Made by a program: the position numbers and the translations under genes | Shown here: positions 1-64,000 of the stretch, piece by piece | Layout of the letters: each line of letters opens with the position of its first letter | Numbering within the stretch: position 1 is the first letter of the stretch | Assembly (NCBI GenBank): GCA_965221455.1 | Contig: OZ244890.1 | Span: forward strand, 415,623 to 479,622 | Reading direction: 5' to 3' | Length of the DNA stretch: 64,000 nt | From: Gammaproteobacteria bacterium | Lineage (GTDB): Bacteria; Pseudomonadota; Gammaproteobacteria; Eutrophobiales; Eutrophobiaceae | The notes under the pieces: model-generated | The model's input: the letters and a program-made list of their open reading frames with translations, nothing else | Told to the model about the DNA's origin: nothing | The model's database searches: none

Positions 1-15
1 AATCAAGAAGCAGGC

Positions 16-1203
16 ATGCCGCCCAAAGATAAAATGACAGCAATTGAATTAAAGGCAAGCCTGGGCCTGGCGGGTGTCTTATTCCTCAGGATGTCTGGCT
101 TGTTCCTGATCTTGCCGGTATTCACGCTCTACGCCAGAACACTCACCGAATCAACGCCTACCCTGATTGGGCTTGCATTCGGCATCTACGGCCTGACTCA
201 GGCTTCCTTGCAGATCCCCTTTGGTATGATGTCAGACAGGCTGGGCCGGAAACCCGTCATTGTTACGGGCTTACTAATATTTGCAGCGGGGAGTCTGATC
301 GCCAGCCAGGCGGATTCTATCTGGGTAATGATTCTAGGGCGCATATTACAAGGTGCCGGGGCAATTTCATCTGCACTCATGGCCCTGGCTGCCGATCTCA
401 CTCGTGATGAACAAAGAACCAAGGCGATGGCCATGATTGGGGTCAGTGTCGGTTTTACATTTTCCCTTTCATTCGTCGCGGGTCCGGTATTGGATGCCAT
501 GATTGGTGTCTCCGGAATATTTATCCTCAGTACGATACTGGCGGTACTCGCCATCATCGTGCTGTATCTACTGGTGCCAACACCTGAAAGTTCCCACTTC
601 CATAATGATACTGAAGTCTCATCCGCAGTGCTGGGAAATGTTTTGAAGGATCGTAATTTACTCAAACTAAATCTGGGTATCTTCATACTCCATGCGATCT
701 TGATATCAAACTTTATCGCTGTTCCGCTGGCGTTACAGGATCTCGCTGGATTGGCATCTTCCCGACATTGGCAGGTGTATCTGCCCGTTTTACTTGCTTC
801 CGTCGTATTTATGATGCCCGCAATCATCATCGGGGAGCGCACACAAACGTCCGGATTTTATTTCAGAGCCGCCGTGTTGATACTTCTGTTGTCGCAAATA
901 GGTTACTTTTTTTGTCACAACACGCTAATGGGATTGGCTACCATGCTTTTGCTGTTTTTCACAGCCTTTAATTATCTGGAAGCGTCCCTGCCCTCATTGA
1001 TTTCAACAGTATCGTCTAAAAACAGCAAGGGTACAGCGTTAGGTGTTTATGCCTCATCTCAATTTTTAGGGATGTTTACGGGAGGACTAATTGGTGGCAT
1101 TATCCATGAGCATTTCGGACTTTCAGCGGTGTTCATTTTTGGCAGCGTCATGACGCTGGTATGGCTCCTGGCAAGTTTACTTCCAACGGGCCGGACTCAG
1201 TGA
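16..1203 (+). CDS. MFS-family transporter
   Basis: The 395-aa ORF is hydrophobic throughout with about 12 predicted TM segments. It carries the MFS-type motif GMMSDRLGRKP after TM2. Confidence 0.75.
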   Translation: MPPKDKMTAIELKASLGLAGVLFLRMSGLFLILPVFTLYARTLTESTPTLIGLAFGIYGLTQASLQIPFGMMSDRLGRKPVIVTGLLIFAAGSLIASQADSIWVMILGRILQGAGAISSALMALAADLTRDEQRTKAMAMIGVSVGFTFSLSFVAGPVLDAMIGVSGIFILSTILAVLAIIVLYLLVPTPESSHFHNDTEVSSAVLGNVLKDRNLLKLNLGIFILHAILISNFIAVPLALQDLAGLASSRHWQVYLPVLLASVVFMMPAIIIGERTQTSGFYFRAAVLILLLSQIGYFFCHNTLMGLATMLLLFFTAFNYLEASLPSLISTVSSKNSKGTALGVYASSQFLGMFTGGLIGGIIHEHFGLSAVFIFGSVMTLVWLLASLLPTGRTQ

Positions 1204-1279
1204 ATAATATACTGACTAATAAACAACTTCAGCATAAAGACCGTGATAAGTTGATGGGGAAAATCAGGGGGAATTCAAG

Positions 1280-1729
1280 ATGGCTAGAGGTGTAAATAAA
1301 GCAATTATTTTGGGATCATTAGGACAAGATCCCGACATCAGATACACTGCCAGTGGTGCCGCAGTGGCAAATATCAGTATCGCGACCAACGAACAGTGGA
1401 AAGATAAAGAATCTGGTGAAATGCAGGAACGCACTGAGTGGCATCGTGTTGTATTTTTCGGGCGTCTGGCTGAAATCGTCGGTGAATATTTGCGTAAAGG
1501 CTCTCAGGTTTATATTGAAGGGCGCATACAAACGCGTAAATGGCAGGACAAAGAGGGACAGGATCGATATACAACAGAAATTGTCGCCAATGAAATGCAG
1601 ATGCTTGGAAGTAAAAGTGGTGGAACGACTGCAAGTTTTGACAAGACACCCGAACAGCAACAATCGGCACCTGCCACTACCGGTGAAAAAACTGCAAACG
1701 ATGACTTCGACGATGATATCCCGTTTTGA
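1280..1729 (+). CDS. ssb: single-stranded DNA-binding protein
   Basis: The N-terminal OB-fold region ([23 protein letters not shown]...[35 protein letters not shown]) is followed by a Gly/Gln-rich linker and the acidic tail DDDIPF. A purine-rich RBS (agggggaa) sits upstream of the ATG. Confidence 0.92.
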
Positions 1730-1790
1730 AAGCGCGGGAATTCGTCTGACTTGACACGAAATTTATTTTTGACGATACAAACCCGCCGGA

Positions 1791-4349
1791 TCAGTCCGTT
1801 CTTCTGGTGCGTTTATAACGTTGATGTTTCGCCATCCGCTCTATACCAACATCTTCCTGTTTATCAGTTTTAATCAATGGCACTTTGATCTCCCTTGGTT
1901 TGCCTATGTGATAACCCTGGGCATAATCAACACCGAGTTTTTTTAAACATCCTAGAATTTCTTCATTTTCAACAAATTCGGCGATAGTCTTTTTGCCCAT
2001 CAAGTGACCAATCTCATTGATTGATTTAACCATGGCTAAATCAATCGGATCGTCCACCATATCTCTGACAAACATCCCGTCAATCTTCAAAAAATCCACA
2101 GGTAAATTCTTTAAATACCCAAATGAAGAGACACCACTGCCAAAATCATCAAGTGCAAAGGAACAACCTTTCTTTTTTACTATATCAATGAATCGCGTTG
2201 CATTTGATAAACGGGATATCGCCACAGTTTCAGTTATTTCAAAACATATATCGGATGCCGGAACATTTCCGACATCCAATTTTCTATCGATATGATTGAG
2301 GAATGCTTCATCGCTTAATGAATGTCCAGATAAATTAATCGCGCAAGATATCAAACTTTTGCACTTATCAGAGAGATTTTCCATCCATGCATAGGCTGAA
2401 TCAAATACCCAACGATCAAGTTTAACAGAAAGATCATAACGCTCAGCTGCCGGCAAAAAAGCACCCGGAGGAATAATTGCGCCGTCTTCATCAACCATTC
2501 TTATCAAACATTCATAACGTTCTTGCTCACTATTGTTATCCTTTAGTGAAATAATAGGTTGCAAGTATAAACGTAGTCGGGCTTCGTCCAATGCGCGATT
2601 AATTTTACTCACCCATTGCATTTCACCCTGGAGAACCGCCAGGTCAGTATCCTGCGTATGATATGTGTGAACTCTATTTCGCCCTGCCTCCTTTGCTGCA
2701 TAGCAGGCTGCGTCCGCAGCGCTTAATATCTCGGAAGAACTGCCAGCGCTGTTATTGATAGGAACTAAACCAATACTGATACTGATAGAAAAGCGTTTAT
2801 CAGTCCAGACAAAATGAAATCTTTCAACTAATTTTCTTACATCTTGAGCGAGGCCTTCCGCCTGAGATAAGGAACAATTCTCTATTAACATGCCGAATTC
2901 ATCACCACCGAGTCGAGCAAGAGTATCCTTTTTACGTAGTTTTAACTTAAATAACTCTCCCAATTGTCTAAGTAGTTCATCCCCTGCCAAATGTCCGCAG
3001 GTGTCGTTAATCACCTTGAATTGATCGAGATCCATGTAGCATAAAGCATGTTCCTCACCTCCCACCATGTCATTGGCAATCAAATTTTCAAGTCGGAGTT
3101 CAAATTCCTGTCTGTTGAAGAGATCTGTTAATCTATCATGCTTCGCCTGATAAGATAACTGTTGAGAAAGTTTGTGAGCATCGGTAATATCTTCAGAAAC
3201 AATCAATAAATTTTCATCACCATCAATATTATTGATGACTCGTGCGGATTCCCTACCCCATATAATAGAACCGACTTTTTTAACCTTGCGAATTTCCCAG
3301 TCGTGCACATTATCCTGGTCAAGGAAACATGACTCAATATTGGCTTGATAGTTATCTCTATCTTCCCCAAGGATTATGTCCATCACTGAGCATCCAACAA
3401 GATCATCAACATGATAACCCAACTTCTCTGCACCAAACTTATTGACTGAGGTCATTACATTATTTTTATCGATGGTGAAAAACATCGCTGGAGTATTGTC
3501 ATATAGTGCACGGAACCGATTTTCACTTTCTTGCAGTCTCAAATCAGCCAATTTCTGCTGCGTTATATCTCTAATAAATGCGCTGAATGAAATAATTTCA
3601 TCACAATGAGAGTAAACGGGAGTAATTGTTAATTCGACCATAAAAGTATGGCCTGCTCGATTTTGCGCGTCGATTTCGATTCTTTTATTTAAAATACTCG
3701 ACGACTTGCCGGTTTTGACCAATCTACCTATACCATTCCTGTGCCCAGCCCTTTTCCCTTCAGGCACAATAAACTTTTCCAATAATTTTCCTATCACTTC
3801 ACTTTCAGTCCAACCGAATAATTTTTCTGCCTGTTTATTCCATCTGATTATTTCCCCCCTGGTATTAATTGCAACAAATGCGTCAAGTGAATTTTCAAGA
3901 ACATTTCTATTTAATACTTCCTGACCAGCAAGTGCTTTTATTCTCTGAACCCTTTCGAATCCTGAACTTGCCAATACTGCAAATGTTTGCATAATCGCGA
4001 TTAGCTTTTTCTTATCGTCAAACGGGGAGGTGTCAAAAATTGAAATATGACCAAGAACGAGGTTTGATGATGAGACAATAGAGCAAACAAGGTGGTTTTC
4101 CACTCCCATTCTCCTAACTTCAACTTCAGGAAATAGTTCTTGTGTGACTTCTACAACATATTGACATGAGGTTTCATGAACACTGCATTCGGTGCTCCTG
4201 TGCTCAAGGAAATCACTATTCGCACAAAAAGCCACTATGTCAACATGACCAGTTGGATTTTCATCGTTGATTAGGCTGATAAAAACATATTGTGCTTTTG
4301 TGAGAAAAGCCAGGTTTGACACTAACTCCCTAAAAAAAGAATCATCCAT
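1791..4349 (-). CDS. GAF/PAS/GGDEF/EAL c-di-GMP signalling protein
   Basis: The 852-aa protein has an N-terminal GAF-like region and PAS repeats. It contains the GGDEF motif (RLGGDEFGML) and a C-terminal EAL-type domain (ECLIRM...). Confidence 0.8.
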   Translation of the reverse strand: MDDSFFRELVSNLAFLTKAQYVFISLINDENPTGHVDIVAFCANSDFLEHRSTECSVHETSCQYVVEVTQELFPEVEVRRMGVENHLVCSIVSSSNLVLGHISIFDTSPFDDKKKLIAIMQTFAVLASSGFERVQRIKALAGQEVLNRNVLENSLDAFVAINTRGEIIRWNKQAEKLFGWTESEVIGKLLEKFIVPEGKRAGHRNGIGRLVKTGKSSSILNKRIEIDAQNRAGHTFMVELTITPVYSHCDEIISFSAFIRDITQQKLADLRLQESENRFRALYDNTPAMFFTIDKNNVMTSVNKFGAEKLGYHVDDLVGCSVMDIILGEDRDNYQANIESCFLDQDNVHDWEIRKVKKVGSIIWGRESARVINNIDGDENLLIVSEDITDAHKLSQQLSYQAKHDRLTDLFNRQEFELRLENLIANDMVGGEEHALCYMDLDQFKVINDTCGHLAGDELLRQLGELFKLKLRKKDTLARLGGDEFGMLIENCSLSQAEGLAQDVRKLVERFHFVWTDKRFSISISIGLVPINNSAGSSSEILSAADAACYAAKEAGRNRVHTYHTQDTDLAVLQGEMQWVSKINRALDEARLRLYLQPIISLKDNNSEQERYECLIRMVDEDGAIIPPGAFLPAAERYDLSVKLDRWVFDSAYAWMENLSDKCKSLISCAINLSGHSLSDEAFLNHIDRKLDVGNVPASDICFEITETVAISRLSNATRFIDIVKKKGCSFALDDFGSGVSSFGYLKNLPVDFLKIDGMFVRDMVDDPIDLAMVKSINEIGHLMGKKTIAEFVENEEILGCLKKLGVDYAQGYHIGKPREIKVPLIKTDKQEDVGIERMAKHQRYKRTRRTD

Positions 4350-4437
4350 AATTAATCATCCACAAGAGAGCCTCTAATCTTATCTTCCGTTGTTTCGCAT
4401 TTTAATGGAATAAGCTACGTTATTAGGGCACCTGATT

Positions 4438-5420
4438 TTACCGCATCAATGAATTTACACATTTAGTGAATTGAGCTAAAAATTCCAGCTCTTTGTTAAA
4501 GACAAACATCATCACGAAGAGATTTGTGATAGCAACAATCAAGAATACCACCGGGATCATGATTTCCACTGAAATTAGCACTATCATTGAAACGATGGAA
4601 ACCACCATGAAAAAAGCGTTGATAATATTATTCGCAGCAATGACCCTGGAACGATGACAGGGATCACTTCCTTTTTGTACCAGTTTATACAAAGGCACCA
4701 TATATAATCCTCCTGATTAATGCGATCATACTAAAGTCAATCAGAATGCGCCAGTGATTGGAATGGTCAAGGAACATACCAATCGTTGGTGACATATTGC
4801 TCTCTGATAATTCAATCACAGGCAATAAAATAAATGCCATATCTGTTGCAAATAAAATGCAAACCAATCGCACCGACAGGTACAGTCCCGGAACCATGAT
4901 ATTCCAATAATCGCCCGGAAAACCGGTTCAGGCGCACCAGCCTCAGGTATTAAACGACTGGCGATCCAACCCGCTGTTGCAAATAAAACAATCGCAATTG
5001 CAACATGAAGACCGCCGTTTGGATCCGCCGAGATTAAAATACCACCTAAAATAGTTCCTAACAAAATAACTGTGTAAGTTCCCATCTGACAAATGCTGCG
5101 GAAGAATACTGTATTGCAGTGGTCCAAATAATGTTGATTGTGTTCCCATGGAAAACAAAACTTATGAGTAACAAGGGCAAACTCATTAAGTAAAAACCGG
5201 TAATTGCCAGACACATTAATGACAATTTCAGCTATTTTTGACTTGGCGTATTAAAATCGACTTTCAAATTTATCAGCAAGCTATCCTGCTGTTGCTGAAA
5301 AGAGAAAGACAGGCAGTATAAATACACCAACAGCGACAAGCACCAGAATGCTGCCACTGACACCCATTGTACTGGCCAGGGAAAACGCTATTAAAATGAC
5401 AATGGCCATTCTTAAAATAC
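4438..5420 (-). pseudogene. fragmented membrane transporter remnant (MFS-like), frameshifted
   Basis: Four or five short minus-strand ORFs in different frames are each highly hydrophobic and TM-like (for example GGILISADPNGGLHVAIAIVLFATAGWIASRLIP). Together they cover a gene-sized block, and no single frame stays open. Confidence 0.35.
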
Positions 5421-5605
5421 GTTGTCATTCAACACTCCCGGGAATCAGGTGCAGAATACAGGCAGAAACCGATTGTTTTTTAGTAATGCAAACTGGTTCA
5501 TGATCAGTATGCCAGGATATTGAATGTTTCATTTCTGCCTGAGTGGTCCGCTGAATTGGAAATCATACTGACACAAAATCTAGAGAGAGGGAAACAGAGA
5601 CAATC

Positions 5606-6762
5606 ATGGGCATTGTTACTGACATCAAGTTATTGAAAAACAGACGCACTAAAATTCTGGCCACACCGGGACCCGCCTCTAATTCGGCAAAAGTCATCAC
5701 ACGATTAATCGAAACCGGTGTCAATTTATTTCGCTTAAACATGTCCCATGGCGAACCTGTTATTGTCACCACACGCGAAGTTGCAGGAGAAACCGGACTG
5801 ATTCCTTCTCAATACAAAGCCCTGACAAACGATGTCAAAGCCGAAAATCGTATACTGCTTGACGATGGTAATCTTGAGCTTAAAGTGGAAAGCGTTGACG
5901 GCACTGAAATTACATGCACCGTTGTCTGTGGCGGAATTTTAAAAAATAATAAAGGCATTAACCTGATTGGTGTTAACGTCTCAGCACCTTCACTGACAGA
6001 CAAAGATCGTGAAGATGCACAATTTGCATTGGGACTGGGTGTGGATTTTCTGGCATTATCTTTTGTCAGGTGTGCAAAAGATATGGATGATCCAGGCAGG
6101 TTCCAGTTGCCCAAAGTCAATTAATCGACAGGGCCAGACGCAAATTCAAGCCTGCCATCGTGGCTACCCAAATGCTGGAATCCATGATCGAAAACGCCAG
6201 ACCGACTCGCGCTGAAGTCACAGATATCGCTTATGCAGCCACACTTGGTGCTGATGCGGTGATGTTATCTGCTGAATCAGCCACCGGTAGTTTCCCCGTT
6301 GAATCTGTAGAAATGATGGATAGTATTTTGCGACAAACTGAAGCAGTGCTCTGGCAAACCGGCGCTTATGGCACTGCATTAAATACCCCGGATAAGTTAC
6401 CCGTCCCGATATGGGAATCTACGGCGAATGCAAGCAATAGTCTGGCACGAGACTTGATGGCACATGCGCTTATCGTTATTTCTCAGGAAGGCACGTCTGC
6501 TGCAACCATAAGTTCTGCACGACCTGCGGCACCGGTAATTGCGATTTCAAATCAGGTAAATACTTGCAGAAAAATGGCACTAATGTGGAGTATTATCCCC
6601 GTACTGGTTGAAGAAAAAGACATGGGTGATCATAACAACCTGGCAAGAAAAATTGCCAGAGATCTGGAACTGGCAAGTGCAGGAGATACCGTTTTGATGG
6701 TAAAGGGCTTGCACAAAGAGCCGGAATTGAACCGCCCGTCAATCACAATTGTGACTGTTTAA
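5606..6762 (+). pseudogene. pyk: pyruvate kinase, eroded (frameshift plus internal deletions)
   Basis: ORF1 (5606-6124) matches the PK N-terminus (RRTKILATPGPAS...LFRLNMSHG) and B-domain (ILLDDGNLELKVESVDGTEITCTV). ORF2 (6160-6762, GTG start) matches the PK C-terminal half (ATQMLESMI..PTRAEVTD...DAVMLSAESA). The ORF2 frame in fact extends back to 6091 (SRQVPVAQSQLIDRARRKFKPAIVATQML, matching the VEIPVEEV..RARKVVITATQML region). About 50 aa after SHG and about 45 aa (including the ARGDLG region) are missing, and the frame changes at about 6088. Confidence 0.7.
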
Positions 6763-6805
6763 AGTTTACCTGTACTTAACTTACTGCACTATTCCCGGGA
6801 AATAT

Positions 6806-7294
6806 TTAGCGGTATTTATACACCGGCTCGGCGCCATCTGCTGCGGTCTGATATTTTACAGACAGTTCGGTAAATGCGTTCAAGGCATCTTCCAGATTTT
6901 TGTCTTCTCTTAACTGAAAAGCGTTAATGCCACTGCGCTGCATATAGAAAAGTTGATCACGTAAAACATCACCGACTGCGCGTAGTTCACCTTTAAAGTT
7001 GTATCTGTCACGTAACAGACGTGCGTTTGAGTAGGAACGTCCATCAACAAATGCGGGAAAATCCAGCGCAATTAAATCAAAGTGTTCAATATCCTTTGCA
7101 ACTTCATACATGTCATCGTCACCGTTAATACAGATCCCTAATTTTCCTTCTCTACTCATCAAAGTATCCTTATGTTCTAGCCAATAAGCGCAAGGGATAA
7201 TGACATCACCTGCGGGCAAACTCGCATCCGGCTCTATTTCTGACAGTCTTTTCCAACCATCTTCAACAATGACCTGATCTTTAATAATTTTCAT
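6806..7294 (-). CDS. DUF934-family protein (sulfite-reductase-associated)
   Basis: The 162-aa ORF lies immediately downstream of, and overlapping by 4 nt with, the cysI-like gene. This is the usual DUF934 position next to sulfite reductase in proteobacteria. Confidence 0.55.
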   Translation of the reverse strand: MKIIKDQVIVEDGWKRLSEIEPDASLPAGDVIIPCAYWLEHKDTLMSREGKLGICINGDDDMYEVAKDIEHFDLIALDFPAFVDGRSYSNARLLRDRYNFKGELRAVGDVLRDQLFYMQRSGINAFQLREDKNLEDALNAFTELSVKYQTAADGAEPVYKYR

Positions 7295-8997
7295 TTCTCT
7301 GCCCTCGCCCTCCAGGCACCAACGGCCGTCTTTCCTTGCGCATATTTTTCCGGATAAACTCTCCGCCTGTAAGATTCAATGCCAATCCGACGGTAAGTGT
7401 TGAGAAAAGATTCATCTTCGTAGCGATGCTCAATATAAACATCAAGCAGTTGAGCTATTGTCTCAGCAACTTTCTCTTTCTCAATCCCGGGACCCAAACG
7501 ATCACCTAATATTGCATCATTTTCGGCAGATCCACCCAAGGTCAATTGATAGAACTCAACACCTTTTTTCTCCACGCCCAATATACCAATATGACCAACA
7601 TGATGATGGCCACAAGCATTCATACAACCCGACATTTTGATCTTGATTTCACCAATATCATGCAAATAATCCATATCATGGAATTTTTCATTGATCTGTT
7701 TCGCGATTGGAATGGAACCTGCGTTGGCAAGCGAGCAAAAATCCAGTCCCGGACAACAAATCATATCCGTTAGCAAACCGATGTTGGGCGTTGCCAATCC
7801 ATGTTCAGACAGCGATTCCCATAAGGGAAACAAATCCGATTTCTTGACATGGGGCATAACAAAATTCTGCTCATGAGTAGTCACAATCTCACCGAAACTA
7901 TATTTATCAATTAAGTCGGCAAGATGTTCCATTTGTACATCTGTAACATCGCCTGGGGCAACGGTCGGGGCTTTTAGTGAAATGACAACTGCACGATAAC
8001 CATCTATCTTATGTGAAACAATATTTCGACCGACCCATGCGGCGAAGGCCGGATTAGTGGATTGATGTTTATCGAAACTGGTATCTGCATCCGCATCAAC
8101 TTCATAATTCGGTAGCATAAATTGTGCACTCACACGATCAATTTCTTTCTGATCCAGTAACAATGCAGAATCTTTAATGTAAGACCATTCTTCTTCAACC
8201 ATTTCAGTAAATTTTTCAATGCCTGTTGCATTCACAAGAATCTTGATTCTTGCCTTGTATTTATTATCTCGCCTGCCAAACCGGTTGTAGATGCGCAAAA
8301 TGGCTTCCATGTAAGAAAGCAAATGTTTCTTTTCAAGAAATTCCCGAATAACTTTGCCGATGACAGGCGTACGACCAAGTCCACCACCAACGAGCACCTT
8401 GAATCCAATATCGCCCTCTTTATTTCTTACCAGGTATAGGCCTATGTCATGTACCTGTACCGCTGCACGATCATGTTCTGCACCTGATACCGCAAATTTA
8501 AATTTACGTGGAAGATAGGCAAACTCGGGATGAAGCGTTGACCATTGGCGTAAAATTTCACAATAAGGCCTTGGATCTTCTATTTCATCTTCAGCAATCC
8601 CGGAAAACTGATCAGAAGTAATATTTCGAATGCAGTTACCACTGGATTGAATGGCATGCATTTGTACGCTGGCTAAATCCGCCAAAATATCAGGGACAGT
8701 CTCAAGTTTCGGCCAATTGTATTGTATATTCTGACGCGTACTAATATGACCATAATTCTTGTCGTACTTACGTGAGATATGTGCAAGCATGCGCAGTTGT
8801 CTGGAAGACAACAGACCGTACGGAATGTCTACACGCAACATTGGCGCATGCGTCTGAATATATAGACCGTTCATCAGTCGCAATGGCCTGAATTCGTCCC
8901 CTGATAGTTCTCCCGCAAGAAAACGCCGAGTTTGATCCCGAAATTGCTCTACACGCTCGTCGACTATCTTCTGGTCATAATTATCATACTGATACAT
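7291..8997 (-). CDS. cysI: sulfite reductase hemoprotein (nitrite/sulfite reductase family, siroheme/4Fe-4S)
   Basis: The 568-aa protein starts MYQYDNYDQKIVDERVEQFRDQTRRFLAGELSGDEFRPLRLMNGLYIQ, typical of the Pseudomonas-type CysI N-terminus. It also carries the Cys cluster CCPGLDFC...GCMNACGHHHVGHIGILG. Confidence 0.85.
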   Translation of the reverse strand: MYQYDNYDQKIVDERVEQFRDQTRRFLAGELSGDEFRPLRLMNGLYIQTHAPMLRVDIPYGLLSSRQLRMLAHISRKYDKNYGHISTRQNIQYNWPKLETVPDILADLASVQMHAIQSSGNCIRNITSDQFSGIAEDEIEDPRPYCEILRQWSTLHPEFAYLPRKFKFAVSGAEHDRAAVQVHDIGLYLVRNKEGDIGFKVLVGGGLGRTPVIGKVIREFLEKKHLLSYMEAILRIYNRFGRRDNKYKARIKILVNATGIEKFTEMVEEEWSYIKDSALLLDQKEIDRVSAQFMLPNYEVDADADTSFDKHQSTNPAFAAWVGRNIVSHKIDGYRAVVISLKAPTVAPGDVTDVQMEHLADLIDKYSFGEIVTTHEQNFVMPHVKKSDLFPLWESLSEHGLATPNIGLLTDMICCPGLDFCSLANAGSIPIAKQINEKFHDMDYLHDIGEIKIKMSGCMNACGHHHVGHIGILGVEKKGVEFYQLTLGGSAENDAILGDRLGPGIEKEKVAETIAQLLDVYIEHRYEDESFLNTYRRIGIESYRRRVYPEKYAQGKTAVGAWRARAEK

Positions 8998-9200
8998 CTG
9001 TTCCTGCCATAATTAGGTAGCTGATTGTATTAGGGAGCCATATTCTAACGGGGGGAGGATATAGCAACAAGTCTTTAATCCTAAAAGAAATTAACTCGAC
9101 CAAGCCTGGTCCAATTCACCATTACAACAGTCCTTGTGTTGTTTAGTGAATGTGACAAGCCCAAGATTTCTGCACCATTTTCAAAGTTAGGGTTTCTGGT

Positions 9201-10049
9201 TTAAGCAACTTTTTGTTGTCTGTTTTCTTGCTCCCAGCGTTCCCTGAATAGCTGTGGTGTTAAACCTTTCAGCGACCCATGGGGACGGTAGGTATTATAC
9301 GCTTCCACCCATTGATGAATTATCATGGTAGCTTCACGGAGCGACCGGAATTGCCATTTGTTCAGGCAATCATCCCTGAAGATACCGTTGTAACTTTCGT
9401 TATAGCCGTTCTGCCAGGGACTACCGGGTTCAATGAAATGCGCCCGCACACCTGATTCAGATAAGAGTCCCCGCACTACCCTGGCCAGAAATTCGCTGCC
9501 GTTGTCGCTGCGTATAAACTCCGGCTGACCATGCAAGGCAAATAACCGCCGTAATTCCTGTTTCACATCACCCGAGGTAAACGAACAACGTGGAGCAACG
9601 GCATACGATTCCCGGGTAAATTCATCCACCACGGTCAGGATTTTCACCCGCCTACCACATTCAGTCGCATCCATGACAAAATCATAAGCCCACACATGAC
9701 TGGGATACTTTGCCTGTAGTAACGGCGCATCTGTTCCCAAATACCGCTTTTTACGCTGCTTCCTGCGTACCTGCAGCCCTTCACGTTGACGGATTAACCG
9801 CACCCGCTCCCGACCAATCTGCGCCCCATCCAACTTCATCCGCTCATGAACCTTCCGATACCCCCAGCGAGCCTGATGCTCCGAGAGTTCAATGACTCGC
9901 TGCTCCTTGTCACACAGCGACCTTGACCGTTTCAGACTCCGCTTCGTGTTCCGGTTCAGTCTCAACACCTTACATACCCGACGTTCACTCACCCGGTAAG
10001 CTTCCCACAGATATTCAGTCGCATGAGCCTTGTCAGATGGGGCTACCAT
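9201..10049 (-). CDS. IS3-family transposase OrfB (DDE integrase core)
   Basis: The 282-aa ORF has the DDE region WAYDFVMDATECGRRVKILTVVDEFTRE...IRSDNGSEF...PWQNGYNESYNG. Confidence 0.85.
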   Translation of the reverse strand: MVAPSDKAHATEYLWEAYRVSERRVCKVLRLNRNTKRSLKRSRSLCDKEQRVIELSEHQARWGYRKVHERMKLDGAQIGRERVRLIRQREGLQVRRKQRKKRYLGTDAPLLQAKYPSHVWAYDFVMDATECGRRVKILTVVDEFTRESYAVAPRCSFTSGDVKQELRRLFALHGQPEFIRSDNGSEFLARVVRGLLSESGVRAHFIEPGSPWQNGYNESYNGIFRDDCLNKWQFRSLREATMIIHQWVEAYNTYRPHGSLKGLTPQLFRERWEQENRQQKVA

Positions 10050-10306
10050 TTTTTTGCATTCACATCCTGCAACATCCGGATATCAAGAGCCTGTTCTGCC
10101 ACCATCTTCTTCAACTCGCTGTTTTCCTTCTCCAAGCCCTTCAGACGTCTGGCTTGTGAGATATCCATCCCCCCATACTTGTTACGCCAGCGATAAAAAC
10201 TCTGCTCCGTAATATTGTGTTTGCGGCACACATCACGAGTATTCCTTGACTGCTCCGCTTCATGCAGAATCCGAATAATCTGTTCTTCAGTAAATCGTTT
10301 CTTCAT
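10043..10306 (-). CDS. IS3-family transposase OrfA (HTH)
   Basis: The 87-aa ORF (MKKRFTEEQIIRILHEAEQ...) has the HTH and leucine-zipper-like region typical of IS3 OrfA. It ends ...NAKKW, overlapping orfB. Confidence 0.8.
   Translation of the reverse strand: MKKRFTEEQIIRILHEAEQSRNTRDVCRKHNITEQSFYRWRNKYGGMDISQARRLKGLEKENSELKKMVAEQALDIRMLQDVNAKKW
10049..10055 (-). promoter_or_regulatory. programmed -1 ribosomal frameshift site (A AAA AAA) in the orfA/orfB overlap
   Basis: On the minus strand the sequence reads gcA AAA AAA tgg tag in the orfA frame. A -1 slip gives ...KKMVAPSDKAH, which is the orfB N-terminus. Confidence 0.55.
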
Positions 10307-10620
10307 TGGTTACTCCTTCGTGTTGGAGAAACCCTAACATAATCTCTGGTGCAATTATCGCAGGGCGATCCAAATGTGTCCGTCATGGTTGCTATTTAGC
10401 AAAAATTCGACTTTTATCCATGGGATAACCTTCGGTATCCGATGTCGCTAACAACAAATGTATGTAACAACCATTATGTGTTCTGTTCCAGCGCAATACA
10501 CCATGCGATCACCAAAAGACATTCCAGTAATTCAACTATCCGCCGCCTCGCAATCTCGAGACCCATATCATTTGCATGCTCCATCTATCGACTATATAAC
10601 ATATTAACTCTTGCACATAT

Positions 10621-11718
10621 TTATGAAATATGTCGTCTGGCAAGATAGTCGCGAGTATGCATCTGTTCAAGACGACTAATGGTTCTGAGAAATGGTTTGG
10701 ACAGGCGCTTCCCGATGTAAAGTTTTGACGGTCGCTCTTCTGCAGTCACAATTAATTTAACATGCCGATCATAAAATTCATCGACCAAGTTTATAAATCG
10801 TTTAGCCTTATCATTCGCCATTTCATCCATGACCGGGATCCCGGAAATAAGAACGGTTTGAAATGATCTGGCGATTTCCATGTAGTCCGCAGGGCCTCTT
10901 GGACCGTCACATACGGCATCAAAATCAAACCACACGACACCATCGGCAAGACGTACAGTTTCTATCGTCCGTCCTTCAATCTCAATAGGCATGCCTTGCG
11001 TTGTCTCACTCGGTGCAATGTGATCAAAATAAATTTCAAGCATTTCCATTGCTTCATCATCTGAGGGGGAATGGTAAATCTCCGCCTTATCCAGATAACT
11101 TAAACGGTAATCAACACCCGAATCCACATTCACGACTTCGGTATATTGCTTTATCAAGTCAATGACAGGTAGAAATCGTTCTCTTTGCAAACCATCCCGG
11201 TACAACTCATCCGGCGCCTCGTTGGAGGTTGCAACTAATACAACGCCTCTTTCAAACAATGCTTTAAGCAATCCACCCAGCAACATGGCATCTGTGACAT
11301 CAGAGACATGAAACTCATCAAAACACAAGACTGTAGTTTCCGAGGCGATGTTGTCCGCCACAACCTGTAACGGATCAGACACCTTTTTGAGCTCCCTTAG
11401 TCGCCTGTGCATCATCTGCATAAAACGATGAAAATGTATACGTTGCTTTTCTTTAAATGGCAGGCTTTCATAAAAAGAATCAATCAGGTAAGTCTTGCCG
11501 CGACCGACGCCTCCCCAAAAATATAATCCCCTGGTAAAGTTTGTCTTGTCTTTTTGAAATTTTTGTCTTATTTTTTCAAAAAAACCGTCACCATCAGTTC
11601 GTTCAGCCAATAGCTTGTCGAAAAGGCGTTGTGTCCATTGCACCGCAGTCTCCTGAGCTGCATCTGCATGAAAATCTTCGCGTAATAAATCTGCCTGGTA
11701 TTTTTGTAGAGGTGTCAT
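10621..11718 (-). CDS. zapE: ZapE/AFG1-family ATPase
   Basis: The 365-aa ORF has the Walker A motif GLYFWGGVGRGKTYLIDSF and AFG1-like architecture. Confidence 0.8.
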   Translation of the reverse strand: MTPLQKYQADLLREDFHADAAQETAVQWTQRLFDKLLAERTDGDGFFEKIRQKFQKDKTNFTRGLYFWGGVGRGKTYLIDSFYESLPFKEKQRIHFHRFMQMMHRRLRELKKVSDPLQVVADNIASETTVLCFDEFHVSDVTDAMLLGGLLKALFERGVVLVATSNEAPDELYRDGLQRERFLPVIDLIKQYTEVVNVDSGVDYRLSYLDKAEIYHSPSDDEAMEMLEIYFDHIAPSETTQGMPIEIEGRTIETVRLADGVVWFDFDAVCDGPRGPADYMEIARSFQTVLISGIPVMDEMANDKAKRFINLVDEFYDRHVKLIVTAEERPSKLYIGKRLSKPFLRTISRLEQMHTRDYLARRHIS

Positions 11719-11827
11719 CGTTAACCGGTGTTATTATCAGCGTCTGTTGATTGTGGATAAGCCTTTATCATGTAGCAATAAAGTACAACCGAAAACAACA
11801 GAGCACAAGCCGGGAACGACATACATT

Positions 11828-12514
11828 ATGATATTTGCCATCGCGACAATACTGCTGGTATCGCTTATTTTCGGACCACAGATGTGGGCTAAACATGTGT
11901 TTAAAAAGTATGCGATGGAAATTGATGCGCTTCCGGGGACCGGTGGTGAACTTGCTGAACATTTAATCACCCGACTCAAACTTAAAGACGTACACGTTGA
12001 AGAGGGTGAACAAAACGAAAACTATTACGATCCCGAAAATAAGCTGGTAAAACTCTCATCAGGGAATTTCAATGGAAAATCACTGACGGCAATCACTGTC
12101 GCCGCTCATGAAATCGGTCATGCCATTCAAGATCAAATCGGCTACCAACCGCTATCTTTACGCTCTCGATTAGCCAGGCTGTCATGGTTTTTTGAAAAGA
12201 TTGGTGCTGTCTTATTAGTTGCATTTCCCTTCATTTCATTAATCACACATGTTCCTGCCGCAGGCATCCTGACATTCCTTTGTGGTATCACCATCCTGAT
12301 TTTTCCAGTCGTTGTAAACCTGATTACATTACCGGTAGAGTGGGATGCAAGCTTCAGGCGTGCACTCCCAATATTGGTCGCGGGAGAATATATTACGGAA
12401 GCAAACATCCCTATCGCCAAACAAATACTCACAGCCGCCGCACTCACTTATCTTGCCGCATCGCTTTCCAGTATTCTTAATTTTTATCGATGGTTGATTT
12501 TCCTGAGACGATAA
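11828..12514 (+). CDS. membrane Zn-metallopeptidase (Zn_peptidase_2-like, HExxH)
   Basis: The protein has an N-terminal TM segment followed by AAHEIGHAIQ. The ORF finder extended the frame to a TTG at 11747; the ATG at 11828 (MIFAIATILL) is the more likely start. Confidence 0.6.
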   Translation: MIFAIATILLVSLIFGPQMWAKHVFKKYAMEIDALPGTGGELAEHLITRLKLKDVHVEEGEQNENYYDPENKLVKLSSGNFNGKSLTAITVAAHEIGHAIQDQIGYQPLSLRSRLARLSWFFEKIGAVLLVAFPFISLITHVPAAGILTFLCGITILIFPVVVNLITLPVEWDASFRRALPILVAGEYITEANIPIAKQILTAAALTYLAASLSSILNFYRWLIFLRR

Positions 12515-13542
12515 TCACAAATAACTATAAAAACAGATATCCTGAATAATCATTGACATGTTTTTGGCGATAGGCCCGACTTGACCCATTATTAACAATG
12601 ACTGCCACGCAGGCGTAATCACAGACTGAATATCATCCTGTATATTCCGAGGCACATCAAGATTACCACTGGCAGGTGCAGAGAACTTGCCATCGTATCA
12701 GCTAATTATTGGACGTTACTTTCCGATAATGCGAGCTTGTACTCGTATTAAATAACTTGAAAAAATTCTATGGAGTAAAACTGTTTAATTTTTTGACGCT
12801 CTGAAGATACTCTATCAAGCTGCTTAGCTGTTCCAGTGCCATGCCACCACCATGGAGTGGCATAAGATGAGCAGGCATGACATCAAAAACCATCAATCGT
12901 CCACTGTTTCACCATCGTTATTCAAGAATGATTCCTGATATTGCTTACCCTGGAATTCACTTCCTTATATCAAGAGTACACACATGATCCGCCACTATGA
13001 CAACATCAGAACATTGAATTAAATACCGAGACAAGCCTTACGCACATGTTCATTATTCATAAATGATCCCTGGCTTCTCCATCCAAAACGATTGTTCTTG
13101 TTTCCAAAGTATAACCATACCACGCCAATTGCAATGCCAACTCTGCATTTTTTCAACCAGAATAATCCAAAATATTTCAACAAGCACGCATGCAATTTCC
13201 TATATGATAAAAGGTGCCGGCACCGTAGCACTAAACCAATCCTCGAATGTTCAATTCTATCTATAAAGTATAAATACACGTAAAGCGACAACGCTCAAAG
13301 CGAGATGGTAATAAGGTATGGGATCAAGAAAATCAATACTACCTATTAGTTGGTGGTTCCACTCTACTCAAACCGCCTGTGCCACCAAACGGTTTAATAA
13401 ATTCAATCCAAGTCAAAAGTAAGGATTATAATATTTTCGTTTTACTTTAAAATATCATGTTCCTGCATAATAAATATTTATTTACCGTGAGCAATTATTA
13501 AAAAACTGTTTTGGAAAATTCAGAATTAATTATCAATAAAAA

Positions 13543-13575
13543 AACGGCCCCTCAAGGCCGTCTTTATTTTAAAGA
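13543..13575. terminator. bidirectional rho-independent terminator
   Basis: The hairpin acggcc-cctcaa-ggccgt is flanked by an A-tract (5') and a T-tract (3'). It sits 15 nt downstream of the stop of the minus-strand OM gene. Confidence 0.6.
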
Positions 13576-13589
13576 TATGCCGGCACCAA

Positions 13590-14366
13590 CTAGAAGCTGC
13601 GTGAAACAGAAAACACCACCTCTTGATCCAGTGCAAAATTAGCACCGATGGTGGAGGCATCAAGGTTATCATGATAACGAAGATCAAAATCAAAACCCAA
13701 AGCTGATTTACTCAAACCTATTTCAATATGTGCATAGTCATCAGGAAAAAAATCGTTTCCGCCAACACCATCAACATCCTGATAACCATAGGCAAAATCA
13801 ATTCCAAAATCGTGAGGTAAAGCAAAGGCAATCGAAGGTTTAACGTAATAAGCATTTTCGCCGTTATCAAAATATTCCGGAGAATAATTGAAAGCAACAC
13901 TCACGTAAGGCGAGCCTGGAAAATATTCAAAACCACGTCCTATGGAGGTCCACAGTTCAAAGGTAAAATCATCACGTGCGTTAGGTGAATCCTGACCAGG
14001 GAAAGTGTAAATCAAGGGCATGATCATCAGATCAACGCCGCCAAGCGTATCGGCCCAGCCAACATAATAGTCAATCTCAAGCTCACCGCCACCAGCAATC
14101 TTCGCGAAGCCTTTATCCTGATTTTGATTGTCCAGACTAGTGCCCCACATACCAGCAAAAAAAGGACCATAAGCCCAATCAAAGCTACCCTGAATTGCAG
14201 GCTCTTGAACACTGAATGTGGTACCACGAAATGTATAATCCGTGGTAAAAGTCAAGGTTGCACTAAAATTCTCTGCTGCAAAAACGCTCCCGTCTTCAGC
14301 CGACGCACTCCCAATACCACCTATTGATATTAATCCCGCTATAAAAATACTTTTAATTTTTTTCAT
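13590..14366 (-). CDS. small outer-membrane beta-barrel protein (secreted)
   Basis: There is a signal peptide MKKIKSIFIAGLISIGGIGSASA with an AEDG cleavage context. The body has alternating aromatic/Gly-rich beta-strand pattern and a C-terminal Phe (VSRSF). Confidence 0.6.
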   Translation of the reverse strand: MKKIKSIFIAGLISIGGIGSASAEDGSVFAAENFSATLTFTTDYTFRGTTFSVQEPAIQGSFDWAYGPFFAGMWGTSLDNQNQDKGFAKIAGGGELEIDYYVGWADTLGGVDLMIMPLIYTFPGQDSPNARDDFTFELWTSIGRGFEYFPGSPYVSVAFNYSPEYFDNGENAYYVKPSIAFALPHDFGIDFAYGYQDVDGVGGNDFFPDDYAHIEIGLSKSALGFDFDLRYHDNLDASTIGANFALDQEVVFSVSRSF

Positions 14367-14750
14367 AATTATTTCCCCAACTCTCTCCCAATATTTAAAA
14401 CATCCAAAATTATTTAAATGACAGCCGCCTCCAGATTTATGAAGATCCAGAGTTAAACCCGATATATATACACTAACTTAATGATCTGAAAAAATGGTAA
14501 CTCCCCTCACCAAGCAACCCAGGACGGATAGTAACAAAATACTTGTACTATTTACACTCGCACGCAGATTTTTCGCCTTGCAGGAAAAATCGTCAATTCC
14601 CTAATAGGAGTACCACTTAAGTGATAGTATATAATACATTGTCACCAGGTTGGAAAACACTACACTTAATATTCAAGATTTCTTTACAGGTTAAGTCAGG
14701 CTATGGTACGACGCGATACCCTTTAAATTTTGCAGTAGTTAAAATACACT

Positions 14751-16379
14751 TTGGTGTTTATGGTTGCATATGTGCAAAAAAATGCTCTGAATGCTCTGAG
14801 GATAGTAATACTTCTTTTCGCTGCCACTATACTATGCGCAATCAGCTTTTTATGGTGGGAGAGCCGAACCAGTCAGTCTAATCTGAATATCAAAAAAAAA
14901 CTGAACCAGATTAATGTCACCTGCGAAAAACTTTATTCAAAAAGTGATTTGAATAAAACATCATCTAATACAGTTCTTGACAAACTGGATTATCTTTGCA
15001 GCGAAATTGAACAAACGCCATATTCAATAAATCGCTCTGTCAAATTTAGACTCTTGATTAATGATTATATCTATGTCCTTTCAGTCATCTTTTTGTTACC
15101 ACTATTATATCTAACATATCGAAAATCATGTTCAGATTTAATGTTATACAAAACAAGGCCTGGCTACATGGATAACCAGCTAAATACCGATCCTGTTCAC
15201 AAGAATGAAAAAAACAGAGTCGCAATAAACACCTGTACGGATGTACAACAATATACATACTCCCTTGATGTTGCCCATAAATCGCTCTTGCAGTTGGTGG
15301 AAGAACCTGAGTCTAATGAACCTTTCACATTATTCTTGAATGAAATAGAAAAACTAACGCATGCAAAATCGAGTGCCATATTCATGACACCGAAACCAGC
15401 CTGTCAATTTACCTTATTAAAATGCACTGATAAAAAAGATCAAGACTGGACCAAGTTGGTTCCATTAAGTATTTTACCAAAAATATTTTCTTTTGAATCT
15501 AGAGAAAAAAAGATAGCTATTTTTGAAGAAGCAGAACAGTCAAAACATACATTTATATGCATTCGATTACATGATGGCTCTCAAGATTGCTCTTTACTGG
15601 TTATAAAACTTGTACCATTTCACGAAATAACCGATGCAACAACCATGACTTTACTGGAACATGCAAACCGTCTGGCAAATATTGTCTCAAGCGTTCGTCT
15701 GGCACGATTGAAGCTTCGTCGTGCCCAGTACGAAGAACGGGCAGTCATTGCCCGGGAACTACATGATTCACTGGCACAATCACTTTCATATTTAAAAATT
15801 CAAACCAGTCGCTTGCAAAATATACTCACTGACAGCGATATACAGGCATACAGTAAATCTATGGAAATAGATTCCATGATGCAGGATTTACGTTCAAATC
15901 TTAATATTGCCTACCGTCATCTTAGAGAACTCATTTCAACGTTCCGTTTGACTATAGGCGGTAAAAATTTTTCTCAAGCCCTGACAGATTCAGTAGAAGA
16001 GTTTTCAAAGCGCAGTGGTATTGCATTCGATATTGATAAAAGATTGCCGGAAGATAGTTTAACGGTAACAGAAGAAACTCAGTTACTGCATATTATTCGT
16101 GAGTCTTTATCCAATGTTGTCCGTCACTCTCAGGCAAAGTTTTCATTAATATCAATCTATTATGATGTTTCCGGGCAAATAGTCACCATAATAGAGGATG
16201 ATGGCATAGGTCTTCTGGATATATCTGATCCGGAACAACATTTTGGCATCATAATCATGCAGGAACGAGCACACTCTATTGGTGGAAACATTAGTTTAAC
16301 AGAGCGGCCAAATGGCGGGACTTGTTTAAAAATAGTTTTTCAGGCGAGTAAATATATTGAAATCACATCAAACTCATAG
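14751..16379 (+). CDS. sensor histidine kinase (NarX/UhpB-type HisKA_3 with HATPase)
   Basis: Two N-terminal TM segments bracket a roughly 80-aa periplasmic loop. The H-box ELHDSLAQSLSYLKIQTSRL is NarX-like, and the C-terminal ATPase motifs DDGIG...GGTC are present. Confidence 0.75.
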   Translation: MVFMVAYVQKNALNALRIVILLFAATILCAISFLWWESRTSQSNLNIKKKLNQINVTCEKLYSKSDLNKTSSNTVLDKLDYLCSEIEQTPYSINRSVKFRLLINDYIYVLSVIFLLPLLYLTYRKSCSDLMLYKTRPGYMDNQLNTDPVHKNEKNRVAINTCTDVQQYTYSLDVAHKSLLQLVEEPESNEPFTLFLNEIEKLTHAKSSAIFMTPKPACQFTLLKCTDKKDQDWTKLVPLSILPKIFSFESREKKIAIFEEAEQSKHTFICIRLHDGSQDCSLLVIKLVPFHEITDATTMTLLEHANRLANIVSSVRLARLKLRRAQYEERAVIARELHDSLAQSLSYLKIQTSRLQNILTDSDIQAYSKSMEIDSMMQDLRSNLNIAYRHLRELISTFRLTIGGKNFSQALTDSVEEFSKRSGIAFDIDKRLPEDSLTVTEETQLLHIIRESLSNVVRHSQAKFSLISIYYDVSGQIVTIIEDDGIGLLDISDPEQHFGIIIMQERAHSIGGNISLTERPNGGTCLKIVFQASKYIEITSNS

Positions 16380-16394
16380 CGACAGGCATAGAAA

Positions 16395-17048
16395 ATGAAA
16401 GCAAAGCAGTCTTGTACCGTTATCGTCATTGATGATCATCCCTTGTTTCGTAAAGGTGTTACTGAACTCTTGAACAGTGAAACTGATTTTGAAGTTATTG
16501 GCGAAGCAGCATCAGGAAAAGAAGGACTTGAACTAGCACTTGAATCAAGACCGGATATCATATTGCTCGATTTGAATATGAAAGACATGAACGGTATTCA
16601 GGTACTAACATCCTTGAAAAAAACCGATCTGGAATCTATTAACATCATGTTGACAGTTTCTGACACGGAAAATAATTTTTTAACAGCGCTTAGAAGTGGC
16701 ATTGATGGATATTTACTAAAAGATACAGAACCGGAATTAATCATTGAAAAATTGAGAAGTGCCATAAATGGAGAAGTTGTCATTGATGATAACCTGACCA
16801 ACCTCCTGACGAGTTCGATTCGTGATAATAAGCCGCAGACACCTGACGACTATAGCATGCTATCTGAACGAGAAATCGAAATAATTAAACTCATTGTCAA
16901 AGGGATGAGTAACAAGTTAATTGCAAAAACACTGGGTATCACAGAAGGTACTGTTAAAGTCCACGTGAAAAACATGCTCAGAAAATTAAACCTGAGTTCT
17001 CGTCTTGAAACCGCTTTATGGGCTATTGCACATGGTTGTACAGACTAG
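16395..17048 (+). CDS. response regulator, NarL/FixJ (LuxR HTH) family
   Basis: The receiver domain (VIVIDDHPLFRKG...ILLDLNM) precedes a LuxR HTH (LSEREIEIIKLIVKGMSNKLIAKTLGITEGTVKVHVKNMLRKL). The gene starts 16 nt after the kinase gene. Confidence 0.88.
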   Translation: MKAKQSCTVIVIDDHPLFRKGVTELLNSETDFEVIGEAASGKEGLELALESRPDIILLDLNMKDMNGIQVLTSLKKTDLESINIMLTVSDTENNFLTALRSGIDGYLLKDTEPELIIEKLRSAINGEVVIDDNLTNLLTSSIRDNKPQTPDDYSMLSEREIEIIKLIVKGMSNKLIAKTLGITEGTVKVHVKNMLRKLNLSSRLETALWAIAHGCTD

Positions 17049-17054
17049 TTCTGA

Positions 17055-19178
17055 ATGCACTCTTTATATAAAAAATTAGGAACTATTGTTGGCAACTTAA
17101 CTGAATCTGGTAAAAATATTATCTCTCTGGATAAAAATAGTGGTATCCCCGCTTTAATTAATGGAATTAACCAGACGATTTTTCAGATTAACAATCTTGG
17201 TCAATGGATCTACCTTAATGCTGAATGGGAAAAGCTAACAGGGTTTCCTGTTACAGAAACACTGGGTACGGACGTGATACATCATGTTCATCCTGATGAT
17301 AAAAAACAATGCGCCGAGTTTATACAGAGTATATATAACAATGCCTCATTATCTTCTTCAAGAAGAATCCGTTTTTTAACCAGGGACGCTCACCTTTGCT
17401 GGGTGAATATGCGTGCTAACAGTTTTACCAATCCAGTAAATAATCAAACCTGTCTGGTCGGCGTCATTTCTGATATAACCGAGCGTGTACGTGAATACGG
17501 ATTACATCAGGCAAATTATCGTACATTACATACGTTACTTAATAACTTGTGCGGACTGGTTTACCGTGGGCGTAATGATCGCGACTGGACCATGGAATAT
17601 GTTAGTGAGGGCAGCTTCGAGTTAACCGGTTATCATCCCTCGGAACTCATTAACCAAACAGTGACATTTGGCAGCCTTATCAAACCGAATGATCAAGAGT
17701 TGGTCTGGACCAATGTTCAATCTGCACTAAGAGAAAACCGTGAATACGACATCAATTATCGAATTAGAACCAGTAATGGTCAGGAAAAATGGGTTTGGGA
17801 AAGAGGTAAGGGTAATTTTTCCAGTAATGGCGAGTTATTGGGTATCGAGGGTTTAATTGTTGATATTACTGACTATAAAAGAAACAGGCTCAGGGAAAAT
17901 GAAGAGGTTCTTTATCGAACAAGAACGACATTACCTCAAAAACATTTGTTTCTGGATCGTCTGAGTATGGCAATCGCGAAAACTAAATTAGTTGACAATT
18001 ACAGTTTTGCTTTATTGTTCATATACATTGACCGATTCAAAAACCTGCAAGATAGATTTTCTGCAGAAATTATTGATCAAATCATTATTGATGTGAGTGA
18101 AAAAATCAATGGCATAGTCAATCCTGCTGATTCACTATGCCTCTTTGGTGATGGCGAATTTGGTCTATTACTTGAACATACCGAATCAATTCACGCTGTA
18201 CGAACAGTCACAAAAAATATCCGTAATGTATTACTTGCGCCTATTAAAATTAACGATGCAGATACTTTTTTAACAATTAGTATCGGTATAAGTTTAAGCT
18301 CGGATAATATAAAGGATAGAAAATCTGTGATTAAAGAAGCTTATACCGCCCTGAACCAGGCAAAATCACTGGGAGGTTCACGTTTTGAGATTCACGGAAC
18401 TGCTACCAATGCCAAAGTTTATGCATTGGATAGAATGGAAAAGGAAATCCGGTATGCCCTGAAAAACAATGAATTACTGCTTTGCTACCATCCCCTGATT
18501 TCAAGAGAAGATAATCTTGCCAACCATTACGAATGTCGACTTTACTGGAATCACCCCAGAAGAGGCAAAATATCTTCCGACTTTTTTTCACTGCTTAACA
18601 CATGCGATGAAATCGTAAACCGGCTAAATATCTGGATTATCGAATCTATTATCAAGCAAGCTAAAACCCTGGAGTCACAAGCTGATTTCGAAAAGAATTT
18701 AAATTTAACTATTCAGTTTTTTGGCGAGAATATTTTTACGGAGAAATTTTTACTTAAAATTGAGCAGCAGCTCCTAAACATCAAATTTAATAACATTAAA
18801 TTCTCAATTAATATATCTGTAAACAATATCCATACATTATCAAAAAATAGTATTGAAATATTGGATCGATTTCATAATCAGGGTATCGATTTAACCATGA
18901 ATACCGATGCATCCATCTTACCTTCAAGCGAGGATTTATTTGCGCTGGCAATAAATACAATAAAGATTGATAGTGCATGCTTGACAGCAAGTGTTGCAAT
19001 GCCTCGACTCACTCAAAAAGCAGCTATGGCGCAAATAGGATATATTCATGCTTTGGGGGGGAAAGTGATTATCAGCGATATCAATACAAAAGAAAGACTC
19101 GACTCGATGAAAGAATTTGATTGCGATTATCTCATGGGAGATTCAGTTTCACTGCCTGTTAATATTGACGAAATATAA
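17055..19178 (+). CDS. PAS-domain protein with degenerate GGDEF-like and EAL-like domains
   Basis: PAS repeats are followed by a GDGEF variant of GGDEF (LFGDGEFGLLL). The C-terminal region resembles an EAL domain but lacks a clean EAL motif (ECRLYW). It starts 7 nt after the response regulator gene. Confidence 0.6.
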   Translation: MHSLYKKLGTIVGNLTESGKNIISLDKNSGIPALINGINQTIFQINNLGQWIYLNAEWEKLTGFPVTETLGTDVIHHVHPDDKKQCAEFIQSIYNNASLSSSRRIRFLTRDAHLCWVNMRANSFTNPVNNQTCLVGVISDITERVREYGLHQANYRTLHTLLNNLCGLVYRGRNDRDWTMEYVSEGSFELTGYHPSELINQTVTFGSLIKPNDQELVWTNVQSALRENREYDINYRIRTSNGQEKWVWERGKGNFSSNGELLGIEGLIVDITDYKRNRLRENEEVLYRTRTTLPQKHLFLDRLSMAIAKTKLVDNYSFALLFIYIDRFKNLQDRFSAEIIDQIIIDVSEKINGIVNPADSLCLFGDGEFGLLLEHTESIHAVRTVTKNIRNVLLAPIKINDADTFLTISIGISLSSDNIKDRKSVIKEAYTALNQAKSLGGSRFEIHGTATNAKVYALDRMEKEIRYALKNNELLLCYHPLISREDNLANHYECRLYWNHPRRGKISSDFFSLLNTCDEIVNRLNIWIIESIIKQAKTLESQADFEKNLNLTIQFFGENIFTEKFLLKIEQQLLNIKFNNIKFSINISVNNIHTLSKNSIEILDRFHNQGIDLTMNTDASILPSSEDLFALAINTIKIDSACLTASVAMPRLTQKAAMAQIGYIHALGGKVIISDINTKERLDSMKEFDCDYLMGDSVSLPVNIDEI

Positions 19179-19233
19179 AAAAACATTATGGAAAATTGAG
19201 CAGGTTTTTACTGAAGCAGTAATCTATTCTCTT

Positions 19234-19875
19234 CTATATTGCTTCTTCCACTTGATAACCATACTCTGCAGCAGCATGTGTGATCACTTCAAAAAAACTC
19301 TGCCCAAAGGAACGTGCAACATAAACATCAAGGCTATCTTCATTTAAACAATGTATCAGAACATTTGTATGAAATAGACTCGTGACCTTTGCTTCGTCCA
19401 CCTTGAAATGAGAAACATCCATATCAAGCATTGTGCCTTTACGCAGTACGTTGCGCACGTCTTTACCGGAAATACGAATAACACAACGACTATGACTTTG
19501 ATCAGTGATTGCTGCCTGCTCCTCATGTACCGCATTCCTGATAAGCATGTCCAATTCACGATTTTCTTTTTCAACAATCAACCAACGTTCGGGACCCATC
19601 CAGATTGCAGTAGTTTCACCGAATTGAATCGCACTACATGCGGTTCGTGAGGGTTTAACACCCGCTGCCTGCTCAATCGCAATTGCAACTGCATCAGCCT
19701 GCTCTTCCCATGCGGCTACCTGAATAATGGATAAGGCACGGCGCTCGTTAAATATAACGCCCGGATCATTATTCTTAATTTCACCGAAGTTACCGGTTTG
19801 GTAGATTTCGTGTAATGCCGCACGGCGTGTTGGTGTTGCTTCAGCCACGAAGTCTTTCTCCCTCTGGATCGACAA
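19234..19875 (-). CDS. sarcosine oxidase gamma-like subunit (SoxG/MgdD-like)
   Basis: The 213-aa ORF is the last gene of the four-gene soxBDAG-type block and overlaps the alpha subunit gene. Confidence 0.6.
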   Translation of the reverse strand: MSIQREKDFVAEATPTRRAALHEIYQTGNFGEIKNNDPGVIFNERRALSIIQVAAWEEQADAVAIAIEQAAGVKPSRTACSAIQFGETTAIWMGPERWLIVEKENRELDMLIRNAVHEEQAAITDQSHSRCVIRISGKDVRNVLRKGTMLDMDVSHFKVDEAKVTSLFHTNVLIHCLNEDSLDVYVARSFGQSFFEVITHAAAEYGYQVEEAI

Positions 19876-22837
19876 ATACCGGATTTACCACTTTCATCGG
19901 TACCGTCCGGTTTCTTAACGGATAACTCATGTAAACGGTTTTGTTTTCCCAGGCCTCGAGTCCACCCTTAATAAAACCCAAAGCAATCGGATGATCCTTT
20001 TCCACACAATATCCGGTTGACGTGACATGACCTATCATTTCAACAGGTGGTGCTGCATGAGCATTGGTCACGATCTGTGAACCAGCTGTTAAATATGTTC
20101 TACCATCCAGTGGCACAAAACCTGCAATTTTTTCTCGATCAACTGATGTTAAAGCTTCACGATAGGCAAGACGTTTGCCAATAAACTCTTTCTTCTTCGA
20201 CATCATCATACCCAGACCCAGATCGTCCGCAATCGTACGCCCATCCAGCTCTGGGCCTGCAACATGACCCTTTTCCATGCGCATATTACCGAGTGTTTCC
20301 GTTCCGTAGGGCACGATATTGTATTCCTGACCTGTTGCGTAAATCTTTTCCCAGACATAACGTCCGTAATCGCAGGGCACATTAACTTCAAAAGCCAACT
20401 CACCTGAAAAAGAGATACGAAATAAACGGCACCTGGAAATTCCGGCAACAACACATTCAGAAGCACCCATAAATGGAAATACTGCGTTAGACATATCAAT
20501 GTCTATAAGCTCTTGTAATACCTTGCGCGAATCAGGACCGGCAACGGCTATCGCTGACCACTGCTCGGTAACACTTGTAACCTGAACACGCAGATCCGGC
20601 CAGATAGCCTGTAGGTAAAACTCAAGGTTGGACATTACCTTGACGGCATTAGCCGTTGTTGTTGTCATGACAAAGTGATTTTCAGCCAGGCGCGATGTTG
20701 TACCATCGTCATATACAATACCATCTTCACGTAACATCGCGCCGTAACGTGCTTTTCCAACGGCCAGTTTTTTCCAGTGATTAATATAAACGCGTTCCAA
20801 AAATTCCGCAGTGTCCGCACCCTGAAGATCAATCTTGCCCAGGGTGGTTACATCGCACATACCGACTGAACTACGTGTCATCCCTGTTTCACGAAGAAAT
20901 GCATCACGAATAGTTTCACCTGTTTTCGGGTAATAACGCGGACGTCGCCAAATACCGGCATCTATCCATACACATCCCTGTTCTCCATGCCAGGAATCTA
21001 TAGCTGTACGACGGATCGGCATAAAATGTTCACCAACTTCCGCCCCGCCAAGCGCACCCAAAGATACTGGTGTATAGGGAGGACGAAAAGTCGTCAATCC
21101 GGCCTGAGGTATTGAACAACTGCGGGCAGCCGCCATGATTCCAAGCCCGGACAAATTAGATGTTTTACCCTGATCTGTTCCCATGCCCAAGGTGGTATAA
21201 CGTTTGAGATGTTCAACTGAAACATAGCCTTCACGATGAGCGAGCCGCACATCACTGGCGGCGACATCATCTTGATGATCGACAAATTTCTTCGGTCGGC
21301 CAGACACAGGATCCGGTGCTTCCCACAAAGGTTGATAAGCCGTTTCATGCAAGTCATCCGTCACAGGAAGCGCCATGGCATCGGTGGGGAAACCGGCGCT
21401 TGTTGCCGCTTCCACACCGGCAAATGATCCGTCCGCAAAACAGGTCTTGAGGTCAAAACTGCCCCGAGCGGCACCGACAGATCGTTCGGCCTGCCTTGAA
21501 TCACCCGAAACAAAAATATGACGTTCTTCATTCCAGACCACTTTGCCCCCTGACTGACTAAACAGATGCAAGGCGGGTGCCCAACCATTCGACATGGCTA
21601 CCAAATCACAATTTATACGTCGTGATTTTTTACTTGACAGGGATTGCACATCCACCGCGTGGACACCGTCAGCATTACCATGTGTATCAACAATTGCATG
21701 GCCTTGCAGTATTTCCATGTTACGACTACGACATTCTTGCGCATAACAAGATTCAGTCAGACGTGAATCGATAACTGCTTCTATTTTTGCACCCGCGTCA
21801 CTTAAATCGATGGCAGTTCGATAGGCATCATCACATGATGTAAAAACAACCGCATGTTTACCCGGCAATACGCCGTATTCATTAATGTAGGCCCTCACTG
21901 CATTTGCCAACATAACATTAGGTCGATCATTATTACCAAATACCATGGGTTGTTCATGTGCACCCGTGGCAAGTACGACCTGATCTGCCTGAATATTCCA
22001 TATACGCTGTCGTGGTTTATGCTCTGTTGGTATGGGAAGATGATCACAGACGCGCTCGACACAAGCTATAAAATTATGATCGTAGTAGCCAAATGCAGTA
22101 GTACGATCAAGCATAAAAACATTTTCCATTGCTTCCAGTCCAGCAACGATTTCCTTGATCCAGTCTACTGCAGGACGACCATCAATTGCATATCGTTCAA
22201 AACGTAATTGACCACCTAAATTTGCACGTTCGTCGATTAGCATCACGCGTGCGCCACTGGCCGCAGCAGATTTTGCTGCCATTAGGCCCGCAGGACCACC
22301 ACCAATGACTAACACCTCGCAATGACGACTCATACAGTCATACGTATCTGGATCGGGAAGTATTGATGCTGTTCCCATACCCGCTGCCTTGCGGATAAAT
22401 GCTTCAAAGATCATCCATATTCTGGTACTACGGAATGATCCCATGAATGTTTTGTAGTAAAAACCGGCAGGGAGAAAACTCTTGAATAAATCATTAATGC
22501 ATTGTGGATCACTACGCAAGCTACCACCGCGGTTTTGACTTTCCGCGACCAAACCATCATAAAGTTCGACGACTGTAGCGCGTGTATTCGGTTCCCGACG
22601 CGCACCTTCACGCAGATGTACCATTGCATTTGGCTCTTCCGAACCCGCAGAAAAAACACCGCGTGGACGATGATACTTAAAACTACGTGCAACCAGCTTA
22701 ACTCCATTCGCTAATAAAGCTGAGGCTAATGTATCGCCCTGATAGCCCGTATAGTTTTTTCCATCGAAACTGAATGATATCGATTTCGTGCGATCAATAG
22801 ATCCACCTTGTGCCAATCTATTAACTTGCATCGTCAT
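19841..22837 (-). CDS. sarcosine oxidase alpha-like subunit (SoxA/MgdC-like)
   Basis: The 998-aa ORF has an N-terminal FAD/NAD Rossmann motif (VLVIGGGPAGLMAAKSAAASG) and a C-terminal aminomethyltransferase (GcvT-like) folate-binding domain. The size is typical of SoxA. Confidence 0.8.
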   Translation of the reverse strand: MTMQVNRLAQGGSIDRTKSISFSFDGKNYTGYQGDTLASALLANGVKLVARSFKYHRPRGVFSAGSEEPNAMVHLREGARREPNTRATVVELYDGLVAESQNRGGSLRSDPQCINDLFKSFLPAGFYYKTFMGSFRSTRIWMIFEAFIRKAAGMGTASILPDPDTYDCMSRHCEVLVIGGGPAGLMAAKSAAASGARVMLIDERANLGGQLRFERYAIDGRPAVDWIKEIVAGLEAMENVFMLDRTTAFGYYDHNFIACVERVCDHLPIPTEHKPRQRIWNIQADQVVLATGAHEQPMVFGNNDRPNVMLANAVRAYINEYGVLPGKHAVVFTSCDDAYRTAIDLSDAGAKIEAVIDSRLTESCYAQECRSRNMEILQGHAIVDTHGNADGVHAVDVQSLSSKKSRRINCDLVAMSNGWAPALHLFSQSGGKVVWNEERHIFVSGDSRQAERSVGAARGSFDLKTCFADGSFAGVEAATSAGFPTDAMALPVTDDLHETAYQPLWEAPDPVSGRPKKFVDHQDDVAASDVRLAHREGYVSVEHLKRYTTLGMGTDQGKTSNLSGLGIMAAARSCSIPQAGLTTFRPPYTPVSLGALGGAEVGEHFMPIRRTAIDSWHGEQGCVWIDAGIWRRPRYYPKTGETIRDAFLRETGMTRSSVGMCDVTTLGKIDLQGADTAEFLERVYINHWKKLAVGKARYGAMLREDGIVYDDGTTSRLAENHFVMTTTTANAVKVMSNLEFYLQAIWPDLRVQVTSVTEQWSAIAVAGPDSRKVLQELIDIDMSNAVFPFMGASECVVAGISRCRLFRISFSGELAFEVNVPCDYGRYVWEKIYATGQEYNIVPYGTETLGNMRMEKGHVAGPELDGRTIADDLGLGMMMSKKKEFIGKRLAYREALTSVDREKIAGFVPLDGRTYLTAGSQIVTNAHAAPPVEMIGHVTSTGYCVEKDHPIALGFIKGGLEAWENKTVYMSYPLRNRTVPMKVVNPVFVDPEGERLRG

Positions 22838-23115
22838 GCCTGTTCTCCTCCGAGTGACTTATCAGCCGGAGCCGTCGCCAACACTTCATGCGTTAGCGTG
22901 TCGCGTTTAACTTTCAACCATTGCCGACAGCCGTTAACATGATGCCAATATTCAAGGTGTGGTCCACAGGAATTATTGCGCAGATAAACATAATCGTAAT
23001 ACTGTGCTGCACTTGTATCTGCAGAGAGATCAGGATGTTTATTTATGGCATCGCCGCCATAGCTAAATTCCTCCATATTGCGCTCACCACACCAGGGACA
23101 ATTAATTCGAATCAT
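22834..23115 (-). CDS. sarcosine oxidase delta-like subunit (SoxD/MgdB-like)
   Basis: The 93-aa protein begins MIRINCPWCGERNMEEF (SoxD-type Zn-ribbon-like N-terminus). It overlaps the alpha subunit start by 4 nt. Confidence 0.8.
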   Translation of the reverse strand: MIRINCPWCGERNMEEFSYGGDAINKHPDLSADTSAAQYYDYVYLRNNSCGPHLEYWHHVNGCRQWLKVKRDTLTHEVLATAPADKSLGGEQA

Positions 23116-23127
23116 TATGCAATTCCT

Positions 23128-24387
23128 CTAGTGTGCCCCGGGAACGGGACCCATGCCCTTTTCATCAATGGTGTAACCGTGTTCAAAGCGGGTCAGCGTA
23201 AAATTTTCATTTAGTTTATGCGGCTGATTATTTGCTATAGTATGGGCGAAACACCAGCCTGCAGCCGGAGTCGCCTTAAAGCCGCCGTAACACCAGCCAC
23301 CATTAAGATAAAGGCCTTTAATCGGTGTTGTACTAATGATCGGACTACCGTCCATAGACATATCCATGATACCGGCCCAGTGCCGTAATAGTCGAATACG
23401 TCCTATTGTCGGCATTAAAGCCATGCCCGCTTGCGATACATGATTCACCATAGGAAAATTACCGCGCTGTGCATAAGAATTATAGCCATCCAGATCACCA
23501 CCAAATACGAGACCACCTTTGTCTGATTGGCTAACATAAAAATGTCCAGCACCGAATGTACAAACTGTATCAATAAAAGGTTTTAAAGGCTCTGATACCA
23601 TGGCCTGCAAGCTATGACTTTCGATAGGCAAACGATTTAAGCCTGCCATTGCACATAATCGAGAGGTATTTCCGGCAACAGCAATGCCTACTTTCCCTGC
23701 CTTGATTGCTCCGCGAGAAGTTTGCAATCCTTCAACTTGTCCATTCTGTATATCAAAACCGGTTACTTCACAATTTTGAATTATATCGATACCCAAACTA
23801 TCTGCCGCACGAGCGTAGCCCCAGGCAACCGCATCATGTCGTGCCGTTCCGGCACGTGGCTGTCGCAAGCCACCATAAACCGGAAAGCGAGCTCTATCTG
23901 AGTAATCCAGCATTTGCAAGTGTTCTTTAACTTGATCACGAGTCAATAACTCGGCATCAATGCCATTCAAACGCATGGCATTACCACGGCGAGCAAAACT
24001 GTCCATCTGTGCATCGGAATGAGCAACATTAATGATGCCGCGCTGGGAAAACATGACGTTGTAATTTAATTCTTGCGCCAATTCTTCCCATAGCTTCATG
24101 GCATATTCATAAAAATGCGCATTATCCTCCAGCATATAATTGGAACGAATGATGGTCGTATTTCGACCGACATTGCCACTGCCTAACCAGCCTTTTTCGC
24201 AGACTGCAATATTAGTCATGCCGTGTAGCCTGGCAAGGTAATACGCTGCTGCCAAACCATGTCCACCGCCGCCAATAATGATAGCGTCATATTCCCGTTT
24301 CGGTTCCGGGTCGCGCCAGGCACGCTGCCAGTGCTTTTGCCCGGTTAGCCCTCCCCTGATAACTTCCAAAACTGAATATCGATTCAT
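23128..24387 (-). CDS. sarcosine oxidase beta-like subunit (SoxB/MgdA-like), FAD-dependent
   Basis: The FAD motif AIIIGGGGHGLAAAYYLA is present. The start is placed at 24387 (MNRYSVL), which is preceded by a strong RBS aaaggag; the ORF finder extended the frame to 24426. Confidence 0.8.
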   Translation of the reverse strand: MNRYSVLEVIRGGLTGQKHWQRAWRDPEPKREYDAIIIGGGGHGLAAAYYLARLHGMTNIAVCEKGWLGSGNVGRNTTIIRSNYMLEDNAHFYEYAMKLWEELAQELNYNVMFSQRGIINVAHSDAQMDSFARRGNAMRLNGIDAELLTRDQVKEHLQMLDYSDRARFPVYGGLRQPRAGTARHDAVAWGYARAADSLGIDIIQNCEVTGFDIQNGQVEGLQTSRGAIKAGKVGIAVAGNTSRLCAMAGLNRLPIESHSLQAMVSEPLKPFIDTVCTFGAGHFYVSQSDKGGLVFGGDLDGYNSYAQRGNFPMVNHVSQAGMALMPTIGRIRLLRHWAGIMDMSMDGSPIISTTPIKGLYLNGGWCYGGFKATPAAGWCFAHTIANNQPHKLNENFTLTRFEHGYTIDEKGMGPVPGAH

Positions 24388-25577
24388 AATAAATTCCGCT
24401 CCTTTTGATTTAGCCTGACTCGCCAATTTACAGCAGCTTCAACATAATCCGCGATTATAAATAAGTGGGGACATATTATGTAATCGTGTGAAGTATTTAT
24501 ATACCCTGAAAGTAATATTCCTATCGTGTACTCTGCACATCGCTTGATGTGGACAAGGTCAACTATCGGTATGTTCTTGATGCTTAAAAAGCAACCAGAT
24601 ACCAGGCTATTTACAGTTTCCTTTTACCCGTTCTTTTTATGGGTCGAAACGGGGAAATGCGACCACAGTTCTCGGTAACCGCTTTTGATGTCCATCCAAT
24701 TTTCCACCTTACTACCGATCACGGAACATCCTGTTTTCATTTTACAAAGGGCGATATTTTTGCCGATAACAGGTGAAAAGTTGCACTAGCTGTTGTACCA
24801 ATCTGCTCTTTACCAATATAAACACCGTCATCATGAGATACCCACTTCCTCACCCGCAACCGAAAGCTCCAGGCCGGTGAGTTTTATCTATGGATTTTCC
24901 TTATTTCTGACAATGGCCAGAGGCATACGCACCTTAAGCAATACCAGCATAATTGAGAATATAAATCCTTAACACCAAACCATTCATTGAACGTAACGGA
25001 ATATTCGGGCTTCAGCCTAAAGTTTTCCTATGATGGCAAAGTCACGGTATTCAACATTTTCACATAAGTTAGAAGCGGAATCATCCGGATAGACATAGGA
25101 CCAACACTAAAGAATCCAGGCTAAACCCAGTCTTGAGGATAGAGCCACTCCAGCCGACACAGGGACCAACGATGGCATTGATCTTGTTATTTAGTATCAC
25201 AGGTACCCAGCTGAGTACCCGTTCCCCTCGTAACACAGTCATTGGGATCGCAGTTGAAGTGTAGGAAATAAATTATTCGCCGCATAAAAACCCACACAGG
25301 CACCAGCATTATGAGTCCAGGTAACGGTTGCTTCCGGAAACGGGAACTCGCCATCGTTTAGTTTCCGACTCACCTCCAAAAACTTAACCAGTGGGCGAAC
25401 TCTACCCAAGTACTGATTGTGCCATCAAGGACATCACTATGGATCCGCTTCTTCTTCATGAACCCACACATAACCCAAAAAAAACTATTCATTCCAGACC
25501 CCTATATGGTAAACATTAAAGAATACCTGTACCGCAGAAAACTCTAACCTACCCAGAAATCTCCCTTAAAAAAGTTA

Positions 25578-25967
25578 CTAACTGAATTTTTCATACGCTT
25601 TTCTCAAATCAACCATCGGATGATTTGTTGACATCTGAAACTTTACTAACAACTCGCGTGCAATCATATCGCGATCCTGTTGGTTATCAGGCATCTCCAT
25701 ATCTTCCGGCACAGTAACCCAGCCATTATTGTTACGATCAAATACTGCTGCACGACCTTCTTCATAACCCATGTGTACATCTTCCAGCCAATTCAGATCC
25801 TTCCAGCCCATAACCTCGATATATTTTTTAAGGAATGGCGTTATCCTGCCCAGATCAGGCACAAGGTTCACATCATAGCGATAACCGATATGTTGGCCGA
25901 TAATCTTCTCACGCTCCTCATCAAGACCATCACCCTCTAAAAAATGATTAATATCTTTCTTGCTCAT
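25578..25967 (-). CDS. hypothetical protein (129 aa), likely co-transcribed with mgsC-like gene
   Basis: The ORF lies 23 nt downstream of the mgsC-like stop. It has no recognisable motif. Confidence 0.45.
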   Translation of the reverse strand: MSKKDINHFLEGDGLDEEREKIIGQHIGYRYDVNLVPDLGRITPFLKKYIEVMGWKDLNWLEDVHMGYEEGRAAVFDRNNNGWVTVPEDMEMPDNQQDRDMIARELLVKFQMSTNHPMVDLRKAYEKFS

Positions 25968-25990
25968 GATTTTCCCCCAACAAAATTATT

Positions 25991-27337
25991 CTAGAAACGT
26001 GTCATATCCGGACGACCAACTGTGTATTGTGATCCGGCCAATGGAACCTGCGCTATCGCAGAAGCTTCCATGGTTAAGGCAGCCAAATCTTCCGGTTCCA
26101 ATGAATGAATGTCGGTCTTGCCACAAGCGCGGGCAAACAATTGAGCTTCAATCGTCAGTGTATGCAAGAAATTGTAAACACGAATAGCTGCTTCATCCGG
26201 ATTCAATCGAGCACGCAATTTCGGATCCTGTGTGGCCACACCCACTGGACAACGACCTGTATGACAGTGATAACAAGAACCAGCCGGGACACCCATCTCT
26301 TCTTCATAATCTGCTTCAGGAATATCTTTATTACAGTTCAATGCCATCAATGCTGAATGACCTATTGCAACTGCATCTGCACCCAACGCAATCGCTTTCG
26401 CCAAATCAGCACCGTTACGTATACCACCGGCATAGACCAACGTAATTTTGCCATCCATACCAACGTCCTGAATAGCCCGGCGTGCCTGGCGAATCGCACC
26501 AATACCGGGAACACCTGTATCTTCCGTAGCTAAATGTGGCCCGGCACCGGTACCTCCTTCCATACCGTCGATGTAAATAGAATCAGGATCGGTTTTAGCA
26601 GCCATACGTACATCGTCATAAACACGTGCCGCACCCAGTTTCAACTGAATCGGGATCTGACCATCCGTTGCCTGCCGTATTTCCTGAATTTTCAGAGCCA
26701 GATCATCCGGTCCCATCCAGTCAGGATGACGTGCAGGCGAACGCTGATCAATACCAGCCGGTAATGAACGCATTTCGGCAACCTGATCGGTCACTTTTTG
26801 ACCCATTAAGTGTCCACCTAAACCAACCTTACAACCCTGACCAATGAAAAATTCAATCGCATCCGCCAGGCGCAAATGTTGCGGGTTAAAACCGTAGCGA
26901 GACTGAATGCATTGATAAAACCATTTTTCTGAATAACGACGTTCATCAGGAATCATGCCGCCCTCACCAGAGCAAGTGGCAGTACCAGCCATAGTTGCTC
27001 CACGTGCCAGTGCTGTTTTGGCTTCATAGCTTAAGGCACCAAAACTCATGCCGGTAATATAAACCGGGATATCCAGTTCCAGTGGGCGTTTGGCACATGG
27101 ACCAATAACGGTTTTTGTTGTACATTTTTCTCGATAACCTTCAATTACAAAACGGGTTAATGTACCCGGCATAAAAGTGAGATCATCCCATGTCGGAATT
27201 TTCTTGAATAATGAAAAACCACGCATCCGATATCGACCGAGTTCAGCCTTAACGTGGATATCATTAATAACTTCGGGTGGAAATATAAAACTATCACCCA
27301 AATGATATTTTTTGGCATCATCTTTTACTGAAGACAT
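25991..27337 (-). CDS. glutamate synthase FMN-binding domain-like protein (N-methylglutamate synthase subunit C-like)
   Basis: The protein is homologous to the GltB FMN/Fe-S domain (GIDQRSPARHPDW...LVYAGGIRNGADLAKAIALGADAVAIG, with a C-terminal Cys cluster). The start chosen at 27337 (MSSVKDD...) has an RBS and leaves a 25-nt gap to the upstream gene. Confidence 0.8.
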   Translation of the reverse strand: MSSVKDDAKKYHLGDSFIFPPEVINDIHVKAELGRYRMRGFSLFKKIPTWDDLTFMPGTLTRFVIEGYREKCTTKTVIGPCAKRPLELDIPVYITGMSFGALSYEAKTALARGATMAGTATCSGEGGMIPDERRYSEKWFYQCIQSRYGFNPQHLRLADAIEFFIGQGCKVGLGGHLMGQKVTDQVAEMRSLPAGIDQRSPARHPDWMGPDDLALKIQEIRQATDGQIPIQLKLGAARVYDDVRMAAKTDPDSIYIDGMEGGTGAGPHLATEDTGVPGIGAIRQARRAIQDVGMDGKITLVYAGGIRNGADLAKAIALGADAVAIGHSALMALNCNKDIPEADYEEEMGVPAGSCYHCHTGRCPVGVATQDPKLRARLNPDEAAIRVYNFLHTLTIEAQLFARACGKTDIHSLEPEDLAALTMEASAIAQVPLAGSQYTVGRPDMTRF

Positions 27338-27362
27338 TTTTTGATCCTCTATTCTCTTTCTG

Positions 27363-28208
27363 TTAAAGCACCAGTTTCTTTTCGGTCGGTTCAAGGTTGT
27401 CATAATTCCACAACTGTTTACCGGATTCAATTTTAGTTATATTTTCAACACCGTTGGGTGCTTCCATATCGTATAACGCTAATTTGCCTTTTAGATATTC
27501 AATATCCAGTTCAGTCAATTCACCTTCAACAGCATCGACACCCAGACTTTTGGCCTTACCGGCAAGATAGATTGTACCGTCATACATGGAATCGCCCAGA
27601 TTCTCATCGGCGTCACCGAGGATGATCATGCGACCGCGTTGCATCATAAAACCGGTGAAAGCACCCACACTGTCACCCACAATGATCGTGCCACCCTTCT
27701 GATCGATGCCAACACGTGCACCTGCACGTCCTTTACAAACCAAATCGCCACCACGAATTGCAGCTCCAAAAAGTGAGCCGGCATTTTTTTCGATAACAAG
27801 AGTGCCTGCCATCATGTTTTCTGCGCAGGACCAACCGACCCGACCGTTAATACGTACATTTGGTCCATCAATAAGACCACAGGCAAAATAACCCAGACTG
27901 CCCTGAAAATTTAGATTGAGACGATTAAGAATACCGACACCCAGGGCATGCTTACCCATTGGATTTTTAACTGTGATCGTGCCATAACCCTCTTTCACCA
28001 ATTCACGAATTTTGATGTTGATTTCAGTATTTTCCATATCAGCACAATCAAATTCTGTTGCCTTGTCAAAATCGACTTCATCGGCATAAGCATGAACATA
28101 GTTCTCTTCTTCGGCAGCAGAAAAATACATTTGCTGAGTACGCCCCGCTAACTGCTCCTCGTGCAGACCCATTTCATATGACTTATGATCTTTATTTACG
28201 TTTGCCAT
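27363..28208 (-). CDS. GXGXG-motif glutamate synthase domain-3-like protein (MgsB-like)
   Basis: The GltB C-terminal domain signature is present (GVGILNRLNLNFQGSLGYFACGLIDG...). The start is uncertain: the acidic N-terminal roughly 55 aa has no counterpart in the paralog at 40129, so 28037 is an alternative start. Confidence 0.75.
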   Translation of the reverse strand: MANVNKDHKSYEMGLHEEQLAGRTQQMYFSAAEEENYVHAYADEVDFDKATEFDCADMENTEINIKIRELVKEGYGTITVKNPMGKHALGVGILNRLNLNFQGSLGYFACGLIDGPNVRINGRVGWSCAENMMAGTLVIEKNAGSLFGAAIRGGDLVCKGRAGARVGIDQKGGTIIVGDSVGAFTGFMMQRGRMIILGDADENLGDSMYDGTIYLAGKAKSLGVDAVEGELTELDIEYLKGKLALYDMEAPNGVENITKIESGKQLWNYDNLEPTEKKLVL

Positions 28209-29134
28209 ACTAAAACCTCCCCCTGATATGGATCGAATGTATCAATTTCTCTCGGGAAAATACTGCGAATGGCGATCTCTTCCGATGCTAAACCAACAAA
28301 CTCATCACTTTCATATATCACCATCGGTTTCGCCGACATGGTATCTTTAGCCATACCCAGCTGATCTTTGGTTGCAACCAGGTAGGAAAACACACCGTCC
28401 AGATAGCTAACAGAACTTTGCATGGCTTCTTCCAGACTATCTCCATGGTCTATTCGATCAGCGATGTACACGGCGATTAATTCCGAGTCGCAATTGGACA
28501 TAAAGCGATGTCCCCGACGTTCCAAATCACGACGATGCGTCCAGTAATTAGTCAACTGACCGTTATGCACTACGGATACATCACTAAACGGGTAAGCCCA
28601 ATAAGGATGAGCAGAACGTATGTCAACGTCCGATTCGGTTGCCATACGCGTATGACCAATTGCATGCGTTCCTTCAAAGTCATCCAAACCGTACTGTTCT
28701 GTTACCATCATGGAATCGCCCATGTCTTTAATTAATTCCAAAGCATTACCAACGGACAAAACTTCAACACCATCAACATCCTCTATATAATCAATCAATC
28801 GCCGCAAATCGCCATCAAAACCAAAAACATAACGATGTGCATACGCTGTTGACGCTTTTTGATCCCTGATTTTGGCACCCATCTCCTGCATACGTGCCTC
28901 AACCTGTTCCTCCCGTTCCTTAACCTGTTTGTTAATATCAAAACCGGTATTCATTTCTTCCTGCTCGGCAGTTTTAAACCGCATCACAAAATCATCTGAA
29001 TTTGCATTGCCATAAAGTGCAAACCCGGTTGAATCCGGCCCCCTATGTCTCAAAGCCTGAAGCATGGAAGACATTTCTGCACCAATGTTCGAACTTTGTC
29101 CTCCTTTCCAGATAAGTCCTGCAATACCACACAT
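28196..29134 (-). CDS. class II (Ntn) glutamine amidotransferase (MgsA-like)
   Basis: The N-terminus MCGIAGL has the catalytic Cys2. The body has the GltB domain-1-like/PurF-like fold motifs (THAIGHTRMATES). Confidence 0.8.
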   Translation of the reverse strand: MCGIAGLIWKGGQSSNIGAEMSSMLQALRHRGPDSTGFALYGNANSDDFVMRFKTAEQEEMNTGFDINKQVKEREEQVEARMQEMGAKIRDQKASTAYAHRYVFGFDGDLRRLIDYIEDVDGVEVLSVGNALELIKDMGDSMMVTEQYGLDDFEGTHAIGHTRMATESDVDIRSAHPYWAYPFSDVSVVHNGQLTNYWTHRRDLERRGHRFMSNCDSELIAVYIADRIDHGDSLEEAMQSSVSYLDGVFSYLVATKDQLGMAKDTMSAKPMVIYESDEFVGLASEEIAIRSIFPREIDTFDPYQGEVLVWQT

Positions 29135-29241
29135 AAGCTTTTCCTCAATAAAAAATTAAAAACATTGCTGTATCAGCAAACAGCTACAACGTCCAAACGT
29201 CAGATACCCACCCGAAAAAAATATCGGATGAGCAATTTAAC

Positions 29242-30711
29242 TTACGGCAAACAGTCCATATAGGTCTCTTGATCCCAATCTGTAACAGTCGCGTTATATT
29301 TTTCCCATTCATCACGTTTGTAATGTTCGTACACCTTATACATCTCACCTGGCATGGCAGACTTGATAACTTCGTCATTACCAAGTTCTGCAAGCGCTTC
29401 ACCCAAAGACATCGGTAATTTTTTCACATCCTTGCCTTCTTCCATTGCCAAATAGATATTCCGTTCTTCAGCTTCGCCTGGATCAATCCTGTTCTCAATA
29501 CCATCATCAAAGGCTTTAAGCAGGGCAGAACCCATAAGATATGGATTCACCATTGAATCCACTGAACGGTATTCGAAGCGACCCGGAGCAGAGACACGTA
29601 AGGCACAGGTGCGATTCTGGTAACCCCAATCGGCAAAGATGGGGGCCCAAAAACCGGTATCCCATAGACGACGATAAGAATTAACAGTGGAAGAACCAAT
29701 CGAGGTCAACGCGCCCAGGTGTTTGAGCACGCCACCGATTGAATACAGACCTATAGGACCAGGAGCTCGTTCGTCAATGGAAGGATCCGGCATGAATTTA
29801 TTTTCACCACCTTCAATATAACTAAAGACACCGTCCATACCTGGAAGAGAATCAAAGCCCAGATTATTAACAACATCTGCACCACCTTCCCATAAAGACA
29901 TATTATGATGACAACCTGAAGCTGACACACCCATGAACGGTTTGGACATAAAACAGGCTATCAAACCATCTTCACGTGCGACCTGAGCACATATTTGACG
30001 ATAAGTCGTCAAACGATCTGCGTTACGCAACACGTCATCATATTGTGTATTGAGTTCCAACTGACCCGGGGCATCTTCATGGTCACCCTGAATGATATCA
30101 AGACCCATCTGCTGAGCGTATTCAATCACCTTCATAAAGGTCGGGCGTAATTCTTCAAATTGGTCTATGTGATAGCAGTTAGGTTTGGTCACTCCACCAT
30201 CAGGTTTGCCATCTGCATCACGCTTTAACCACATCATTTCCGGTTCGGTTCCACAACGCATATTTAAACCATGCTTGTCCTGAAATGCCTGATGGATGCG
30301 ACGTAAATTACCTCGACAGTCTGCACTTAAAATGCCACCCGGATTTTCACGTTCTTCACGATTACGAAATAAGGTACAGAACACACGACCAACACGCTTA
30401 TCCCATGGTAATTGACAGAATGTCTCTGGATCAGGAATACCAACCAGTTCCGATGCCTCCGGACCATAACCAATGTAGTCACCATGACGATCTATGAATA
30501 AGTTTGCAGTCGAGCCGTAAACCAATTGAAAACCTTTTTCGGCAAGACGTTCCCAGTGTACAGCAGGGATCCCTTTACCCACTATCCGTCCGGTGACAGA
30601 AATAAATTGATAATAAATATAATCGACGCCTGTCTTTTTTATTTTTTCACTGACCTGTTTCACCAACTCGGCACGACCAGCCGCTTCCACATGTGCTTGA
30701 AGGTCTGTCAT
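29242..30711 (-). CDS. type III glutamine synthetase-like (gamma-glutamylmethylamide synthetase GmaS-like)
   Basis: The 489-aa ORF has a GS catalytic domain (HHNMSLW, NRTCALRVS...RFEYRSVDSMVNPYL). It is positioned directly upstream of the mgsABC-like trio. Confidence 0.75.
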   Translation of the reverse strand: MTDLQAHVEAAGRAELVKQVSEKIKKTGVDYIYYQFISVTGRIVGKGIPAVHWERLAEKGFQLVYGSTANLFIDRHGDYIGYGPEASELVGIPDPETFCQLPWDKRVGRVFCTLFRNREERENPGGILSADCRGNLRRIHQAFQDKHGLNMRCGTEPEMMWLKRDADGKPDGGVTKPNCYHIDQFEELRPTFMKVIEYAQQMGLDIIQGDHEDAPGQLELNTQYDDVLRNADRLTTYRQICAQVAREDGLIACFMSKPFMGVSASGCHHNMSLWEGGADVVNNLGFDSLPGMDGVFSYIEGGENKFMPDPSIDERAPGPIGLYSIGGVLKHLGALTSIGSSTVNSYRRLWDTGFWAPIFADWGYQNRTCALRVSAPGRFEYRSVDSMVNPYLMGSALLKAFDDGIENRIDPGEAEERNIYLAMEEGKDVKKLPMSLGEALAELGNDEVIKSAMPGEMYKVYEHYKRDEWEKYNATVTDWDQETYMDCLP

Positions 30712-30824
30712 TTTTTACCCCTCTCTTAATATATTAAGTTGTCATTAATCTATCGCAATAAAACCGACAGTGGTAATTCATCACTACCTTAAAAAGTCAA
30801 CTGTGACAAATTAATTACTTGTTC

Positions 30825-32168
30825 CTAACTCCAGGGGAATGGACTATTTGACACGGGATGTAACTTGCCTTCTGCATACCTTGAAAACCTGAACGGTTCA
30901 AGAATACTGGAAGTATTACCTGCAATCTCGCTTGCAACGAGTTTGCCTACACCCAACATCTTGTAGCCATGATTGGAATCAGCAATGAAATAACAATTTT
31001 CGCGAAACACATCGAAGACAGGAAAACTATCTGGTGTAAAAGCACCGATACCACCGGAAGCCTCTTTCTTATATACACCTGTTTGTCCCTCGAAACGTTT
31101 CTGACAATGAGCTAATGCCGAACACCACATATGTGCAAACTCATCACCCATAACATAATCCGGTGAATCAGGACCATAAGGATCAACAGCAACAGCATCC
31201 GGATCTGTATCAATCGGATCAGGGGCTGCGCCACCCTGAACACCGCCAAAATTAAAATCAGGCTTATAATAAATGCCCCACATCCTGTCTGTTACCAGCG
31301 TTCCATCCACATCGGAATAAAGCGGAGCATCACTATCGACATGAATCACCGGCGGCATATTGCCATCATTGGTTTTTAGATAATCGGGATTAACACCCAG
31401 AGTGCCTTCTTGCAATGACCAATAGATCCACATATTGACATTGTCGTGCACATTTCCATCCGTGCCTTTAATACTGATCGTTTTTGGCAACTCCAGCATG
31501 TCCCAGAAAATCTTGGCCCATGGACCGACACCAATAACAACATAATCACATTCGATCATCCCCTGGTCCGTTTCAACGGCTGCAATTGCATCAGAGCCAC
31601 CGGCATTTTTAAATCCGGTCACAGTGACACCGGATTGTATCTTTACACCTTCGGCTTCCGCCTTGGCAGCCAAACCATACATGGATTTTCGATTATTTGC
31701 ATAACCACCTCGCTTCTCATGGAGTACAGAAGTAATATCCCTGGCCTGCCAATCATCAAAGAACCCTTTCATATAGTTTGCACTATCATCCACACCTTCA
31801 ATAAAGACTGATTCGTAGGCAATCTCTTTTTGCTGCGCTGCTATTGTCGCCACATCGGCATGCATCGACTCCGGACTGATCTGCATATAACCAACCGCAT
31901 GGTAACTGTATGCTTCCGGATCGGATTCCCATACATCAACACTGTGTGCCATCAATTCACGCATCGCGGGTTGGTAGTAATTATTTCGAACAACACCACA
32001 CGCAATACCTGATGCACCCGCCGCAATTCCGCTCTTGTCAATGACCAGAACATCCTCACCGCCACCTTTACCACTTGCTTTCAATTCAAGAGCAAGATGA
32101 TATGCTGTACTGAGTCCATGAATGCCGGCACCAATAATCAAATACTTGCTGTGTGTTGGGAGTGTCAT
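30825..32168 (-). CDS. FAD-dependent oxidoreductase (DadA/SoxB superfamily)
   Basis: The N-terminal dinucleotide-binding motif YLIIGAGIHGLSTAYHLA is present. It is the first gene of the minus-strand block. Confidence 0.65.
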   Translation of the reverse strand: MTLPTHSKYLIIGAGIHGLSTAYHLALELKASGKGGGEDVLVIDKSGIAAGASGIACGVVRNNYYQPAMRELMAHSVDVWESDPEAYSYHAVGYMQISPESMHADVATIAAQQKEIAYESVFIEGVDDSANYMKGFFDDWQARDITSVLHEKRGGYANNRKSMYGLAAKAEAEGVKIQSGVTVTGFKNAGGSDAIAAVETDQGMIECDYVVIGVGPWAKIFWDMLELPKTISIKGTDGNVHDNVNMWIYWSLQEGTLGVNPDYLKTNDGNMPPVIHVDSDAPLYSDVDGTLVTDRMWGIYYKPDFNFGGVQGGAAPDPIDTDPDAVAVDPYGPDSPDYVMGDEFAHMWCSALAHCQKRFEGQTGVYKKEASGGIGAFTPDSFPVFDVFRENCYFIADSNHGYKMLGVGKLVASEIAGNTSSILEPFRFSRYAEGKLHPVSNSPFPWS

Positions 32169-32382
32169 AAGCTAATTGCTCCGAATAAAAAAGGTGGACA
32201 AATTACCAGGCTTTTTTAAAATTTTAGAATAACGATATCTGCATAGTCGATTCTTATGCAGCAAGAATCAATTCATCCGTAGAGATACCTCTGAAGTGAT
32301 AGATTTGGACATCTTGGCCATCGGATTTATGTGAAGTCCTTTACACCATTCACAATCGCACACCTCTTAAACATGTCGGATT

Positions 32383-32418
32383 TTCAGTTTTTTTGTTTTG
32401 ATAAAAAAACTGAAAAAT
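32383..32418. promoter_or_regulatory. perfect 14-bp inverted repeat (ttttcagttttttt-N8-aaaaaaactgaaaa)
   Basis: This is a direct sequence observation. It lies about 215 nt upstream of the oxidoreductase/gmaS operon start and about 135 nt downstream of the neighbouring minus-strand gene. Confidence 0.3.
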
Positions 32419-32551
32419 ATTTCCATCTAAATCAAGTCTATCCGTTTTTTACCCTGGTACGCCGTATCCCGGATACGGCAATCCTTCGCGAAAAGATTTG
32501 CGCACCTGGACGGTATTGCCTAAATAATGAAGCTTTAATATTTTCAGAAGA

Positions 32552-33043
32552 TTATTTGATCTGTCGCAGCAAATAACCACCGTTTTCAAGGTTTTGTCCC
32601 GCAATGTGAAACTTTGCGGAATCAGGCGTAATTATGGTGTCTACCAGTTCAAAATCAATCGTCTCCTGACTGAAATCAACGACTGTATTAATATTTTTTC
32701 TGGCAAATGCTATTACATTTAACTGACCATTTGCCATTAATTGCCTACGCTGTTTCTGAGTCCAGTCCCACCCGAATGGACAATCCAGCACCTTACCTGC
32801 GCTTTGATGATTAATAATTACCCTTGCTTTTTCCCACTCAAATGGTGTCATGTCCGCCAGGTTTATAATTGTACCGGCATTTTTCCGTATACCTTCACTC
32901 AGCATGGAACGCAAAGAAGCGATATCTGTACAGGACTTGTATTGTTTAAAATAGAAAACAGATAACACGATGATACCTGCGATAACCGCAAAAACGACAC
33001 CCGGTTTACCGGGAATGCTACTTAATGCGCGTCTAATTGACAT
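32552..33043 (-). CDS. hypothetical membrane-anchored protein
   Basis: The ORF has a signal-anchor (MSIRRALSSIPGKPGVVFAVIAGIIVLSVFYF) after the likely start at 33043. The ORF finder extended the frame to 33166. Confidence 0.5.
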   Translation of the reverse strand: MSIRRALSSIPGKPGVVFAVIAGIIVLSVFYFKQYKSCTDIASLRSMLSEGIRKNAGTIINLADMTPFEWEKARVIINHQSAGKVLDCPFGWDWTQKQRRQLMANGQLNVIAFARKNINTVVDFSQETIDFELVDTIITPDSAKFHIAGQNLENGGYLLRQIK

Positions 33044-33214
33044 AGTTAATTTAGAAAGAATAATTTTTCCGGGACAATCAGGTACTGACCAGAACTCTAC
33101 AATAACAACTAAAAAACTTTCCCAAGAAAAAATCCCCTGATCACTGATAGTGAACAGGGGATTCATTTACCACTCACTTCACGTCAGCTATGACGTTTTA
33201 GCTTTGTACCAGGC

Positions 33215-33424
33215 TCAACGATCAAGTGCCTTATTGACCTCTGCCTTGCCCTTGATTTCCTTGATTTCAATATTGCATTCATCGGACTCACTCTTGAGTT
33301 GCCATATATGCCAGGCAAGCCAAAATGCGGTACAAAGTATAACCAACAATCCTTCACTGCCCTGAAATGGATAAAGTGCACCCATCTCCGCCAGCTTGGC
33401 AAAACTTTCAACACCATTTGACAT
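33215..33424 (-). CDS. small hypothetical protein (69 aa) downstream of amt
   Basis: It has one hydrophobic helix (LLVILCTAFWLAWHIW). Its position 35 nt after amt suggests co-transcription. Confidence 0.3.
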   Translation of the reverse strand: MSNGVESFAKLAEMGALYPFQGSEGLLVILCTAFWLAWHIWQLKSESDECNIEIKEIKGKAEVNKALDR

Positions 33425-33458
33425 AACAATGTCCTCCTGCTTGAAAAATTAATCTGAT

Positions 33459-34895
33459 TTACAGTAAGCCAACCTTTTTCGCTTCCGCCCGGACAGCAGC
33501 ATTCAGATCGGCAGCAGCGTTTTCATCTTCAATGTCATAATCCAGATCAAGACCCGCTATCTCAATTTCCTTCGGAATGCGCAGCAGACCCATACCGTTC
33601 AGGATCTTTGCAGCGATCAGACCGGGGATGAAACCCAACACAAAGAACATGATGATTGCGCCGGCAAACTGACCTAGCGGATTAATAGTTGACTCCATAA
33701 ACGGTGAAGCCGGATATCCCCAAAGCATGAAACCCGCAACAACGACACCGTAAAAACCGGCGTAACCATGAACAGCAACAGCACCAACGGCATCATCGAT
33801 CTTGAACGTACGTTCTACCCAATAATGCAACTTGTAAATAATACAAACACCAACCGCACCAATAATCATGGATTGAATCGGATGGTAAAGATCATTACCC
33901 GCTGATGCCGCAATGACGCCTGCAAGTCCGCCGGAGTATGTCCAGAAAGGATCGCCTTTGGACATGAAATATCCAGCCATTAAACCACCTGACAATGACA
34001 TCAAGAAAGCAAAGGTAATACCTGATAAAGATGTGGGACTAAGATAGATATTAGTTGCTGTAAAATAACTACCATCAACATCCAGCATATCAGGACCATA
34101 AAAATCAATTATCGGAACATTACATGCCGCATAAAAACCCCAAAAACCGGTATAGATTAGAAACAGACCGATCGTAACCAACCATGGATTTGTCGGTCGA
34201 ATGTCTCGAGGAGTGCCATCCTCTTTAAATTTACCAATACGCGGTCCAAGCACTATTAACACCGCCAAAGCAAAACCACCCGCAATCGCATGGACGACAC
34301 CGGATGCGTAGGCATCATGATAACCCAGCTTGTGAACCATCCATCCGTCCCAATGCCAGCCCCATGCTGCGTCAGTGATCCACAATACTGAACCGATTAA
34401 CACGGCCAATATCCAGAAAGCACCGGAACGAATCCGTTCAATTACGGCACCTGACACGATTGAACCAGTGGTCCATGAGAACAGCAGGAAGGCTGCCCAG
34501 AATACACCGTTAATGCGTGCCCAGAACCCTGTATCATCAACAGACACGCCTTCCTGAAAAGCGGCACCACCCATATGCGTACCCATTAATTCACTCCAGG
34601 GATAGGCATTCACGGCAGTAACCAAACCACCACCTTCTTGTTGCAAACCTGCCATATTCAGGAAAGGGCCATTTGGCAAGGCAAAATATATCCACCAACC
34701 GAACAGAAAAAAAGCGACCGTGATTAACGGTATAAGCATCGTATTTTTCATTAGTGTATGCAGTTGGTTTTTACGTCTCGATACACCGACTTCATACATA
34801 CAGAACCCAACATGGATCAAAAACATCATTACAACTGTGACCCAATAATAGAATTCAGTGAATATGACGACTAATGATGATATTTCACTATCCAT
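33459..34895 (-). CDS. amt: ammonium/methylammonium transporter (Amt/MEP family)
   Basis: The 478-aa protein has 11 TM segments and Amt signatures (VHAIAGGFALAVLIVLGPRIGKF, twin-His region). Confidence 0.85.
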   Translation of the reverse strand: MDSEISSLVVIFTEFYYWVTVVMMFLIHVGFCMYEVGVSRRKNQLHTLMKNTMLIPLITVAFFLFGWWIYFALPNGPFLNMAGLQQEGGGLVTAVNAYPWSELMGTHMGGAAFQEGVSVDDTGFWARINGVFWAAFLLFSWTTGSIVSGAVIERIRSGAFWILAVLIGSVLWITDAAWGWHWDGWMVHKLGYHDAYASGVVHAIAGGFALAVLIVLGPRIGKFKEDGTPRDIRPTNPWLVTIGLFLIYTGFWGFYAACNVPIIDFYGPDMLDVDGSYFTATNIYLSPTSLSGITFAFLMSLSGGLMAGYFMSKGDPFWTYSGGLAGVIAASAGNDLYHPIQSMIIGAVGVCIIYKLHYWVERTFKIDDAVGAVAVHGYAGFYGVVVAGFMLWGYPASPFMESTINPLGQFAGAIIMFFVLGFIPGLIAAKILNGMGLLRIPKEIEIAGLDLDYDIEDENAAADLNAAVRAEAKKVGLL

Positions 34896-35257
34896 TACTC
34901 CACCCCCCTATCGCATATTTTAGATAATCCGGCTGGTCTCTGATCTTTAGATACATTACGACCAAGCCATGATTCATGGCCTTATTCTTATTGATTTTCA
35001 GACAACTCCAAAACCCCATCAAACTTTGAAGCTCTGCTTACCCTAGCATAGCAATCTTCCGTTTTATATATCCATTTAGTGGTACTTCCCAATAAGTAAC
35101 GCTATGACAGTCGTACTTAAATTAAAAATTTAATTCCCTTTAATTTCATATAGATATGATGATATTTATTTTAAGTGCCTGTAACGCCAAGCATCAGCCA
35201 CGAGCATGAAGCGTAGCGGAATGGTTATCGGCTGCATGCAAATGCTATACGTCGCCA

Positions 35258-35680
35258 CTATTGCTTGTTCCCGATAATGCGACCAGTGACAAAAACGGCG
35301 ACCAAGCCGGTGACGGTAGTGCCACCCAGAAGCATGGCTGCGTACTCATATCCAGGCACCAAGGCAGTAATTGATGCTGATAACGCAGCGATACCGATAC
35401 CAAAACCGAAAAATTGCCCCAAGCGTTGCTGTTTTCGGAATGCGTCTAGCGTCTTGTTTTCAATGTCTATCTGGTGTTGGGCATTTTTCTCAGCCATAAC
35501 GAGTATGCGCTCGGCTGCACCCGGAACGGTTTGATCATATCCAGCAAGTACTTGTGGGTGTGGGAGAGGTCCAGAGTATCCTTCAATACGCTGGTGGGTG
35601 GCAGTAACTCGCTGAGTTGGTCCCTGGTTTTGGCTTTTTGCAGGAGTGTTACGATTGTTTTTCTTTCGCTTGTTGCTCAT
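35258..35680 (-). CDS. DUF2335-family membrane protein
   Basis: A basic N-terminus is followed by the conserved LPHPQVLAGYDQTVPGAAERILVMAEKNAQHQ segment and two C-terminal TM helices. Confidence 0.5.
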   Translation of the reverse strand: MSNKRKKNNRNTPAKSQNQGPTQRVTATHQRIEGYSGPLPHPQVLAGYDQTVPGAAERILVMAEKNAQHQIDIENKTLDAFRKQQRLGQFFGFGIGIAALSASITALVPGYEYAAMLLGGTTVTGLVAVFVTGRIIGNKQ

Positions 35681-35849
35681 CAGAGTAGTGGTCCAGTGCG
35701 TTTCTTAGGTAAGTACCGGTACGCTCCCAATGGTCTCTCATGCGCTGTTCAGGCGAATATTCCGACACAAAACGAGAAAAGTCCTCGCACGGAGCAATGT
35801 CAACAACGCTGCCTGCACCAGCCAAAAAGTTTTTGAGGGCTTCATTCAT
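35649..35849 (-). CDS. hypothetical small protein (66 aa)
   Basis: This ORF overlaps the DUF2335 gene start by 32 nt. There is no motif. Confidence 0.3.
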   Translation of the reverse strand: MNEALKNFLAGAGSVVDIAPCEDFSRFVSEYSPEQRMRDHWERTGTYLRNALDHYSDEQQAKEKQS

Positions 35850-35979
35850 GATGATCCGAGTATAGCATCAAAAGCGTATCAGCATGAGTAAGAAAATGGT
35901 AGCTTCCGTACTCGTAAATTGACTACGTAATAAGCTGTTTTGAAGATAGAAATACTCACTTGAATTAAGAATTTAATTA

Positions 35980-36843
35980 ATGAATGCAGGTTTATATGGT
36001 TTATTGGCGGCTTTTGGTTGGGGTGGCGCGGATTTCATAGCACGTTTTACCGGTCGCGCTATCGGACATCAACAAGCGTTGCTTGGAATGTTGACCGTTG
36101 GAGCTATTGTAATAAGTCTGATCATTTTCCTGTTCGACATCCCTATCGTATTTACAATGACTGCCTGGTGGTTATTACTTGTAACCGGGATCGGCACCAT
36201 GGTCGCAACACTATTACTTTACCAGGGATTGGCCAGAGGTCCGGTAACAGTCGTTGCGCCTATTGTAGGTAGCTTTCCAATATTCAATATCATGCTCGCC
36301 GTCATTCTCGGCGCTCGCCTGAATAATATTCAATGGATGGCAATATTTGCTGTATTTACCGGCGTATGGCTGGTTGCCCGTGCTTCCTCACACTTTGCAT
36401 CACAGCCTGACTATAATCGACAACACTTACGTCAAACGATAATTATCGCATTGGCCTCTTCATTATTCTTTGGCATTACTATCGCTGCCGCCCAGGCAGC
36501 AAGCCTTGTTTATGGTGAATTGCAAACCGTTTGTATTGCACGCTGGATTAGTTTGCTGGCACTTGCATTGGTATTTATATGGAGAAGGCAGGTGCCTGTT
36601 ATTAATTTAAGTTGCTGGCCATTGATAGGTCTGCAAGGATTTATGGATACAGGTGCCTATGCCGCACTGGCCTGGAGTGCTCAAGCAGAGAATGCCGAGA
36701 TTGCCGTCGTGACTGCTTCCGGATTCAGTATTGTGACTGTTTTGCTGGCAAGCGTTTTTTTAAAAGAAAAAATGAGTTGGATCCAATGGTGTGGTGTTCT
36801 ATTGATCGTTATCGGTGTTATCGTACTTTCAATCTTCGAGTAA
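35980..36843 (+). CDS. EamA/DMT-family transporter
   Basis: The 287-aa protein has 10 TM segments arranged as two EamA-like halves. Confidence 0.75.
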   Translation: MNAGLYGLLAAFGWGGADFIARFTGRAIGHQQALLGMLTVGAIVISLIIFLFDIPIVFTMTAWWLLLVTGIGTMVATLLLYQGLARGPVTVVAPIVGSFPIFNIMLAVILGARLNNIQWMAIFAVFTGVWLVARASSHFASQPDYNRQHLRQTIIIALASSLFFGITIAAAQAASLVYGELQTVCIARWISLLALALVFIWRRQVPVINLSCWPLIGLQGFMDTGAYAALAWSAQAENAEIAVVTASGFSIVTVLLASVFLKEKMSWIQWCGVLLIVIGVIVLSIFE

Positions 36844-36925
36844 CTACAATCAAAAAAACGAAACTGACATTACCCGCCACCCCGTTAGTCACCGGGGACA
36901 GCGAGTAAACTTCTTTTTTTTAAAT

Positions 36926-37174
36926 TCATTCAACAATATTTTTTTCGCGCTCAAGCATCCAACATCGTGGATTATTTTCAAAGCCGATATGTTGGTAACA
37001 GGAATTGGCAGCAGGTGCAGCAAGCAAAACAGGTTTGCACCTGCCTCCCAGTTGTTCCTGAGTCAGAATTTGCAAACGTTTTCCGATTCCACGACCTTGC
37101 ACAGTCTTGTCAACCGCCAGATCGGAAAGATAACAAACATAATGAAAATCCGTTATTGAACGAGCGACTGCCAT
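36926..37174 (-). pseudogene. GNAT acetyltransferase C-terminal fragment
   Basis: The acetyl-CoA motif A VDKTVQGRGIGKRL is present, but the ORF is only 82 aa and lacks the N-terminal half of the GNAT fold. Confidence 0.4.
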
Positions 37175-37344
37175 GCCGTGATAATGAGATTGCTGTTATC
37201 AACGACACCCTGCATACAATTCAGATCATCAACGGGCCGACGTTCCGCCAAACCTGATCGATGAAGAACATCAATAAACTCATCGCGGCTGACAGGGGCA
37301 TTGATTTTGTACTGAATATCCACCTGCAAATGCAGCCAACGCTA

Positions 37345-38652
37345 TTAACAATCGAGCGTGTGTTGTCTTTCCCACTCGGTAAGCTGATGACAGTACTGGT
37401 TCCATTCGACATTTTTCAGCTTGAGGTAGGCATCAATGAGCTCATCGCCCATCGCTTCACGAACGAACTTACTCTTCTCGGTCAAACGAATCGCATCCAG
37501 TAGATTCAACGGTAGTTTTTTGGCACCGCGAACCTTGTCACCTTCGGTATACATATCCAGGTCGCAACGTTTACCGGGATCGACCTTGTTTTTAACACCT
37601 TGCAAACCACAGGCCAGTAAAGCAGCCGGTGCCAGATATGGATTCATCGCGCCATCAGCAAGACGGAATTCAATACGGTTACCTTCCGGGATACGAACCA
37701 TATTGGTTCGGTTATTGCCCCCCCAGGTAATTGTGTTCGGTGCCCAGGTTGCACCGGAAACCGTAACCGGCGCATTAATACGCTTGTAACTGTTTACGGT
37801 CGAATTGAAAATGGAGGTCAAGGCATCAACGTTCTTGATTACACCACCGAGAAAATTGTAGGCAAGTTTGCTCAGGCCCAATTCACCTTTCGCATCCATA
37901 AACATGTTCTTGTTGCCGGTTTTATCCCACAAAGACGCATTTATATGACAGCCATTTCCAGTCAAATTCACAAATGGCTTGGGCATGAAGGTAGCACGCA
38001 GACCGTGATTTTCTGCAATTTGTTTTACCATATATTTGAAGAAAACGTGGCGATCACAGGTTTTCAAAACGTGATCATATTCCCAGTTCATTTCCCACTG
38101 TCCATTGGCATCTTCATGATCATTTTGATAAGCACCCCAACCAAACTCGACCATGGCATCACAAATTTCAGAAATAACATCATAGCGACGCATCAGACAG
38201 CTCTGATCATAACAGGGCTTTTCCTGGGTATCGCGATCATCATAAATATTCGAACCGTCTTCCTTGATAAGGTGAAATTCGCCTTCAACACCGGTTTTGA
38301 AGGTATATCCCATTTTAGCCGCTTTCTTGATCTGCTGCTTCAGGGCAACTCGGGGAGAAGCAGCGATTGCTTTACCGTCCATGTACAGATCACTGGCAAG
38401 CCAACCGACTTCACGCCGCCACGGAAGAATAATCAGACTGTCCGGATCCGGCACGGCAAACATGTCGGCATCAGCCGGGGTTAAATCCAGCCAGGTGGCA
38501 AAACCTGCAAAACCGGCACCATCTTTTTGCATGCCTTTAATCGCGCCAGCCGGAACCAACTTGGAACGCAGAACACCAAACAAATCAACAAAACTGATCA
38601 GAAAATATTTTAAACCCTTGTCTTTTGCAACTTTTGCCAAATCAGTAGCCAT
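37345..38652 (-). CDS. type III glutamine synthetase-like protein (GmaS-like paralog)
   Basis: The 435-aa ORF has a GS catalytic domain (NGCHINASLW, NRTNMVRIPEGNRIEFRLADGAMNPYL). It is the last gene of the second module. Confidence 0.75.
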   Translation of the reverse strand: MATDLAKVAKDKGLKYFLISFVDLFGVLRSKLVPAGAIKGMQKDGAGFAGFATWLDLTPADADMFAVPDPDSLIILPWRREVGWLASDLYMDGKAIAASPRVALKQQIKKAAKMGYTFKTGVEGEFHLIKEDGSNIYDDRDTQEKPCYDQSCLMRRYDVISEICDAMVEFGWGAYQNDHEDANGQWEMNWEYDHVLKTCDRHVFFKYMVKQIAENHGLRATFMPKPFVNLTGNGCHINASLWDKTGNKNMFMDAKGELGLSKLAYNFLGGVIKNVDALTSIFNSTVNSYKRINAPVTVSGATWAPNTITWGGNNRTNMVRIPEGNRIEFRLADGAMNPYLAPAALLACGLQGVKNKVDPGKRCDLDMYTEGDKVRGAKKLPLNLLDAIRLTEKSKFVREAMGDELIDAYLKLKNVEWNQYCHQLTEWERQHTLDC

Positions 38653-38734
38653 TGCTTTGCCCCCTTCTCTATAATATTACCTTCTGCTGATTTATTAATA
38701 GCTGATGTGATAGTCCAATTAACAGATAAATCTG

Positions 38735-40090
38735 TTATTTGTAAGCATCCGCTCCCGGCACCCAATCTGTTCCGGCTAAAGGCACTTTGGCCATTGCTGC
38801 CGCCTCAACCGTTAACGCAACCAGGTCTTCCGGTTCAAGATTATGCAGGTGTGATTTGCCGCAGGCACGTGCTAATGTTTGTGCTTCCAGTGTCATGGTT
38901 TGCAATAAATTTTTAACTCGACGACCACCTAATTCAGGATCAAGTCGTTTTGCCAATTCGGGTTCCTGAGTCGATATTCCCGCAGGACATTGACCTATAT
39001 GGTAAGCATCATAATAGCCTGCCGCTGATCCCAGCTTACGATATTCATCATCATACTCAGGTGAGTTGCAACCCAGGGCATAAAGTGCTGCCATGCCAAT
39101 AGAAACAGCATCGGCACCCAAAGCCATACACTTGGCCACATCGGCGCCATTACGAATACCACCGGAAACAATCAACTGTACCTTACGGTGCATCCCCATT
39201 TCCTGCAATGCTTCAACCGCAATTCTTACCGCAGGTAAAGTGGGGATCCCCACATGTTCTATAAAAATATCCTGAGTTGCGGCGGTACCACCTTGCATAC
39301 CATCAACAACAATTACATCCGCACCCGCCTTACATGCAAGTTGCACATCATAACGGGTACGTGTTGCACCAACCTTTATATAAACAGGTTTTTCCCAATC
39401 TGTTATTTCACGAATTTCACCGATTTTAATTTCCAGATCATCCGGGCCAGTCCAGTCAGGATGACGGCAAGCACTACGTTGATCGATACCCTGCGGCAAG
39501 GTACGCATTTGTGCGACACGATCACTAATCTTATGTCCAAGCAACATACCACCACCGCCTGGCTTGGCACCCTGACCACAAACAATTTCAATGGCGTCGG
39601 CTTTACGCAGATCATCCGGGTTCATGCCATAACGCGAAGGCAACATTTGATAAACAAGTGTTTTGGAAGACTCCCTTTCTTCCGGTGTCATACCACCATC
39701 GCCGGTCGTGGTCGATGTCCCCATTGCAGCGGCACCTTTACCAAGCGCATCCTTTGCTTGTGCCGATAAAGCGCCAAAACTCATACCTGCGATGGTGATG
39801 GGTATATCCAGATGCAAGGGCTTTTTCGCAAAACGGGTACCCAGCGTTACACCGGTATCACATTTTTCACGGTAACCTTCGAGTGGGTAACGCGACATAC
39901 TGGCACCAAGAAACAGCAAATCATCAAAATGTGGTACATGGCGTTTTGCACCACCGCCACGAATACCATAAATGCCTTCTGTTGCAGCACGTTGAATTTC
40001 CCGAATGGTTTGTTTATTCCAGGTATACGATTCCTGTAATACAGACTCTTCATTCATATTGGCTTGCTGTGTAGTGGTTGCATCATTCAT
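38735..40090 (-). CDS. glutamate synthase FMN-binding domain-like protein (MgsC-like paralog)
   Basis: The sequence parallels the mgsC-like gene at 25991 (GIDQRSACRHPDW...LIVSGGIRNGADVAKCMALGADAVSIG). The start at 40090 (MNDATTT) has an RBS gaggaaag. Confidence 0.8.
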   Translation of the reverse strand: MNDATTTQQANMNEESVLQESYTWNKQTIREIQRAATEGIYGIRGGGAKRHVPHFDDLLFLGASMSRYPLEGYREKCDTGVTLGTRFAKKPLHLDIPITIAGMSFGALSAQAKDALGKGAAAMGTSTTTGDGGMTPEERESSKTLVYQMLPSRYGMNPDDLRKADAIEIVCGQGAKPGGGGMLLGHKISDRVAQMRTLPQGIDQRSACRHPDWTGPDDLEIKIGEIREITDWEKPVYIKVGATRTRYDVQLACKAGADVIVVDGMQGGTAATQDIFIEHVGIPTLPAVRIAVEALQEMGMHRKVQLIVSGGIRNGADVAKCMALGADAVSIGMAALYALGCNSPEYDDEYRKLGSAAGYYDAYHIGQCPAGISTQEPELAKRLDPELGGRRVKNLLQTMTLEAQTLARACGKSHLHNLEPEDLVALTVEAAAMAKVPLAGTDWVPGADAYK

Positions 40091-40128
40091 TTTCTTTCCT
40101 CGCCTGACCTCTATCATGACACCTGATT

Positions 40129-40818
40129 TTAATCGTTCTGCAAAACAGCATTGTCGATCCTGAAGTTATACAGGTTTCTCGCCGGACCATAGAGTTTGAA
40201 TTTTTTCGGATCAGCCATAATTGCAGCTTTATCAAGCAATTCCTTTAACTTATCCATTTGTTCTTTTCCCATTACCTTTTCTTCACAATCATGCCCCAGG
40301 CTTTTCACCTTGCCTTGTACATAGATGTGCATCTCAAAGATGGAATCCCCCAAAGCATCACCTGCATCGCCACAGATAACAACATTCCCGGACTGCCCCA
40401 GGAAAGCACACATGTGTCCGACCGAACCGCCGACAACAATATCCACGCCTTTCATGGAAATACCACAACGCGCAGCAGCGTTACCTTCCACAACGATTAA
40501 TCCACCACGACCTGTGGCACCGGTATATTGTGATGAATTACCCTTTACACGCACAACACCAGACATGATATTTTCAGCAAGCCCGGCACCCGCATTACCC
40601 GTAACAGTGATATTCGCATGTTTGTTCATGCCACCAACATAGTGTCCCGCATGACCATCAATCGTAATATCAAGCTCTGCATCAACACCCACCGCAATGT
40701 TATGCTTGCCATTGGGATTTGTTATCTGAAAACCTGACTGACCTTTTTTCCCATCCGCTTTATGTAACAGTGAATTTAGCTCACGAACCTCCTGCTTATC
40801 CAGATCAATTTTACTCAT
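40129..40818 (-). CDS. GXGXG-motif glutamate synthase domain-3-like protein (MgsB-like paralog)
   Basis: The 229-aa ORF contains GGMNKHANITVTGNAGAGLAENIMSGVVRVKGNSSQYTGATGRGGLIVVEGNAAARCG. Confidence 0.8.
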   Translation of the reverse strand: MSKIDLDKQEVRELNSLLHKADGKKGQSGFQITNPNGKHNIAVGVDAELDITIDGHAGHYVGGMNKHANITVTGNAGAGLAENIMSGVVRVKGNSSQYTGATGRGGLIVVEGNAAARCGISMKGVDIVVGGSVGHMCAFLGQSGNVVICGDAGDALGDSIFEMHIYVQGKVKSLGHDCEEKVMGKEQMDKLKELLDKAAIMADPKKFKLYGPARNLYNFRIDNAVLQND

Positions 40819-41101
40819 TATCCCTGGACCTCAGACCGTATTGTTTATTCATGATCACGCCGAGTGCCATCAAAGCCACTTCCAGACGTGAACGTACCCG
40901 TAACTTACGCATTAAATTCTTAACGTGGATTTTTACAGTACCTTCACAAATACCGAGTTCTCCAGCAATCATCTTGTTTGTCATCCCTGTAGTGATCAGT
41001 CTTTGTATTTCCTGCTCTCGTGTAGTCAATGCAAGGACCTTGCCATCACCCGGTTTTTCTTCAGTGCTGTGTTTAATATTAATCAAGGCTGGATTATTCA
41101 T
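40811..41101 (-). CDS. standalone LuxR/GerE-type HTH protein (no receiver domain)
   Basis: The 96-aa protein has an HTH (TTREQEIQRLITTGMTNKMIAGELGICEGTVKIHVKNLMRKLRVRSRLEVALMA) closely resembling the DNA-binding domain of the response regulator at 16395-17048. It is wedged between the mgsA-like and mgsB-like genes with short overlaps. Confidence 0.75.
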   Translation of the reverse strand: MNNPALINIKHSTEEKPGDGKVLALTTREQEIQRLITTGMTNKMIAGELGICEGTVKIHVKNLMRKLRVRSRLEVALMALGVIMNKQYGLRSRDNE

Positions 41102-41107
41102 AAATCA

Positions 41108-42004
41108 TTACCTCTGCCAACTATAGATTGTCGCTGGTTCAGGCTCCCAGATATTTGCATTCTGTACGCCGGGTAAACAGGCCATTGAACGAAATTCAGA
41201 TGCCATTGCAACCCAATCATCTGTTTCCGCAAGAATTGCGGGCTTGGCACCAATCGGATCCCTGACAACGGCAAACCCGTCATACGTACCCACTGCAAAT
41301 GTGTAAAAACCATCCAGGTCTGCAAAACCCGCCTGCAAAGCTTCATCAAGACTTGCTCCATTTTGTAATTTCCATGTCAGATAACCTGCTGCAACTTCAC
41401 TATCGTTATCAGTCTGGAATTCCACACCCTCTCTTTGTAAAGAACGACGTAAACGATTGTGATTGGATAGTGAACCATTATGTACAAGACAGAGATCTTC
41501 CCCGGTTGAAAAAGGATGAGAAGCGGACGTTGTCACTGCGCTTTCGGTTGCCATACGCGTATGTCCCAATGCATGTGTGCCCGACATACCCGCAATGCCA
41601 AATCTATCAATAACGTCTTTTGGTAATCCCTGTTCCTTAAAGATAGTGATGTTGGTTCCTGAACTGGTCATGTACAGATCAGGATGCACATCATGCAACC
41701 AGAGTTGCAGATCTTTTGTATCAGCACTGACCGTCAGCACAGCATGATTACTGTTAAGCTCCAGTTTTGAATTTTCACCAAAGACTTCTTTTAGATCAGA
41801 AGCTAATTTGTCCCATAAATAAACCGGATCGATTGAAAGTACCGTGGTTCGGGTCATACCTTTCTCTACAGCATCACCGTACACAGCTATCCCGGCACTA
41901 TCAGGACCACGCTCGGTCATTTCGACGAGCATTGGTGATAATAAAGCACCCAGTTTATTTTCAAGTTCAGGTGCCTTTATAAAAAGCCCAACAATGCCAC
42001 ACAT
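41108..42004 (-). CDS. class II (Ntn) glutamine amidotransferase (MgsA-like paralog)
   Basis: The start at 42004 gives MCGIVGLF (catalytic Cys2) and is preceded by an RBS gggaggggg. The ORF finder extended the frame to 42022. Confidence 0.8.
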   Translation of the reverse strand: MCGIVGLFIKAPELENKLGALLSPMLVEMTERGPDSAGIAVYGDAVEKGMTRTTVLSIDPVYLWDKLASDLKEVFGENSKLELNSNHAVLTVSADTKDLQLWLHDVHPDLYMTSSGTNITIFKEQGLPKDVIDRFGIAGMSGTHALGHTRMATESAVTTSASHPFSTGEDLCLVHNGSLSNHNRLRRSLQREGVEFQTDNDSEVAAGYLTWKLQNGASLDEALQAGFADLDGFYTFAVGTYDGFAVVRDPIGAKPAILAETDDWVAMASEFRSMACLPGVQNANIWEPEPATIYSWQR

Positions 42005-42316
42005 AACCCCCCTCCCTTGCAAATATATAAATATAATTAGTTACTATAGTATCTCATCAGCTACAGCCAATAAATCCTTTCAATAATATATTATTCCTTA
42101 TATGAATAAATTTACGGACTTAGGTACTAATTTTAACCTGATTTCACGATACATTCGGTAACAGATATACTCGGTTAACGTTGTAAAACATAATACGAAA
42201 AGGGATAACATAATGTCAACTTTTAAGTAATAAAATATTACTATAAAGAATATTTTATTACGCACGAAAGACTTTTTATCGATAATTGAAATTGAATGTT
42301 CTCACCGGTCAGGCCA

Positions 42317-42970
42317 TTAATCATCGTTTCCAGCACGATAAATACAGGCAATCATTCGGATAGGCACTTGTATTAATTCCTCAGGGCCATGCGGCGCGTC
42401 CGAATCAAAAAAAAGTGAATCGCCAGGTAACATCAAGTAGGTATCGTTACCGTGTCGATAAACAACCTCTCCTTCCAACATATAGACGAACTCAATCCCG
42501 TTATGTTGAAATAAAGGAAAAACTTCGGACTCATCAGTTAAAGTGATCAGATAAGGCTCCATAGAGATCAACTTGCCAATATTATGACCCAAAAGTTGAT
42601 ATTGATGACCGGCGCGAGTGCCACGCCGCTCAATCAGTAAACCTTCTCCGGATTTTACAAAGCTGCAATCACGCTGTTCCTCATACTTACGAAACAATGA
42701 AGTCACCGGAACATTCAAGGCGCTGGCTAACGCATAGAGTGTCCCTAACGATGGTGCGGTTACACCTCTTTCAATCTTGGACAACATCCCTTGCGATAAA
42801 CCCGCCTGCTTGGCAAGCTCATCAACTGTCATTTTAAGTTGTACACGGAAAGTACGGATTTGCGAACCGACCGCAATTTCCAGTTGCTTTTCACCTTTAT
42901 CAGCAGTCACTGAATCAGGTAAATTGCTTATCTTCTCATCTGCATATTCAGATCCGGTGTTATTGGTCAT
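42317..42970 (-). CDS. XRE-family HTH plus cupin-domain transcriptional regulator (PuuR-like architecture)
   Basis: An HTH_XRE (MTVDELAKQAGLSQGMLSKIERG) precedes a C-terminal cupin barrel (GIEFVYMLEGEVVYRHGNDTYLMLPGDSLFFDSDAPHG). Confidence 0.75.
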   Translation of the reverse strand: MTNNTGSEYADEKISNLPDSVTADKGEKQLEIAVGSQIRTFRVQLKMTVDELAKQAGLSQGMLSKIERGVTAPSLGTLYALASALNVPVTSLFRKYEEQRDCSFVKSGEGLLIERRGTRAGHQYQLLGHNIGKLISMEPYLITLTDESEVFPLFQHNGIEFVYMLEGEVVYRHGNDTYLMLPGDSLFFDSDAPHGPEELIQVPIRMIACIYRAGNDD

Positions 42971-43082
42971 TCACAAAGCCCTGATAATTATTTACAGTTA
43001 TCATAATAAATATACTGTCATGGTCTTAATCCAGTCTAGTCACTTTTTACCTGAATACTTGTACCTACCTGGAGATATAGGG

Positions 43083-43128
43083 TTTACATTGTATGGCGTT
43101 TACATTGTATGGCGTTTACACTGCATTC
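43083..43128. promoter_or_regulatory. tandem 16-bp direct repeat (tttacattgtatggcg x2 plus a partial third) in a divergent promoter region
   Basis: The repeat is seen directly in the sequence. It lies between the minus-strand XRE-cupin gene (start 42970) and the plus-strand GATase1 gene (start 43156). Confidence 0.45.
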
Positions 43129-43155
43129 TTCATCTTAACAGGTCATGAAAACACT

Positions 43156-43881
43156 ATGAAAGCACTTGTGTTTCAACATATCGATATTGAACACCCCGGA
43201 ATCTTTCGAGACTTTATGCAGGAAGATGATATTGGCTGGGATACTGTTGAACTGGACCAGGGAGAGACTATCCCGGATTTCAGTCATTACGATGCATTGA
43301 TTGTGATGGGAGGACCGATGGATGTTTGGGAGGAAAATAAACATCCCTGGCTAGTCAGGGAAAAGCTCGCTATTCGACAAGCAATTGTTAACTTAAAGTT
43401 ACCTTTCCTGGGCTTTTGTCTTGGGCATCAACTGATGGCTGATGCACTTGGTGGCAAGGTTGAAAAAATGACTCAACCGGAAGTCGGTATTCTGGATATC
43501 GAACTCACTACAGACGGTGAAGCTTCCAGTCTATTTTCAGGCTCACGCAAAAAAATTAAAAGTTTGCAATGGCATGGGGCTGCGGTTACCGAAGCACCAC
43601 CTGACAGTCTTGTTCTTGCACAGTCTCCTGTTTGCGCGATACAAGCACTGCAATATGGTGAATCTGCCTTTAGTATGCAATGTCATATTGAACTGATTGA
43701 TTCCACTGTCTCGGATTGGGGAGGAATACCCGAGTATAAACAATCTCTCGAAAAAACATTGGGACCGGGTTCTTTGGATAAATTAAATAGTGCAGCTGAA
43801 AAATACATGTCCGACTTTAATCAAACAGCCGGATTGATATACAATAATTTTATCGACCAACTGAAAAAACGAACCGCATGA
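43156..43881 (+). CDS. class I glutamine amidotransferase-like protein
   Basis: The GATase1 nucleophile elbow LPFLGFCLGHQL is present. The start is taken as MKALVFQHIDIEHPG; the upstream extension to 43093 runs through the repeats. Confidence 0.7.
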   Translation: MKALVFQHIDIEHPGIFRDFMQEDDIGWDTVELDQGETIPDFSHYDALIVMGGPMDVWEENKHPWLVREKLAIRQAIVNLKLPFLGFCLGHQLMADALGGKVEKMTQPEVGILDIELTTDGEASSLFSGSRKKIKSLQWHGAAVTEAPPDSLVLAQSPVCAIQALQYGESAFSMQCHIELIDSTVSDWGGIPEYKQSLEKTLGPGSLDKLNSAAEKYMSDFNQTAGLIYNNFIDQLKKRTA

Positions 43882-44063
43882 AACCAGTCACGGCAAATTT
43901 AATATTATTTATTGTTATCGTGCTTTGTGGTTATGTCGTCGCAAACAGTACCGGAATATATAAAATTTCAGGTTTTGTTCTGGGTATACTTGCAACTTCA
44001 ACGACTATTTACATCCATTGGAAAAGCAGAAATAAAAATAATATTTAGTCGGCGTGTTTAATA

Positions 44064-44957
44064 TTATACGTGAGCAGCAAGCTGATTTTTATAATATTCC
44101 TTCTGCCGTTTGACTGCGATAACTGTATTACGCATTAAAATTGAAACTGTTACCGGACCTACACCACCCGGTACCGGAGTGATCCAGCCGGCTACCTGAC
44201 TGCAAGACTCATAATCACTATCACCAACAATCCCTGGTTTGCCATCTGGACTTTTTACCTGGTTAATACCAATATCAATCAGTGCCGCGCCGGATCCAAT
44301 AATATCCGCTGTTACCAGGCCCGGTTTTCCAACCGCAACAAATACTGCATCGGCGTGTTTGGAATGTTTCGTCACATCTCGTGTCATGTGATGACATACG
44401 GTTACCGTCGCACCTGCAGCCATTAACATGAATGCGATGGGCTTACCGACAATTTCCGAATGCCCAATGACTGTAACCTCCAAACCTTCAAGTTCAAGAT
44501 TTGTCCTGCGCAAGAGTTCTACTGCGGCAAGTGCAGTACACGGCCCTATGTCCAATTCGTTATAAACGATATTACCAATAGATGCCGGGTGCATGCCTTC
44601 TACATCTTTTAATGGATGAATCGCACTTTGCAGAACCTTGACCGGCAATTTATCCGGCACCGGCCGTTGAAGAATAATACCCGTAATACGTGGATCGGCA
44701 TTGTAGGTAAATATGACTGTTCGTATTTCCTCCAATGAAATATCTTTTGCAAAATGTCGCTCTATAAATTCAATCCCTGTTTTTTCAGCTTTATTTTTCT
44801 GGTTGCGGACATATAAATCCACAGCAGGATTATCCCCGATCTTGATTGAGACCAATCTCGGTGTCCAACCTTCCTTCTTTAAACCAATAACATCGTTAGT
44901 AAGTTCGTCAATAATGTCATTACTAATTGCTTTACCATCGAGAATTTTTGCGACCAT
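44064..44957 (-). CDS. folD: bifunctional methylenetetrahydrofolate dehydrogenase/methenyl-THF cyclohydrolase
   Basis: The 297-aa protein starts MVAKILDGKAIS.. and has the conserved FolD core (VIGHSEIVGKPIAFML, PVPGGVGPVTVSILMRNT). Confidence 0.9.
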   Translation of the reverse strand: MVAKILDGKAISNDIIDELTNDVIGLKKEGWTPRLVSIKIGDNPAVDLYVRNQKNKAEKTGIEFIERHFAKDISLEEIRTVIFTYNADPRITGIILQRPVPDKLPVKVLQSAIHPLKDVEGMHPASIGNIVYNELDIGPCTALAAVELLRRTNLELEGLEVTVIGHSEIVGKPIAFMLMAAGATVTVCHHMTRDVTKHSKHADAVFVAVGKPGLVTADIIGSGAALIDIGINQVKSPDGKPGIVGDSDYESCSQVAGWITPVPGGVGPVTVSILMRNTVIAVKRQKEYYKNQLAAHV

Positions 44958-45128
44958 ACCAAAAGTTCACTTACATGTATAAAATAGCAGCAGCACACTA
45001 TCACAAAGCCCTGGTGCGCCGATATATACTTCAAGATATATTTCTAAATGAGTATTTTCCTTTTCCGGGATTAAATTTTATAAATTGCAGATCCCGGATA
45101 AATTTTTACCGGCACCGGTGCAATAGTC

Positions 45129-45251
45129 ATGAATATTGTTGTCTGCGTTAAACAAATTCCGGATATTCGCTCTACAATAAAACCGAATGTCCAGCGCGGC
45201 TATATCGAAACAGAACGTTTCCACCGGTTTATCAACCCCGAAGATGAATGA
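45129..45251 (+). pseudogene. N-terminal fragment of ETF beta/FixA (about 40 codons), truncated
   Basis: The fragment translates to MNIVVCVKQIPDIRSTIKPNVQRGYIETERFHRFINPEDE then a stop. This matches the FixA/EtfB N-terminus (MKIVVCIKQVPD...INPYD). The rest of the gene is absent and is replaced by the repeat region. Confidence 0.5.
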
Positions 45252-45690
45252 GCTGTTGCACAGGCATTCTCCTTTCCAGTTTCCTTTGCGGGTGCGGTGA
45301 CTTTCCAGCTTCCTGTGCGTTTATGGCTTTGATCACTGCTTGTTGTCCGGTTCATGGCATACAAATGCAAGATCACTTTCACACGTTCTGCATAGCATTC
45401 GCACACCACCTGCAGCAAATCCATGATGTGTCCTCGTTGTAACCGCAGTCTCCAACGCTGTGCCATCATCATTAGTGCACCCATCGCACTTATATATTTA
45501 TGGGTATGCGTACAGCCGTTTGTGTAGTGAGTGAATCGCCCCTGATTTTGTAGACAGCAACGGTTCAGTCTATATGAGTAAAGGAGGTGTGCATGAATAA
45601 CAAAATCTATAAAGAATTTTCCGCACCAAAAGCGCTCCCCCTGCCAGGGGGAGTCCTCCGCAGGGGGTGGGGGCATATGAGTAAATCATC

Positions 45691-45894
45691 TGAACATCGT
45701 CATTCCCGCGAAAAATATGTCCTCGCAGAAGTTGTGTATTTTTTTGCGTCTTATAGATTCCCGCTTGCGCGGGAATGACGGGGTAGTGGTGCAGGAAGCG
45801 CGGAGCTTGAAAAGCAACCACCCCACCCCTGCGGGGCACCCCTCCTTGACAAGGAGGGGAGTGAGTTAGCCGACAAAGTTGAGTGACAGTAAAA
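45691..45894. repeat. 204-bp direct repeat, copy 1 (contains internal 13-bp inverted repeat cgtcattcccgcg...cgcgggaatgacg and the palindrome cccctccttgacaaggagggg)
   Basis: It is about 95% identical to 46010-46213. Confidence 0.85.
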
Positions 45895-45924
45895 TCGTCA
45901 TTCCCGCGAAAGCGGGGATCCAGA
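45895..45924. repeat. short palindromic element, variant A (tcgtcATTCCCgcgaaagcGGGgATccag)
   Basis: It is a member of the family cgtcatt-stem-aaa-stem'-aatccag. It has the same 5' half as the long inverted repeat inside the 204-bp units. Confidence 0.6.
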
Positions 45925-45940
45925 AAAACGAAGGCCTGGT

Positions 45941-45995
45941 GCCTGCCTTACGCTTTCCTGAGTTTAGTAGTGCACATGGGTGGAAAGAAAAGCCG
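45941..45995. repeat. about 55-bp repeat, copy 1 (gcctgccttacgctttcctgagtttagtagtgcacatgggtggaaagaaaagcc)
   Basis: A second copy at 47412-47477 is about 85% identical. The two copies bracket the degraded IS. Confidence 0.55.
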
Positions 45996-46009
45996 CTTAA
46001 TAAAATGAC

Positions 46010-46213
46010 TGAACATCGTCATTCCCGCGAAAAATATGTCCTCGCAGAAGTTGTGTATTTTTTTGCGTCTTATAGATTCCCGCTTGCGCGGGAATGACGG
46101 GGTAGTGGTGCAGAAAGCGCGGAGCTTGAAAAACAACCACCCCGCCCCTGCGGGGCACCCCTCCTTGACAAGGAGGGGAGTTAAGTAGCTGGCAAAGTTG
46201 AGTGACAGTAAAA
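46010..46213. repeat. 204-bp direct repeat, copy 2
   Basis: It is about 95% identical to 45691-45894, with a few point differences (g/a at three sites and the tail gtgagttagccgac versus gttaagtagctggc). Confidence 0.85.
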
Positions 46214-46500
46214 GCATTTCCCGCCCTAAAAGCTCTCCCCCTGCCAAGGGGGAGTGTAGTGGTCTAATAAATCCGTACCAGGTGATAGGTGATGAAATCA
46301 CATACTCATGGAGGTACGGCTCATGACAAAAGAACGAAAACACTTTACACCTGAGTTTAAACAAGATGCTGCCTTGTCTGGTAGTAGACCAGGACTACAG
46401 CATCAAAGAAGCCTGTCCAGTTGAGCAATTAAGCACGCACTATCGTCAAAGTGACGGCGATGATTGTCAGTAGCCAGCAGGGCTTATCGCAACAGTCACC

Positions 46501-46529
46501 TCGTCATTCCTGCGGAAGCAGGAATCCAG
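46501..46529. repeat. short palindromic element, variant B (tcgtcATTCCTGCggaaGCAGGAATccag)
   Basis: The flanks match variant A, but the stem has compensatory changes (cccgcg/cggg becomes cctgcg/cagg). Confidence 0.6.
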
Positions 46530-46701
46530 GTGCTGATTGCAACTCGTCTGAATTGCTTCGCTAAAGCTCTCCCCCTGCCAAGGGGGAGGGGGTTGCAGGG
46601 GGGAGGGAATGACGACTTACAACATCACCACAAACAATACAGACATTACCGCAACCAGCTTCCAGCATTCCATGTGACCGCCTGAAAGCATCAACCCCTG
46701 C

Positions 46702-46731
46702 CGTCATTGCGAGCAAAGCGAAGCAATCCAG
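46702..46731. repeat. short palindromic element, variant C (cgtcATTGCGAGCaaaGCgAAGCAATccag)
   Basis: The flanks are the same and the stem sequence is a third version. A reverse-orientation copy lies at 46894-46924. Confidence 0.55.
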
Positions 46732-46892
46732 TAAACTTTAAAGATAAGTCAGGATACCTTGAAATATTTGAAGATATGCAAAATGCCATTGCCAGAGAAA
46801 AATAAATTAAAGCTGACTCCCGCAAAAAGAAACCTGCCCTGATTGAAAAACACAATCCGGAATGGAACAATTTATATGAAGATATTGTTTAA

Positions 46893-47345
<453 letters not shown>

Positions 47346-47411
47346 TGAAAACAACCTATCGACTGGTACGGAAATACCGGACCACTTTAAGTACCCCGCA
47401 GGGGGGAGGGG

Positions 47412-47477
47412 GTTGTTAGTGCCTGTGCCCTGCGCTTTCCCGAGTTTAGCCATGCACATGGGTGGCAAGAAAAGCCG
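47412..47477. repeat. about 55-bp repeat, copy 2
   Basis: The sequence gcctgtgccctgcgctttcccgagtttagccatgcacatgggtggcaagaaaagcc is preceded by a gggggagggggttg motif that is also present at 46584. Confidence 0.55.
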
Positions 47478-47510
47478 GTGCAGTGAGCGTCCATGCTGTC
47501 CATGCAGCCA

Positions 47511-50500
47511 CTACTGCAAGAGTGCCTCGATATTCGTCCTGACCGCATTGAACGATGGATTGCCCGGAATGGTATCAAGCAGGCCCACCGCATCACGAAT
47601 ACCAAACAGGTAGCGACCCAGCAAGAGTCCGTCACTCTGGTTGGGATCACCGCCGCTGCCATCCACATCAAGACGACCGCTGGCGAAAGCCCCCGCAATA
47701 TTCGCCGTGACCGCACTGGCCGAGGGACTCCCGGGAATCGTATCAAGCAAGCCCGCCGCATCACGAATACCAAACAGGTAGCGGCCCAGCAAGAGTCCGT
47801 CACTCTGGTTAGGATCACCACCGCTGCCATCGACATCAAGACTTACCGCCGCTATCTCCGTCACCGTCACGGTCACGGTGGCCGCCGTGACGGTACGATA
47901 GGTGGTGTCGGTACTGGTCACCGTATGCGTGAGTCGCACGGTCTCGTCGTCTGTATCAGCGTCTTCCACTCCCGTCACGGTGATGGTTTTGGCGGTATTC
48001 CAGTCGGTGGTGCCAAACATCAGTGAGGTGGGACTCACCGTCACAGCAGCGGCATTGGAATGGGTCACGCTAATCGTCACTGCTTCCGTCGGTGGGGTAT
48101 TCAAGCGCAGCGTATACATGCCAGTCCCGCCACGTTCATGGACTGTCAGCGTCGTGGAACTCACGAACACGCCCGGGCCGTCGTTATCATTCAAGGTCAC
48201 AGCCACGGAGTCTATCGTCACGGCAGCCCCATTGTAGCCAGGGTCCGTACTTGTCGCTGTATGCGTGAGTTGCACGGTCTCGTGGTCTGTATCCGTGTCC
48301 TCAACACTACTCACCGTCACCGTCCGGGCACTGTTCCAGTTGTCTGTGGTAAACGTCAGTGAGGTGGCACTGAGGGTCACTGCAGTGGCATCGGGATTGG
48401 TCACGGTCAGCGTTACCGGCCCTGTCGGCCGGCTGCTCAGCATCAGGGTATAGCTGGTGCTGTCACCCCCTTCGGTGACATTCAGCGCGGTCGGCGACAC
48501 CCGCACACCCGCTACCGCCACCGGGTCGGAGGTCAGGCTATCGCCTCCCGCATTCGGATAACTCGCCATCACGCGCAACCACGTGCCTATCTGTGATTGG
48601 TCTGATGCAATCGTGTACGTGGCGGTATTATTGGTCCCCGGTGCGGCGGTAAACGGTCCCGCCGAGGCGGTCGCTGTCTGCCATTCATGGGTAATGGTGC
48701 CGACATCGGTAGTCGGTGAGGCGTCCGCATCGGTGACCGCGCCCGCTGTCAGCGTGCCGCCTGCTCTGGCAATGCCGGTGATGGGTCCGATGGCACCGCG
48801 ACGGTCAACCTGTACGCTATTGGAGAACAGGGTGTCGTTGAAATCCCCGCCCTGGGTCACCTGCACCCGCAGCCAGTGAGCATGGTCCGCCGCTTGCACC
48901 GTGTAGGTCGCGCTGGTGCCGTTCGTGCTGATATCTGTTGCGTTGCTACAGTCTTGAGTGGTACAGCGTTGCCATTGATGGGCGTTGATATTGACGGTCA
49001 ACGTGGGATGGCTCAGCGCACCGGCGGTCAAGATATCATCGACCCTGGCCGGGGTGTTGGGGGTACTGTCCTGGATGGCACCTAATGTCGCGGGCACCGC
49101 ATAAATATAGTTGTCGGTGGCACTCAGTTCACCGATGACTTGCCTGGTGATGGCTGCGACACTCGCTCCGATATTGCACAGCGGCGAGTTGGCTTGTGCG
49201 GTTTGTTCGGTGTTGGTCGTGGTCCCCGAGCGCACTCTTAAATCACCGCTGGCGGTACATGAACTGTCCAATAAGCGCACCCTGTTGCTGCCGGATGGTC
49301 GGTAAAACACGATTCCCGGTCCCGGGATAGCGGTCCATGAGAGGTTCGGACGGGACAGGTTGGACTTCAGGACTATATTGGTAGGGCCTGTCACGAACAG
49401 TGTTCCGCTATTCGGGGTCTCTCGCCCAGTTGTGATGAATCGAGGGGTTGTAAACGTGACTGTGCCGCCAGTGGTATCAATGTCCGTTAATTGCAGCCGA
49501 CCATCGCTGTTATTGCGGGTGAGTACCACGCTTGTGATGTCATCACTACCGTAGTTTGTCGCATCGGTATGCCCGGCCGGGCCGTTGACGAGATAGTTAT
49601 TCCAGAAGGTCGCACTCGGGCGGGCCTCGGTTTGCCCGTGGTTGGTGATGTCGGTGCCGTAGGCATTGGCACAATGGCCGCCCGTCCCGGCATTACAGGT
49701 GCGTGTCTGGTTCTTGTCGGTGATATTGCCCGCACTCCAGGCGCCCCAGCCGTCGTTGTAGTTTAGAATACCCACTGCCGTAGCCACAGACTGCTTGGTG
49801 ATGTCGTAAGGGGTGGATTGACACAGGGTACGCAGAGCCTGAGAATCTGATATGTTGGGGGTCACGCCGCCTGAGCTGCGTACCCTTGCGTCCCCGGTTC
49901 TACAATGAATCTCCACTATGTTGTCTACCCCAGGGAGAAATATCCGTCCCGGTCCCGGAATAGCGGCGAAGCCCCCGGTAAACGGGTTGTGCCAGTCGTT
50001 GTCGCCCGCATTCCAGGCGGCGAGGAAGTTGGCGAAGGCCGGGAACGCCCCGAGTAGGGTGGTTCGGAAAGGGAACGACAAGTTGAGGGGCCCTGACTGC
50101 CGGTCATACCACACCTTCAGCGTGGTCGGGCTGATAATCTCCGACATGCCTATCTGAGTCCACCCGCCGGTCGGAATCCCGGAATTCGGGTATAGGACCG
50201 GATTGGTGCCTTCCGGGCAGGGGGTGTTCGGGCCGGGAGTGCCGACGACGTTGACACTGCACGTCCGCCGGGTCGTCAGCGTCTCATTATTGATTGTCCC
50301 GGTGTAGGTGTACGATGCCGTATCCGGTACCGGTACGTCTGCGGACATCGGGGCATTGAACGCGGTATTTAGACTGGCTGCGGCAATCTTGTTGGCGTTG
50401 TATGAGTTGGTTATCTCTAGCGGGGTCGAGCAAAAGTTGGTGTTGCCTTCCAGCGTGTCCATCATCCCCGTCTTTATCAGGCTGGTGCCGGAGGTGGCGG

Positions 50501-51092
50501 GAGTGACAAAGGCAAGTCCGCTGGTACTGTTTCTTTGGCAGCGTACCTCGAATGCCTCCCCGTCCCGGTCATAGACGGTGGACGTGACATCCAATAGCGG
50601 ATTGAGCACCCGCCGAGCCACGGCAACATCAAAGCTGACACCTGTCGCAGTAGCTATGCACAATTCGTTTACGACATTGCTCATAGTATTGCCAACTCCG
50701 CTACCTGTACGGGAGGTGTTAGATGATATTAAGCATGTTCGGATGCCCGAAAGGACCGACTGGTCGGTCACGCCACTCGCGAAAGGACCACCACTGTGAT
50801 TTGTATGGACGTGGCGCCGAAGCACAAACCACGGCACGCTGACCCGATTCGCGTTGGGGTTCCCTGCCACGGTGGTGGCAAAAGTGGTGGTGCCGTCACC
50901 ATCCTCGGAGGTGGTGGTGACGGCGGGATCGCCGCCCAGATTATACTCGTAGCCGTCACCGCCCCCATCCGGGATGACGTAAAAGTCGACCAACCCGCGC
51001 GCATGGAAACTGTCCGAAAGTGGCGCCTGCGCCCGTGCCGCCGGGCTTGCCCATGCCGTCATCAGGGCAACAACGACCATAACCGCCGTCAT
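47511..51092 (-). CDS. large secreted Thr/Gly/Asn-rich repeat protein with C-terminal tandem dockerin-like Ca-binding repeats
   Basis: The likely start is at 51092 (MTAVMVVVALMTAWASPAARAQA, a signal peptide with an AxA cleavage site); the ORF finder gives 51263. The body has tandem roughly 95-aa beta-sandwich-like repeats (..LTFTTDNWNSARTVTVSSVEDTDTDHETVQLTHTATSTD..). The C-terminus has two nearly identical roughly 55-aa repeats (LDVDGSGGDPNQSDGLLLGRYLFGIRDA.GLLDTIPG). The GC content of this gene is far higher than the flanks. Confidence 0.7.
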   Translation of the reverse strand: MTAVMVVVALMTAWASPAARAQAPLSDSFHARGLVDFYVIPDGGGDGYEYNLGGDPAVTTTSEDGDGTTTFATTVAGNPNANRVSVPWFVLRRHVHTNHSGGPFASGVTDQSVLSGIRTCLISSNTSRTGSGVGNTMSNVVNELCIATATGVSFDVAVARRVLNPLLDVTSTVYDRDGEAFEVRCQRNSTSGLAFVTPATSGTSLIKTGMMDTLEGNTNFCSTPLEITNSYNANKIAAASLNTAFNAPMSADVPVPDTASYTYTGTINNETLTTRRTCSVNVVGTPGPNTPCPEGTNPVLYPNSGIPTGGWTQIGMSEIISPTTLKVWYDRQSGPLNLSFPFRTTLLGAFPAFANFLAAWNAGDNDWHNPFTGGFAAIPGPGRIFLPGVDNIVEIHCRTGDARVRSSGGVTPNISDSQALRTLCQSTPYDITKQSVATAVGILNYNDGWGAWSAGNITDKNQTRTCNAGTGGHCANAYGTDITNHGQTEARPSATFWNNYLVNGPAGHTDATNYGSDDITSVVLTRNNSDGRLQLTDIDTTGGTVTFTTPRFITTGRETPNSGTLFVTGPTNIVLKSNLSRPNLSWTAIPGPGIVFYRPSGSNRVRLLDSSCTASGDLRVRSGTTTNTEQTAQANSPLCNIGASVAAITRQVIGELSATDNYIYAVPATLGAIQDSTPNTPARVDDILTAGALSHPTLTVNINAHQWQRCTTQDCSNATDISTNGTSATYTVQAADHAHWLRVQVTQGGDFNDTLFSNSVQVDRRGAIGPITGIARAGGTLTAGAVTDADASPTTDVGTITHEWQTATASAGPFTAAPGTNNTATYTIASDQSQIGTWLRVMASYPNAGGDSLTSDPVAVAGVRVSPTALNVTEGGDSTSYTLMLSSRPTGPVTLTVTNPDATAVTLSATSLTFTTDNWNSARTVTVSSVEDTDTDHETVQLTHTATSTDPGYNGAAVTIDSVAVTLNDNDGPGVFVSSTTLTVHERGGTGMYTLRLNTPPTEAVTISVTHSNAAAVTVSPTSLMFGTTDWNTAKTITVTGVEDADTDDETVRLTHTVTSTDTTYRTVTAATVTVTVTEIAAVSLDVDGSGGDPNQSDGLLLGRYLFGIRDAAGLLDTIPGSPSASAVTANIAGAFASGRLDVDGSGGDPNQSDGLLLGRYLFGIRDAVGLLDTIPGNPSFNAVRTNIEALLQ

Positions 51093-51318
51093 GCCCGCGC
51101 AACGATAAACTCGTGCATCATCATGCAACCCGTGCAATAGCCCGTTCCGCCTCTCGCCGTCCACACAACCCACAATGCCACCCAACTGACACCTCAAACG
51201 CCGCAAAAGACCAAATTGCACACCCAACACATCCGCAGTAAGCTGCGCTTCGTATTCGGTCATAGCAATGTTGCGCCTGGTGGCGGCGCGGTCTGCGCCA
51301 GTGTTGCGGTCTACCGAG

Positions 51319-51358
51319 GGTGCTGTGGTGCTGTGGTGCTGTGGTGCTGTGGTGCTGG
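51319..51358. repeat. octanucleotide simple-sequence repeat (GGTGCTGT)x4 plus one imperfect unit
   Basis: The repeat is seen directly in the sequence. It lies about 230 nt upstream of the predicted start of the secreted repeat protein. Confidence 0.8.
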
Positions 51359-51718
51359 CACTTGCCGCGCAAGTGCCAGCGTGGTGGTGTGTTTACGTGA
51401 TTTTATCAACATATGTCAGTTCCTCTCCCGCGAGCTATTCAGATTGCCCACGTGCCCCTCTCACTCGGCACTGTACATTATCGTACTGACTGCCTCAACC
51501 TCAACCACTGTTCCATGGCAATCTGGCGCCGATGTTGCAGTGCTGCCACTTTTGGCGTAATACCAGCGTGATGGTCCGTTTACGTGGTTTTGTCGGTATC
51601 TGATGCTCTCTCCATGTCCAGTAGAGTGCAACGGGTTTTTGCCATCACTTCCCTTGCTTACCCGGTGTAACACATTCACCACGCTTGAAGTGGCTCGAAG
51701 ATCGGGGGCAGGTCACTC

Positions 51719-52171
51719 TCATTCAGCAATCAGTGCCTTCATCTTTGCCACGGAATCCTCATCCAATTCTTTCTCGACAGGTGTTCCCGCGGTTGCATCA
51801 CGAAATTCCTTCTCTGCAACCGCGTCTTCGCTCTCCGCTCTTGCTGCTTCGTTGGCATTCTTTTGTAGCGCCATTTTTAATTTCGCAACTTTATCTAACT
51901 TTTCTCTTGCCGCAAGCCGGTCTTTTTCAGCACTCATAAAAGCCTTTAGCCGTAATTTTATTCCTTGATCATCAGAAATTTGAATACCGGTATCATCAAC
52001 GACCTTGCCACGATTGAAGACAAATATTCGTGGTCCACCTTCAGCACCACGATACCAGGGAGGCGGCTTACCGGATAATTGTGTTGTCCCGGTTTCAGGA
52101 TCAATCCATTGATACATCTGTGCCTGAACAGATTGCATGAATACACACTGGCCAAGCAACAGAAAAAACAT
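51719..52171 (-). CDS. DUF4124-domain periplasmic protein
   Basis: A signal peptide (MFFLLLGQCVFMQSVQA) precedes the DUF4124 signature MYQWIDPETGTTQLSGKPPPWYR. The C-terminal region is charged and coiled-coil-like. Confidence 0.6.
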   Translation of the reverse strand: MFFLLLGQCVFMQSVQAQMYQWIDPETGTTQLSGKPPPWYRGAEGGPRIFVFNRGKVVDDTGIQISDDQGIKLRLKAFMSAEKDRLAAREKLDKVAKLKMALQKNANEAARAESEDAVAEKEFRDATAGTPVEKELDEDSVAKMKALIAE

Positions 52172-52411
52172 TAAGCAATCAATTAAGCGATAACAATGCA
52201 CTCTGTGATCCTCCATACGTACTGTCGGAATTATGGCATTTGATTAATCATCAAGTTCGACTCACTTGTCAGGCAGGGTGAACGGGAATTTCGGGAACGA
52301 TATCCGGAACATCACGATGTTGTCCAGGTTAACCATAACGGACAGATCAAACTGATTTGATCGACATGATACATTTTTAAATTGCAAAACCCTATCAGTG
52401 ATCCAGTGCAT

Positions 52412-55400
52412 TCAAATATTCAGCGCCTGTAATTTATTCTTGCTGAAAGCCTCTTGCAGAGACTCATATGTGACACATTCGTAATTATCCATGCGTGCTA
52501 TCAGTTGACCGTTCTGATCGATGAACTCAATAGTGGCCAGGACCCGGTTTTTTGAATGTCCAATGACATTGACATTGATCATGCAATCATCCTTTGGAAA
52601 GGTTTTTTGGAATTGTCTATATTCGCCAATTGCTGTGGGTAAAGAACCCACACCCGATACCTCGAAGCACCAGAGGATCATCAGTTGAAAACCACTATCC
52701 AATACCAGTGGATCGGCAAGCCATGAAGAGCGTATTGGTTTTACCATCCAGTTTGCGGGTGCGCTCGCGGTTTTAACCTGTGCCGAAATACCTTCAGCAC
52801 TACATGCGTCTATGGTGACGATCCCCTGTAACAGTGTGTCGTGGAACAGTCTGTTTGAAGAATAGATTTCGTTTGTCGCCTGCGAATATTCACCGTTAAT
52901 CGCTTGAGTACCCGGGGCTTCTTGCTGAATTTTATCTGTGGTTAAAATAATTTCTGCACGGGCATGTCGTACTTTACCGCTGCGTAACTCGACAAGGATG
53001 ATATTTCCGTCTTCATGTTTGCGCGGACTTCCGGCGAGAATATCAAGTTCAATCGTCTCGTCCATATCCAGAGTGATGCCTTTGAGGATACGGAGATTTC
53101 TAAAGCCGAGATAGTTCAGGCCGGGATTATTATGTATTGCACCATGGGCAAGCCATTCGCATATCATTGCCACAGGTAATACGGCTTGACTATTGATCAC
53201 ATGTGATTTCAGAAAATCATGATCCGCCACATTCAGGTTCCTTGTAAAGGACGCCTGCATATTGTCCACAGGAATTTCTTCTACATATCCCTTTGCATTG
53301 ATATTTTTCTCCGGGACTTCTGTGGCACCTGACACGACAACTTCAACAGGACCCTGGTGTGTGATCTCTTGCATGAGATAGTCAGCACCCGCTTTCAGGT
53401 CAATGATACCAATCCCTTCATTTTTAAAGATTTTCTTTAATGCGGGGGTGACCATGCCGCCGTCCCACGGCCCCCAATTAACACTGATGATCCGACAATC
53501 TTTACGCAAGGTTGCCTGTTGTTGTGCGATTTTATTCAAGGCTTCATTGGCAACCGCATAATCACACTGGCCTTTTCTGCCAAAACGTCCTGTCGTTGAT
53601 GAGAACAGGACCATGATCTTTAATTGATCATTTTCAGTTGCTGCAAGTAAGGAATCCAGTCCTTTAACTTTAGTCGCATAAACTTCTGAAAATTGTTCTC
53701 TGGTTTTATCTGCGATGAGTTTGTCCGCCAATACGCCTGCACCATGAACAAAACCGGCAATATGACCAAGGGTTTTCCTGGCTTCGTCAATTGCCGCGAT
53801 AACTCCAGTTTTATCTTGTACATCGACTGCGCGATACATTACTTTTACACCAGTCGCTGCAATGCGTTGTAGATTGTTGCGGATTTCTCTAGCAGTGAGT
53901 ATTTTGTTACAGGCTGCATTTAATTCTTTCGGCTTTATTGCCGTGGGCGTGGCACTTTTGCTGTCTTGCGCAAGCAGTGCTTTTTTAATTTCAGCTTCTG
54001 TGCCGAGTTCCGCCAACCATGCAGCTTCCGGTTCAGGTTGCTCACTACGTCCCAGTAGTAACAAATTCGTTTGACAGGTTTCCGCCAATGCCAACGCAGT
54101 CCTGGCTGTAACGCCGCGTGCGCCGCCAGTCACGACAACAACATCCTGTGCATTCAGTGGTGCAGAAATTTTATTTCCATCAATCACCGCTTCGTTGAGG
54201 TCGAGTATGTAACGTTGATTATTCACGATCCCAACTTCCAATACGCCCTCTGACAAGCATTCATCAACGACATTATTCGCCAATTTCCTGATGTTATTGC
54301 TCATTTTAACATCAATGGCTTTGCATGAGACTCCCGGCCATTCTTTATCAGCTGTTTTAATCAGGCCTGCGATACCACCGGAAATCGGGCAAGTCTTGCC
54401 AACCCCGTTTAGTCCAAACCTGCCGCCCATTCGGGTGACGCTGGCGAGCAGCGCTGCCCCGGATTTTCCTGCCAGGCGTAATGACTCGCCGATGCGTTGA
54501 ACCAGCATAAAACTTTCCTGCATAAAGGTCTGTTCCGGAGTCTCGGGGGTCAAGATGATCAAGCCTGCCGGCGTTTCATCATATTCGCCGGGCACAGCAG
54601 CAAGCGATATCATCCTGGGCTTGAGACCTTTTACCTTGAGTGATTCACAAATCGCCTGAGTGAATACGGGAGTGTCTGTCGTTACCCAAACAATCGCATT
54701 CTCTTGCAGAGATAGTTTTTCCTGTGCTTGTGTTAATGGCACTGAAGACAAAACTTGTCTATTAATTGTCGTCACGGCTTTTTGGTTCCCGGAACCCATT
54801 TCAGTTACATTTTCCCGGGATGTTATTGCATGCGTCGTTGCAGGTGAACTTGCCAGCATGTGATCAACAATTTGTTGCAGGGTTTGTAATGTCCCTAAAT
54901 CTTCAGGTTTTACTGCAGGTATTGCCGGAATATTTTCCTGCAGGGCAGATAAAATTTCCACGCGCTTGATTGAATCAATGCCAAGATCTGCTTCAAGATT
55001 CATATCCAGATTGAGCATATCCACCGGGTAACAGGTCTTGTCTGCAACCACCTCAAGTATGACTTCAGCCAGTTGTTCCCTATCTGCAGCGGCAGTTGCG
55101 GACGACATTGTTTGTGCAAACCTGCCGCCACTACCTGCGGCAAGGAAATCGACGATTTGTTGTAACGTTTGTAAATTAGCCAAATCTTCCGGACTGACCA
55201 TCGGCGCTTCCGGCAATCGCTCTTGCAGCGCTGATAAAATCTCCACGCGCTTGATCGAGTCTATACCTAAATCGGTATCCAGACTCATCTCCAGACTCAA
55301 CATATCCATGGGATAACCGGTTTTATCACTCACGACTTCCAGTAATACGTCGGCAAACAAGTCTTTATTTGGTATCGCATTTTTAGAACCCGGGACTGCA

Positions 55401-58400
55401 CCCGGAATAATCGCCGGTGCTGTCGTTACCACTTTTGGCGTGGCGGCGACAATGAATTCAACAATATTTTGCAAGAACTGGAATGTGCCCAACTCTTCCG
55501 GATTTACCGTTGGTGCGCTGGGTAACTTTTCCTGTAATGCAGATAAAATTTCCACGCGCTTGATTGAGTCGATACCCAGATCGGTATCCAGACTCATGTC
55601 CAGACTTAGCATTTCCAGCGGATAACCCGTCTTCTCTGCGACTACTTCCAGTAAAATGCTATGGACTTCTTCATCCGCATGAATGGTTTTTTCTGTTTCT
55701 ACAATTTCAATCGTGGGCTTGTCCTGTTCAATGAGCCGAGATGTCGCGGCAGGCACTCCGGGGGATAACTGCTCCGGCGATGCCGGTGCCTCTTGCATCT
55801 CTGGAGATCGTGTTGTGATTGGTTGTGCTTGTACTGAATCGAGACCTGATAACTCTTGTTGTTGTCGCAGAAATTGGGAAATCGTTAGCTGCGCTGTTTC
55901 CTGTCCCTGCAAATATTGCTGATGTAGTTTCGCAGTTTGTTCCTGCATCTTCTGCAGGGCAAGTATACTTTCACGGGTAGTCTCTAATGCGTTTTGTCTC
56001 TGCAGGCCTGTGGTTGTGACAGCAGGTGTTTTTTGTGTCGCAGTGGTACTGTTCGGAACCGGATTTTTCATTTTTGCGTCTGCTGACATTGGCTGTGGTA
56101 TCGGCGTTTGCGATATTGGCGTTTGGATTCGTGGTTTTATTTGTGGAGTTCTTGCCGGACGTTTTTCCACAGGCTTCATGTAGTTTGTGCCGGATAATGA
56201 CATTGTCATCGCCGGTTTTTTATCAACGGCGTTTTGATTTTCTTCGGCTGCTAACGAATGCAGATAACCTGCATCCCACTGCGATAGATCAATACCCTTA
56301 TCCAGCACTGCAAGGCCAGCGAGTAAATTGGCGAGATCAACTTGACCATGTCGTTTACCGGAAGAGTTATCCAGTGACAGGATTTGAAATTCATTCACAT
56401 CATTTTTATCGCTTATGATCGCTGTCACCAAACCGCTCAAACGACTCCCCGGACCAACTTCGACAAAAGTGCGGACGCCTGCGGCGACCATTTTCCCAAC
56501 TTGTTCAACAAACCTGACAGGATGCGCAAGTTGTCCTGCAAGTAGGCGTCTGATCTCATCTTGATTACCAGGGTATGCATCAGCCGTTGTATTCGCCAGC
56601 ACGGTCATCACACTTTTGTGCAATTCAATCCCCGCCAATGCCTCTGCAAAAGGACGTTCTGCATCGGCAACAAACTTACTGTGGAACGCTGCCGAGACAG
56701 GTAATTGTGTCACACGTAACTTGCGACGTTTACAAAGTTTGATGGCTTTTTCTATTTGGTCGGTGGCACCGGATAAAACAATTTGTTTGGGTGCATTATG
56801 GTTGGCAATCACCAAATCGAGTTTTTCTGCCTGAATCAAGGATTCAACAACGCCTGGCTCAGCCAGTACCGCCAGCATTGAACCTCGATCCCCTTCGCCT
56901 TCCGCCATTAGACGGCCGCGTAGCAGAGATAATTTATGTAATGCTGTTTCATCGAATACGCCCGCAGCACACAAGGCAACCAGTTCGCCGTAACTGTGAC
57001 CTGCGGCAATATCCGCCTTGAAACCAAAACTCTCAAGTATACGCAAACCAGACAAACTTACGGCACCAATCGCTGGTTGTGCATGATATGTGTGCCGCAG
57101 AGTCTCTTCCTGAGCTTGTCTTGCCGTATCGTTGAATACAGGAATCGGGTAGATGATATCAGTCAGTCGGGAACCGTGTTTGCTTTCGCCTTTACAGGCG
57201 TTGGCGTTACTCAGGATATTATTAAACTGTGGAAACTGGCAGGCTAAATCGCGCAGCATGCCGACATACTGTGCGCCTTGTCCCGGGAATAATAATCCTG
57301 TTTTGTGTTTGTGTGCACCGCAGGCATAGCTGGCGCCTACAGGTAATTGCCAGAACTTTTTCGATGGTTCTTCTGCCAGCATCTTACTGATATTTTTGAT
57401 CAGTAGTTGTAAATCTGTTTTATCTTTTTCCATGATAAGTATCAGTCGATGTTTTTTCTTCGCATCAAACTTTGCACACGTGCTTGCCGCCAGTGCTCGA
57501 TATGCAGACCATGATTGTTTATCGTCGATTGCATTTAGCCGTTCTGTCAACGCTGTTTGCGAATCCTCGCTCAAGGCAATGAGCAATACGCGACCGTCCC
57601 AATCCATTTCTGCATTATTATCTTCAGCCTCTTCAAGCACGCAGTGGAAATTACTGCCGCCAAAACCAAATGCACTCAATGCTGCACGTCGTCGATGTGA
57701 ATCACTGGAAACCCAGGGGCGTTTCACTGTGTTGATATAGATTGGTGCTTTCCCCGGTTCCAGGGGTATCAGTGGTTGATCGACCTTGAGCGTTGGTGGT
57801 AATACTCTATGCTTCAGCGCCATGATTGCCTTGATCATCCCGGCAACACCTGCCGCAGATTTGGTATGACCAATCATTGACTTCACCGAACCCACAGCAC
57901 ACCAGGTATCTTCTGCATTCGCTTTGCGGTAAACCTGATCAAGCGCGTTTACTTCAACCGCATCCCCGACAGCGGTGCCTGTGCCATGCGCTTCAACGAG
58001 TTCTATTGACTCAGGAGAAATACCGGCTTGTACGTAGGCATCTTCCAATGCTTTAATCTGGCCTGCGCTACTTGGTGCGTAAATGGCATTGCCACGACCG
58101 TCACTTGAAGTACCAATACCTTTAATCACGGCATAAACTTGATCGCCATCCCGTTCAGCATCCGCAAGACGTTTTAATATAACCACTCCCATACCTTCAC
58201 CGAGGACAGTACCATCGCCATTCAATGCAAATGGACGGCTATCGCCTGTCGGTGAAAGCGCAGGTGTTTTACTAAAACACATATACATAAAAATATCGTT
58301 GAAAGTGTCCAGACCGCCAGCAATGACCATATCAGAACGACCGGCAGCGAGTTCCAGTGATGCCAGATGTATCGCACCTAATGAGCTTGCACACGCGGCA

Positions 58401-59077
58401 TCCACTACGCAATTGGTGCCACCGAGATCAAATCTATTCGCAATACGGCCCGCAGCGACATTGCCTAACAAACCGGGAAACGAATTTTCTTGCCAGGGAA
58501 CATAACTATCGGAAATTCTCTGCACAACATCTTCCGCAGTTTCCGGATCAACACCGGCTTTCGCTAAAGCGTCGCGCCAGACCGGATGTCCCAGTCTCGC
58601 CCCAAGCGGTATTACCAATTCGAGTGTGCCGGTCACTCCCAGTATGACGCTGGTACGATCACGGTCAAATTCTTTACCATCACCAACATCTCTGCCGGTG
58701 GCATAACCGGCATCAAGTAAAGCTTGTCTGGCAACTACCATACCGAGTAATTGTGTGGTGTCGGTGGCCTCAATATTATTCGGACTTATGCCGTACTGCA
58801 GTGGATTGAAATTTACCGGATCAATAAAACCACCACGTCGACAGTAAGTCATATCGGGAGTCTTTTGATTGGCATCAAAATAATCCTCAGGATTCCAGTG
58901 TGAATCGGGAATGTCTGTGATGGCATCAACTCCCTCTCGAACATTCGACCAATATTCACTGACATCACCTGCCTTCGGGAAAAGACAGCCGATACCAATG
59001 ACGGCTAATGGAGAGGCCTGATTCCTGTTTTCCTGTTTCTTTTCCATAGTCATTTGATCATGATAAATTTTGTTCAA
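52412..59077 (-). CDS. PfaA-like polyketide/PUFA-type synthase: KS-AT-ACPx3-KR-DH
   Basis: The 2221-aa protein has, in order: a KS N-terminus (AVIGIGCLFPKAGD, with the active Cys in a DAACASSLGA context), an AT domain (GHSYGE), three tandem ACPs (each LGIDSIKRVEILSALQE), a KR domain (VVVTGGARGVTA), and a C-terminal PKS-type DH domain (HDFLKSHVINSQAVLPVAMICEWL). Its start overlaps the enoyl reductase gene stop. An alternative start at 59053 (MTMEKK) removes the overlap. Confidence 0.85.
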   Translation of the reverse strand: MNKIYHDQMTMEKKQENRNQASPLAVIGIGCLFPKAGDVSEYWSNVREGVDAITDIPDSHWNPEDYFDANQKTPDMTYCRRGGFIDPVNFNPLQYGISPNNIEATDTTQLLGMVVARQALLDAGYATGRDVGDGKEFDRDRTSVILGVTGTLELVIPLGARLGHPVWRDALAKAGVDPETAEDVVQRISDSYVPWQENSFPGLLGNVAAGRIANRFDLGGTNCVVDAACASSLGAIHLASLELAAGRSDMVIAGGLDTFNDIFMYMCFSKTPALSPTGDSRPFALNGDGTVLGEGMGVVILKRLADAERDGDQVYAVIKGIGTSSDGRGNAIYAPSSAGQIKALEDAYVQAGISPESIELVEAHGTGTAVGDAVEVNALDQVYRKANAEDTWCAVGSVKSMIGHTKSAAGVAGMIKAIMALKHRVLPPTLKVDQPLIPLEPGKAPIYINTVKRPWVSSDSHRRRAALSAFGFGGSNFHCVLEEAEDNNAEMDWDGRVLLIALSEDSQTALTERLNAIDDKQSWSAYRALAASTCAKFDAKKKHRLILIMEKDKTDLQLLIKNISKMLAEEPSKKFWQLPVGASYACGAHKHKTGLLFPGQGAQYVGMLRDLACQFPQFNNILSNANACKGESKHGSRLTDIIYPIPVFNDTARQAQEETLRHTYHAQPAIGAVSLSGLRILESFGFKADIAAGHSYGELVALCAAGVFDETALHKLSLLRGRLMAEGEGDRGSMLAVLAEPGVVESLIQAEKLDLVIANHNAPKQIVLSGATDQIEKAIKLCKRRKLRVTQLPVSAAFHSKFVADAERPFAEALAGIELHKSVMTVLANTTADAYPGNQDEIRRLLAGQLAHPVRFVEQVGKMVAAGVRTFVEVGPGSRLSGLVTAIISDKNDVNEFQILSLDNSSGKRHGQVDLANLLAGLAVLDKGIDLSQWDAGYLHSLAAEENQNAVDKKPAMTMSLSGTNYMKPVEKRPARTPQIKPRIQTPISQTPIPQPMSADAKMKNPVPNSTTATQKTPAVTTTGLQRQNALETTRESILALQKMQEQTAKLHQQYLQGQETAQLTISQFLRQQQELSGLDSVQAQPITTRSPEMQEAPASPEQLSPGVPAATSRLIEQDKPTIEIVETEKTIHADEEVHSILLEVVAEKTGYPLEMLSLDMSLDTDLGIDSIKRVEILSALQEKLPSAPTVNPEELGTFQFLQNIVEFIVAATPKVVTTAPAIIPGAVPGSKNAIPNKDLFADVLLEVVSDKTGYPMDMLSLEMSLDTDLGIDSIKRVEILSALQERLPEAPMVSPEDLANLQTLQQIVDFLAAGSGGRFAQTMSSATAAADREQLAEVILEVVADKTCYPVDMLNLDMNLEADLGIDSIKRVEILSALQENIPAIPAVKPEDLGTLQTLQQIVDHMLASSPATTHAITSRENVTEMGSGNQKAVTTINRQVLSSVPLTQAQEKLSLQENAIVWVTTDTPVFTQAICESLKVKGLKPRMISLAAVPGEYDETPAGLIILTPETPEQTFMQESFMLVQRIGESLRLAGKSGAALLASVTRMGGRFGLNGVGKTCPISGGIAGLIKTADKEWPGVSCKAIDVKMSNNIRKLANNVVDECLSEGVLEVGIVNNQRYILDLNEAVIDGNKISAPLNAQDVVVVTGGARGVTARTALALAETCQTNLLLLGRSEQPEPEAAWLAELGTEAEIKKALLAQDSKSATPTAIKPKELNAACNKILTAREIRNNLQRIAATGVKVMYRAVDVQDKTGVIAAIDEARKTLGHIAGFVHGAGVLADKLIADKTREQFSEVYATKVKGLDSLLAATENDQLKIMVLFSSTTGRFGRKGQCDYAVANEALNKIAQQQATLRKDCRIISVNWGPWDGGMVTPALKKIFKNEGIGIIDLKAGADYLMQEITHQGPVEVVVSGATEVPEKNINAKGYVEEIPVDNMQASFTRNLNVADHDFLKSHVINSQAVLPVAMICEWLAHGAIHNNPGLNYLGFRNLRILKGITLDMDETIELDILAGSPRKHEDGNIILVELRSGKVRHARAEIILTTDKIQQEAPGTQAINGEYSQATNEIYSSNRLFHDTLLQGIVTIDACSAEGISAQVKTASAPANWMVKPIRSSWLADPLVLDSGFQLMILWCFEVSGVGSLPTAIGEYRQFQKTFPKDDCMINVNVIGHSKNRVLATIEFIDQNGQLIARMDNYECVTYESLQEAFSKNKLQALNI
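54860..55680. repeat. three tandem roughly 300-bp repeats encoding the ACP domains of the PfaA-like gene
   Basis: Nucleotide-level repeats (for example cgcgcttgattgagtc.atacc.agatc.gtatccagactcat) recur at about 54961, 55247 and 55557. Confidence 0.8.
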
Positions 59078-60734
59078 TCACATTGGTTTTGAGCGGTGTT
59101 ACACGAGTTAACTGGTCAGGGAGTTTTACACCCTGATTACGTAAAGTATTCGTACGTGTCACCACAGTCGCACCATAAAGAATATTCATGGCGACTGTAT
59201 CAACCGTTCTATTGGTCGGCTCTGCCAACCAGGAATCCTTGCTCCATTCATTGAATGCACCCATCGAGGGACCACACCAAACCTGGTAATCCACTTGTCT
59301 TGATTCTTCGCCTGAGTTGGCCCATCGTGACGAGAGTCCCAGGTACCAGCGGAAGATCAGTGCCATTTTATGTTTAGGGTCTTGATCGGCTTTAATAATT
59401 TGTTCCGGATCACGTTCATCGAAAAAATCTCGCGTCAGTTGCCAAATGTCTGTCAGGGGTGCCTTGAAAATTGTTCCTTCCAATGAGTTCCTTTCTTTTT
59501 CCGGAATAGCATCAATGGAATCGTGGGTCTGATAGAGTTCATAAAGTTTGTTACCACGCATGGCAAACATGGTGCCGCGTTTTAGGACTTGTAACTTCAC
59601 ACCCATTTCAAACATATCAACCGCAGGTGCCATTATGACATCGGCTTGTTGTGCGTCGGCCAACATTCTGCGCACGATGTCACTGCTACCTGATTCAACG
59701 CAGGCTTGATTGACCGTGCCGGTAACAATGTACGCAGCCCCCATCGAAAAAGCCGCCGCCGCAGATGCCGGCGTCGCGATACCGCCTGCAGCTCCGACTC
59801 TGAGTGGTTTAGCGTAATTGAATTCTTTTTGTAAACGATCACGCAGTGCCATCATGGTCGGTAATAACGTAATTGCAGGTCGGTTATCGGTATGCCCTCC
59901 GGAATCCGCTTCTACTGTAAGATCCTGTGCCATTGGTATTTGCGCAGCAAGCGATGCCTGTTCTTCCGTAATGTCTCCGGACGCAACCAATTGTAACAAC
60001 ATTTCTTCCGGCGGTGGGCTGAACCATTTGCTGGCAATTTCAACACGAGAGGCTTTGGCAATAATTTTGTTTGGGGTTTCTATATCGCCGGATGTGTTTC
60101 TGTGAATATCATGAACACGATAACGAACAGTGGGTAAAGTGAGTTTCATGTAGGCTGATGTTTCAATAAGCCGGATCCCATACTTCAGATACAGGGAAAC
60201 AACAGCGTCTTCGTGTCCCTTTTCATTAGGGGAAAAAATAAGGTTTAAACAATAAGGCTTTGGCGATACAGTTTCTGTGAGATATTGCACTGCTTTTTCA
60301 ATTTCACTGAGCGTCAAACCTGCCGCACCGAAAGAAGCCAATAACTTTGCATTTGCTGCTGCTTCAACGAGTTTGGTCGAGGCGATCCCGTTCGCCATGG
60401 AACCACACATATAGGGGAAACGTAGATGATGATCTTCACAAAAGCTGACATCACCCAATTGACGCGGTGAACTGGCAGGAGAAAATCCAGTTAATGACAG
60501 GCCGTCTGAATCAATTCGTCCGCCGATGTTTATTTGGCCTTGCTGGCTTACCATAAGCTGTTGGTTTTGATCTTGTAATACATAAATAGCCTGGCTCAAA
60601 TTACCAATAGCCTTGCGTATGTCTGTGTCTTGCTTGATAAGTGTTGAGGTATCGCCAAACCAATAACCCAACGCTGCATTTGTCCTGCTGATAGCCTTGT
60701 TTTTTGCCAGTGGTATTTGTGTTATTTGAGTCAT
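59058..60734 (-). CDS. PfaD-type enoyl reductase (FMN-dependent, 2-nitropropane dioxygenase/FabK-like TIM barrel)
   Basis: The conserved AAGGIATPASAAAAFSMGAAYIVTGTVNQACVESGSS segment is present. The start is taken at 60734 (MTQITQIPL), which has an RBS aggaa; the ORF finder gives 60788. Confidence 0.8.
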   Translation of the reverse strand: MTQITQIPLAKNKAISRTNAALGYWFGDTSTLIKQDTDIRKAIGNLSQAIYVLQDQNQQLMVSQQGQINIGGRIDSDGLSLTGFSPASSPRQLGDVSFCEDHHLRFPYMCGSMANGIASTKLVEAAANAKLLASFGAAGLTLSEIEKAVQYLTETVSPKPYCLNLIFSPNEKGHEDAVVSLYLKYGIRLIETSAYMKLTLPTVRYRVHDIHRNTSGDIETPNKIIAKASRVEIASKWFSPPPEEMLLQLVASGDITEEQASLAAQIPMAQDLTVEADSGGHTDNRPAITLLPTMMALRDRLQKEFNYAKPLRVGAAGGIATPASAAAAFSMGAAYIVTGTVNQACVESGSSDIVRRMLADAQQADVIMAPAVDMFEMGVKLQVLKRGTMFAMRGNKLYELYQTHDSIDAIPEKERNSLEGTIFKAPLTDIWQLTRDFFDERDPEQIIKADQDPKHKMALIFRWYLGLSSRWANSGEESRQVDYQVWCGPSMGAFNEWSKDSWLAEPTNRTVDTVAMNILYGATVVTRTNTLRNQGVKLPDQLTRVTPLKTNVIEQNLS

Positions 60735-60943
60735 CTTGATATTCCTGCGAAACTTAAATACATTCCTCCCCAAAACCGGATAAATCAAGGATCTGGTAAA
60801 GAAACCGGGTCGACCATTATATATGAATTTACCCTGGCAGAGGCGCTCTTCAGCAGTCTTAATCCGCAGGCGGAAACAAGTTCCATCCCAAAACTCCAGT
60901 GTAATGAGGATGTTATTTATTAGTTGTTGATTAATATAATAAG

Positions 60944-61789
60944 TTATTTTTCCGCGACAATATAAGCGATCCAGCCAGCATCAGCTTCGCCTACGGTCGA
61001 AGCAGTAAAGATTCCATCGCCCTCGTTTGTGTCTTCGTCTGTTCCTTCCCAGTATACGGTTGCCTTGAAACCCGCTTCAGTCAGCATTTCAGTGAGTTCA
61101 GGTAAACTCCACAATCGCCACCCATAAGTGAAAGCCTTGTTTATTTTCGAGCCATCCCTGAATTTGAAATGAATATGACAGACACAATGTCCGGTGACGG
61201 GGTTATAGCTTGCCTGATCCCAAATATAGGTAAATTTGTCGTGCTCGGTGGATTCCTTCATTTCCTGATAGGCTTCATAGCCACCAAACGCATCAAGAAA
61301 CAGGATCCCGTCATCAAACAAACTGTCATGAATTTTTTTGAAATATTGAATCATGACCGGGCGCTCTTTAAAAAACCAGTAACTGAAATTCATCGCCAAT
61401 ATGATATCCACCTTGCCGGTATCTACCGATATAACATCGCTATTAACGAGTGTGATACGTTGAATTTGCTCCCCGGTTAATTTACTGACCTTGTGTTCTT
61501 GCCCCCACGCCAATACTTTTTCGTCTAAATCGACGGCAATGGCTTTATTTGTTTCACGACGACGAACCCACTCGCAAGAGGTATTTGCAGTACCGCAAAA
61601 ATCTTCTCTAAGAACCCCGGCCTTGCGACCTCTCAGCTTTTGAAATGTTTCATCAACAAAATCAATTTCGGATTCGACACACTGTACGGACTTCTCATAA
61701 AGAACATTAACATCGGCTTTATCCGCCATTGTTTTCCCATTGCCGGATTTTTGATGTTTATTGAAACGATGCTTTTTCTTATGTGCCAT
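60944..61789 (-). CDS. class I SAM-dependent methyltransferase
   Basis: Motif I (LREDFCGTA) and motif II (AIAVDLDEKVL) are present. The N-terminus is Lys-rich. The gene is on the same strand as the PfaD/PfaA-like genes, 155 nt upstream of them. Confidence 0.6.
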   Translation of the reverse strand: MAHKKKHRFNKHQKSGNGKTMADKADVNVLYEKSVQCVESEIDFVDETFQKLRGRKAGVLREDFCGTANTSCEWVRRRETNKAIAVDLDEKVLAWGQEHKVSKLTGEQIQRITLVNSDVISVDTGKVDIILAMNFSYWFFKERPVMIQYFKKIHDSLFDDGILFLDAFGGYEAYQEMKESTEHDKFTYIWDQASYNPVTGHCVCHIHFKFRDGSKINKAFTYGWRLWSLPELTEMLTEAGFKATVYWEGTDEDTNEGDGIFTASTVGEADAGWIAYIVAEK

Positions 61790-61921
61790 GATCCACGAGC
61801 CGACGCTGTTTGATTGTTATATTTATTCGAAATCGCGGGGATTATAAACTTTTAGGCACATTGAACAATAGCTTGCCAGGCCAGTCCAACCTCGCATTGT
61901 TATTTATTTTGGCATGGTCAA

Positions 61922-62671
61922 ATGTTTAAATTTACACTACTGTTCCTTGCACTCGTCTTTTACACGGATGCCTCAGTTCAAGCTGAAGTGATTATTACCA
62001 GTCCCAATACCCGCGTAAATTTACTTGAACTATATACCTCTGAAGGTTGTAGCAGTTGTCCACCGGCTGATATATGGGTAAGCAAACTCAAATTACATCC
62101 GGGTTTATGGAAATCAATCGTGCCCGTGGTTTTCCACGTCGACTATTGGAATTACATCGGCTGGAAGGACAGGTTCTCATCAGCAGAGTATTCATCCCGA
62201 CAACGTGGTTACGCACGATCAAAAAAATTGCAAACAGTTTACACGCCCGGGTTTCTACTCAATGGTCAAGAGTGGCGATCTTTTTTCGGTTTAAAAAAAC
62301 CGCCGGCCAAATCAAATGAACAGGTCGGTTCTCTGGAATTGATAGTAAACAACAGAGAAGTTGCAACTGTTTTTATGCCTGCTGGAGGATTGGATGAATC
62401 AGGGTATGTATTAAATATTGCGGTACTGGGTTTGGGTATCAAGACTGATGTGAAAGCCGGAGAGAATATTAACAAGGAGCTAAAACATGATTTCACGGTA
62501 TTGGGGTACAAGAAGATTTCCATGAACAGGAATGATTCCGGGCATACGATCAAAACCGGACTTCCGGATATCGTGGAAACAGCACCAAAAATGGCGGTAT
62601 CTGCCTGGGTGAATAAATACGATGATCCAACACCGATTCAGGCTGCAGGTGGTTGGCTGGAAAAAGATTGA
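61922..62671 (+). CDS. DUF1223-family secreted protein (thioredoxin-like)
   Basis: A signal peptide precedes the DUF1223 signature LELYTSEGCSSCPPAD. Confidence 0.65.
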   Translation: MFKFTLLFLALVFYTDASVQAEVIITSPNTRVNLLELYTSEGCSSCPPADIWVSKLKLHPGLWKSIVPVVFHVDYWNYIGWKDRFSSAEYSSRQRGYARSKKLQTVYTPGFLLNGQEWRSFFGLKKPPAKSNEQVGSLELIVNNREVATVFMPAGGLDESGYVLNIAVLGLGIKTDVKAGENINKELKHDFTVLGYKKISMNRNDSGHTIKTGLPDIVETAPKMAVSAWVNKYDDPTPIQAAGGWLEKD

Positions 62672-62758
62672 GATTGCTCTTGCGCTTCACGGTGTTTCAA
62701 ATCAGCGCGTTTCCGGATTCTTTTGATAGATCCTCGTTATAGACATTGAAGAAATAAT

Positions 62759-62777
62759 CCGCACATCTCATGTGCGG
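62759..62777. terminator. hairpin ccgcacat-ctc-atgtgcgg between convergent genes (likely ilvA terminator)
   Basis: The stem is a perfect 8 bp. On the minus strand the hairpin is followed by a T-rich run (attatttcttc). Confidence 0.5.
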
Positions 62778-62929
62778 CAGCCTGATAATCCTCTATTTTC
62801 TTCGCCAGGGCACGGTGCCGTTTTATCTGTCCAGGGCAATATTTTACAGCGTTCTAATGTGATCCATTATAGCCTCGCCCGACTCATCACATTTATGTAG
62901 TCGTCACAATGATAAACATCACCAGGCCG

Positions 62930-64000
62930 CTAACTCAGGAATATCTCATAAGCAGCATTATCCCTCTCATCCCAATACTGTATCCCCAATCCATCCAGAA
63001 ACTCCTGGAATTCGGGACGTTCTTCAACAGGCACCTGAATCCCCATCAACACGCGCCCATAGGCAGCGCCATGGTTGCGATAATGAAACAGACTGATATT
63101 CCAGCGTTCACCCATTTTTCCGAGAAAATGCAAAAGGGCACCTGAACGCTCTGGAAATTCAAAACGATAAAGTAATTCGTTGTCTACCTGCATCGTATGG
63201 CCACCGACCATATAACGCACGTGCATCTTTGCGACCTCATCATTACTGAGATCGACGACTTCATAGCCCTTGTCCTGCAAACTGTTAATCAAGTTGTCCT
63301 TTTCCCCGATACCATGGCGTAACTGCAGGCCCACAAACACATGAGCGGTTTTTGCATCACTGTAGCGATAGTTAAACTCAGTAATTAATCCTGGACCCAA
63401 ATCACGACAATACTCAAGAAAGCTACCGGGCTTTTCCGGAATTGTCGTGCTGATAAGCGCCTCCCTGTTTTCCCCTAAAGCAGCCAGCTCCGCAATATGA
63501 CGCAGGCGATCAAAATTCACATTGGCACCACTGAAGATCGCCACCAGTTCTTTATTTGTAATGCCTGCTCTGGCGACATATTGTTTGAGTCCGGCCAAAG
63601 CCAGGGCCCCCGCCGGTTCCGGAATCGAACGGGTATCTTCGAAAATATCCTTGATGGCGGCACAGATTTCATCAACATTGACCAACAGGATTTCATCAAC
63701 AACATCCTTGATAAGTCGAAACGGCTCGGCACCAGCCCGACGCACAGCCGCACCATCGGCAAATATGCCAATATGTTCCAATTCAACAAGCTCTCCTGCT
63801 GCGAGTGCTGCGTGCATACAGGGGGCTTCGTCAGGCTCAACGCCGATAATGGTGATATCCGGCGCAACATCCTGCATATGAGCAACAATACCCGCAATCA
63901 GTCCACCACCACCCACGGGTACAAAAATAACATCCGGTTGCGTCGGATGTTGCTCTAATATTTCAACGGCGACCGTGGCTTGTCCGGCAATCACCACAGG
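62930..64000 (-). CDS. ilvA: threonine dehydratase (biosynthetic), partial; N-terminus lies beyond the window end
   Basis: The fragment contains a PLP-fold region (VIFVPVGGGGLIAGIVAHM) and two C-terminal ACT-like regulatory repeats. The ORF runs off the end of the window. Confidence 0.85.
   Translation of the reverse strand, partial: PVVIAGQATVAVEILEQHPTQPDVIFVPVGGGGLIAGIVAHMQDVAPDITIIGVEPDEAPCMHAALAAGELVELEHIGIFADGAAVRRAGAEPFRLIKDVVDEILLVNVDEICAAIKDIFEDTRSIPEPAGALALAGLKQYVARAGITNKELVAIFSGANVNFDRLRHIAELAALGENREALISTTIPEKPGSFLEYCRDLGPGLITEFNYRYSDAKTAHVFVGLQLRHGIGEKDNLINSLQDKGYEVVDLSNDEVAKMHVRYMVGGHTMQVDNELLYRFEFPERSGALLHFLGKMGERWNISLFHYRNHGAAYGRVLMGIQVPVEERPEFQEFLDGLGIQYWDERDNAAYEIFLS

Follow-up and report, generated by a model that had tools for sequence, protein, structure and literature searches.

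The window analysed here, a 64,000-nucleotide stretch of DNA from an uncultured marine gammaproteobacterium, contains one member of a large gene family. We interpret this family, with a probability of roughly 0.6, as lineage-specific, probably phase-variable surface proteins that share one Ca-dependent anchoring tail. Unstable repeats upstream of the genes and the common tail suggest a switchable surface-protein repertoire and not one acquired adhesin. The encoded protein is 100% identical to database entry P0001, located on a contig of 2,504,188 bp, and this 2.5-Mb contig carries at least 21 paralogs, which together take up about 3.5% of it.

The gene stands out by composition. GC content is 58.7% over 47400–51700, compared with a mean of 43.6 ± 2.7% across the remaining 4.3-kb windows (z = 5.7), the highest of which reaches 0.482. 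In 500-nt windows GC is 0.54–0.62 over approximately 47250–51750 and 0.35–0.48 in the flanks, and 100-nt windows place the edges of the step at about 47400 and about 51400–51750. GC3 of the gene is 0.68, against 0.34–0.47 in nine neighbouring genes, and the protein recoded with host codon usage gives 0.49 GC against the actual 0.59, therefore the shift is more than an amino-acid effect. GC3 is uniformly high across divergent and homogenised modules alike, which gives biased gene conversion no specific support as its cause.

These values bear out the abrupt GC rise described in an earlier note on this DNA, and the codon usage that it proposed to check proved foreign-looking. Its single minus-strand gene filling the island, its signal peptide (as a predicted, signal-peptide-like N-terminus) and its two nearly identical C-terminal repeats of about 55 aa were also found, and the flanks are as described, with an IS3-family transposase fragment on one side (ORF 46899–47348; NCBIfam transpos_IS3, E = 4e-35) and PfaD/PfaA-type genes from 52412 on the other. 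Since the GC content differs and the C-terminal repeats matched no non-Ca-binding family, the earlier finding is re-framed rather than refuted.

Table 1. Features of the gene, its leader and its 3' flank (window coordinates)
Feature	Position	Strand	Basis or remark
IS3-family transposase fragment with adjacent repeats, abutting the gene's 3' end	46390..47392	+	transpos_IS3
Family unit's 3' non-coding tail, conserved	47393..47510	-	nucleotide identity to L070 and L071
Family-member CDS, 1193 aa	47511..51092	-	ORF list; fills the GC-rich region
Modules E1 + E2, residues 1084-1193, tandem ~55-aa predicted Ca-loop + helix	47514..47843	-	tandem repeat
Modules D1 + D2, residues 862-1083, ~110-aa stalk repeats	47844..48509	-	motif LTFTxxNWNxxQTVTV
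Modules C1 + C2, residues 666-861, two ~98-aa Ig-like repeats	48510..49097	-	architecture table
Module B, residues 446-665, family-defining, 4 cysteines	49098..49757	-	1-3 copies per paralog
Module A, residues 23-445, optional head	49758..51026	-	architecture table; in only 4 family members
Signal-peptide-like N-terminus, MTAVMVVVALMTAWASPAARAQ	51027..51092	-	sequence: hydrophobic core, then A-R-A|Q
Perfect 8-bp repeat (ACAGCACC, gene strand), 4.9 copies	51319..51357	-	TRF, 100% matches
12-bp-stem hairpin GCTGGCACTTGC-GCG-GCAAGTGCCAGC, directly 5' of the repeat tract	51354..51380	-	sequence; scan: stem-loop 51362-51387
Promoter-like element CTGACA, 18 nt, TAAACA	51390..51419	-	reading of aligned leaders; consensus match only
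127-nt element, upstream edge of the unit	51591..51717	-	94% identical to L071 6136-6260

Modular architecture and the leader repeats

The 1193-aa version of the protein begins at the start taken in the earlier note; the ORF (47511..51263, minus strand) encodes 1250 aa from the first in-frame ATG at 51263, as in P0001, and the true start codon is uncertain. The N-terminal segment lacks a basic n-region, is kept at the start of about 25 paralogs and, judged by its sequence, probably acts as an export signal. Family members follow the architecture [A]-B(1-3)-C1-C2-D(2-19)-E-E. The first ~250 residues of Module A are hypervariable, with 28–64% identity to paralogs at residues 1–270 and 80–93% at 271–445, and the module has no Pfam or NCBIfam match. 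Module B has a hypervariable core within a conserved frame. Neither A nor B has relatives outside the family among 1.84 billion representative proteins.

The C1/C2 repeats are of the type ...GxTLTAGxVTDxD...YxWQ.... In paralog P0165, weak Ig-type Pfam matches (IG_AIR9, E = 0.001; SCAB-Ig, E = 0.086) fall on two separate stretches, one of them in the C1 region. Scanned in isolation, D1/D2 match Pfam fn3_6 (E = 1.1e-7). The region previously read as tandem ~95-aa β-sandwich-like repeats is repetitive and of β-sandwich type, but consists of two different pairs. Relatives in other organisms exist for D alone, at 69 loci, mostly in high-GC MAGs (median 0.64). The D repeats (LTFTxxNWNxxQTVTV...TDND) recall the Calx-beta/cadherin/fn3-like stalks of repeat-rich giant adhesins of marine and symbiotic bacteria, and share 30–49% identity with repeats of large proteins encoded in many MAGs, among them Sandaracinaceae, Latescibacterota, Dehalococcoidia and gammaproteobacterium AqS3; one such protein, P0024, is annotated as Calx-beta domain-containing. 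However, the E-E tail occurs at 0 of the 69 foreign loci, and Modules A and B at none. RTX/type I-secreted giant adhesins lack an N-terminal Sec signal and have GGxGxD nonapeptide repeats at the C-terminus, whereas no RTX family was found here by Pfam or NCBIfam or is visible in the translation, and a hydrophobic signal-like segment opens the protein.

The leader carries the perfect 8-bp tract 227–265 nt upstream of the 1193-aa start codon. Phase-variable contingency loci have a repeat length that is polymorphic at a single locus within a population and affects expression. Here a perfect short tandem tract lies just upstream of a putative surface-protein gene, and the variation in repeat number, from 2 to 36 units, is between paralogs and related loci, within a conserved, alignable leader. 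At the equivalent position, contig L070 has 35.8 copies of an 8-bp unit and contig L071 has 7.3 copies of a 7-bp unit, both with 100% matches; the copy numbers implied by translated paralog leaders are 2, 4 and 5 for a 7-mer and about 18 and 36 for an 8-mer. The hairpin is present in L070 with a compensatory A-T to G-C change. The promoter-like element, which recurs across the family's leaders, has the counterpart TTGACA ... TAGACT in L071, and a promoter scan reports a different site (TTGAGG-16-GATAAT, 51504–51477). Predicted folds of the leader in which the tract pairs with a G-rich stretch score only marginally better than shuffles (z = −1.85 and −2.5). Further upstream, the 127-nt element begins directly past the stop codon of the neighbouring host gene (51719–52216).

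The HMW1/HMW2 loci of Haemophilus influenzae resemble this arrangement. Both systems comprise very large adhesin-type secreted proteins in more than one copy, with a perfect 7–8-bp tandem repeat of variable number between a promoter-like element and the start codon. The HMW loci show graded phase variation: expression of the hmw1A adhesin falls in inverse proportion to the length of the 7-bp tract in its 5' UTR, and the HMW 5'-UTR hairpin (PMC12721329) has a likeness here in the predicted pairing between the tract and a G-rich segment close to the start codon. However, the two systems have no sequence relation, no two-partner-secretion partner lies nearby, and there are two copies there compared with at least 21 here; an effect of the repeats on expression in this family is suggested by analogy.

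Together, we propose that the family comprises large, Sec-exported, modular proteins in which a variable A/B head would sit on the Ig-like C1/C2 pair and on a stalk of D repeats ending in E-E. Stalk length would set the reach of the protein, and the heads would bear diverse binding specificities. Slippage of the hypermutable 7- or 8-bp tract may tune the expression of the copies one by one and so make the surface repertoire switchable.

A more elaborate version of this proposal, a 'plug-in surfaceome', is tentative and unlikely as a whole. Some 25 GC-rich genes would offer interchangeable, hypervariable heads of unassigned fold, and eukaryote-like Spondin_N, on adjustable stalks, all docking to one receptor by E-E as a homogenised, expanded dockerin-like Ca module, and the repeat tract would pair with the translation-initiation region to dim or switch each gene. 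If true, such a surfaceome would be previously undescribed in bacteria and would give an uncultured marine gammaproteobacterium, possibly a host-associated one, combinatorial variation of its adhesins or antigens, and the family's foreign composition would be actively maintained rather than ameliorated.

The C-terminal tail

The E1/E2 tandem repeat (47530–47842) has a period of 168 nt (56 aa), 1.9 copies and 88% matches, and the motif DVDGSGGDPNQSDGLLLGRYLFG is present twice. E-E ends 24 of the 27 tabulated longer family proteins (867 aa or more; exceptions include P0019 and P0021), with a median identity across paralogs of 93–95%. In P0165 it is joined to a different passenger, Spondin_N (E = 7e-40), and distant homologs close off fragments unrelated to one another, in one instance behind a subtilisin-like end. 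In this E-E behaves as a targeting or anchoring module. In the preferred reading, it would be a common Ca-dependent anchor or dock, to one shared cell-surface receptor or to one another.

The best-placed alternative, with a small but real chance, is that these are released exoproteins, such as lectin-like factors binding host matrix or particles, or toxins, for which E-E would serve as a Ca-dependent cap for folding or stability, or in secretion competence, and the leader repeats would be neutral, slippage-prone sequence. The predicted export signal, the lack of a C-terminal transmembrane or sorting motif and the eukaryote-type Spondin_N passenger are consistent with release, and the non-canonical loops and missing dockerin fold match, described below, weaken the docking reading. 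However, a strictly conserved, homogenised tail in some 25 otherwise diversifying proteins fits one common partner better than an unanchored protein, and it is unlikely that perfect tracts reaching 36 units, placed alike in the leaders of many copies, would be neutral.

In type I dockerins, a segment made of a 12-residue EF-hand-type Ca-binding loop and an α-helix occurs twice, within a compact three-helix fold of ~60–70 residues that binds a cognate cohesin-fold partner. E-E likewise has two tandem segments with an EF-hand-like, Asp-rich loop and then a predicted helix, the D-x-L-L-x-R-Y-L-x-G signature and a C-terminal position on secreted modular proteins. The likeness, proposed in the earlier note, stands for relatives of the tail and in part for the tail itself. 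Four of seven distant homologs scanned match Dockerin_1 (PF00404; best E = 7.5e-5), and a profile of these homologs has the Clostridium thermocellum Xyn10B dockerin as its best PDB match (E = 0.004). That dockerin also accounts for the only two PDB sequences touched by the full protein, at a non-significant E = 0.15–0.23. However, Dockerin_1 matched neither the full protein (E ≤ 1) nor the isolated 110-aa tail (E ≤ 10). The E loop has 13 residues, and one inserted residue is needed to align it to dockerin loops. An AF2 model of E-E, of moderate confidence (pLDDT 71), predicts a helix after each E segment (H11–23 and H70–79), and fold searches with it matched no dockerin; as modelled, the tail is not a compact three-helix module. 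By its sequence, E-E resembles a dockerin only distantly, as a predicted Ca-binding loop-helix module. The further claim that such modules are unusual outside cellulolytic Firmicutes does not hold, since dockerin-like modules that belong to no cellulosome are documented from all three domains of life (Peer et al. 2009, as cited in PMC10066038).

These results also bear on a second alternative, which we regard as improbable: a single, recently transferred island encoding one adhesin, with a genuine type I dockerin that binds a cohesin scaffold as in cellulosomes. The alignment of the loop-helix motif to the Xyn10B dockerin favours its dockerin part. Against this part are the failed Dockerin_1 and fold matches and a length and spacing double the usual, and no cohesin, CBM or catalytic module was detected within the 1193-aa protein by Pfam or NCBIfam.

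A dispersed, mosaic family of foreign composition

The island part of that alternative, which was also the reading of the earlier note, is largely refuted. The foreign-looking composition, the adjoining IS3 fragment and the D-repeat relatives mainly in high-GC lineages are what it would predict. However, atypical composition is not confined to one locus: the many paralogs share it, and three metagenome contigs (L070, L071 and L072) carry family genes with the same GC step at each. Host contexts in L070 and L071 are unrelated (dnaX-ybaB-recR; restriction/KAP NTPase genes). The family is also not a recent single arrival, because its heads have diverged to 28–64% identity. Proteins of the family range from 1000 to 3200 aa, and their genes lie about 15 GC points from the host genome.

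Conservation rises along the protein, from the hypervariable heads to a median of 93–97% identity over the last D repeat and E-E. Identity is mosaic, with segments of the query closest to different paralogs (P0164, P0021, P0003, P0017, P0006 and others). We propose that the copies recombine with one another, which would shuffle modules and keep the tail homogeneous, and that the foreign-looking GC most likely stems from an old acquisition, out of a high-GC donor, that was then amplified.

Nucleotide identity to L070 and L071 also runs past the stop codon, as far as window positions 47445 and 47390, respectively. Within this 3' tail is a 52-nt repeat of family D5 (47426–47477), found again at 45944–45995. 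The adjoining IS3 region is 95.6% identical to L071 11750–12792 and, over 110 nt, matches the end of L070 at 99% identity; at least three family loci have this fragment on their 3' side. IS elements in this position may take part in dispersal.

An assembly or binning artefact, in which a gene of a co-occurring high-GC organism was chimerically joined to a low-GC host, would suit the abrupt composition step, the metagenome-derived assembly and the D-repeat relatives in high-GC MAGs from similar projects, but is highly improbable, as the junction elements (127-nt element, leader, 3' tail and IS3/MITE-like repeats) recur in the window and in independent contigs, the IS3/MITE-like repeats also occur in low-GC sequence, different family members adjoin different low-GC host genes, and the 1.84e9 representatives contain no homolog of Modules A and B from another organism.

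Neisseria Opa, Mycoplasma Vlp/Vsa and Borrelia Vlp/Vsp are multigene families of variable surface proteins. Like them, the present family has many paralogs, with predicted export and anchor ends that are conserved, putatively exposed regions that are hypervariable, a mosaic structure that points to recombination among copies, and a simple sequence repeat per gene. Its proteins are far larger and built of β-sandwich repeats, and the presumed anchor is neither a lipobox nor a β-barrel. Its bearer, unlike those genera, is no known pathogen, and the family's composition differs from that of its host. Judged by CysI, the closest named relative is 'uncultured Candidatus Thioglobus sp.' (82% identity).

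Composition and gene family

The high-GC region reported in the earlier note is real. GC in 500-nt windows is 0.54–0.62 between ~47250 and ~51750 and 0.35–0.48 outside, and within the 64-kb window a step of this kind occurs only at 47400–51700. This interval has a GC of 0.587, compared to a mean of 0.436 for the remaining 4.3-kb windows (sd 0.027, maximum 0.482; z = 5.7). The shift lies mostly at synonymous sites, with a GC3 of 0.68 for the resident gene, hereafter the query, versus 0.34–0.47 in nine neighboring genes. Recoding the query protein with host codon usage gives 0.49 GC, indicating that only about one third of the GC excess is due to its Thr/Ala/Gly-rich composition. Biased gene conversion was considered as the cause of the high GC and lacks specific support, since GC3 is equally high in divergent and homogenized modules.

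The query reading frame extends 5′ of the conserved hydrophobic N-terminus. The 57 codons from the first in-frame ATG to the signal-like peptide (51093–51263) are homologous to leader segments, the sequence 5′ of the family start codon, which several paralogs carry in frame ('MTEC.THVAADRF...'). Gene callers' starts differ widely, so the lengths given in databases do not allow family members to be compared at the N-terminus.

In a search of 5.8 billion proteins, ~20 relatives of the query were retrieved at 62–89% identity, all on one 2,504,188-bp contig, on which an entry 100% identical to the query ORF also lies. The 21 members flagged on this contig total 29,550 aa, or 88.6 kb, ~3.5% of its length. 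Three further family loci, L070, L071 and L072, were drawn from metagenome assembly ENA ERZ25072283, and at all three GC jumps to 0.57–0.65 inside flanks of 0.42–0.49. Together with the paralogs, this recurrent step indicates that the 'island' is one copy of a dispersed GC-rich gene family, and a lone horizontally acquired island, as first proposed, is not borne out. For annotation, a 'GC island' can thus be a dispersed repeat family instead of a one-off transfer. A 15-point GC offset (GC3 0.68 vs ~0.4) kept across a diversified family also poses the problem of how a foreign composition is retained; this persistence, the orphan head domains and sheer size make the family notable.

In L072 (1678–11176) the two family genes share one orientation, with ~900 nt and a short opposite-strand ORF between them. 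Family members can therefore also stand head-to-tail, an arrangement that favors unequal recombination. L072 was rejected as the same locus as L071, given only 96% identity and a different gene arrangement. L071 itself carries an orphan family-leader remnant ('...ATGACCGAATGTGTCGCGCACGTTGCCGCAGACAGG...') at 6260–6480, ~650 nt upstream of its family gene and with no gene after it, which suggests decay or deletion of a former family copy.

Features of the query locus and of the three metagenome loci
Feature	Position	Strand	Remark
ORF filling the region	47511–51263	minus	1250 aa counted from first ATG
Conserved hydrophobic N-terminus MTAVMVVVALMTAWASPAARAQ	starts 51092	minus	gives the 1193 aa of the earlier note
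Signal-like peptide	residues 1–22
Module A	residues 23–445
Module B	residues 446–665
Modules C1/C2	residues 666–861
Repeats D1/D2	residues 862–1083
Repeats E1/E2	residues 1084–1193
Element common to family loci	51591–51717		127 nt
Common family leader stretch	51319–51445
Leader repeat, window	51319–51357		8-bp x 4.9
Leader repeat, L070			8-bp x 35.8
Leader repeat, L071			7-bp x 7.3
Common 3′ tail	down to ~47390
IS3-family transposase fragment	46899–47348		short repeats beyond
L070			after dnaX-ybaB-recR
L071			adjoins restriction and KAP-NTPase genes
L072			two family genes in tandem

Modules, mosaicism and shared flanks

An architecture table of 31 family proteins and fragments (search matches, cluster members and two further representatives) yields the general form [A]0-1 - B1-3 - C1 - C2 - D2-19 - E - E, in which A and B are heads, C1 and C2 are Ig-like with weak Pfam signals, D is a stalk repeat and E-E is the tail. 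When the query protein and its pieces were scanned against Pfam and NCBIfam, modules A, B and E gave no match, and fn3_6 on the D repeats was the sole match. An exhaustive HMMER search of 1.84 billion representatives found no relatives of A and B outside the family; given this absence, both are candidate new domains.

Alignment of 25 copies of module B shows an almost invariant start of ~67 residues (W-G-x-W-S...Q-T-R-T-C, four conserved cysteines), a hypervariable, indel-rich core at columns ~68–135 and a conserved C-terminal half. In the query (49098–49757) the first ~30 residues read W-G-x-W-S-x-x-N-I-T-D-K-N-Q-T-R-T-C-N-A-G-x-G-x-x-C, which to us recalls the thrombospondin type 1 repeat signature WxxW...R-x-R-x-C. 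Module B has no match to Pfam TSP_1, and the AF2 model is unreliable in this part. In one family protein, P0165, the family frame and tail are combined with a Spondin_N domain (E = 7e-40). Spondin_N accompanies thrombospondin type 1 repeats in F-spondin.

The D repeats, which match fn3_6 weakly (E = 1.1e-7 scanned in isolation), are the only module with relatives elsewhere, at 69 loci in diverse, mostly high-GC MAGs (median 0.64 GC). A D-repeat profile found no significant match among PDB sequences. Joint transfer of the D repeats and the E-E tail was rejected, as the tail is present in 0/69 of these foreign loci. Many of the MAGs have sponge-suggesting names (AqS3, Poriferisodalis); such names hint at a host-associated habitat and are not evidence for one.

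Sliding 60-aa windows of the query, compared to 25 paralogs, reveal a mosaic. Residues 1–270 reach at best 28–64% identity to any paralog, residues 271–445 are nearest to P0164 and the start of B is nearest to P0021. Most of the remainder is 97–100% identical to P0003, with patches nearest to P0017, P0006 and P0004. In essentially all copies, the last D repeat and E-E have been homogenized (median 93–97%). Recombination or gene conversion between copies would be expected to leave such a pattern, and the identities are as would be expected if heads diversify and the tail is under concerted evolution.

The flanks are as the earlier note described, with an IS3 fragment and short repeats on one side and PfaD/PfaA-type genes, starting at 52412 beyond a small host gene, on the other. 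Nucleotide similarity between family loci reaches past the coding region, into the 127-nt element, the leader stretch and the 3′ tail. The IS3 fragment lies directly past this tail, and the same fragment follows the family genes of L070 and L071 (95–99% identity). A composite transposon was rejected, because the gene is not bracketed by inverted or direct repeats. Beyond the IS3 fragment, 45600–46950 is dense in short interspersed repeats, including a 205-nt direct repeat (45690–45894 / 46009–46213, 96%), 30–31-nt inverted repeats with CGTCATTCCCGCG...CGGGAATGACG and 41-nt repeats ending in CCCCCTGCCAGGGGG. Parts of this patch are 93–99% identical to sequence 3′ of the L071 family locus, so these MITE-like elements accompany, or target, the 3′ ends of family genes. 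A search for structured RNA in the flanks gave one sub-threshold Rfam match only, inside this repeat graveyard.

The C-terminal tail

The C-terminal duplication noted earlier was recovered (period 168 nt, 88% matches). The 110-aa E-E module has a loop-to-loop spacing of 56 residues and is predicted to form five helices (AF2 model, pLDDT 71). Neither the whole query nor its isolated tail matches Pfam Dockerin_1. A homology search with the tail recovered a small set of distant relatives, 32–42% identical over most of its length, which have in common a layout of 2 x ~55 aa and the consensus LDVDGNGxxDALTDGLLLLRYLFG. All are C-terminal, on unrelated fragments, one after a subtilisin-like end. Dockerin_1 was matched by 4 of the 7 distant homologs scanned (best E = 7.5e-5), and two touched EF-hand models. 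Against the PDB, the best match of the tail-homolog profile is the C. thermocellum Xyn10B dockerin (1ohz_B, E = 0.004), sequences of which are also the only ones touched by the full-length query (E = 0.15–0.23). Only a loop and helix, ~22 residues, are aligned, and the loop carries one inserted residue.

We conclude that the tail is related to the dockerin/EF-hand loop-helix theme in divergent, expanded form, and that it plausibly binds Ca and plausibly serves in docking. The proposed dockerin-like character thus holds as a distant affinity, and Dockerin_1 membership is not demonstrated, the query failing the profile. The view that modules of this kind are a rarity beyond cellulolytic Firmicutes is out of date: a passage in PMC10066038, citing Peer et al. 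2009, places non-cellulosomal dockerin-like modules in all three domains of life, with a proposed role as adhesins. With its 2 x 55-aa layout, the E-E branch may define a docking system of the non-cellulosomal kind.

Leader repeats, proposed mechanism and host

In every copy examined, a perfect short tandem repeat occupies the same place ahead of the start codon, and the surrounding leader is conserved. Database ORFs running through leaders contain translated tracts of 2, 4 and 5 copies of a 7-mer and ~18 and ~36 of an 8-mer. In our reading of the aligned leaders, the conserved part includes a promoter-like CTGACA-18-TAAACA. A hairpin with a 12-bp stem lies just 5′ of the repeat and shows a compensatory base-pair change in L070. 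Two leaders folded as RNA pair the C/A-rich repeat with a G-rich stretch by the start codon, with modest z values of −1.85 and −2.5 versus shuffles.

The nearest documented parallel is hmw1A of H. influenzae, whose 5′-UTR holds a 7-bp repeat tract that folds into a hairpin with a G-rich arm; hmw1A expression is inversely proportional to tract length (PMC12721329). The repeat-number differences seen in the present family are between copies and loci. By analogy, we infer that family genes may undergo phase or graded variation.

The family probably encodes variable surface proteins that share a constant dockerin-like tail and are under contingency regulation. Its members would be exported by Sec and then displayed at the surface by E-E, docked in a Ca-dependent manner to one partner for all. 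Their heads would differ in specificity and their stalks in length, and repeat slippage would tune expression gene by gene. A high-GC lineage may long ago have donated at least the D-repeat region, with IS-associated amplification thereafter. A rival view, that the proteins are released and E-E serves as a cap for folding or stability, we regard as rather unlikely. A single recent island with a genuine dockerin is improbable, contradicted by the paralogs and the failed membership tests; the earlier observations stand, and their interpretation survives in part only. Chimeric assembly is scarcely credible, as the same junctions recur in independent contigs and the modules are lineage-specific.

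Contingency-locus strategies are mainly known in human pathogens. If correct, the surface-display reading would extend them to environmental or symbiotic gammaproteobacteria related to the Thioglobus group, with ~3.5% of the genome given to a switchable repertoire of giant surface proteins.

Neighboring genes indicate ordinary gammaproteobacterial metabolism (sarcosine-oxidase-like and glutamine-synthetase-like methylamine-type genes, folD and a pfa cluster). CysI is 87–92% identical to MAG proteins and 82% identical to 'uncultured Candidatus Thioglobus sp.' By Pfam/NCBIfam domains, genes for glutamine-synthetase-like, glutamate-synthase-domain and amidotransferase proteins form two paralogous sets in 19841–42022, together with a gene of the sarcosine-oxidase alpha family, DAO-family oxidoreductases and an ammonium transporter. 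We take this arrangement to resemble an N-methylglutamate/methylamine utilization cluster. In the 'PUFA-like locus' of the earlier note (52412–60788), a 2221-aa PfaA-like multidomain synthase, whose translation shows three ACP-like repeats in tandem, is followed by a PfaD-family enoyl reductase (E = 1e-186); the start codon of the upstream gene overlaps the downstream gene by 20 nt.

Follow-up and report, generated by a model that had tools for sequence, protein, structure and literature searches.

The 5' leader of a gene for a predicted 1250-aa secreted repeat protein carries a perfect tandem repeat with a unit length (8 nt) that is not divisible by three. We suggest that this octanucleotide tract is a translational phase-variation element of a known kind, in which the number of units would set the reading frame between an upstream start codon and the main ORF. 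We hold this reading tentatively, as a possible one that stops somewhat short of probable. The tract was analyzed in its window, i.e. the whole 64-kb stretch of DNA of which the gene is part, and the coordinates of the relevant features are collected in Table 1.

Tandem Repeats Finder placed the tract at 51319-51357 (period 8, 4.9 copies, 100 per cent match) with GGTGCTGT as the unit. A repeat search found four perfect units and a fifth at 51343-51358 that has one mismatch, GGTGCTGG. Both tools thus bear out the four copies and imperfect fifth unit reported in the first-pass annotation. Because the gene lies on the minus strand, the unit in sense orientation is ACAGCACC. No other unit of four to ten bases reaches four or more perfect copies anywhere in the 64 kb window, and a 16-mer probe made of two octamer units matched only the tract when up to three mismatches were allowed (0.47 matches expected in shuffles). 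In 1.29 Mb of unrelated bacterial loci used as control DNA there were fifteen comparable repeats, of which fourteen had 6- or 9-nt units; a non-triplet unit was found in just one of the fifteen. Given that the tract is unique in the window and that non-triplet repeats are rare in control DNA, it is well beyond what chance would produce.

Table 1. Features of the repeat-protein gene, its leader, and the surrounding island (window coordinates; strand in parentheses).
Feature	Position	Strand	Remarks
IS3-family integrase (rve) fragment	46899..47348	(+)	At 3' border of island
GC-rich island, 53-66% GC	47350..51700	(.)	Carries gene and leader; genome about 43% GC
Gene for predicted 1250-aa secreted repeat protein	47511..51263	(-)	ORF; exact database match P0001
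Signal-peptide-like or signal-anchor segment	51024..51092	(-)	MTAVMVVVALMTAWASPAARAQA; starts at ATG 51092, ends ARAQA
G/U-rich stretch, possible partner of repeat RNA	51165..51231	(-)	-37 kcal/mol; not significant vs shuffles
Database start ATG (P0001, MTEYEAQ...)	51261..51263	(-)	'MTE' conserved in five paralogues; no SD
TAG closing the ATG-51412 frame	51311..51313	(-)	Two codons past repeat; 34-aa product at five units
Octanucleotide repeat	51319..51358	(-)	Sense reading CCAGCACC + (ACAGCACC)x4, 40 nt
Perfect 12-bp inverted repeat, 3-nt loop	51354..51380	(-)	GCTGGCACTTGC-GCG-GCAAGTGCCAGC
Proximal copy of conserved 5' module core	51376..51415	(-)	CATATGTTGATAAAATCACGTAAACACACCACCACGCTGG
Extended -10-like sequence	51400..51408	(-)	TGATAAAAT; overlaps codons 2-4 of upstream frame
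Candidate upstream start codon ATG	51410..51412	(-)	MLIKSRKHTTTLALARQVPAPQHH...; homologous to MLTK start of P0002/P0012/P0014
Shine-Dalgarno (SD)-like motif	51422..51429	(-)	GGGAGAGG; 9 nt before ATG 51412; only good SD in leader
Sigma-70-like promoter candidate	51477..51504	(-)	TTGAGG-16-GATAAT; consensus match only; upstream of ATG 51412
Distal degenerate module copy	51528..51602	(-)	SD-like GGAGAGAG kept, ATG -> ATA, weak hairpin

The database protein that matches the ORF exactly, P0001, comes from a single 2,504,188-bp contig. Roughly 800 residues at its N-terminus have no Pfam match, and the protein also contains two fn3_6-like domains and a 56-aa C-terminal module duplicated in tandem. 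The Pfam search of the 1250-aa protein returned fn3_6 only, with no haemagglutination-activity or TPS domain, and relatives of the repeat domain were found in large multi-domain proteins. From the signal-peptide-like segment, the fn3_6-like domains and the tandem C-terminal modules, we infer that the product is surface-exposed or secreted. The signal-peptide-like segment is also the best-conserved N-terminal part among the paralogues described below. The first-pass annotation had put the repeat about 230 nt upstream of the start, which is right if translation begins at ATG 51092 (226 nt) and wrong for the database start at ATG 51263 (55 nt). It had also called the leader GC-rich, and at 50-60 per cent GC, against about 43 per cent in the surrounding genome, the leader deserves that name.

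One flank of the island holds the IS3-type integrase fragment and REP-like repeats; a lone weak Rfam hit, WsnRNA46, falls within these REP-like repeats and outside the leader. The other flank holds a DUF4124-like ORF and a PfaA/PfaD polyunsaturated fatty acid synthase cluster. The remainder of the window is ordinary chromosome, including folD, ilvA, and genes resembling the N-methylglutamate pathway.

Upstream of the ORF, the leader contains two similar segments (51376-51407 and 51563-51594) that are 84 per cent identical and lie 187 nt apart. These had been picked out before, and their existence stands. They are not obviously regulatory boxes, however, and instead are copies of a 5' gene-start module that belongs to the whole family. 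Their similarity extends to about 72 nt and takes in the SD-like motif, the start-codon position, the hairpin region and the octamer seed. In the proximal copy the order is GGGAGAGG-N9-ATG TTG ATA AAA TCA CGT AAA CAC ACC ACC ACG CTG G, followed by the hairpin and then the repeat. The distal copy keeps the core CACGTAAAC and has a single CAGCAC seed where the proximal copy has the repeat. That it retains the SD-like motif without the ATG is as expected of a decayed gene start. As for the other candidate starts, ATG 51092 has only an adjacent GGGC and no proper SD, and genes elsewhere in the window commonly have GGAG-type SDs at a spacing of 7-11 nt.

The hairpin at 51354-51380 is stable in both the MFE and the centroid folds, and its palindrome occurs nowhere else in the window. 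Its 3' arm forms the first, imperfect octamer unit. We ruled it out as an intrinsic terminator, since no T-run follows it on the gene strand. The palindrome also holds a sigma-54-like string, TGGCAC-N5-nnGCA. The same loose pattern turns up nine times in the window, and a sigma-54 promoter at this site is not distinctive and is only an idea.

Sigma-70-like sites are no better than expected by chance in number, with three in a 1.5-kb scan against 1.6 expected. The extended -10-like sequence at 51408-51400 could serve as an alternative promoter, and the mRNA would then exclude ATG 51412. Since no -35/-10 hexamers flank the tract, we excluded a promoter-spacer mechanism; the 40-nt tract is, moreover, longer than any functional spacer. 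The phase-variation switch originally proposed stays viable in general form, since a perfect non-triplet repeat, rare against background, in the leader of a secreted multigene-family protein could turn expression on and off. The promoter-spacing mechanism does not survive.

The tract might also be an error of assembly or consensus, or belong to an element of another kind (iteron array, recombination site, small RNA gene). Assemblies can miscount repeats, and the adjacent perfect palindrome, with its sigma-54-like string, could be a protein-binding site. Any sequencing read, though, is much longer than the 40-nt tract, and the repeat units are perfect. The octamer units abut head to tail with no spacers between them, unlike iterons. 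Searching the leader and window against Rfam gave no family match to the repeat or the leader, and a folding check on the single-stranded repeat found no structure on either strand, including any that might promote slippage. The recurrence of the sigma-54-like pattern elsewhere in the window also speaks against a special site. We consider all explanations of this type very improbable.

Returning to the frame switch, the frame that begins at ATG 51412 reads MLIKSRKHTTTLALARQVPAPQHHSTTAPQHPR up to the stop TAG 51313, and the frame of the main ORF is open from 51392. We propose that slipped-strand mispairing gave rise to the tract as a young microsatellite within the leader of a single family member, and that the copy number of the tract would set the frame between the main ORF and the conserved SD GGGAGAGG with its ATG 51412. 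At the present five units, ribosomes that start at ATG 51412 would cross the hairpin and the repeat (...PAPQHHSTTAPQH) and terminate at TAG 51313, 48 nt before ATG 51263, having made a 34-aa product. The long form would then be OFF, and protein would be made only through inefficient internal initiation at ATG 51263 or ATG 51092, both of which lack an SD. After removal of one unit or addition of two, to give four or seven, a single uninterrupted reading frame would run from ATG 51412 into the main protein (ON). Addition of one unit (six in all) would give a 131-aa product in the third frame that ends at TGA 51123 and overlaps the main start at ATG 51263. For such a switch to work, ATG 51412 would have to be transcribed and translated, the tract would have to change length at a useful rate in this organism, and the amount of protein would have to be altered as a result; these steps we infer. 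One point against the frame switch is that a protein begun at ATG 51412 would have over 100 residues ahead of its signal peptide.

The gene belongs to a family of at least six members, all of which are found in one 2.5-Mb genome (the 2,504,188-bp contig). The paralogues differ widely in size: P0002 has 1863 aa, P0003 867 aa, P0012 3182 aa, P0013 485 aa, and P0014 1600 aa. When the N-terminal 830 aa were used as a protein-search query, the only matches were these same-genome paralogues. The translated leader, searched with HMMER against 1.84 billion representatives, likewise recovered only P0001 and one further paralogue, P0014. Judged by these searches, the N-terminal domain is lineage-specific. 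Relatives from outside the genome are limited to the C-terminal repeat domain (30-49 per cent identity) and come from many uncultured marine MAGs. Several of the MAGs with such relatives belong to known sponge-symbiont lineages.

Sequence comparison indicates that the paralogues are mosaics. P0012 and P0013 are 92 per cent identical in the leader and 70 per cent identical in the mature N-terminus, while the window copy shares 43-49 per cent identity with the other paralogues in the leader and 52-70 per cent in the mature part. P0003 and P0012 differ at many positions and so represent separate loci. We had considered that the long ORF of P0012 might be an artefact of TGA being read as Trp, and dropped this idea given that P0003 and P0012 are distinct loci.

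Three of the paralogues (P0002, P0012, and P0014) are annotated from an MLTK... start homologous to ATG 51412, and each is open for 108-138 codons from there to the signal-peptide segment. P0013 is annotated from the 'MTE' ATG (equivalent to 51263) and P0003 from a Met that precedes the signal peptide by 22 residues. Three of the six family members are therefore open from MLTK, and the other three start further downstream. This split matches what might be seen if members were independently ON and OFF, although we estimate that a count of three in-frame members out of six cannot be clearly told from a chance result. With one unit taken out, the translated window sequence can be aligned to the N-termini of P0002, P0012, and P0014 without a change of frame. 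The expanded tract itself is absent from these three paralogues, as judged on translated leaders that cover the segment. Annotated N-termini within the family are inconsistent, with three different start positions among six paralogues, and this observation is useful even if the tract turns out to be neutral.

A more elaborate proposal is that the tract, within a family that only this genome has, acts as a translational selector with three states, similar to Opa, by which cells of the population would present differing combinations of the giant proteins. Four or seven units would produce a long, N-terminally extended form that is membrane-anchored or secreted. At five units the upstream ORF would be short and would terminate ahead of the main start, with expression low or dependent on re-initiation, and at six units the upstream ORF would overlap and occlude the main start. 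The hypervariable segment from MLTK to 'MTE' would have an equal role in all six or more paralogues. We regard this extended scheme as unlikely.

Another explanation is a neutral microsatellite, in which slippage expanded a CACCACAG seed within an untranslated and weakly constrained leader, with no meaningful effect on expression. The real start would then be ATG 51263 or ATG 51092, and the MLTK... N-termini of the paralogues would be gene-caller extensions through stop-poor, GC-rich DNA. We consider this possible, and almost as likely as the frame switch.

Open frames are common in this sequence. Between ATG 51412 and ATG 51263, 47 per cent of dinucleotide shuffles show no stop. A second frame (coordinate mod 3 = 0) is also free of stops between 51405 and 51123. 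Codon statistics and GC3 in the leader are not coding-like, as the neutral explanation would have it: codon log-odds are -0.01 bits per codon for 51263-51093 and -0.17 for 51392-51264, compared to 0.39 +/- 0.16 in the ORF, and GC3 is 0.56-0.60 in the leader vs 0.68 in the ORF. The in-frame codon values of the leader still exceed the off-frame ones. When translated, the leaders abound in R, H, C, and W, a composition to which non-coding GC-rich DNA tends. As to the DNA just 3' of the repeat, P0014 reads it as TATPAQTAPPG, the counterpart of the closed frame of the window copy, and P0012 reads it as RNTHADRCAT, the counterpart of the window's main frame. Since this repeat-proximal segment is read in different frames in the two paralogues, its amino-acid sequence is not conserved, a further point in favor of neutrality.

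Other figures favor translation. A leader of this composition is open in one frame over its full 309 nt in as few as 5.8 per cent of dinucleotide shuffles. From ATG 51263 to the signal peptide, the sequence is open and can be aligned in one frame in five paralogues, with in-frame indels only and with conserved 'MTE', 'LHRL', and 'CVDG[DE]xRN' motifs; in the window copy, this part would be open by chance in 12 per cent of dinucleotide shuffles. We conclude that the leader is probably coding between ATG 51263 and the signal peptide. The region from ATG 51412 to ATG 51263 is better described as a segment variable in length and frame that may plausibly be translated.

Several other points stand against the neutral explanation. 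The SD-like motif and the ATG are conserved at the start of the module, and this ATG is the annotated start in three paralogues. The window sequence with one unit deleted is not only open but aligns in frame throughout. Perfect non-triplet repeats are, as noted, rare in bacterial DNA, and one would hardly expect a change of 8 nt so near the annotated start (55 nt) to have no effect at all. In favor of neutrality, the tract has just five units, and the seed is present in unexpanded form in the distal module copy.

Metagenomes provide evidence on both the mutability of such tracts and their significance. A scan for (ACAGCACC)x4 identified seventy-five loci with unrelated flanks and a GC content of 34 to 76 per cent. 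Eight groups of near-identical contigs were found, and in two of these (2/8) the repeat was the sole difference. In the first, the contigs (L074 and L117) carry 6.4 and 5.4 units and are 99.6 per cent identical over 2467 nt, the sole gap being one 8-nt unit. In the second (L106 and L129, with 4.75 and 6.75 units and 98.6 per cent identity), the sole gap is two units. These differences indicate that tracts of ACAGCACC sequence and of such length are mutable in nature. In the contig groups with differing unit counts, however, the repeat lies upstream of ordinary genes, namely an ABC ATPase and paaK, and at other loci the genes for a LytS-type kinase and an MBL hydrolase begin 4-7 nt downstream of it. 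The presence of the repeat alone thus does not imply an evolved switch. That an identical repeat occurs at seventy-five unrelated loci, several of them just upstream of ordinary genes, fits the neutral explanation, as does copy-number polymorphism that looks neutral at some of these loci. A further metagenome scan, for the repeat together with its own flanks and with one to eight units allowed, gave no matches.

Finally, the repeat could act at the level of RNA as a 5'-UTR 'rheostat', in the manner of hmw1A/hmw2A. Tract length, the hairpin, and a G/U-rich partner would together alter mRNA folding, processing, or transcription, and the result would be graded expression. The position of the repeat is suitable, at 55 nt (ATG 51263) or 226 nt (ATG 51092) upstream of the starts and downstream of promoter-like sites, which themselves occur at chance frequency. 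A perfect 12-bp hairpin adjoins it. The repeat RNA is predicted to pair with 51231-51165 at -37.2 kcal/mol, a value that beats every equal-sized window of the ORF, and the MFE fold of the leader pairs part of the repeat with the G/U-rich region. Precedents exist: an octanucleotide repeat precedes the gene of a large secreted adhesin (PMC3309571), and RNase III processes a 5'-UTR hairpin that contains a repeat (PMC12721329). Nevertheless, 10 per cent of shuffled targets of the same composition pair equally well, and the z-score of the leader fold is only -1.4. Five units is also far below the eleven or more seen in hmw, the protein is not homologous to HMW/TpsA proteins, and the spacer version of the mechanism is excluded for want of a -35/-10 pair that brackets the tract. 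We consider a rheostat improbable and retain the frame switch as our tentative reading.

If the tract does switch the gene, repeat-based contingency loci would be extended to an unusual unit size, the octamer. They would also be extended beyond the small-genome pathogens, to a chromosome of 43 per cent GC with PUFA synthase (pfa) and N-methylglutamate-like genes. The switch would furthermore provide a way into a family of giant secreted proteins that is lineage-specific and horizontally acquired and whose repeat domain is shared with many uncultured bacteria, both marine and sponge-associated. Under the three-state proposal, a free-living or symbiotic bacterium that uses methylamine, and not a classical pathogen, would possess a contingency system like that of Opa.

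How the tract compares to known systems depends on the feature chosen. Genome screens for phase-variable genes (e.g. hsd) have required at least three units for in-ORF repeats of tetra- to octanucleotides (PMC7383803). The octamer tract would qualify as an in-ORF repeat provided that ATG 51412 is the start, although this criterion is purely formal and the organism here is not a known user of contingency loci. With five units (40 nt), the tract lies above the three-unit threshold of these screens and below the validated hepta- and octanucleotide switches (PMC7383803; PMC3309571; PMC12721329).

Among the latter, hmw1A/hmw2A of H. influenzae have 7-bp ATCTTTC repeats upstream (PMC3309571; PMC12721329) in eleven or more copies (PMC12721329), and hmw1A/hmw2A of biogroup aegyptius have twelve to fifteen copies of the octanucleotide GCATCATC (PMC3309571). 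Their effect is graded and is exerted through 5'-UTR folding and RNase III (PMC12721329). The hmw genes and the window gene share several traits: each encodes a very large secreted protein and has in its leader a repeat of hepta- or octanucleotide units, probably transcribed and associated with a stable RNA hairpin. They differ in that there are five units here instead of eleven or more, that the geometry here suggests an effect on frame, and that pairing of the repeat with its G-rich partner is not significant here; the proteins are unrelated. By unit size and type of gene, the biogroup aegyptius hmw octanucleotide is the closest analogue, and the two are not homologous.

By geometry, the closest analogue is the opa family of Neisseria, a multigene family that carries CTCTT pentanucleotide repeats in the leader-peptide coding region. 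The octamer locus differs from opa in its unit (8 nt instead of 5) and in having only five units, and the window copy is the only paralogue known to carry the tract. Its repeat also lies outside a canonical signal peptide, in a long basic N-terminal extension (candidate coding sequence) upstream of the hydrophobic segment, and there is no sequence homology to Opa. The likeness is one of design: both would have a non-triplet unit in a 5' coding or leader position ahead of the mature secreted protein, a copy number that sets the frame such that out-of-frame states stop early, and several paralogues in one genome, some in frame and some out.

An exact search for (ACAGCACC)x4 or longer, the octamer upstream of the secreted repeat-protein gene, matched 75 unrelated metagenome contigs (L067-L141; a raw count, for this octamer alone) with GC contents from 34% to 76%. 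The longest of these tracts has ~18 units. Two pairs of near-identical contigs, L074 and L117 as well as L106 and L129, differ solely by whole octamer units.

Several loci of one low-GC (~36-39%) population bear the same octamer repeat, (ACAGCACC)n (see table; coordinates in L102 were converted from reverse-strand positions). At two of them the repeat ends 4-7 nt before a start codon, and the gene concerned is an ordinary one, in one case for an MBL-fold hydrolase and in the other for a LytS-type sensor kinase, behind which comes a LytTR regulator. The tract could be a recurrent 5'-UTR repeat in the low-GC organism of samples Ga0209185/Ga0209186. Within the window, another tandem repeat, GTTTACATTGTATGGC, overlaps the plus-strand ORF 43093..43881, which is glutamine amidotransferase-like, at its start codon, giving rise to two ATGs that lie 16 nt apart in different frames.

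Features of the window and of the low-GC metagenome loci
Feature	Location	Details
GTTTACATTGTATGGC repeat	43082-43120	perfect 16-nt tandem repeat, x2.4
REP-like repeated elements	45200-46900	cluster between folD and the island
WsnRNA46 (Rfam) match	46702-46923	sub-threshold
Truncated IS3-family integrase	46899-47348	rve, rve_2, rve_3 domains; abuts the island's 3' border
Tandem duplication	47530-47842	168 nt, 1.9 copies, 88% match
fn3_6-like repeat domain	47844-48518	motifs TFTTDNWN, VTGVEDxDxDxE
PfaA/PfaD polyunsaturated fatty acid synthase cluster	within 52412-60788 and 19841-42022 (jointly with next row)	directly upstream of the island
N-methylglutamate (methylamine) pathway-like genes	within 52412-60788 and 19841-42022 (jointly with previous row)	
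Octamer repeat	L085 2465-2517	low-GC population
Octamer repeat	L102 4378-4456	minus strand; low-GC population
Octamer repeat	L087, L108, L110	from the same samples as L085/L102 or sister ones (Ga0209185/Ga0209186)

The truncated integrase directly adjoins the 3' end of the GC-rich island, which carries the repeat-protein gene and its leader; this position suggests that the island was acquired or rearranged in association with an IS. When translated, the neighboring REP-like cluster shows recurring strings (VIPAQAGIYKTQKN, DSRLRGNDGVVV and SFPRKRESI). A marine bacterium that uses methylamine is hinted at by the fatty acid synthase cluster taken together with the N-methylglutamate pathway-like set, which comprises a sarcosine-oxidase alpha-like subunit, amidotransferases, and proteins resembling type III glutamine synthetase and glutamate synthase.

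The product of the island gene, P0001, and its paralogues (P0002, P0003, P0012, P0013 and P0014) are all encoded on the same 2.5-Mb contig, and their annotated starts fall at three positions (MLTK, MTE and MYALAG). The paralogues are mosaic, with leader identity decoupled from body identity (for example, 92% vs 70% between P0012 and P0013), which suggests that the copies exchange sequence by recombination or gene conversion.

Relatives of the N-terminal 800 aa of P0001 were found in the source genome only. Those of its fn3_6-like domain (L001-L066) occur mostly in giant proteins from uncultured marine MAGs (Latescibacterota, Dehalococcoidia, Poriferisodalis and the Amphimedon symbiont AqS3), many of them belonging to lineages known as sponge symbionts. 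The 168-nt duplication encodes a C-terminal module, DVDGSGGDPNQSDGLLLGRYLFGIRD...TIPG, two times. A Pfam match to this module was not found; its motif resembles a calcium-binding loop or a dockerin.

Follow-up and report, generated by a model that had tools for sequence, protein, structure and literature searches.

Pfa synthases feed the OleABCD enzymes that yield the hydrocarbon 31:9, and the pfaE or oleABCD genes may be clustered with the other pfa genes or lie elsewhere in the genome (PMC6463001). Pfa-like clusters of Type I, in which pfaB and pfaC are fused, are found together with ole genes, and 31:9 is produced by Geobacter bemidjiensis (PMC3098273). The window analysed here, a 64,000-nucleotide stretch of a gammaproteobacterial chromosome, contains a pfaD-pfaA pair that an initial annotation had read either as a minimal, self-sufficient two-gene synthase or as a truncated remnant. 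We consider it probable that PfaD and PfaA are instead subunits of a conventional Pfa synthase with its genes at two separate sites of a single chromosome.

The pfaD-pfaA gene pair

The pair occupies two ORFs on the minus strand (59058..60788 and 52412..59077), uninterrupted across 8.3 kb, with pfaD upstream of pfaA. pfaD (59058..60734, minus strand) codes for a 558-aa Pfa synthase subunit, an FMN-dependent enoyl-ACP reductase; its likely start is the ATG at 60734, as placed initially, and its stop is the TGA at 59060-59058. pfaA (52412..59053, minus strand) encodes the KS-MAT-ACP x3-KR-DH megasynthase subunit. The first in-frame ATG of pfaA, at 59053, gives a protein of 2213 aa, whereas the 2221 aa reported earlier correspond to a real ORF that depends on an upstream TTG at 59077. 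Depending on this choice of pfaA start, the pfaD stop therefore leaves a gap of 4 nt or creates an overlap of 20 nt, and either spacing would be compatible with coupled translation. Promoter and terminator scans of the sequence returned scores no better than those of shuffled sequence.

Family membership of PfaA was judged by the curated HMM cut-off, which it passed (NCBIfam TIGR02813 omega_3_PfaA, 1612 bits, cut-off 1010). Similarly, PfaD passed TIGR02814 pfaD_fam (621 bits, cut-off 449), showed Pfam matches to NMO, FabD_helical_ins and PfaD_N, and aligned almost end to end with PfaD proteins of known structure (6lkc, E = 1e-168; 4yx6, E = 1e-164). The closest named relatives of PfaA among its top 120 matches were deltaproteobacterial (Malonomonas, 52% identity; Geobacter, 53%).

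The domain order KS-AT-ACPx3-KR-DH proposed for PfaA was recovered by Pfam search, and every active-site residue that had been singled out (KS Cys, AT GHSYG, KR Tyr, DH His) was found; Pfam positions below are numbered on the 2221-aa ORF and catalytic motifs on the 2213-aa protein, and all domains lie on the minus strand. The KS domain (57782..59014; PF00109 and PF02801, aa 22-432) carries its Cys in DAAC(221)ASS, HGTGT at 356 and GH at about 395. It is followed by the malonyl/acyl transferase (AT/MAT) domain (56378..57292; PF00698, aa 596-900), with GHSYG at 685 and AAFH, and by three tandem ACP domains (54854..55681; three PF00550 PP-binding stretches), each with an LGIDS motif (Ser 1163, 1266 and 1361). 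Internal DNA repeats were detected by blastn in this ACP stretch, from 54864 to 55654. The ketoreductase domain (53462..54139; PF08659, aa 1647-1872) contains TGGARGVT and Y1832xxxN, and the PKS-type dehydratase (PS-DH) domain (52457..53260; PF21089 and PF14765, aa 1940-2207) contains a His at about 1950 and the Asp of D2119xxxQ.

Relative to the nearest relative locus, L043, dN/dS was 0.14 for pfaA and 0.10 for pfaD (dS 0.65-0.77), values that average over the whole divergence from L043, such that a very recent relaxation would escape them. Purifying selection acts on both genes, and neither is disrupted. The initial annotation was correct in describing a PfaD-type enoyl reductase gene adjoining a PfaA-type gene.

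Candidate partner genes outside the window

No PfaB, PfaC, PfaE or Ole gene, nor any other KS, AT, FabA or PPTase gene, was found in the rest of the 64-kb window (Pfam search of 38 further ORFs, and tblastn), and neither the 52 kb downstream of the pair nor the 3.2 kb upstream contains pfaBC. The reported lack of partners in the neighbourhood therefore holds for the whole window. Elsewhere, the exact PfaA (P0001) and the exact PfaD (P0126) of the window were found on a contig of 2,504,188 bp. Two further proteins, each a singleton on a 2,504,188-bp contig, come from the same sources as P0001 and P0126: P0146, a PfaBC fusion of 2248 aa with the architecture KS-CLF-AT-two FabA-type dehydratases, and P0258, an OleA of 399 aa. 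Judging by the identical contig size and the matching sources, P0146 and P0258 appear to be encoded on the window's own chromosome, outside the window.

Both proteins are full-length and have their catalytic motifs. P0146 is 70% identical to PfaBC of the relative locus L001; its domains are KS, KS-like, AT and FabA, it retains the Cys of the KS, the Ser of the AT and two His motifs of the FabA type, and its AT region scored slightly below the cut-off of pfaB_fam (130 bits, cut-off 144). P0258 is 92% identical to OleA of locus L004 and scored 479 bits against NF006720 (cut-off 285); its cluster relatives are named acyl-CoA:acyl-CoA alkyltransferase by JGI. A Cys stands at position 123 of P0258, inside a conserved motif, and this number matches that of the C123A OleA mutant of S. 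pealeana (PMC6463001), a comparison made by number alone, on unaligned sequences. With the chromosome assigned as above, the genome would thus hold a PfaC-type subunit (KS-CLF plus two FabA-type dehydratases) together with a PfaB-type AT, both in P0146, and, in P0258, an OleA thiolase with its active-site Cys. Of the 120 best PfaA matches, one lies on the 2,504,188-bp contig, and therefore no second close pfaA that could pair with P0146 was seen among them.

These findings bear on the possibility that PfaD and PfaA need no partner and work as an iterative type I FAS, the product being a long saturated or hydroxylated chain like that proposed for the Type J cluster. Between them, the two proteins do have all the domains for elongation and reduction (KS, AT, ACP, KR, DH and ER), any partner lying downstream would be more than 52 kb away, and a two-gene pfaD-pfaA cluster has already been described in Type J (PMC3098273). 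However, the genes for a PfaBC fusion and an OleA lie on a contig equal in length to the window's chromosome, and P0146 has no other close pfaA there among the top 120 matches. Neither the pair nor the window contains a release domain or enzyme (TE or PfaB-type AT), and, as described below, the orthologous pair is linked to pfaBC-ole in every relative with enough sequence. We regard independent action of the pair as very unlikely. With PfaBC and OleA apparently encoded at another place on this chromosome, and with PfaA passing the PfaA model, we conclude that the pair is not a minimal stand-alone system, and the saturated or hydroxylated product suggested for it loses its footing as well.

A methylated product had also been suggested, on account of the gene upstream of pfaD (60944..61789). 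This gene showed a weak match to SAM methyltransferases (Methyltransf_12, E = 4e-5, below the cut-off; PDB 1wzn, E = 4e-5). It has more than 583 metagenomic homologues, and pfaD follows only in the clade that is 79-83% identical; at the loci of more distant homologues with room downstream, pfa genes were found beside none of 55. We rejected it as a tailoring enzyme because it is widespread and linked to pfaD in its closest clade only, leaving O- or C-methylation by the neighbouring gene unsupported.

Gene order in relatives and the break beside pfaA

In relatives, the full system consists of pfaD-pfaA, a variable spacer, a divergent pair of RND pump genes and then pfaBC-oleA-oleB-oleC-oleD-PPTase, this partner block lying 4.5 to ~12 kb downstream of pfaA. 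At L001, which like L005 comes from OZ253445.1, and at L002, pfaD-pfaA is followed by the RND pump pair and then, 4.5-7.5 kb downstream, by pfaBC. At the nearest relative, L043, the pfaA contig ends within the C-terminal part of an RND gene and a pfaBC contig from the same sample begins within the N-terminal part of an RND gene; from these contig ends, the two halves are probably ~12 kb apart. The orthologous pfaD-pfaA pair was linked to pfaBC-ole in every relative for which enough sequence was available. In Planctomycetota and Elusimicrobiota, pfaD-pfaA-pfaBC-oleABCD is contiguous. Gene order in the pathway varies: other phyla have it fully contiguous, whereas the gammaproteobacterial clade has it split, with the RND pump pair conserved.

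OleA directly followed pfaBC in 39 of 40 loci from several phyla, the exception being L029, which stops at the end of pfaBC, and most of the 39 also carried OleB, OleC and OleD. The OleC of relatives had as its best specific match the Shewanella olefin beta-lactone synthetase (696 bits, below the NCBIfam equivalog cut-off of 850), and OleD similarly matched 2-alkyl-3-oxoalkanoate reductase (496 bits, below the cut-off of 580). A PPTase gene follows oleD in L003-L007, L020 and L034. By analogy with these loci, PfaBC is probably linked to Ole genes in the present genome as well.

Homology between the window and L043 extends from 62286 down to 52426 and ends at the pfaA stop codon (blastn). This places a synteny breakpoint at the 3' end of pfaA (52412..52426), the point at which the spacer, the RND pair and pfaBC-oleABCD-PPTase follow in relatives. 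Beyond the stop codon, the window instead contains a DUF4124-like ORF, a high-GC island of 4 kb and part of an IS element, and no window gene downstream of pfaA matched a spacer gene of L001, L002, L043 or L044. The 165-aa ORF reported as a DUF4124 periplasmic protein is present, but its match to DUF4124 falls below the cut-off (E = 0.007). The island described as foreign is real in composition (~47.4-51.7 kb; 55-64% GC versus ~44% elsewhere), and the 64-kb window showed no tRNA gene that might mark its boundary. Genes for methylamine utilisation are present in the window too. Since synteny with L043 breaks at this junction, the suggestion that the partners were separated from pfaA at a site now occupied by foreign DNA was borne out.

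Such a break, together with the high-GC island and IS fragment next to it, might be taken as a hint that an insertion or rearrangement beside pfaA cut the pair off from its partners and left it to decay in disuse. Against this, the ORFs are uninterrupted over their 8.3 kb with all catalytic motifs, the partner proteins are full-length with theirs, and dN/dS is 0.10-0.14, albeit as an average over the whole divergence that is blind to very recent relaxation. With both genes intact and under purifying selection, the truncated remnant proposed initially is very unlikely to fit this locus. A more speculative proposal, to which we give little credence, is that in this lineage of Gammaproteobacteria the junction between pfaA and RND pump-pfaBC-ole is an insertion hot spot that has carried the two halves more than 52 kb apart, and that PfaD and PfaA, with all the domains of a saturating FAS cycle between them, might also act in the manner of Type J without PfaBC; alternatively, the conserved RND pump might be an exporter dedicated to the polyolefin.

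Proposed pathway and comparison with known systems

By analogy, we infer the joint action of the two loci, the operon organisation in this genome and the product. In the split Pfa/Ole pathway that we favour, with steps drawn from established knowledge of Pfa and Ole enzymes, PfaBC would supply the activities absent from the pair: a second KS with its chain-length factor, a PfaB-type AT and two FabA-type dehydratase/isomerases. A PPTase would activate the three ACPs of PfaA, the MAT would load malonyl units, and chain elongation would fall to the PfaA KS together with the KS/CLF of PfaBC. The KR would reduce the beta-keto group, dehydration would be shared by PfaA, through its PKS-type DH, and PfaBC, through its FabA-type DHs, which would also keep selected double bonds in cis, and PfaD would reduce the remaining enoyl intermediates. 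OleA would then condense two polyunsaturated acyl chains head to head, and OleD, OleC and OleB would convert the condensation product to a long polyunsaturated hydrocarbon. The likely product is therefore a polyunsaturated acyl chain that is condensed by OleABCD to a long polyolefin of the 31:9 type, and part of the PUFA might possibly enter phospholipids.

A Pfa synthase dedicated to membrane PUFA of the EPA, DHA or ARA type, with an incidental ole linkage, has to be weighed here. In its favour, PfaA and PfaD score above the cut-offs of the omega-3 PUFA synthase models, and in Shewanella the Pfa synthases produce EPA as well as the 31:9 precursor (PMC6463001). However, the position of OleA directly after pfaBC in 39 of 40 loci argues for a dedicated Pfa-Ole link, and Type I-like clusters have been proposed as suppliers of olefin precursors (PMC3098273). 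We hold membrane PUFA as the sole purpose to be a less probable reading, though one of some weight; the two fates are compatible, and the system may make both products. The initial annotation had itself reasoned that finding the partner genes elsewhere as an operon, with a KS that groups firmly with PUFA PfaA, would make this a conventional, merely split synthase. A PfaBC apparently encoded elsewhere on the chromosome and a PfaA that passes TIGR02813 agree with that reasoning, while the operon and a PfaE-type PPTase were seen in relatives only.

These observations caution that a biosynthetic system cannot be called minimal from one window, as the partners were found only by going beyond it, to the genome and to relatives. 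The significance of the locus lies mainly in annotation. A clade of uncultured marine or sediment Gammaproteobacteria carries genes of the Pfa/Ole polyolefin pathway.

Among known systems, those of the HglE type have a partner without FabA-type DHs, whereas P0146 has FabA domains, and no type III PKS gene, as would accompany an ArsA-type alkylresorcinol FAS, was found in the window or in the relatives' loci. Type J of Planctomyces limnophilus (PMC3098273) has an identical local layout, in which a KS-MAT-ACP3-KR gene comes after the ER gene and no partner adjoins the two. In contrast to the present case, in which PfaBC (P0146) and OleA are apparently encoded at another place on the chromosome, the two Type J genes were described as the only pfa genes of their genome, without a PfaC-type partner, and as "apparently partial". 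The Type I pfa-like cluster (PMC3098273) shares the PfaA architecture KS-MAT-ACP x3-KR(-DH), PfaD as the ER, a PfaBC fusion partner with KS-CLF-AT-two FabA-type DHs and co-occurrence with ole. It differs in being contiguous, whereas the genes here are split over at least two loci, with an RND pump pair and a variable spacer between pfaA and pfaBC in the gammaproteobacterial clade, and the host here is an uncultured gammaproteobacterium. The present system departs from Shewanella pfaEABCD plus oleABCD (Allemann et al., 2019, PMC6463001) in the fusion of PfaB with PfaC and in a PfaA with three ACPs rather than four to six, and canonical Shewanella PfaA is absent from the top 120 PfaA matches, the weakest of which is ~50% identical. 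The enzyme set is nevertheless shared, as is an OleA that would draw on Pfa synthase intermediates, and for the Shewanella pathway, too, the genome may have its pfa, pfaE and ole genes at separate sites.

The pfaD and pfaA genes in the window

Both ORFs of the two-gene locus, pfaD (59058-60734) and the large gene pfaA (52412-59053), are present on the minus strand of the window. The most likely start of pfaD is the ATG at 60734 and its TGA stop occupies 59060-59058; with the earliest in-frame ATG of pfaA, at 59053, the gap between the genes is 4 nt and the product 2213 aa. The megasynthase ORF of the initial annotation is real, but its length of 2221 aa is obtained only with a TTG start at 59077. 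Pfam annotation of PfaA (KS, AT, three PP-binding domains, KR, PKS-type DH) bore out the proposed KS-AT-ACPx3-KR-DH order, and the active-site check that had been suggested found the catalytic motifs complete. PfaA scored 1612 bits against the NCBIfam PfaA family (curated cut-off 1010) and PfaD 621 bits against the PfaD family (cut-off 449); almost the entire PfaD protein could also be aligned with PfaD structures already solved (E 1e-168 and 1e-164). Compared with L043, the nearest relative's locus, dN/dS was 0.14 for pfaA and 0.10 for pfaD (dS 0.65-0.77, unsaturated), and these ratios indicate that both genes are maintained.

Pfam scans detected no KS, AT, FabA, PPTase or Ole genes among the 38 further window ORFs, and tblastn of the window with relatives' PfaBC, RND and adaptor proteins matched only the paralogous KS of pfaA. 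The claimed lack of partner genes in the neighbourhood thereby extends to the whole 64-kb window. Its other content comprises methylamine/N-methylglutamate pathway genes, an ammonium transporter, folD, signalling proteins, an IS3-type transposase and a split pyruvate kinase. Two paralogous gene sets (glutamine synthetase-like, GATase/GXGXG/Glu_synthase type; 25991-30711 and 37345-42022) lie alongside a sarcosine-oxidase-like complex (19234-24426), an FAD oxidoreductase, the ammonium transporter and folD. The gene content of 19234-42022 resembles that of a duplicated N-methylglutamate pathway serving methylamine use, and is suggestive of a methylotrophic lifestyle. The two adjacent pyruvate kinase ORFs (5606..6124 and 6160..6762; window 5606-6762) may reflect pseudogenisation by a frameshift, or else a sequencing error.

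Flanks of the locus

The upstream neighbour of pfaD (60944-61789) resembles class I SAM-methyltransferases weakly (PDB 1wzn, E=4e-5), matched no curated family above threshold, and has >583 homologues in marine and sediment metagenomes. It is followed by pfaD in 7/7 metagenome loci of the 79-83%-identical clade with downstream sequence, and also in the relatives' loci L001, L043 and L044, but in 0/55 loci at 57-70% identity with room downstream. The methyltransferase neighbour initially described is there, whereas a role as cluster tailoring enzyme was rejected on the 0/55 count; the gene adjoins pfaD through lineage-specific synteny. Divergent from it lies an intact DUF1223 gene (61922-62671); at L043:6616-6957 the DUF1223 match covers 114 residues only, beside two SpoU methylase gene fragments.

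On the other side, the stretch of the window that is homologous to L043 at the DNA level (52426-62286) ends at the pfaA stop codon, beyond which the window genome carries 52 kb or more of other DNA. Because homology stops there, the pfaA 3' junction is judged variable within the clade. In L044 (a 71%-identical relative), an IS30-like transposase (HTH_38, rve; L044:9572-10492) lies immediately 3' of pfaA, which fits the idea of the junction as an insertion hot spot. The ORF reported downstream of pfaA exists (165 aa), but its DUF4124 match is below threshold (E=0.007). The high-GC island reported beyond it was confirmed at ~47.4-51.7 kb (47400-51700; 55-64% GC vs ~44% background) and looks like foreign DNA. 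It holds a 1250-aa ORF on the minus strand (47511..51263), whose sole family match is a sub-threshold fn3_6, and is bordered by an integrase-core (rve) fragment (46899..47348). A short CAGCACCA tandem run occurs at ~51330-51365, just upstream of this ORF. Together with an intact IS3-family transposase (HTH_21, rve, rve_3; 9201-10049), the rve fragment shows past activity of mobile elements in the region. The initial proposal that partner genes had been moved away at the boundary with foreign DNA gains some support from the end of synteny at the pfaA stop and the foreign segment downstream. Overall, the facts of the initial annotation were right and the neighbours roughly as described.

Partner genes in relatives and, in all likelihood, in the same genome

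In L001 (PfaA 68% identity, 2.13-Mb chromosome) and L002 (66%), pfaD-pfaA is followed by a divergent RND permease/periplasmic adaptor pair and then a PfaBC fusion of 2253 aa, with pfaA-to-PfaBC start distances of 4.5 and 7.5 kb, respectively. The RND/adaptor pair, directly upstream of pfaBC (L001:16744-20837; also L002-L007 and the end of L043), is present in 7/7 close gammaproteobacterial loci; among the relatives' loci compared, it was found neither in L020 nor in those of other phyla. Its score of 498 bits is well below the multidrug-pump cut-off of 1250, and the pair might serve in export or placement of the lipid product. OleA directly follows pfaBC in 39/39 loci with sequence there (40 pfaBC loci compared; L029 ends with pfaBC and hence falls outside the count). 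OleA, OleB, OleC and OleD lie downstream of pfaBC in L004 and L005, with a HetI-like PPTase after oleD in L004 and a homologue found by tblastn in L005; in Planctomycetota and Elusimicrobiota the loci run without interruption as pfaD-pfaA-pfaBC-oleABCD. In L043 (PfaA 79% identity), ~9 kb of unrelated genes follow pfaA, and the contig then breaks off within the C-terminal part of the RND gene. L004, which comes from the same sample, opens within the N-terminal part of the RND gene and leads on to pfaBC-oleABCD-PPTase; the two contigs are probably adjacent.

The window's exact PfaA and PfaD correspond to P0001 and P0126, whose recorded contig is 2,504,188 bp long. A search with a relative's PfaBC found P0146, a 2248-aa singleton with the same sources, on a contig of exactly this size. 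It contains KS, KS-like (CLF), AT and FabA domains, with the KS Cys, AT Ser and two FabA-type His motifs present. A relative's OleA likewise led to P0258 (contig also 2,504,188 bp), with a Cys at position 123 inside a conserved motif; a C123A OleA mutant is listed in PMC6463001, a likeness by residue number. Of the top 120 matches to PfaA, a single homologue lies on the 2,504,188-bp contig, which leaves P0146 without another close PfaA as partner. The placing of P0146 and P0258 on the same chromosome as pfaA-pfaD rests on the identical contig size. Judged from these records, the Pfa/Ole partners are almost certainly encoded in the same genome, and the reading of the locus as a minimal two-gene synthase is refuted by PfaBC and OleA on the 2,504,188-bp contig, by the initial annotation's own test of partner genes elsewhere.

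Comparison with known Pfa and Ole systems

The locus is best read as the PfaD/PfaA half of a Pfa/Ole polyolefin pathway, and we infer a polyolefin product. Published work supports this assignment. The Pfa synthase provides a 16:4 intermediate that OleA condensation converts to a 31:9 hydrocarbon, and pfaE and oleABCD may either cluster with pfa or be located at other genomic sites (PMC6463001). Genomes with Type I clusters, which carry the pfaBC fusion, also have ole genes, and 31:9 is produced by Geobacter bemidjiensis (PMC3098273). The Pfa/Ole system is already known; the member described here belongs to an uncultured gammaproteobacterial lineage. Locally, the locus has the same two-gene layout as Shulse and Allen's Type J cluster; however, Type J is defined by the lack of a partner, which does not hold here. 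Taken as a whole, the system corresponds to Type I plus ole with its genes split up.
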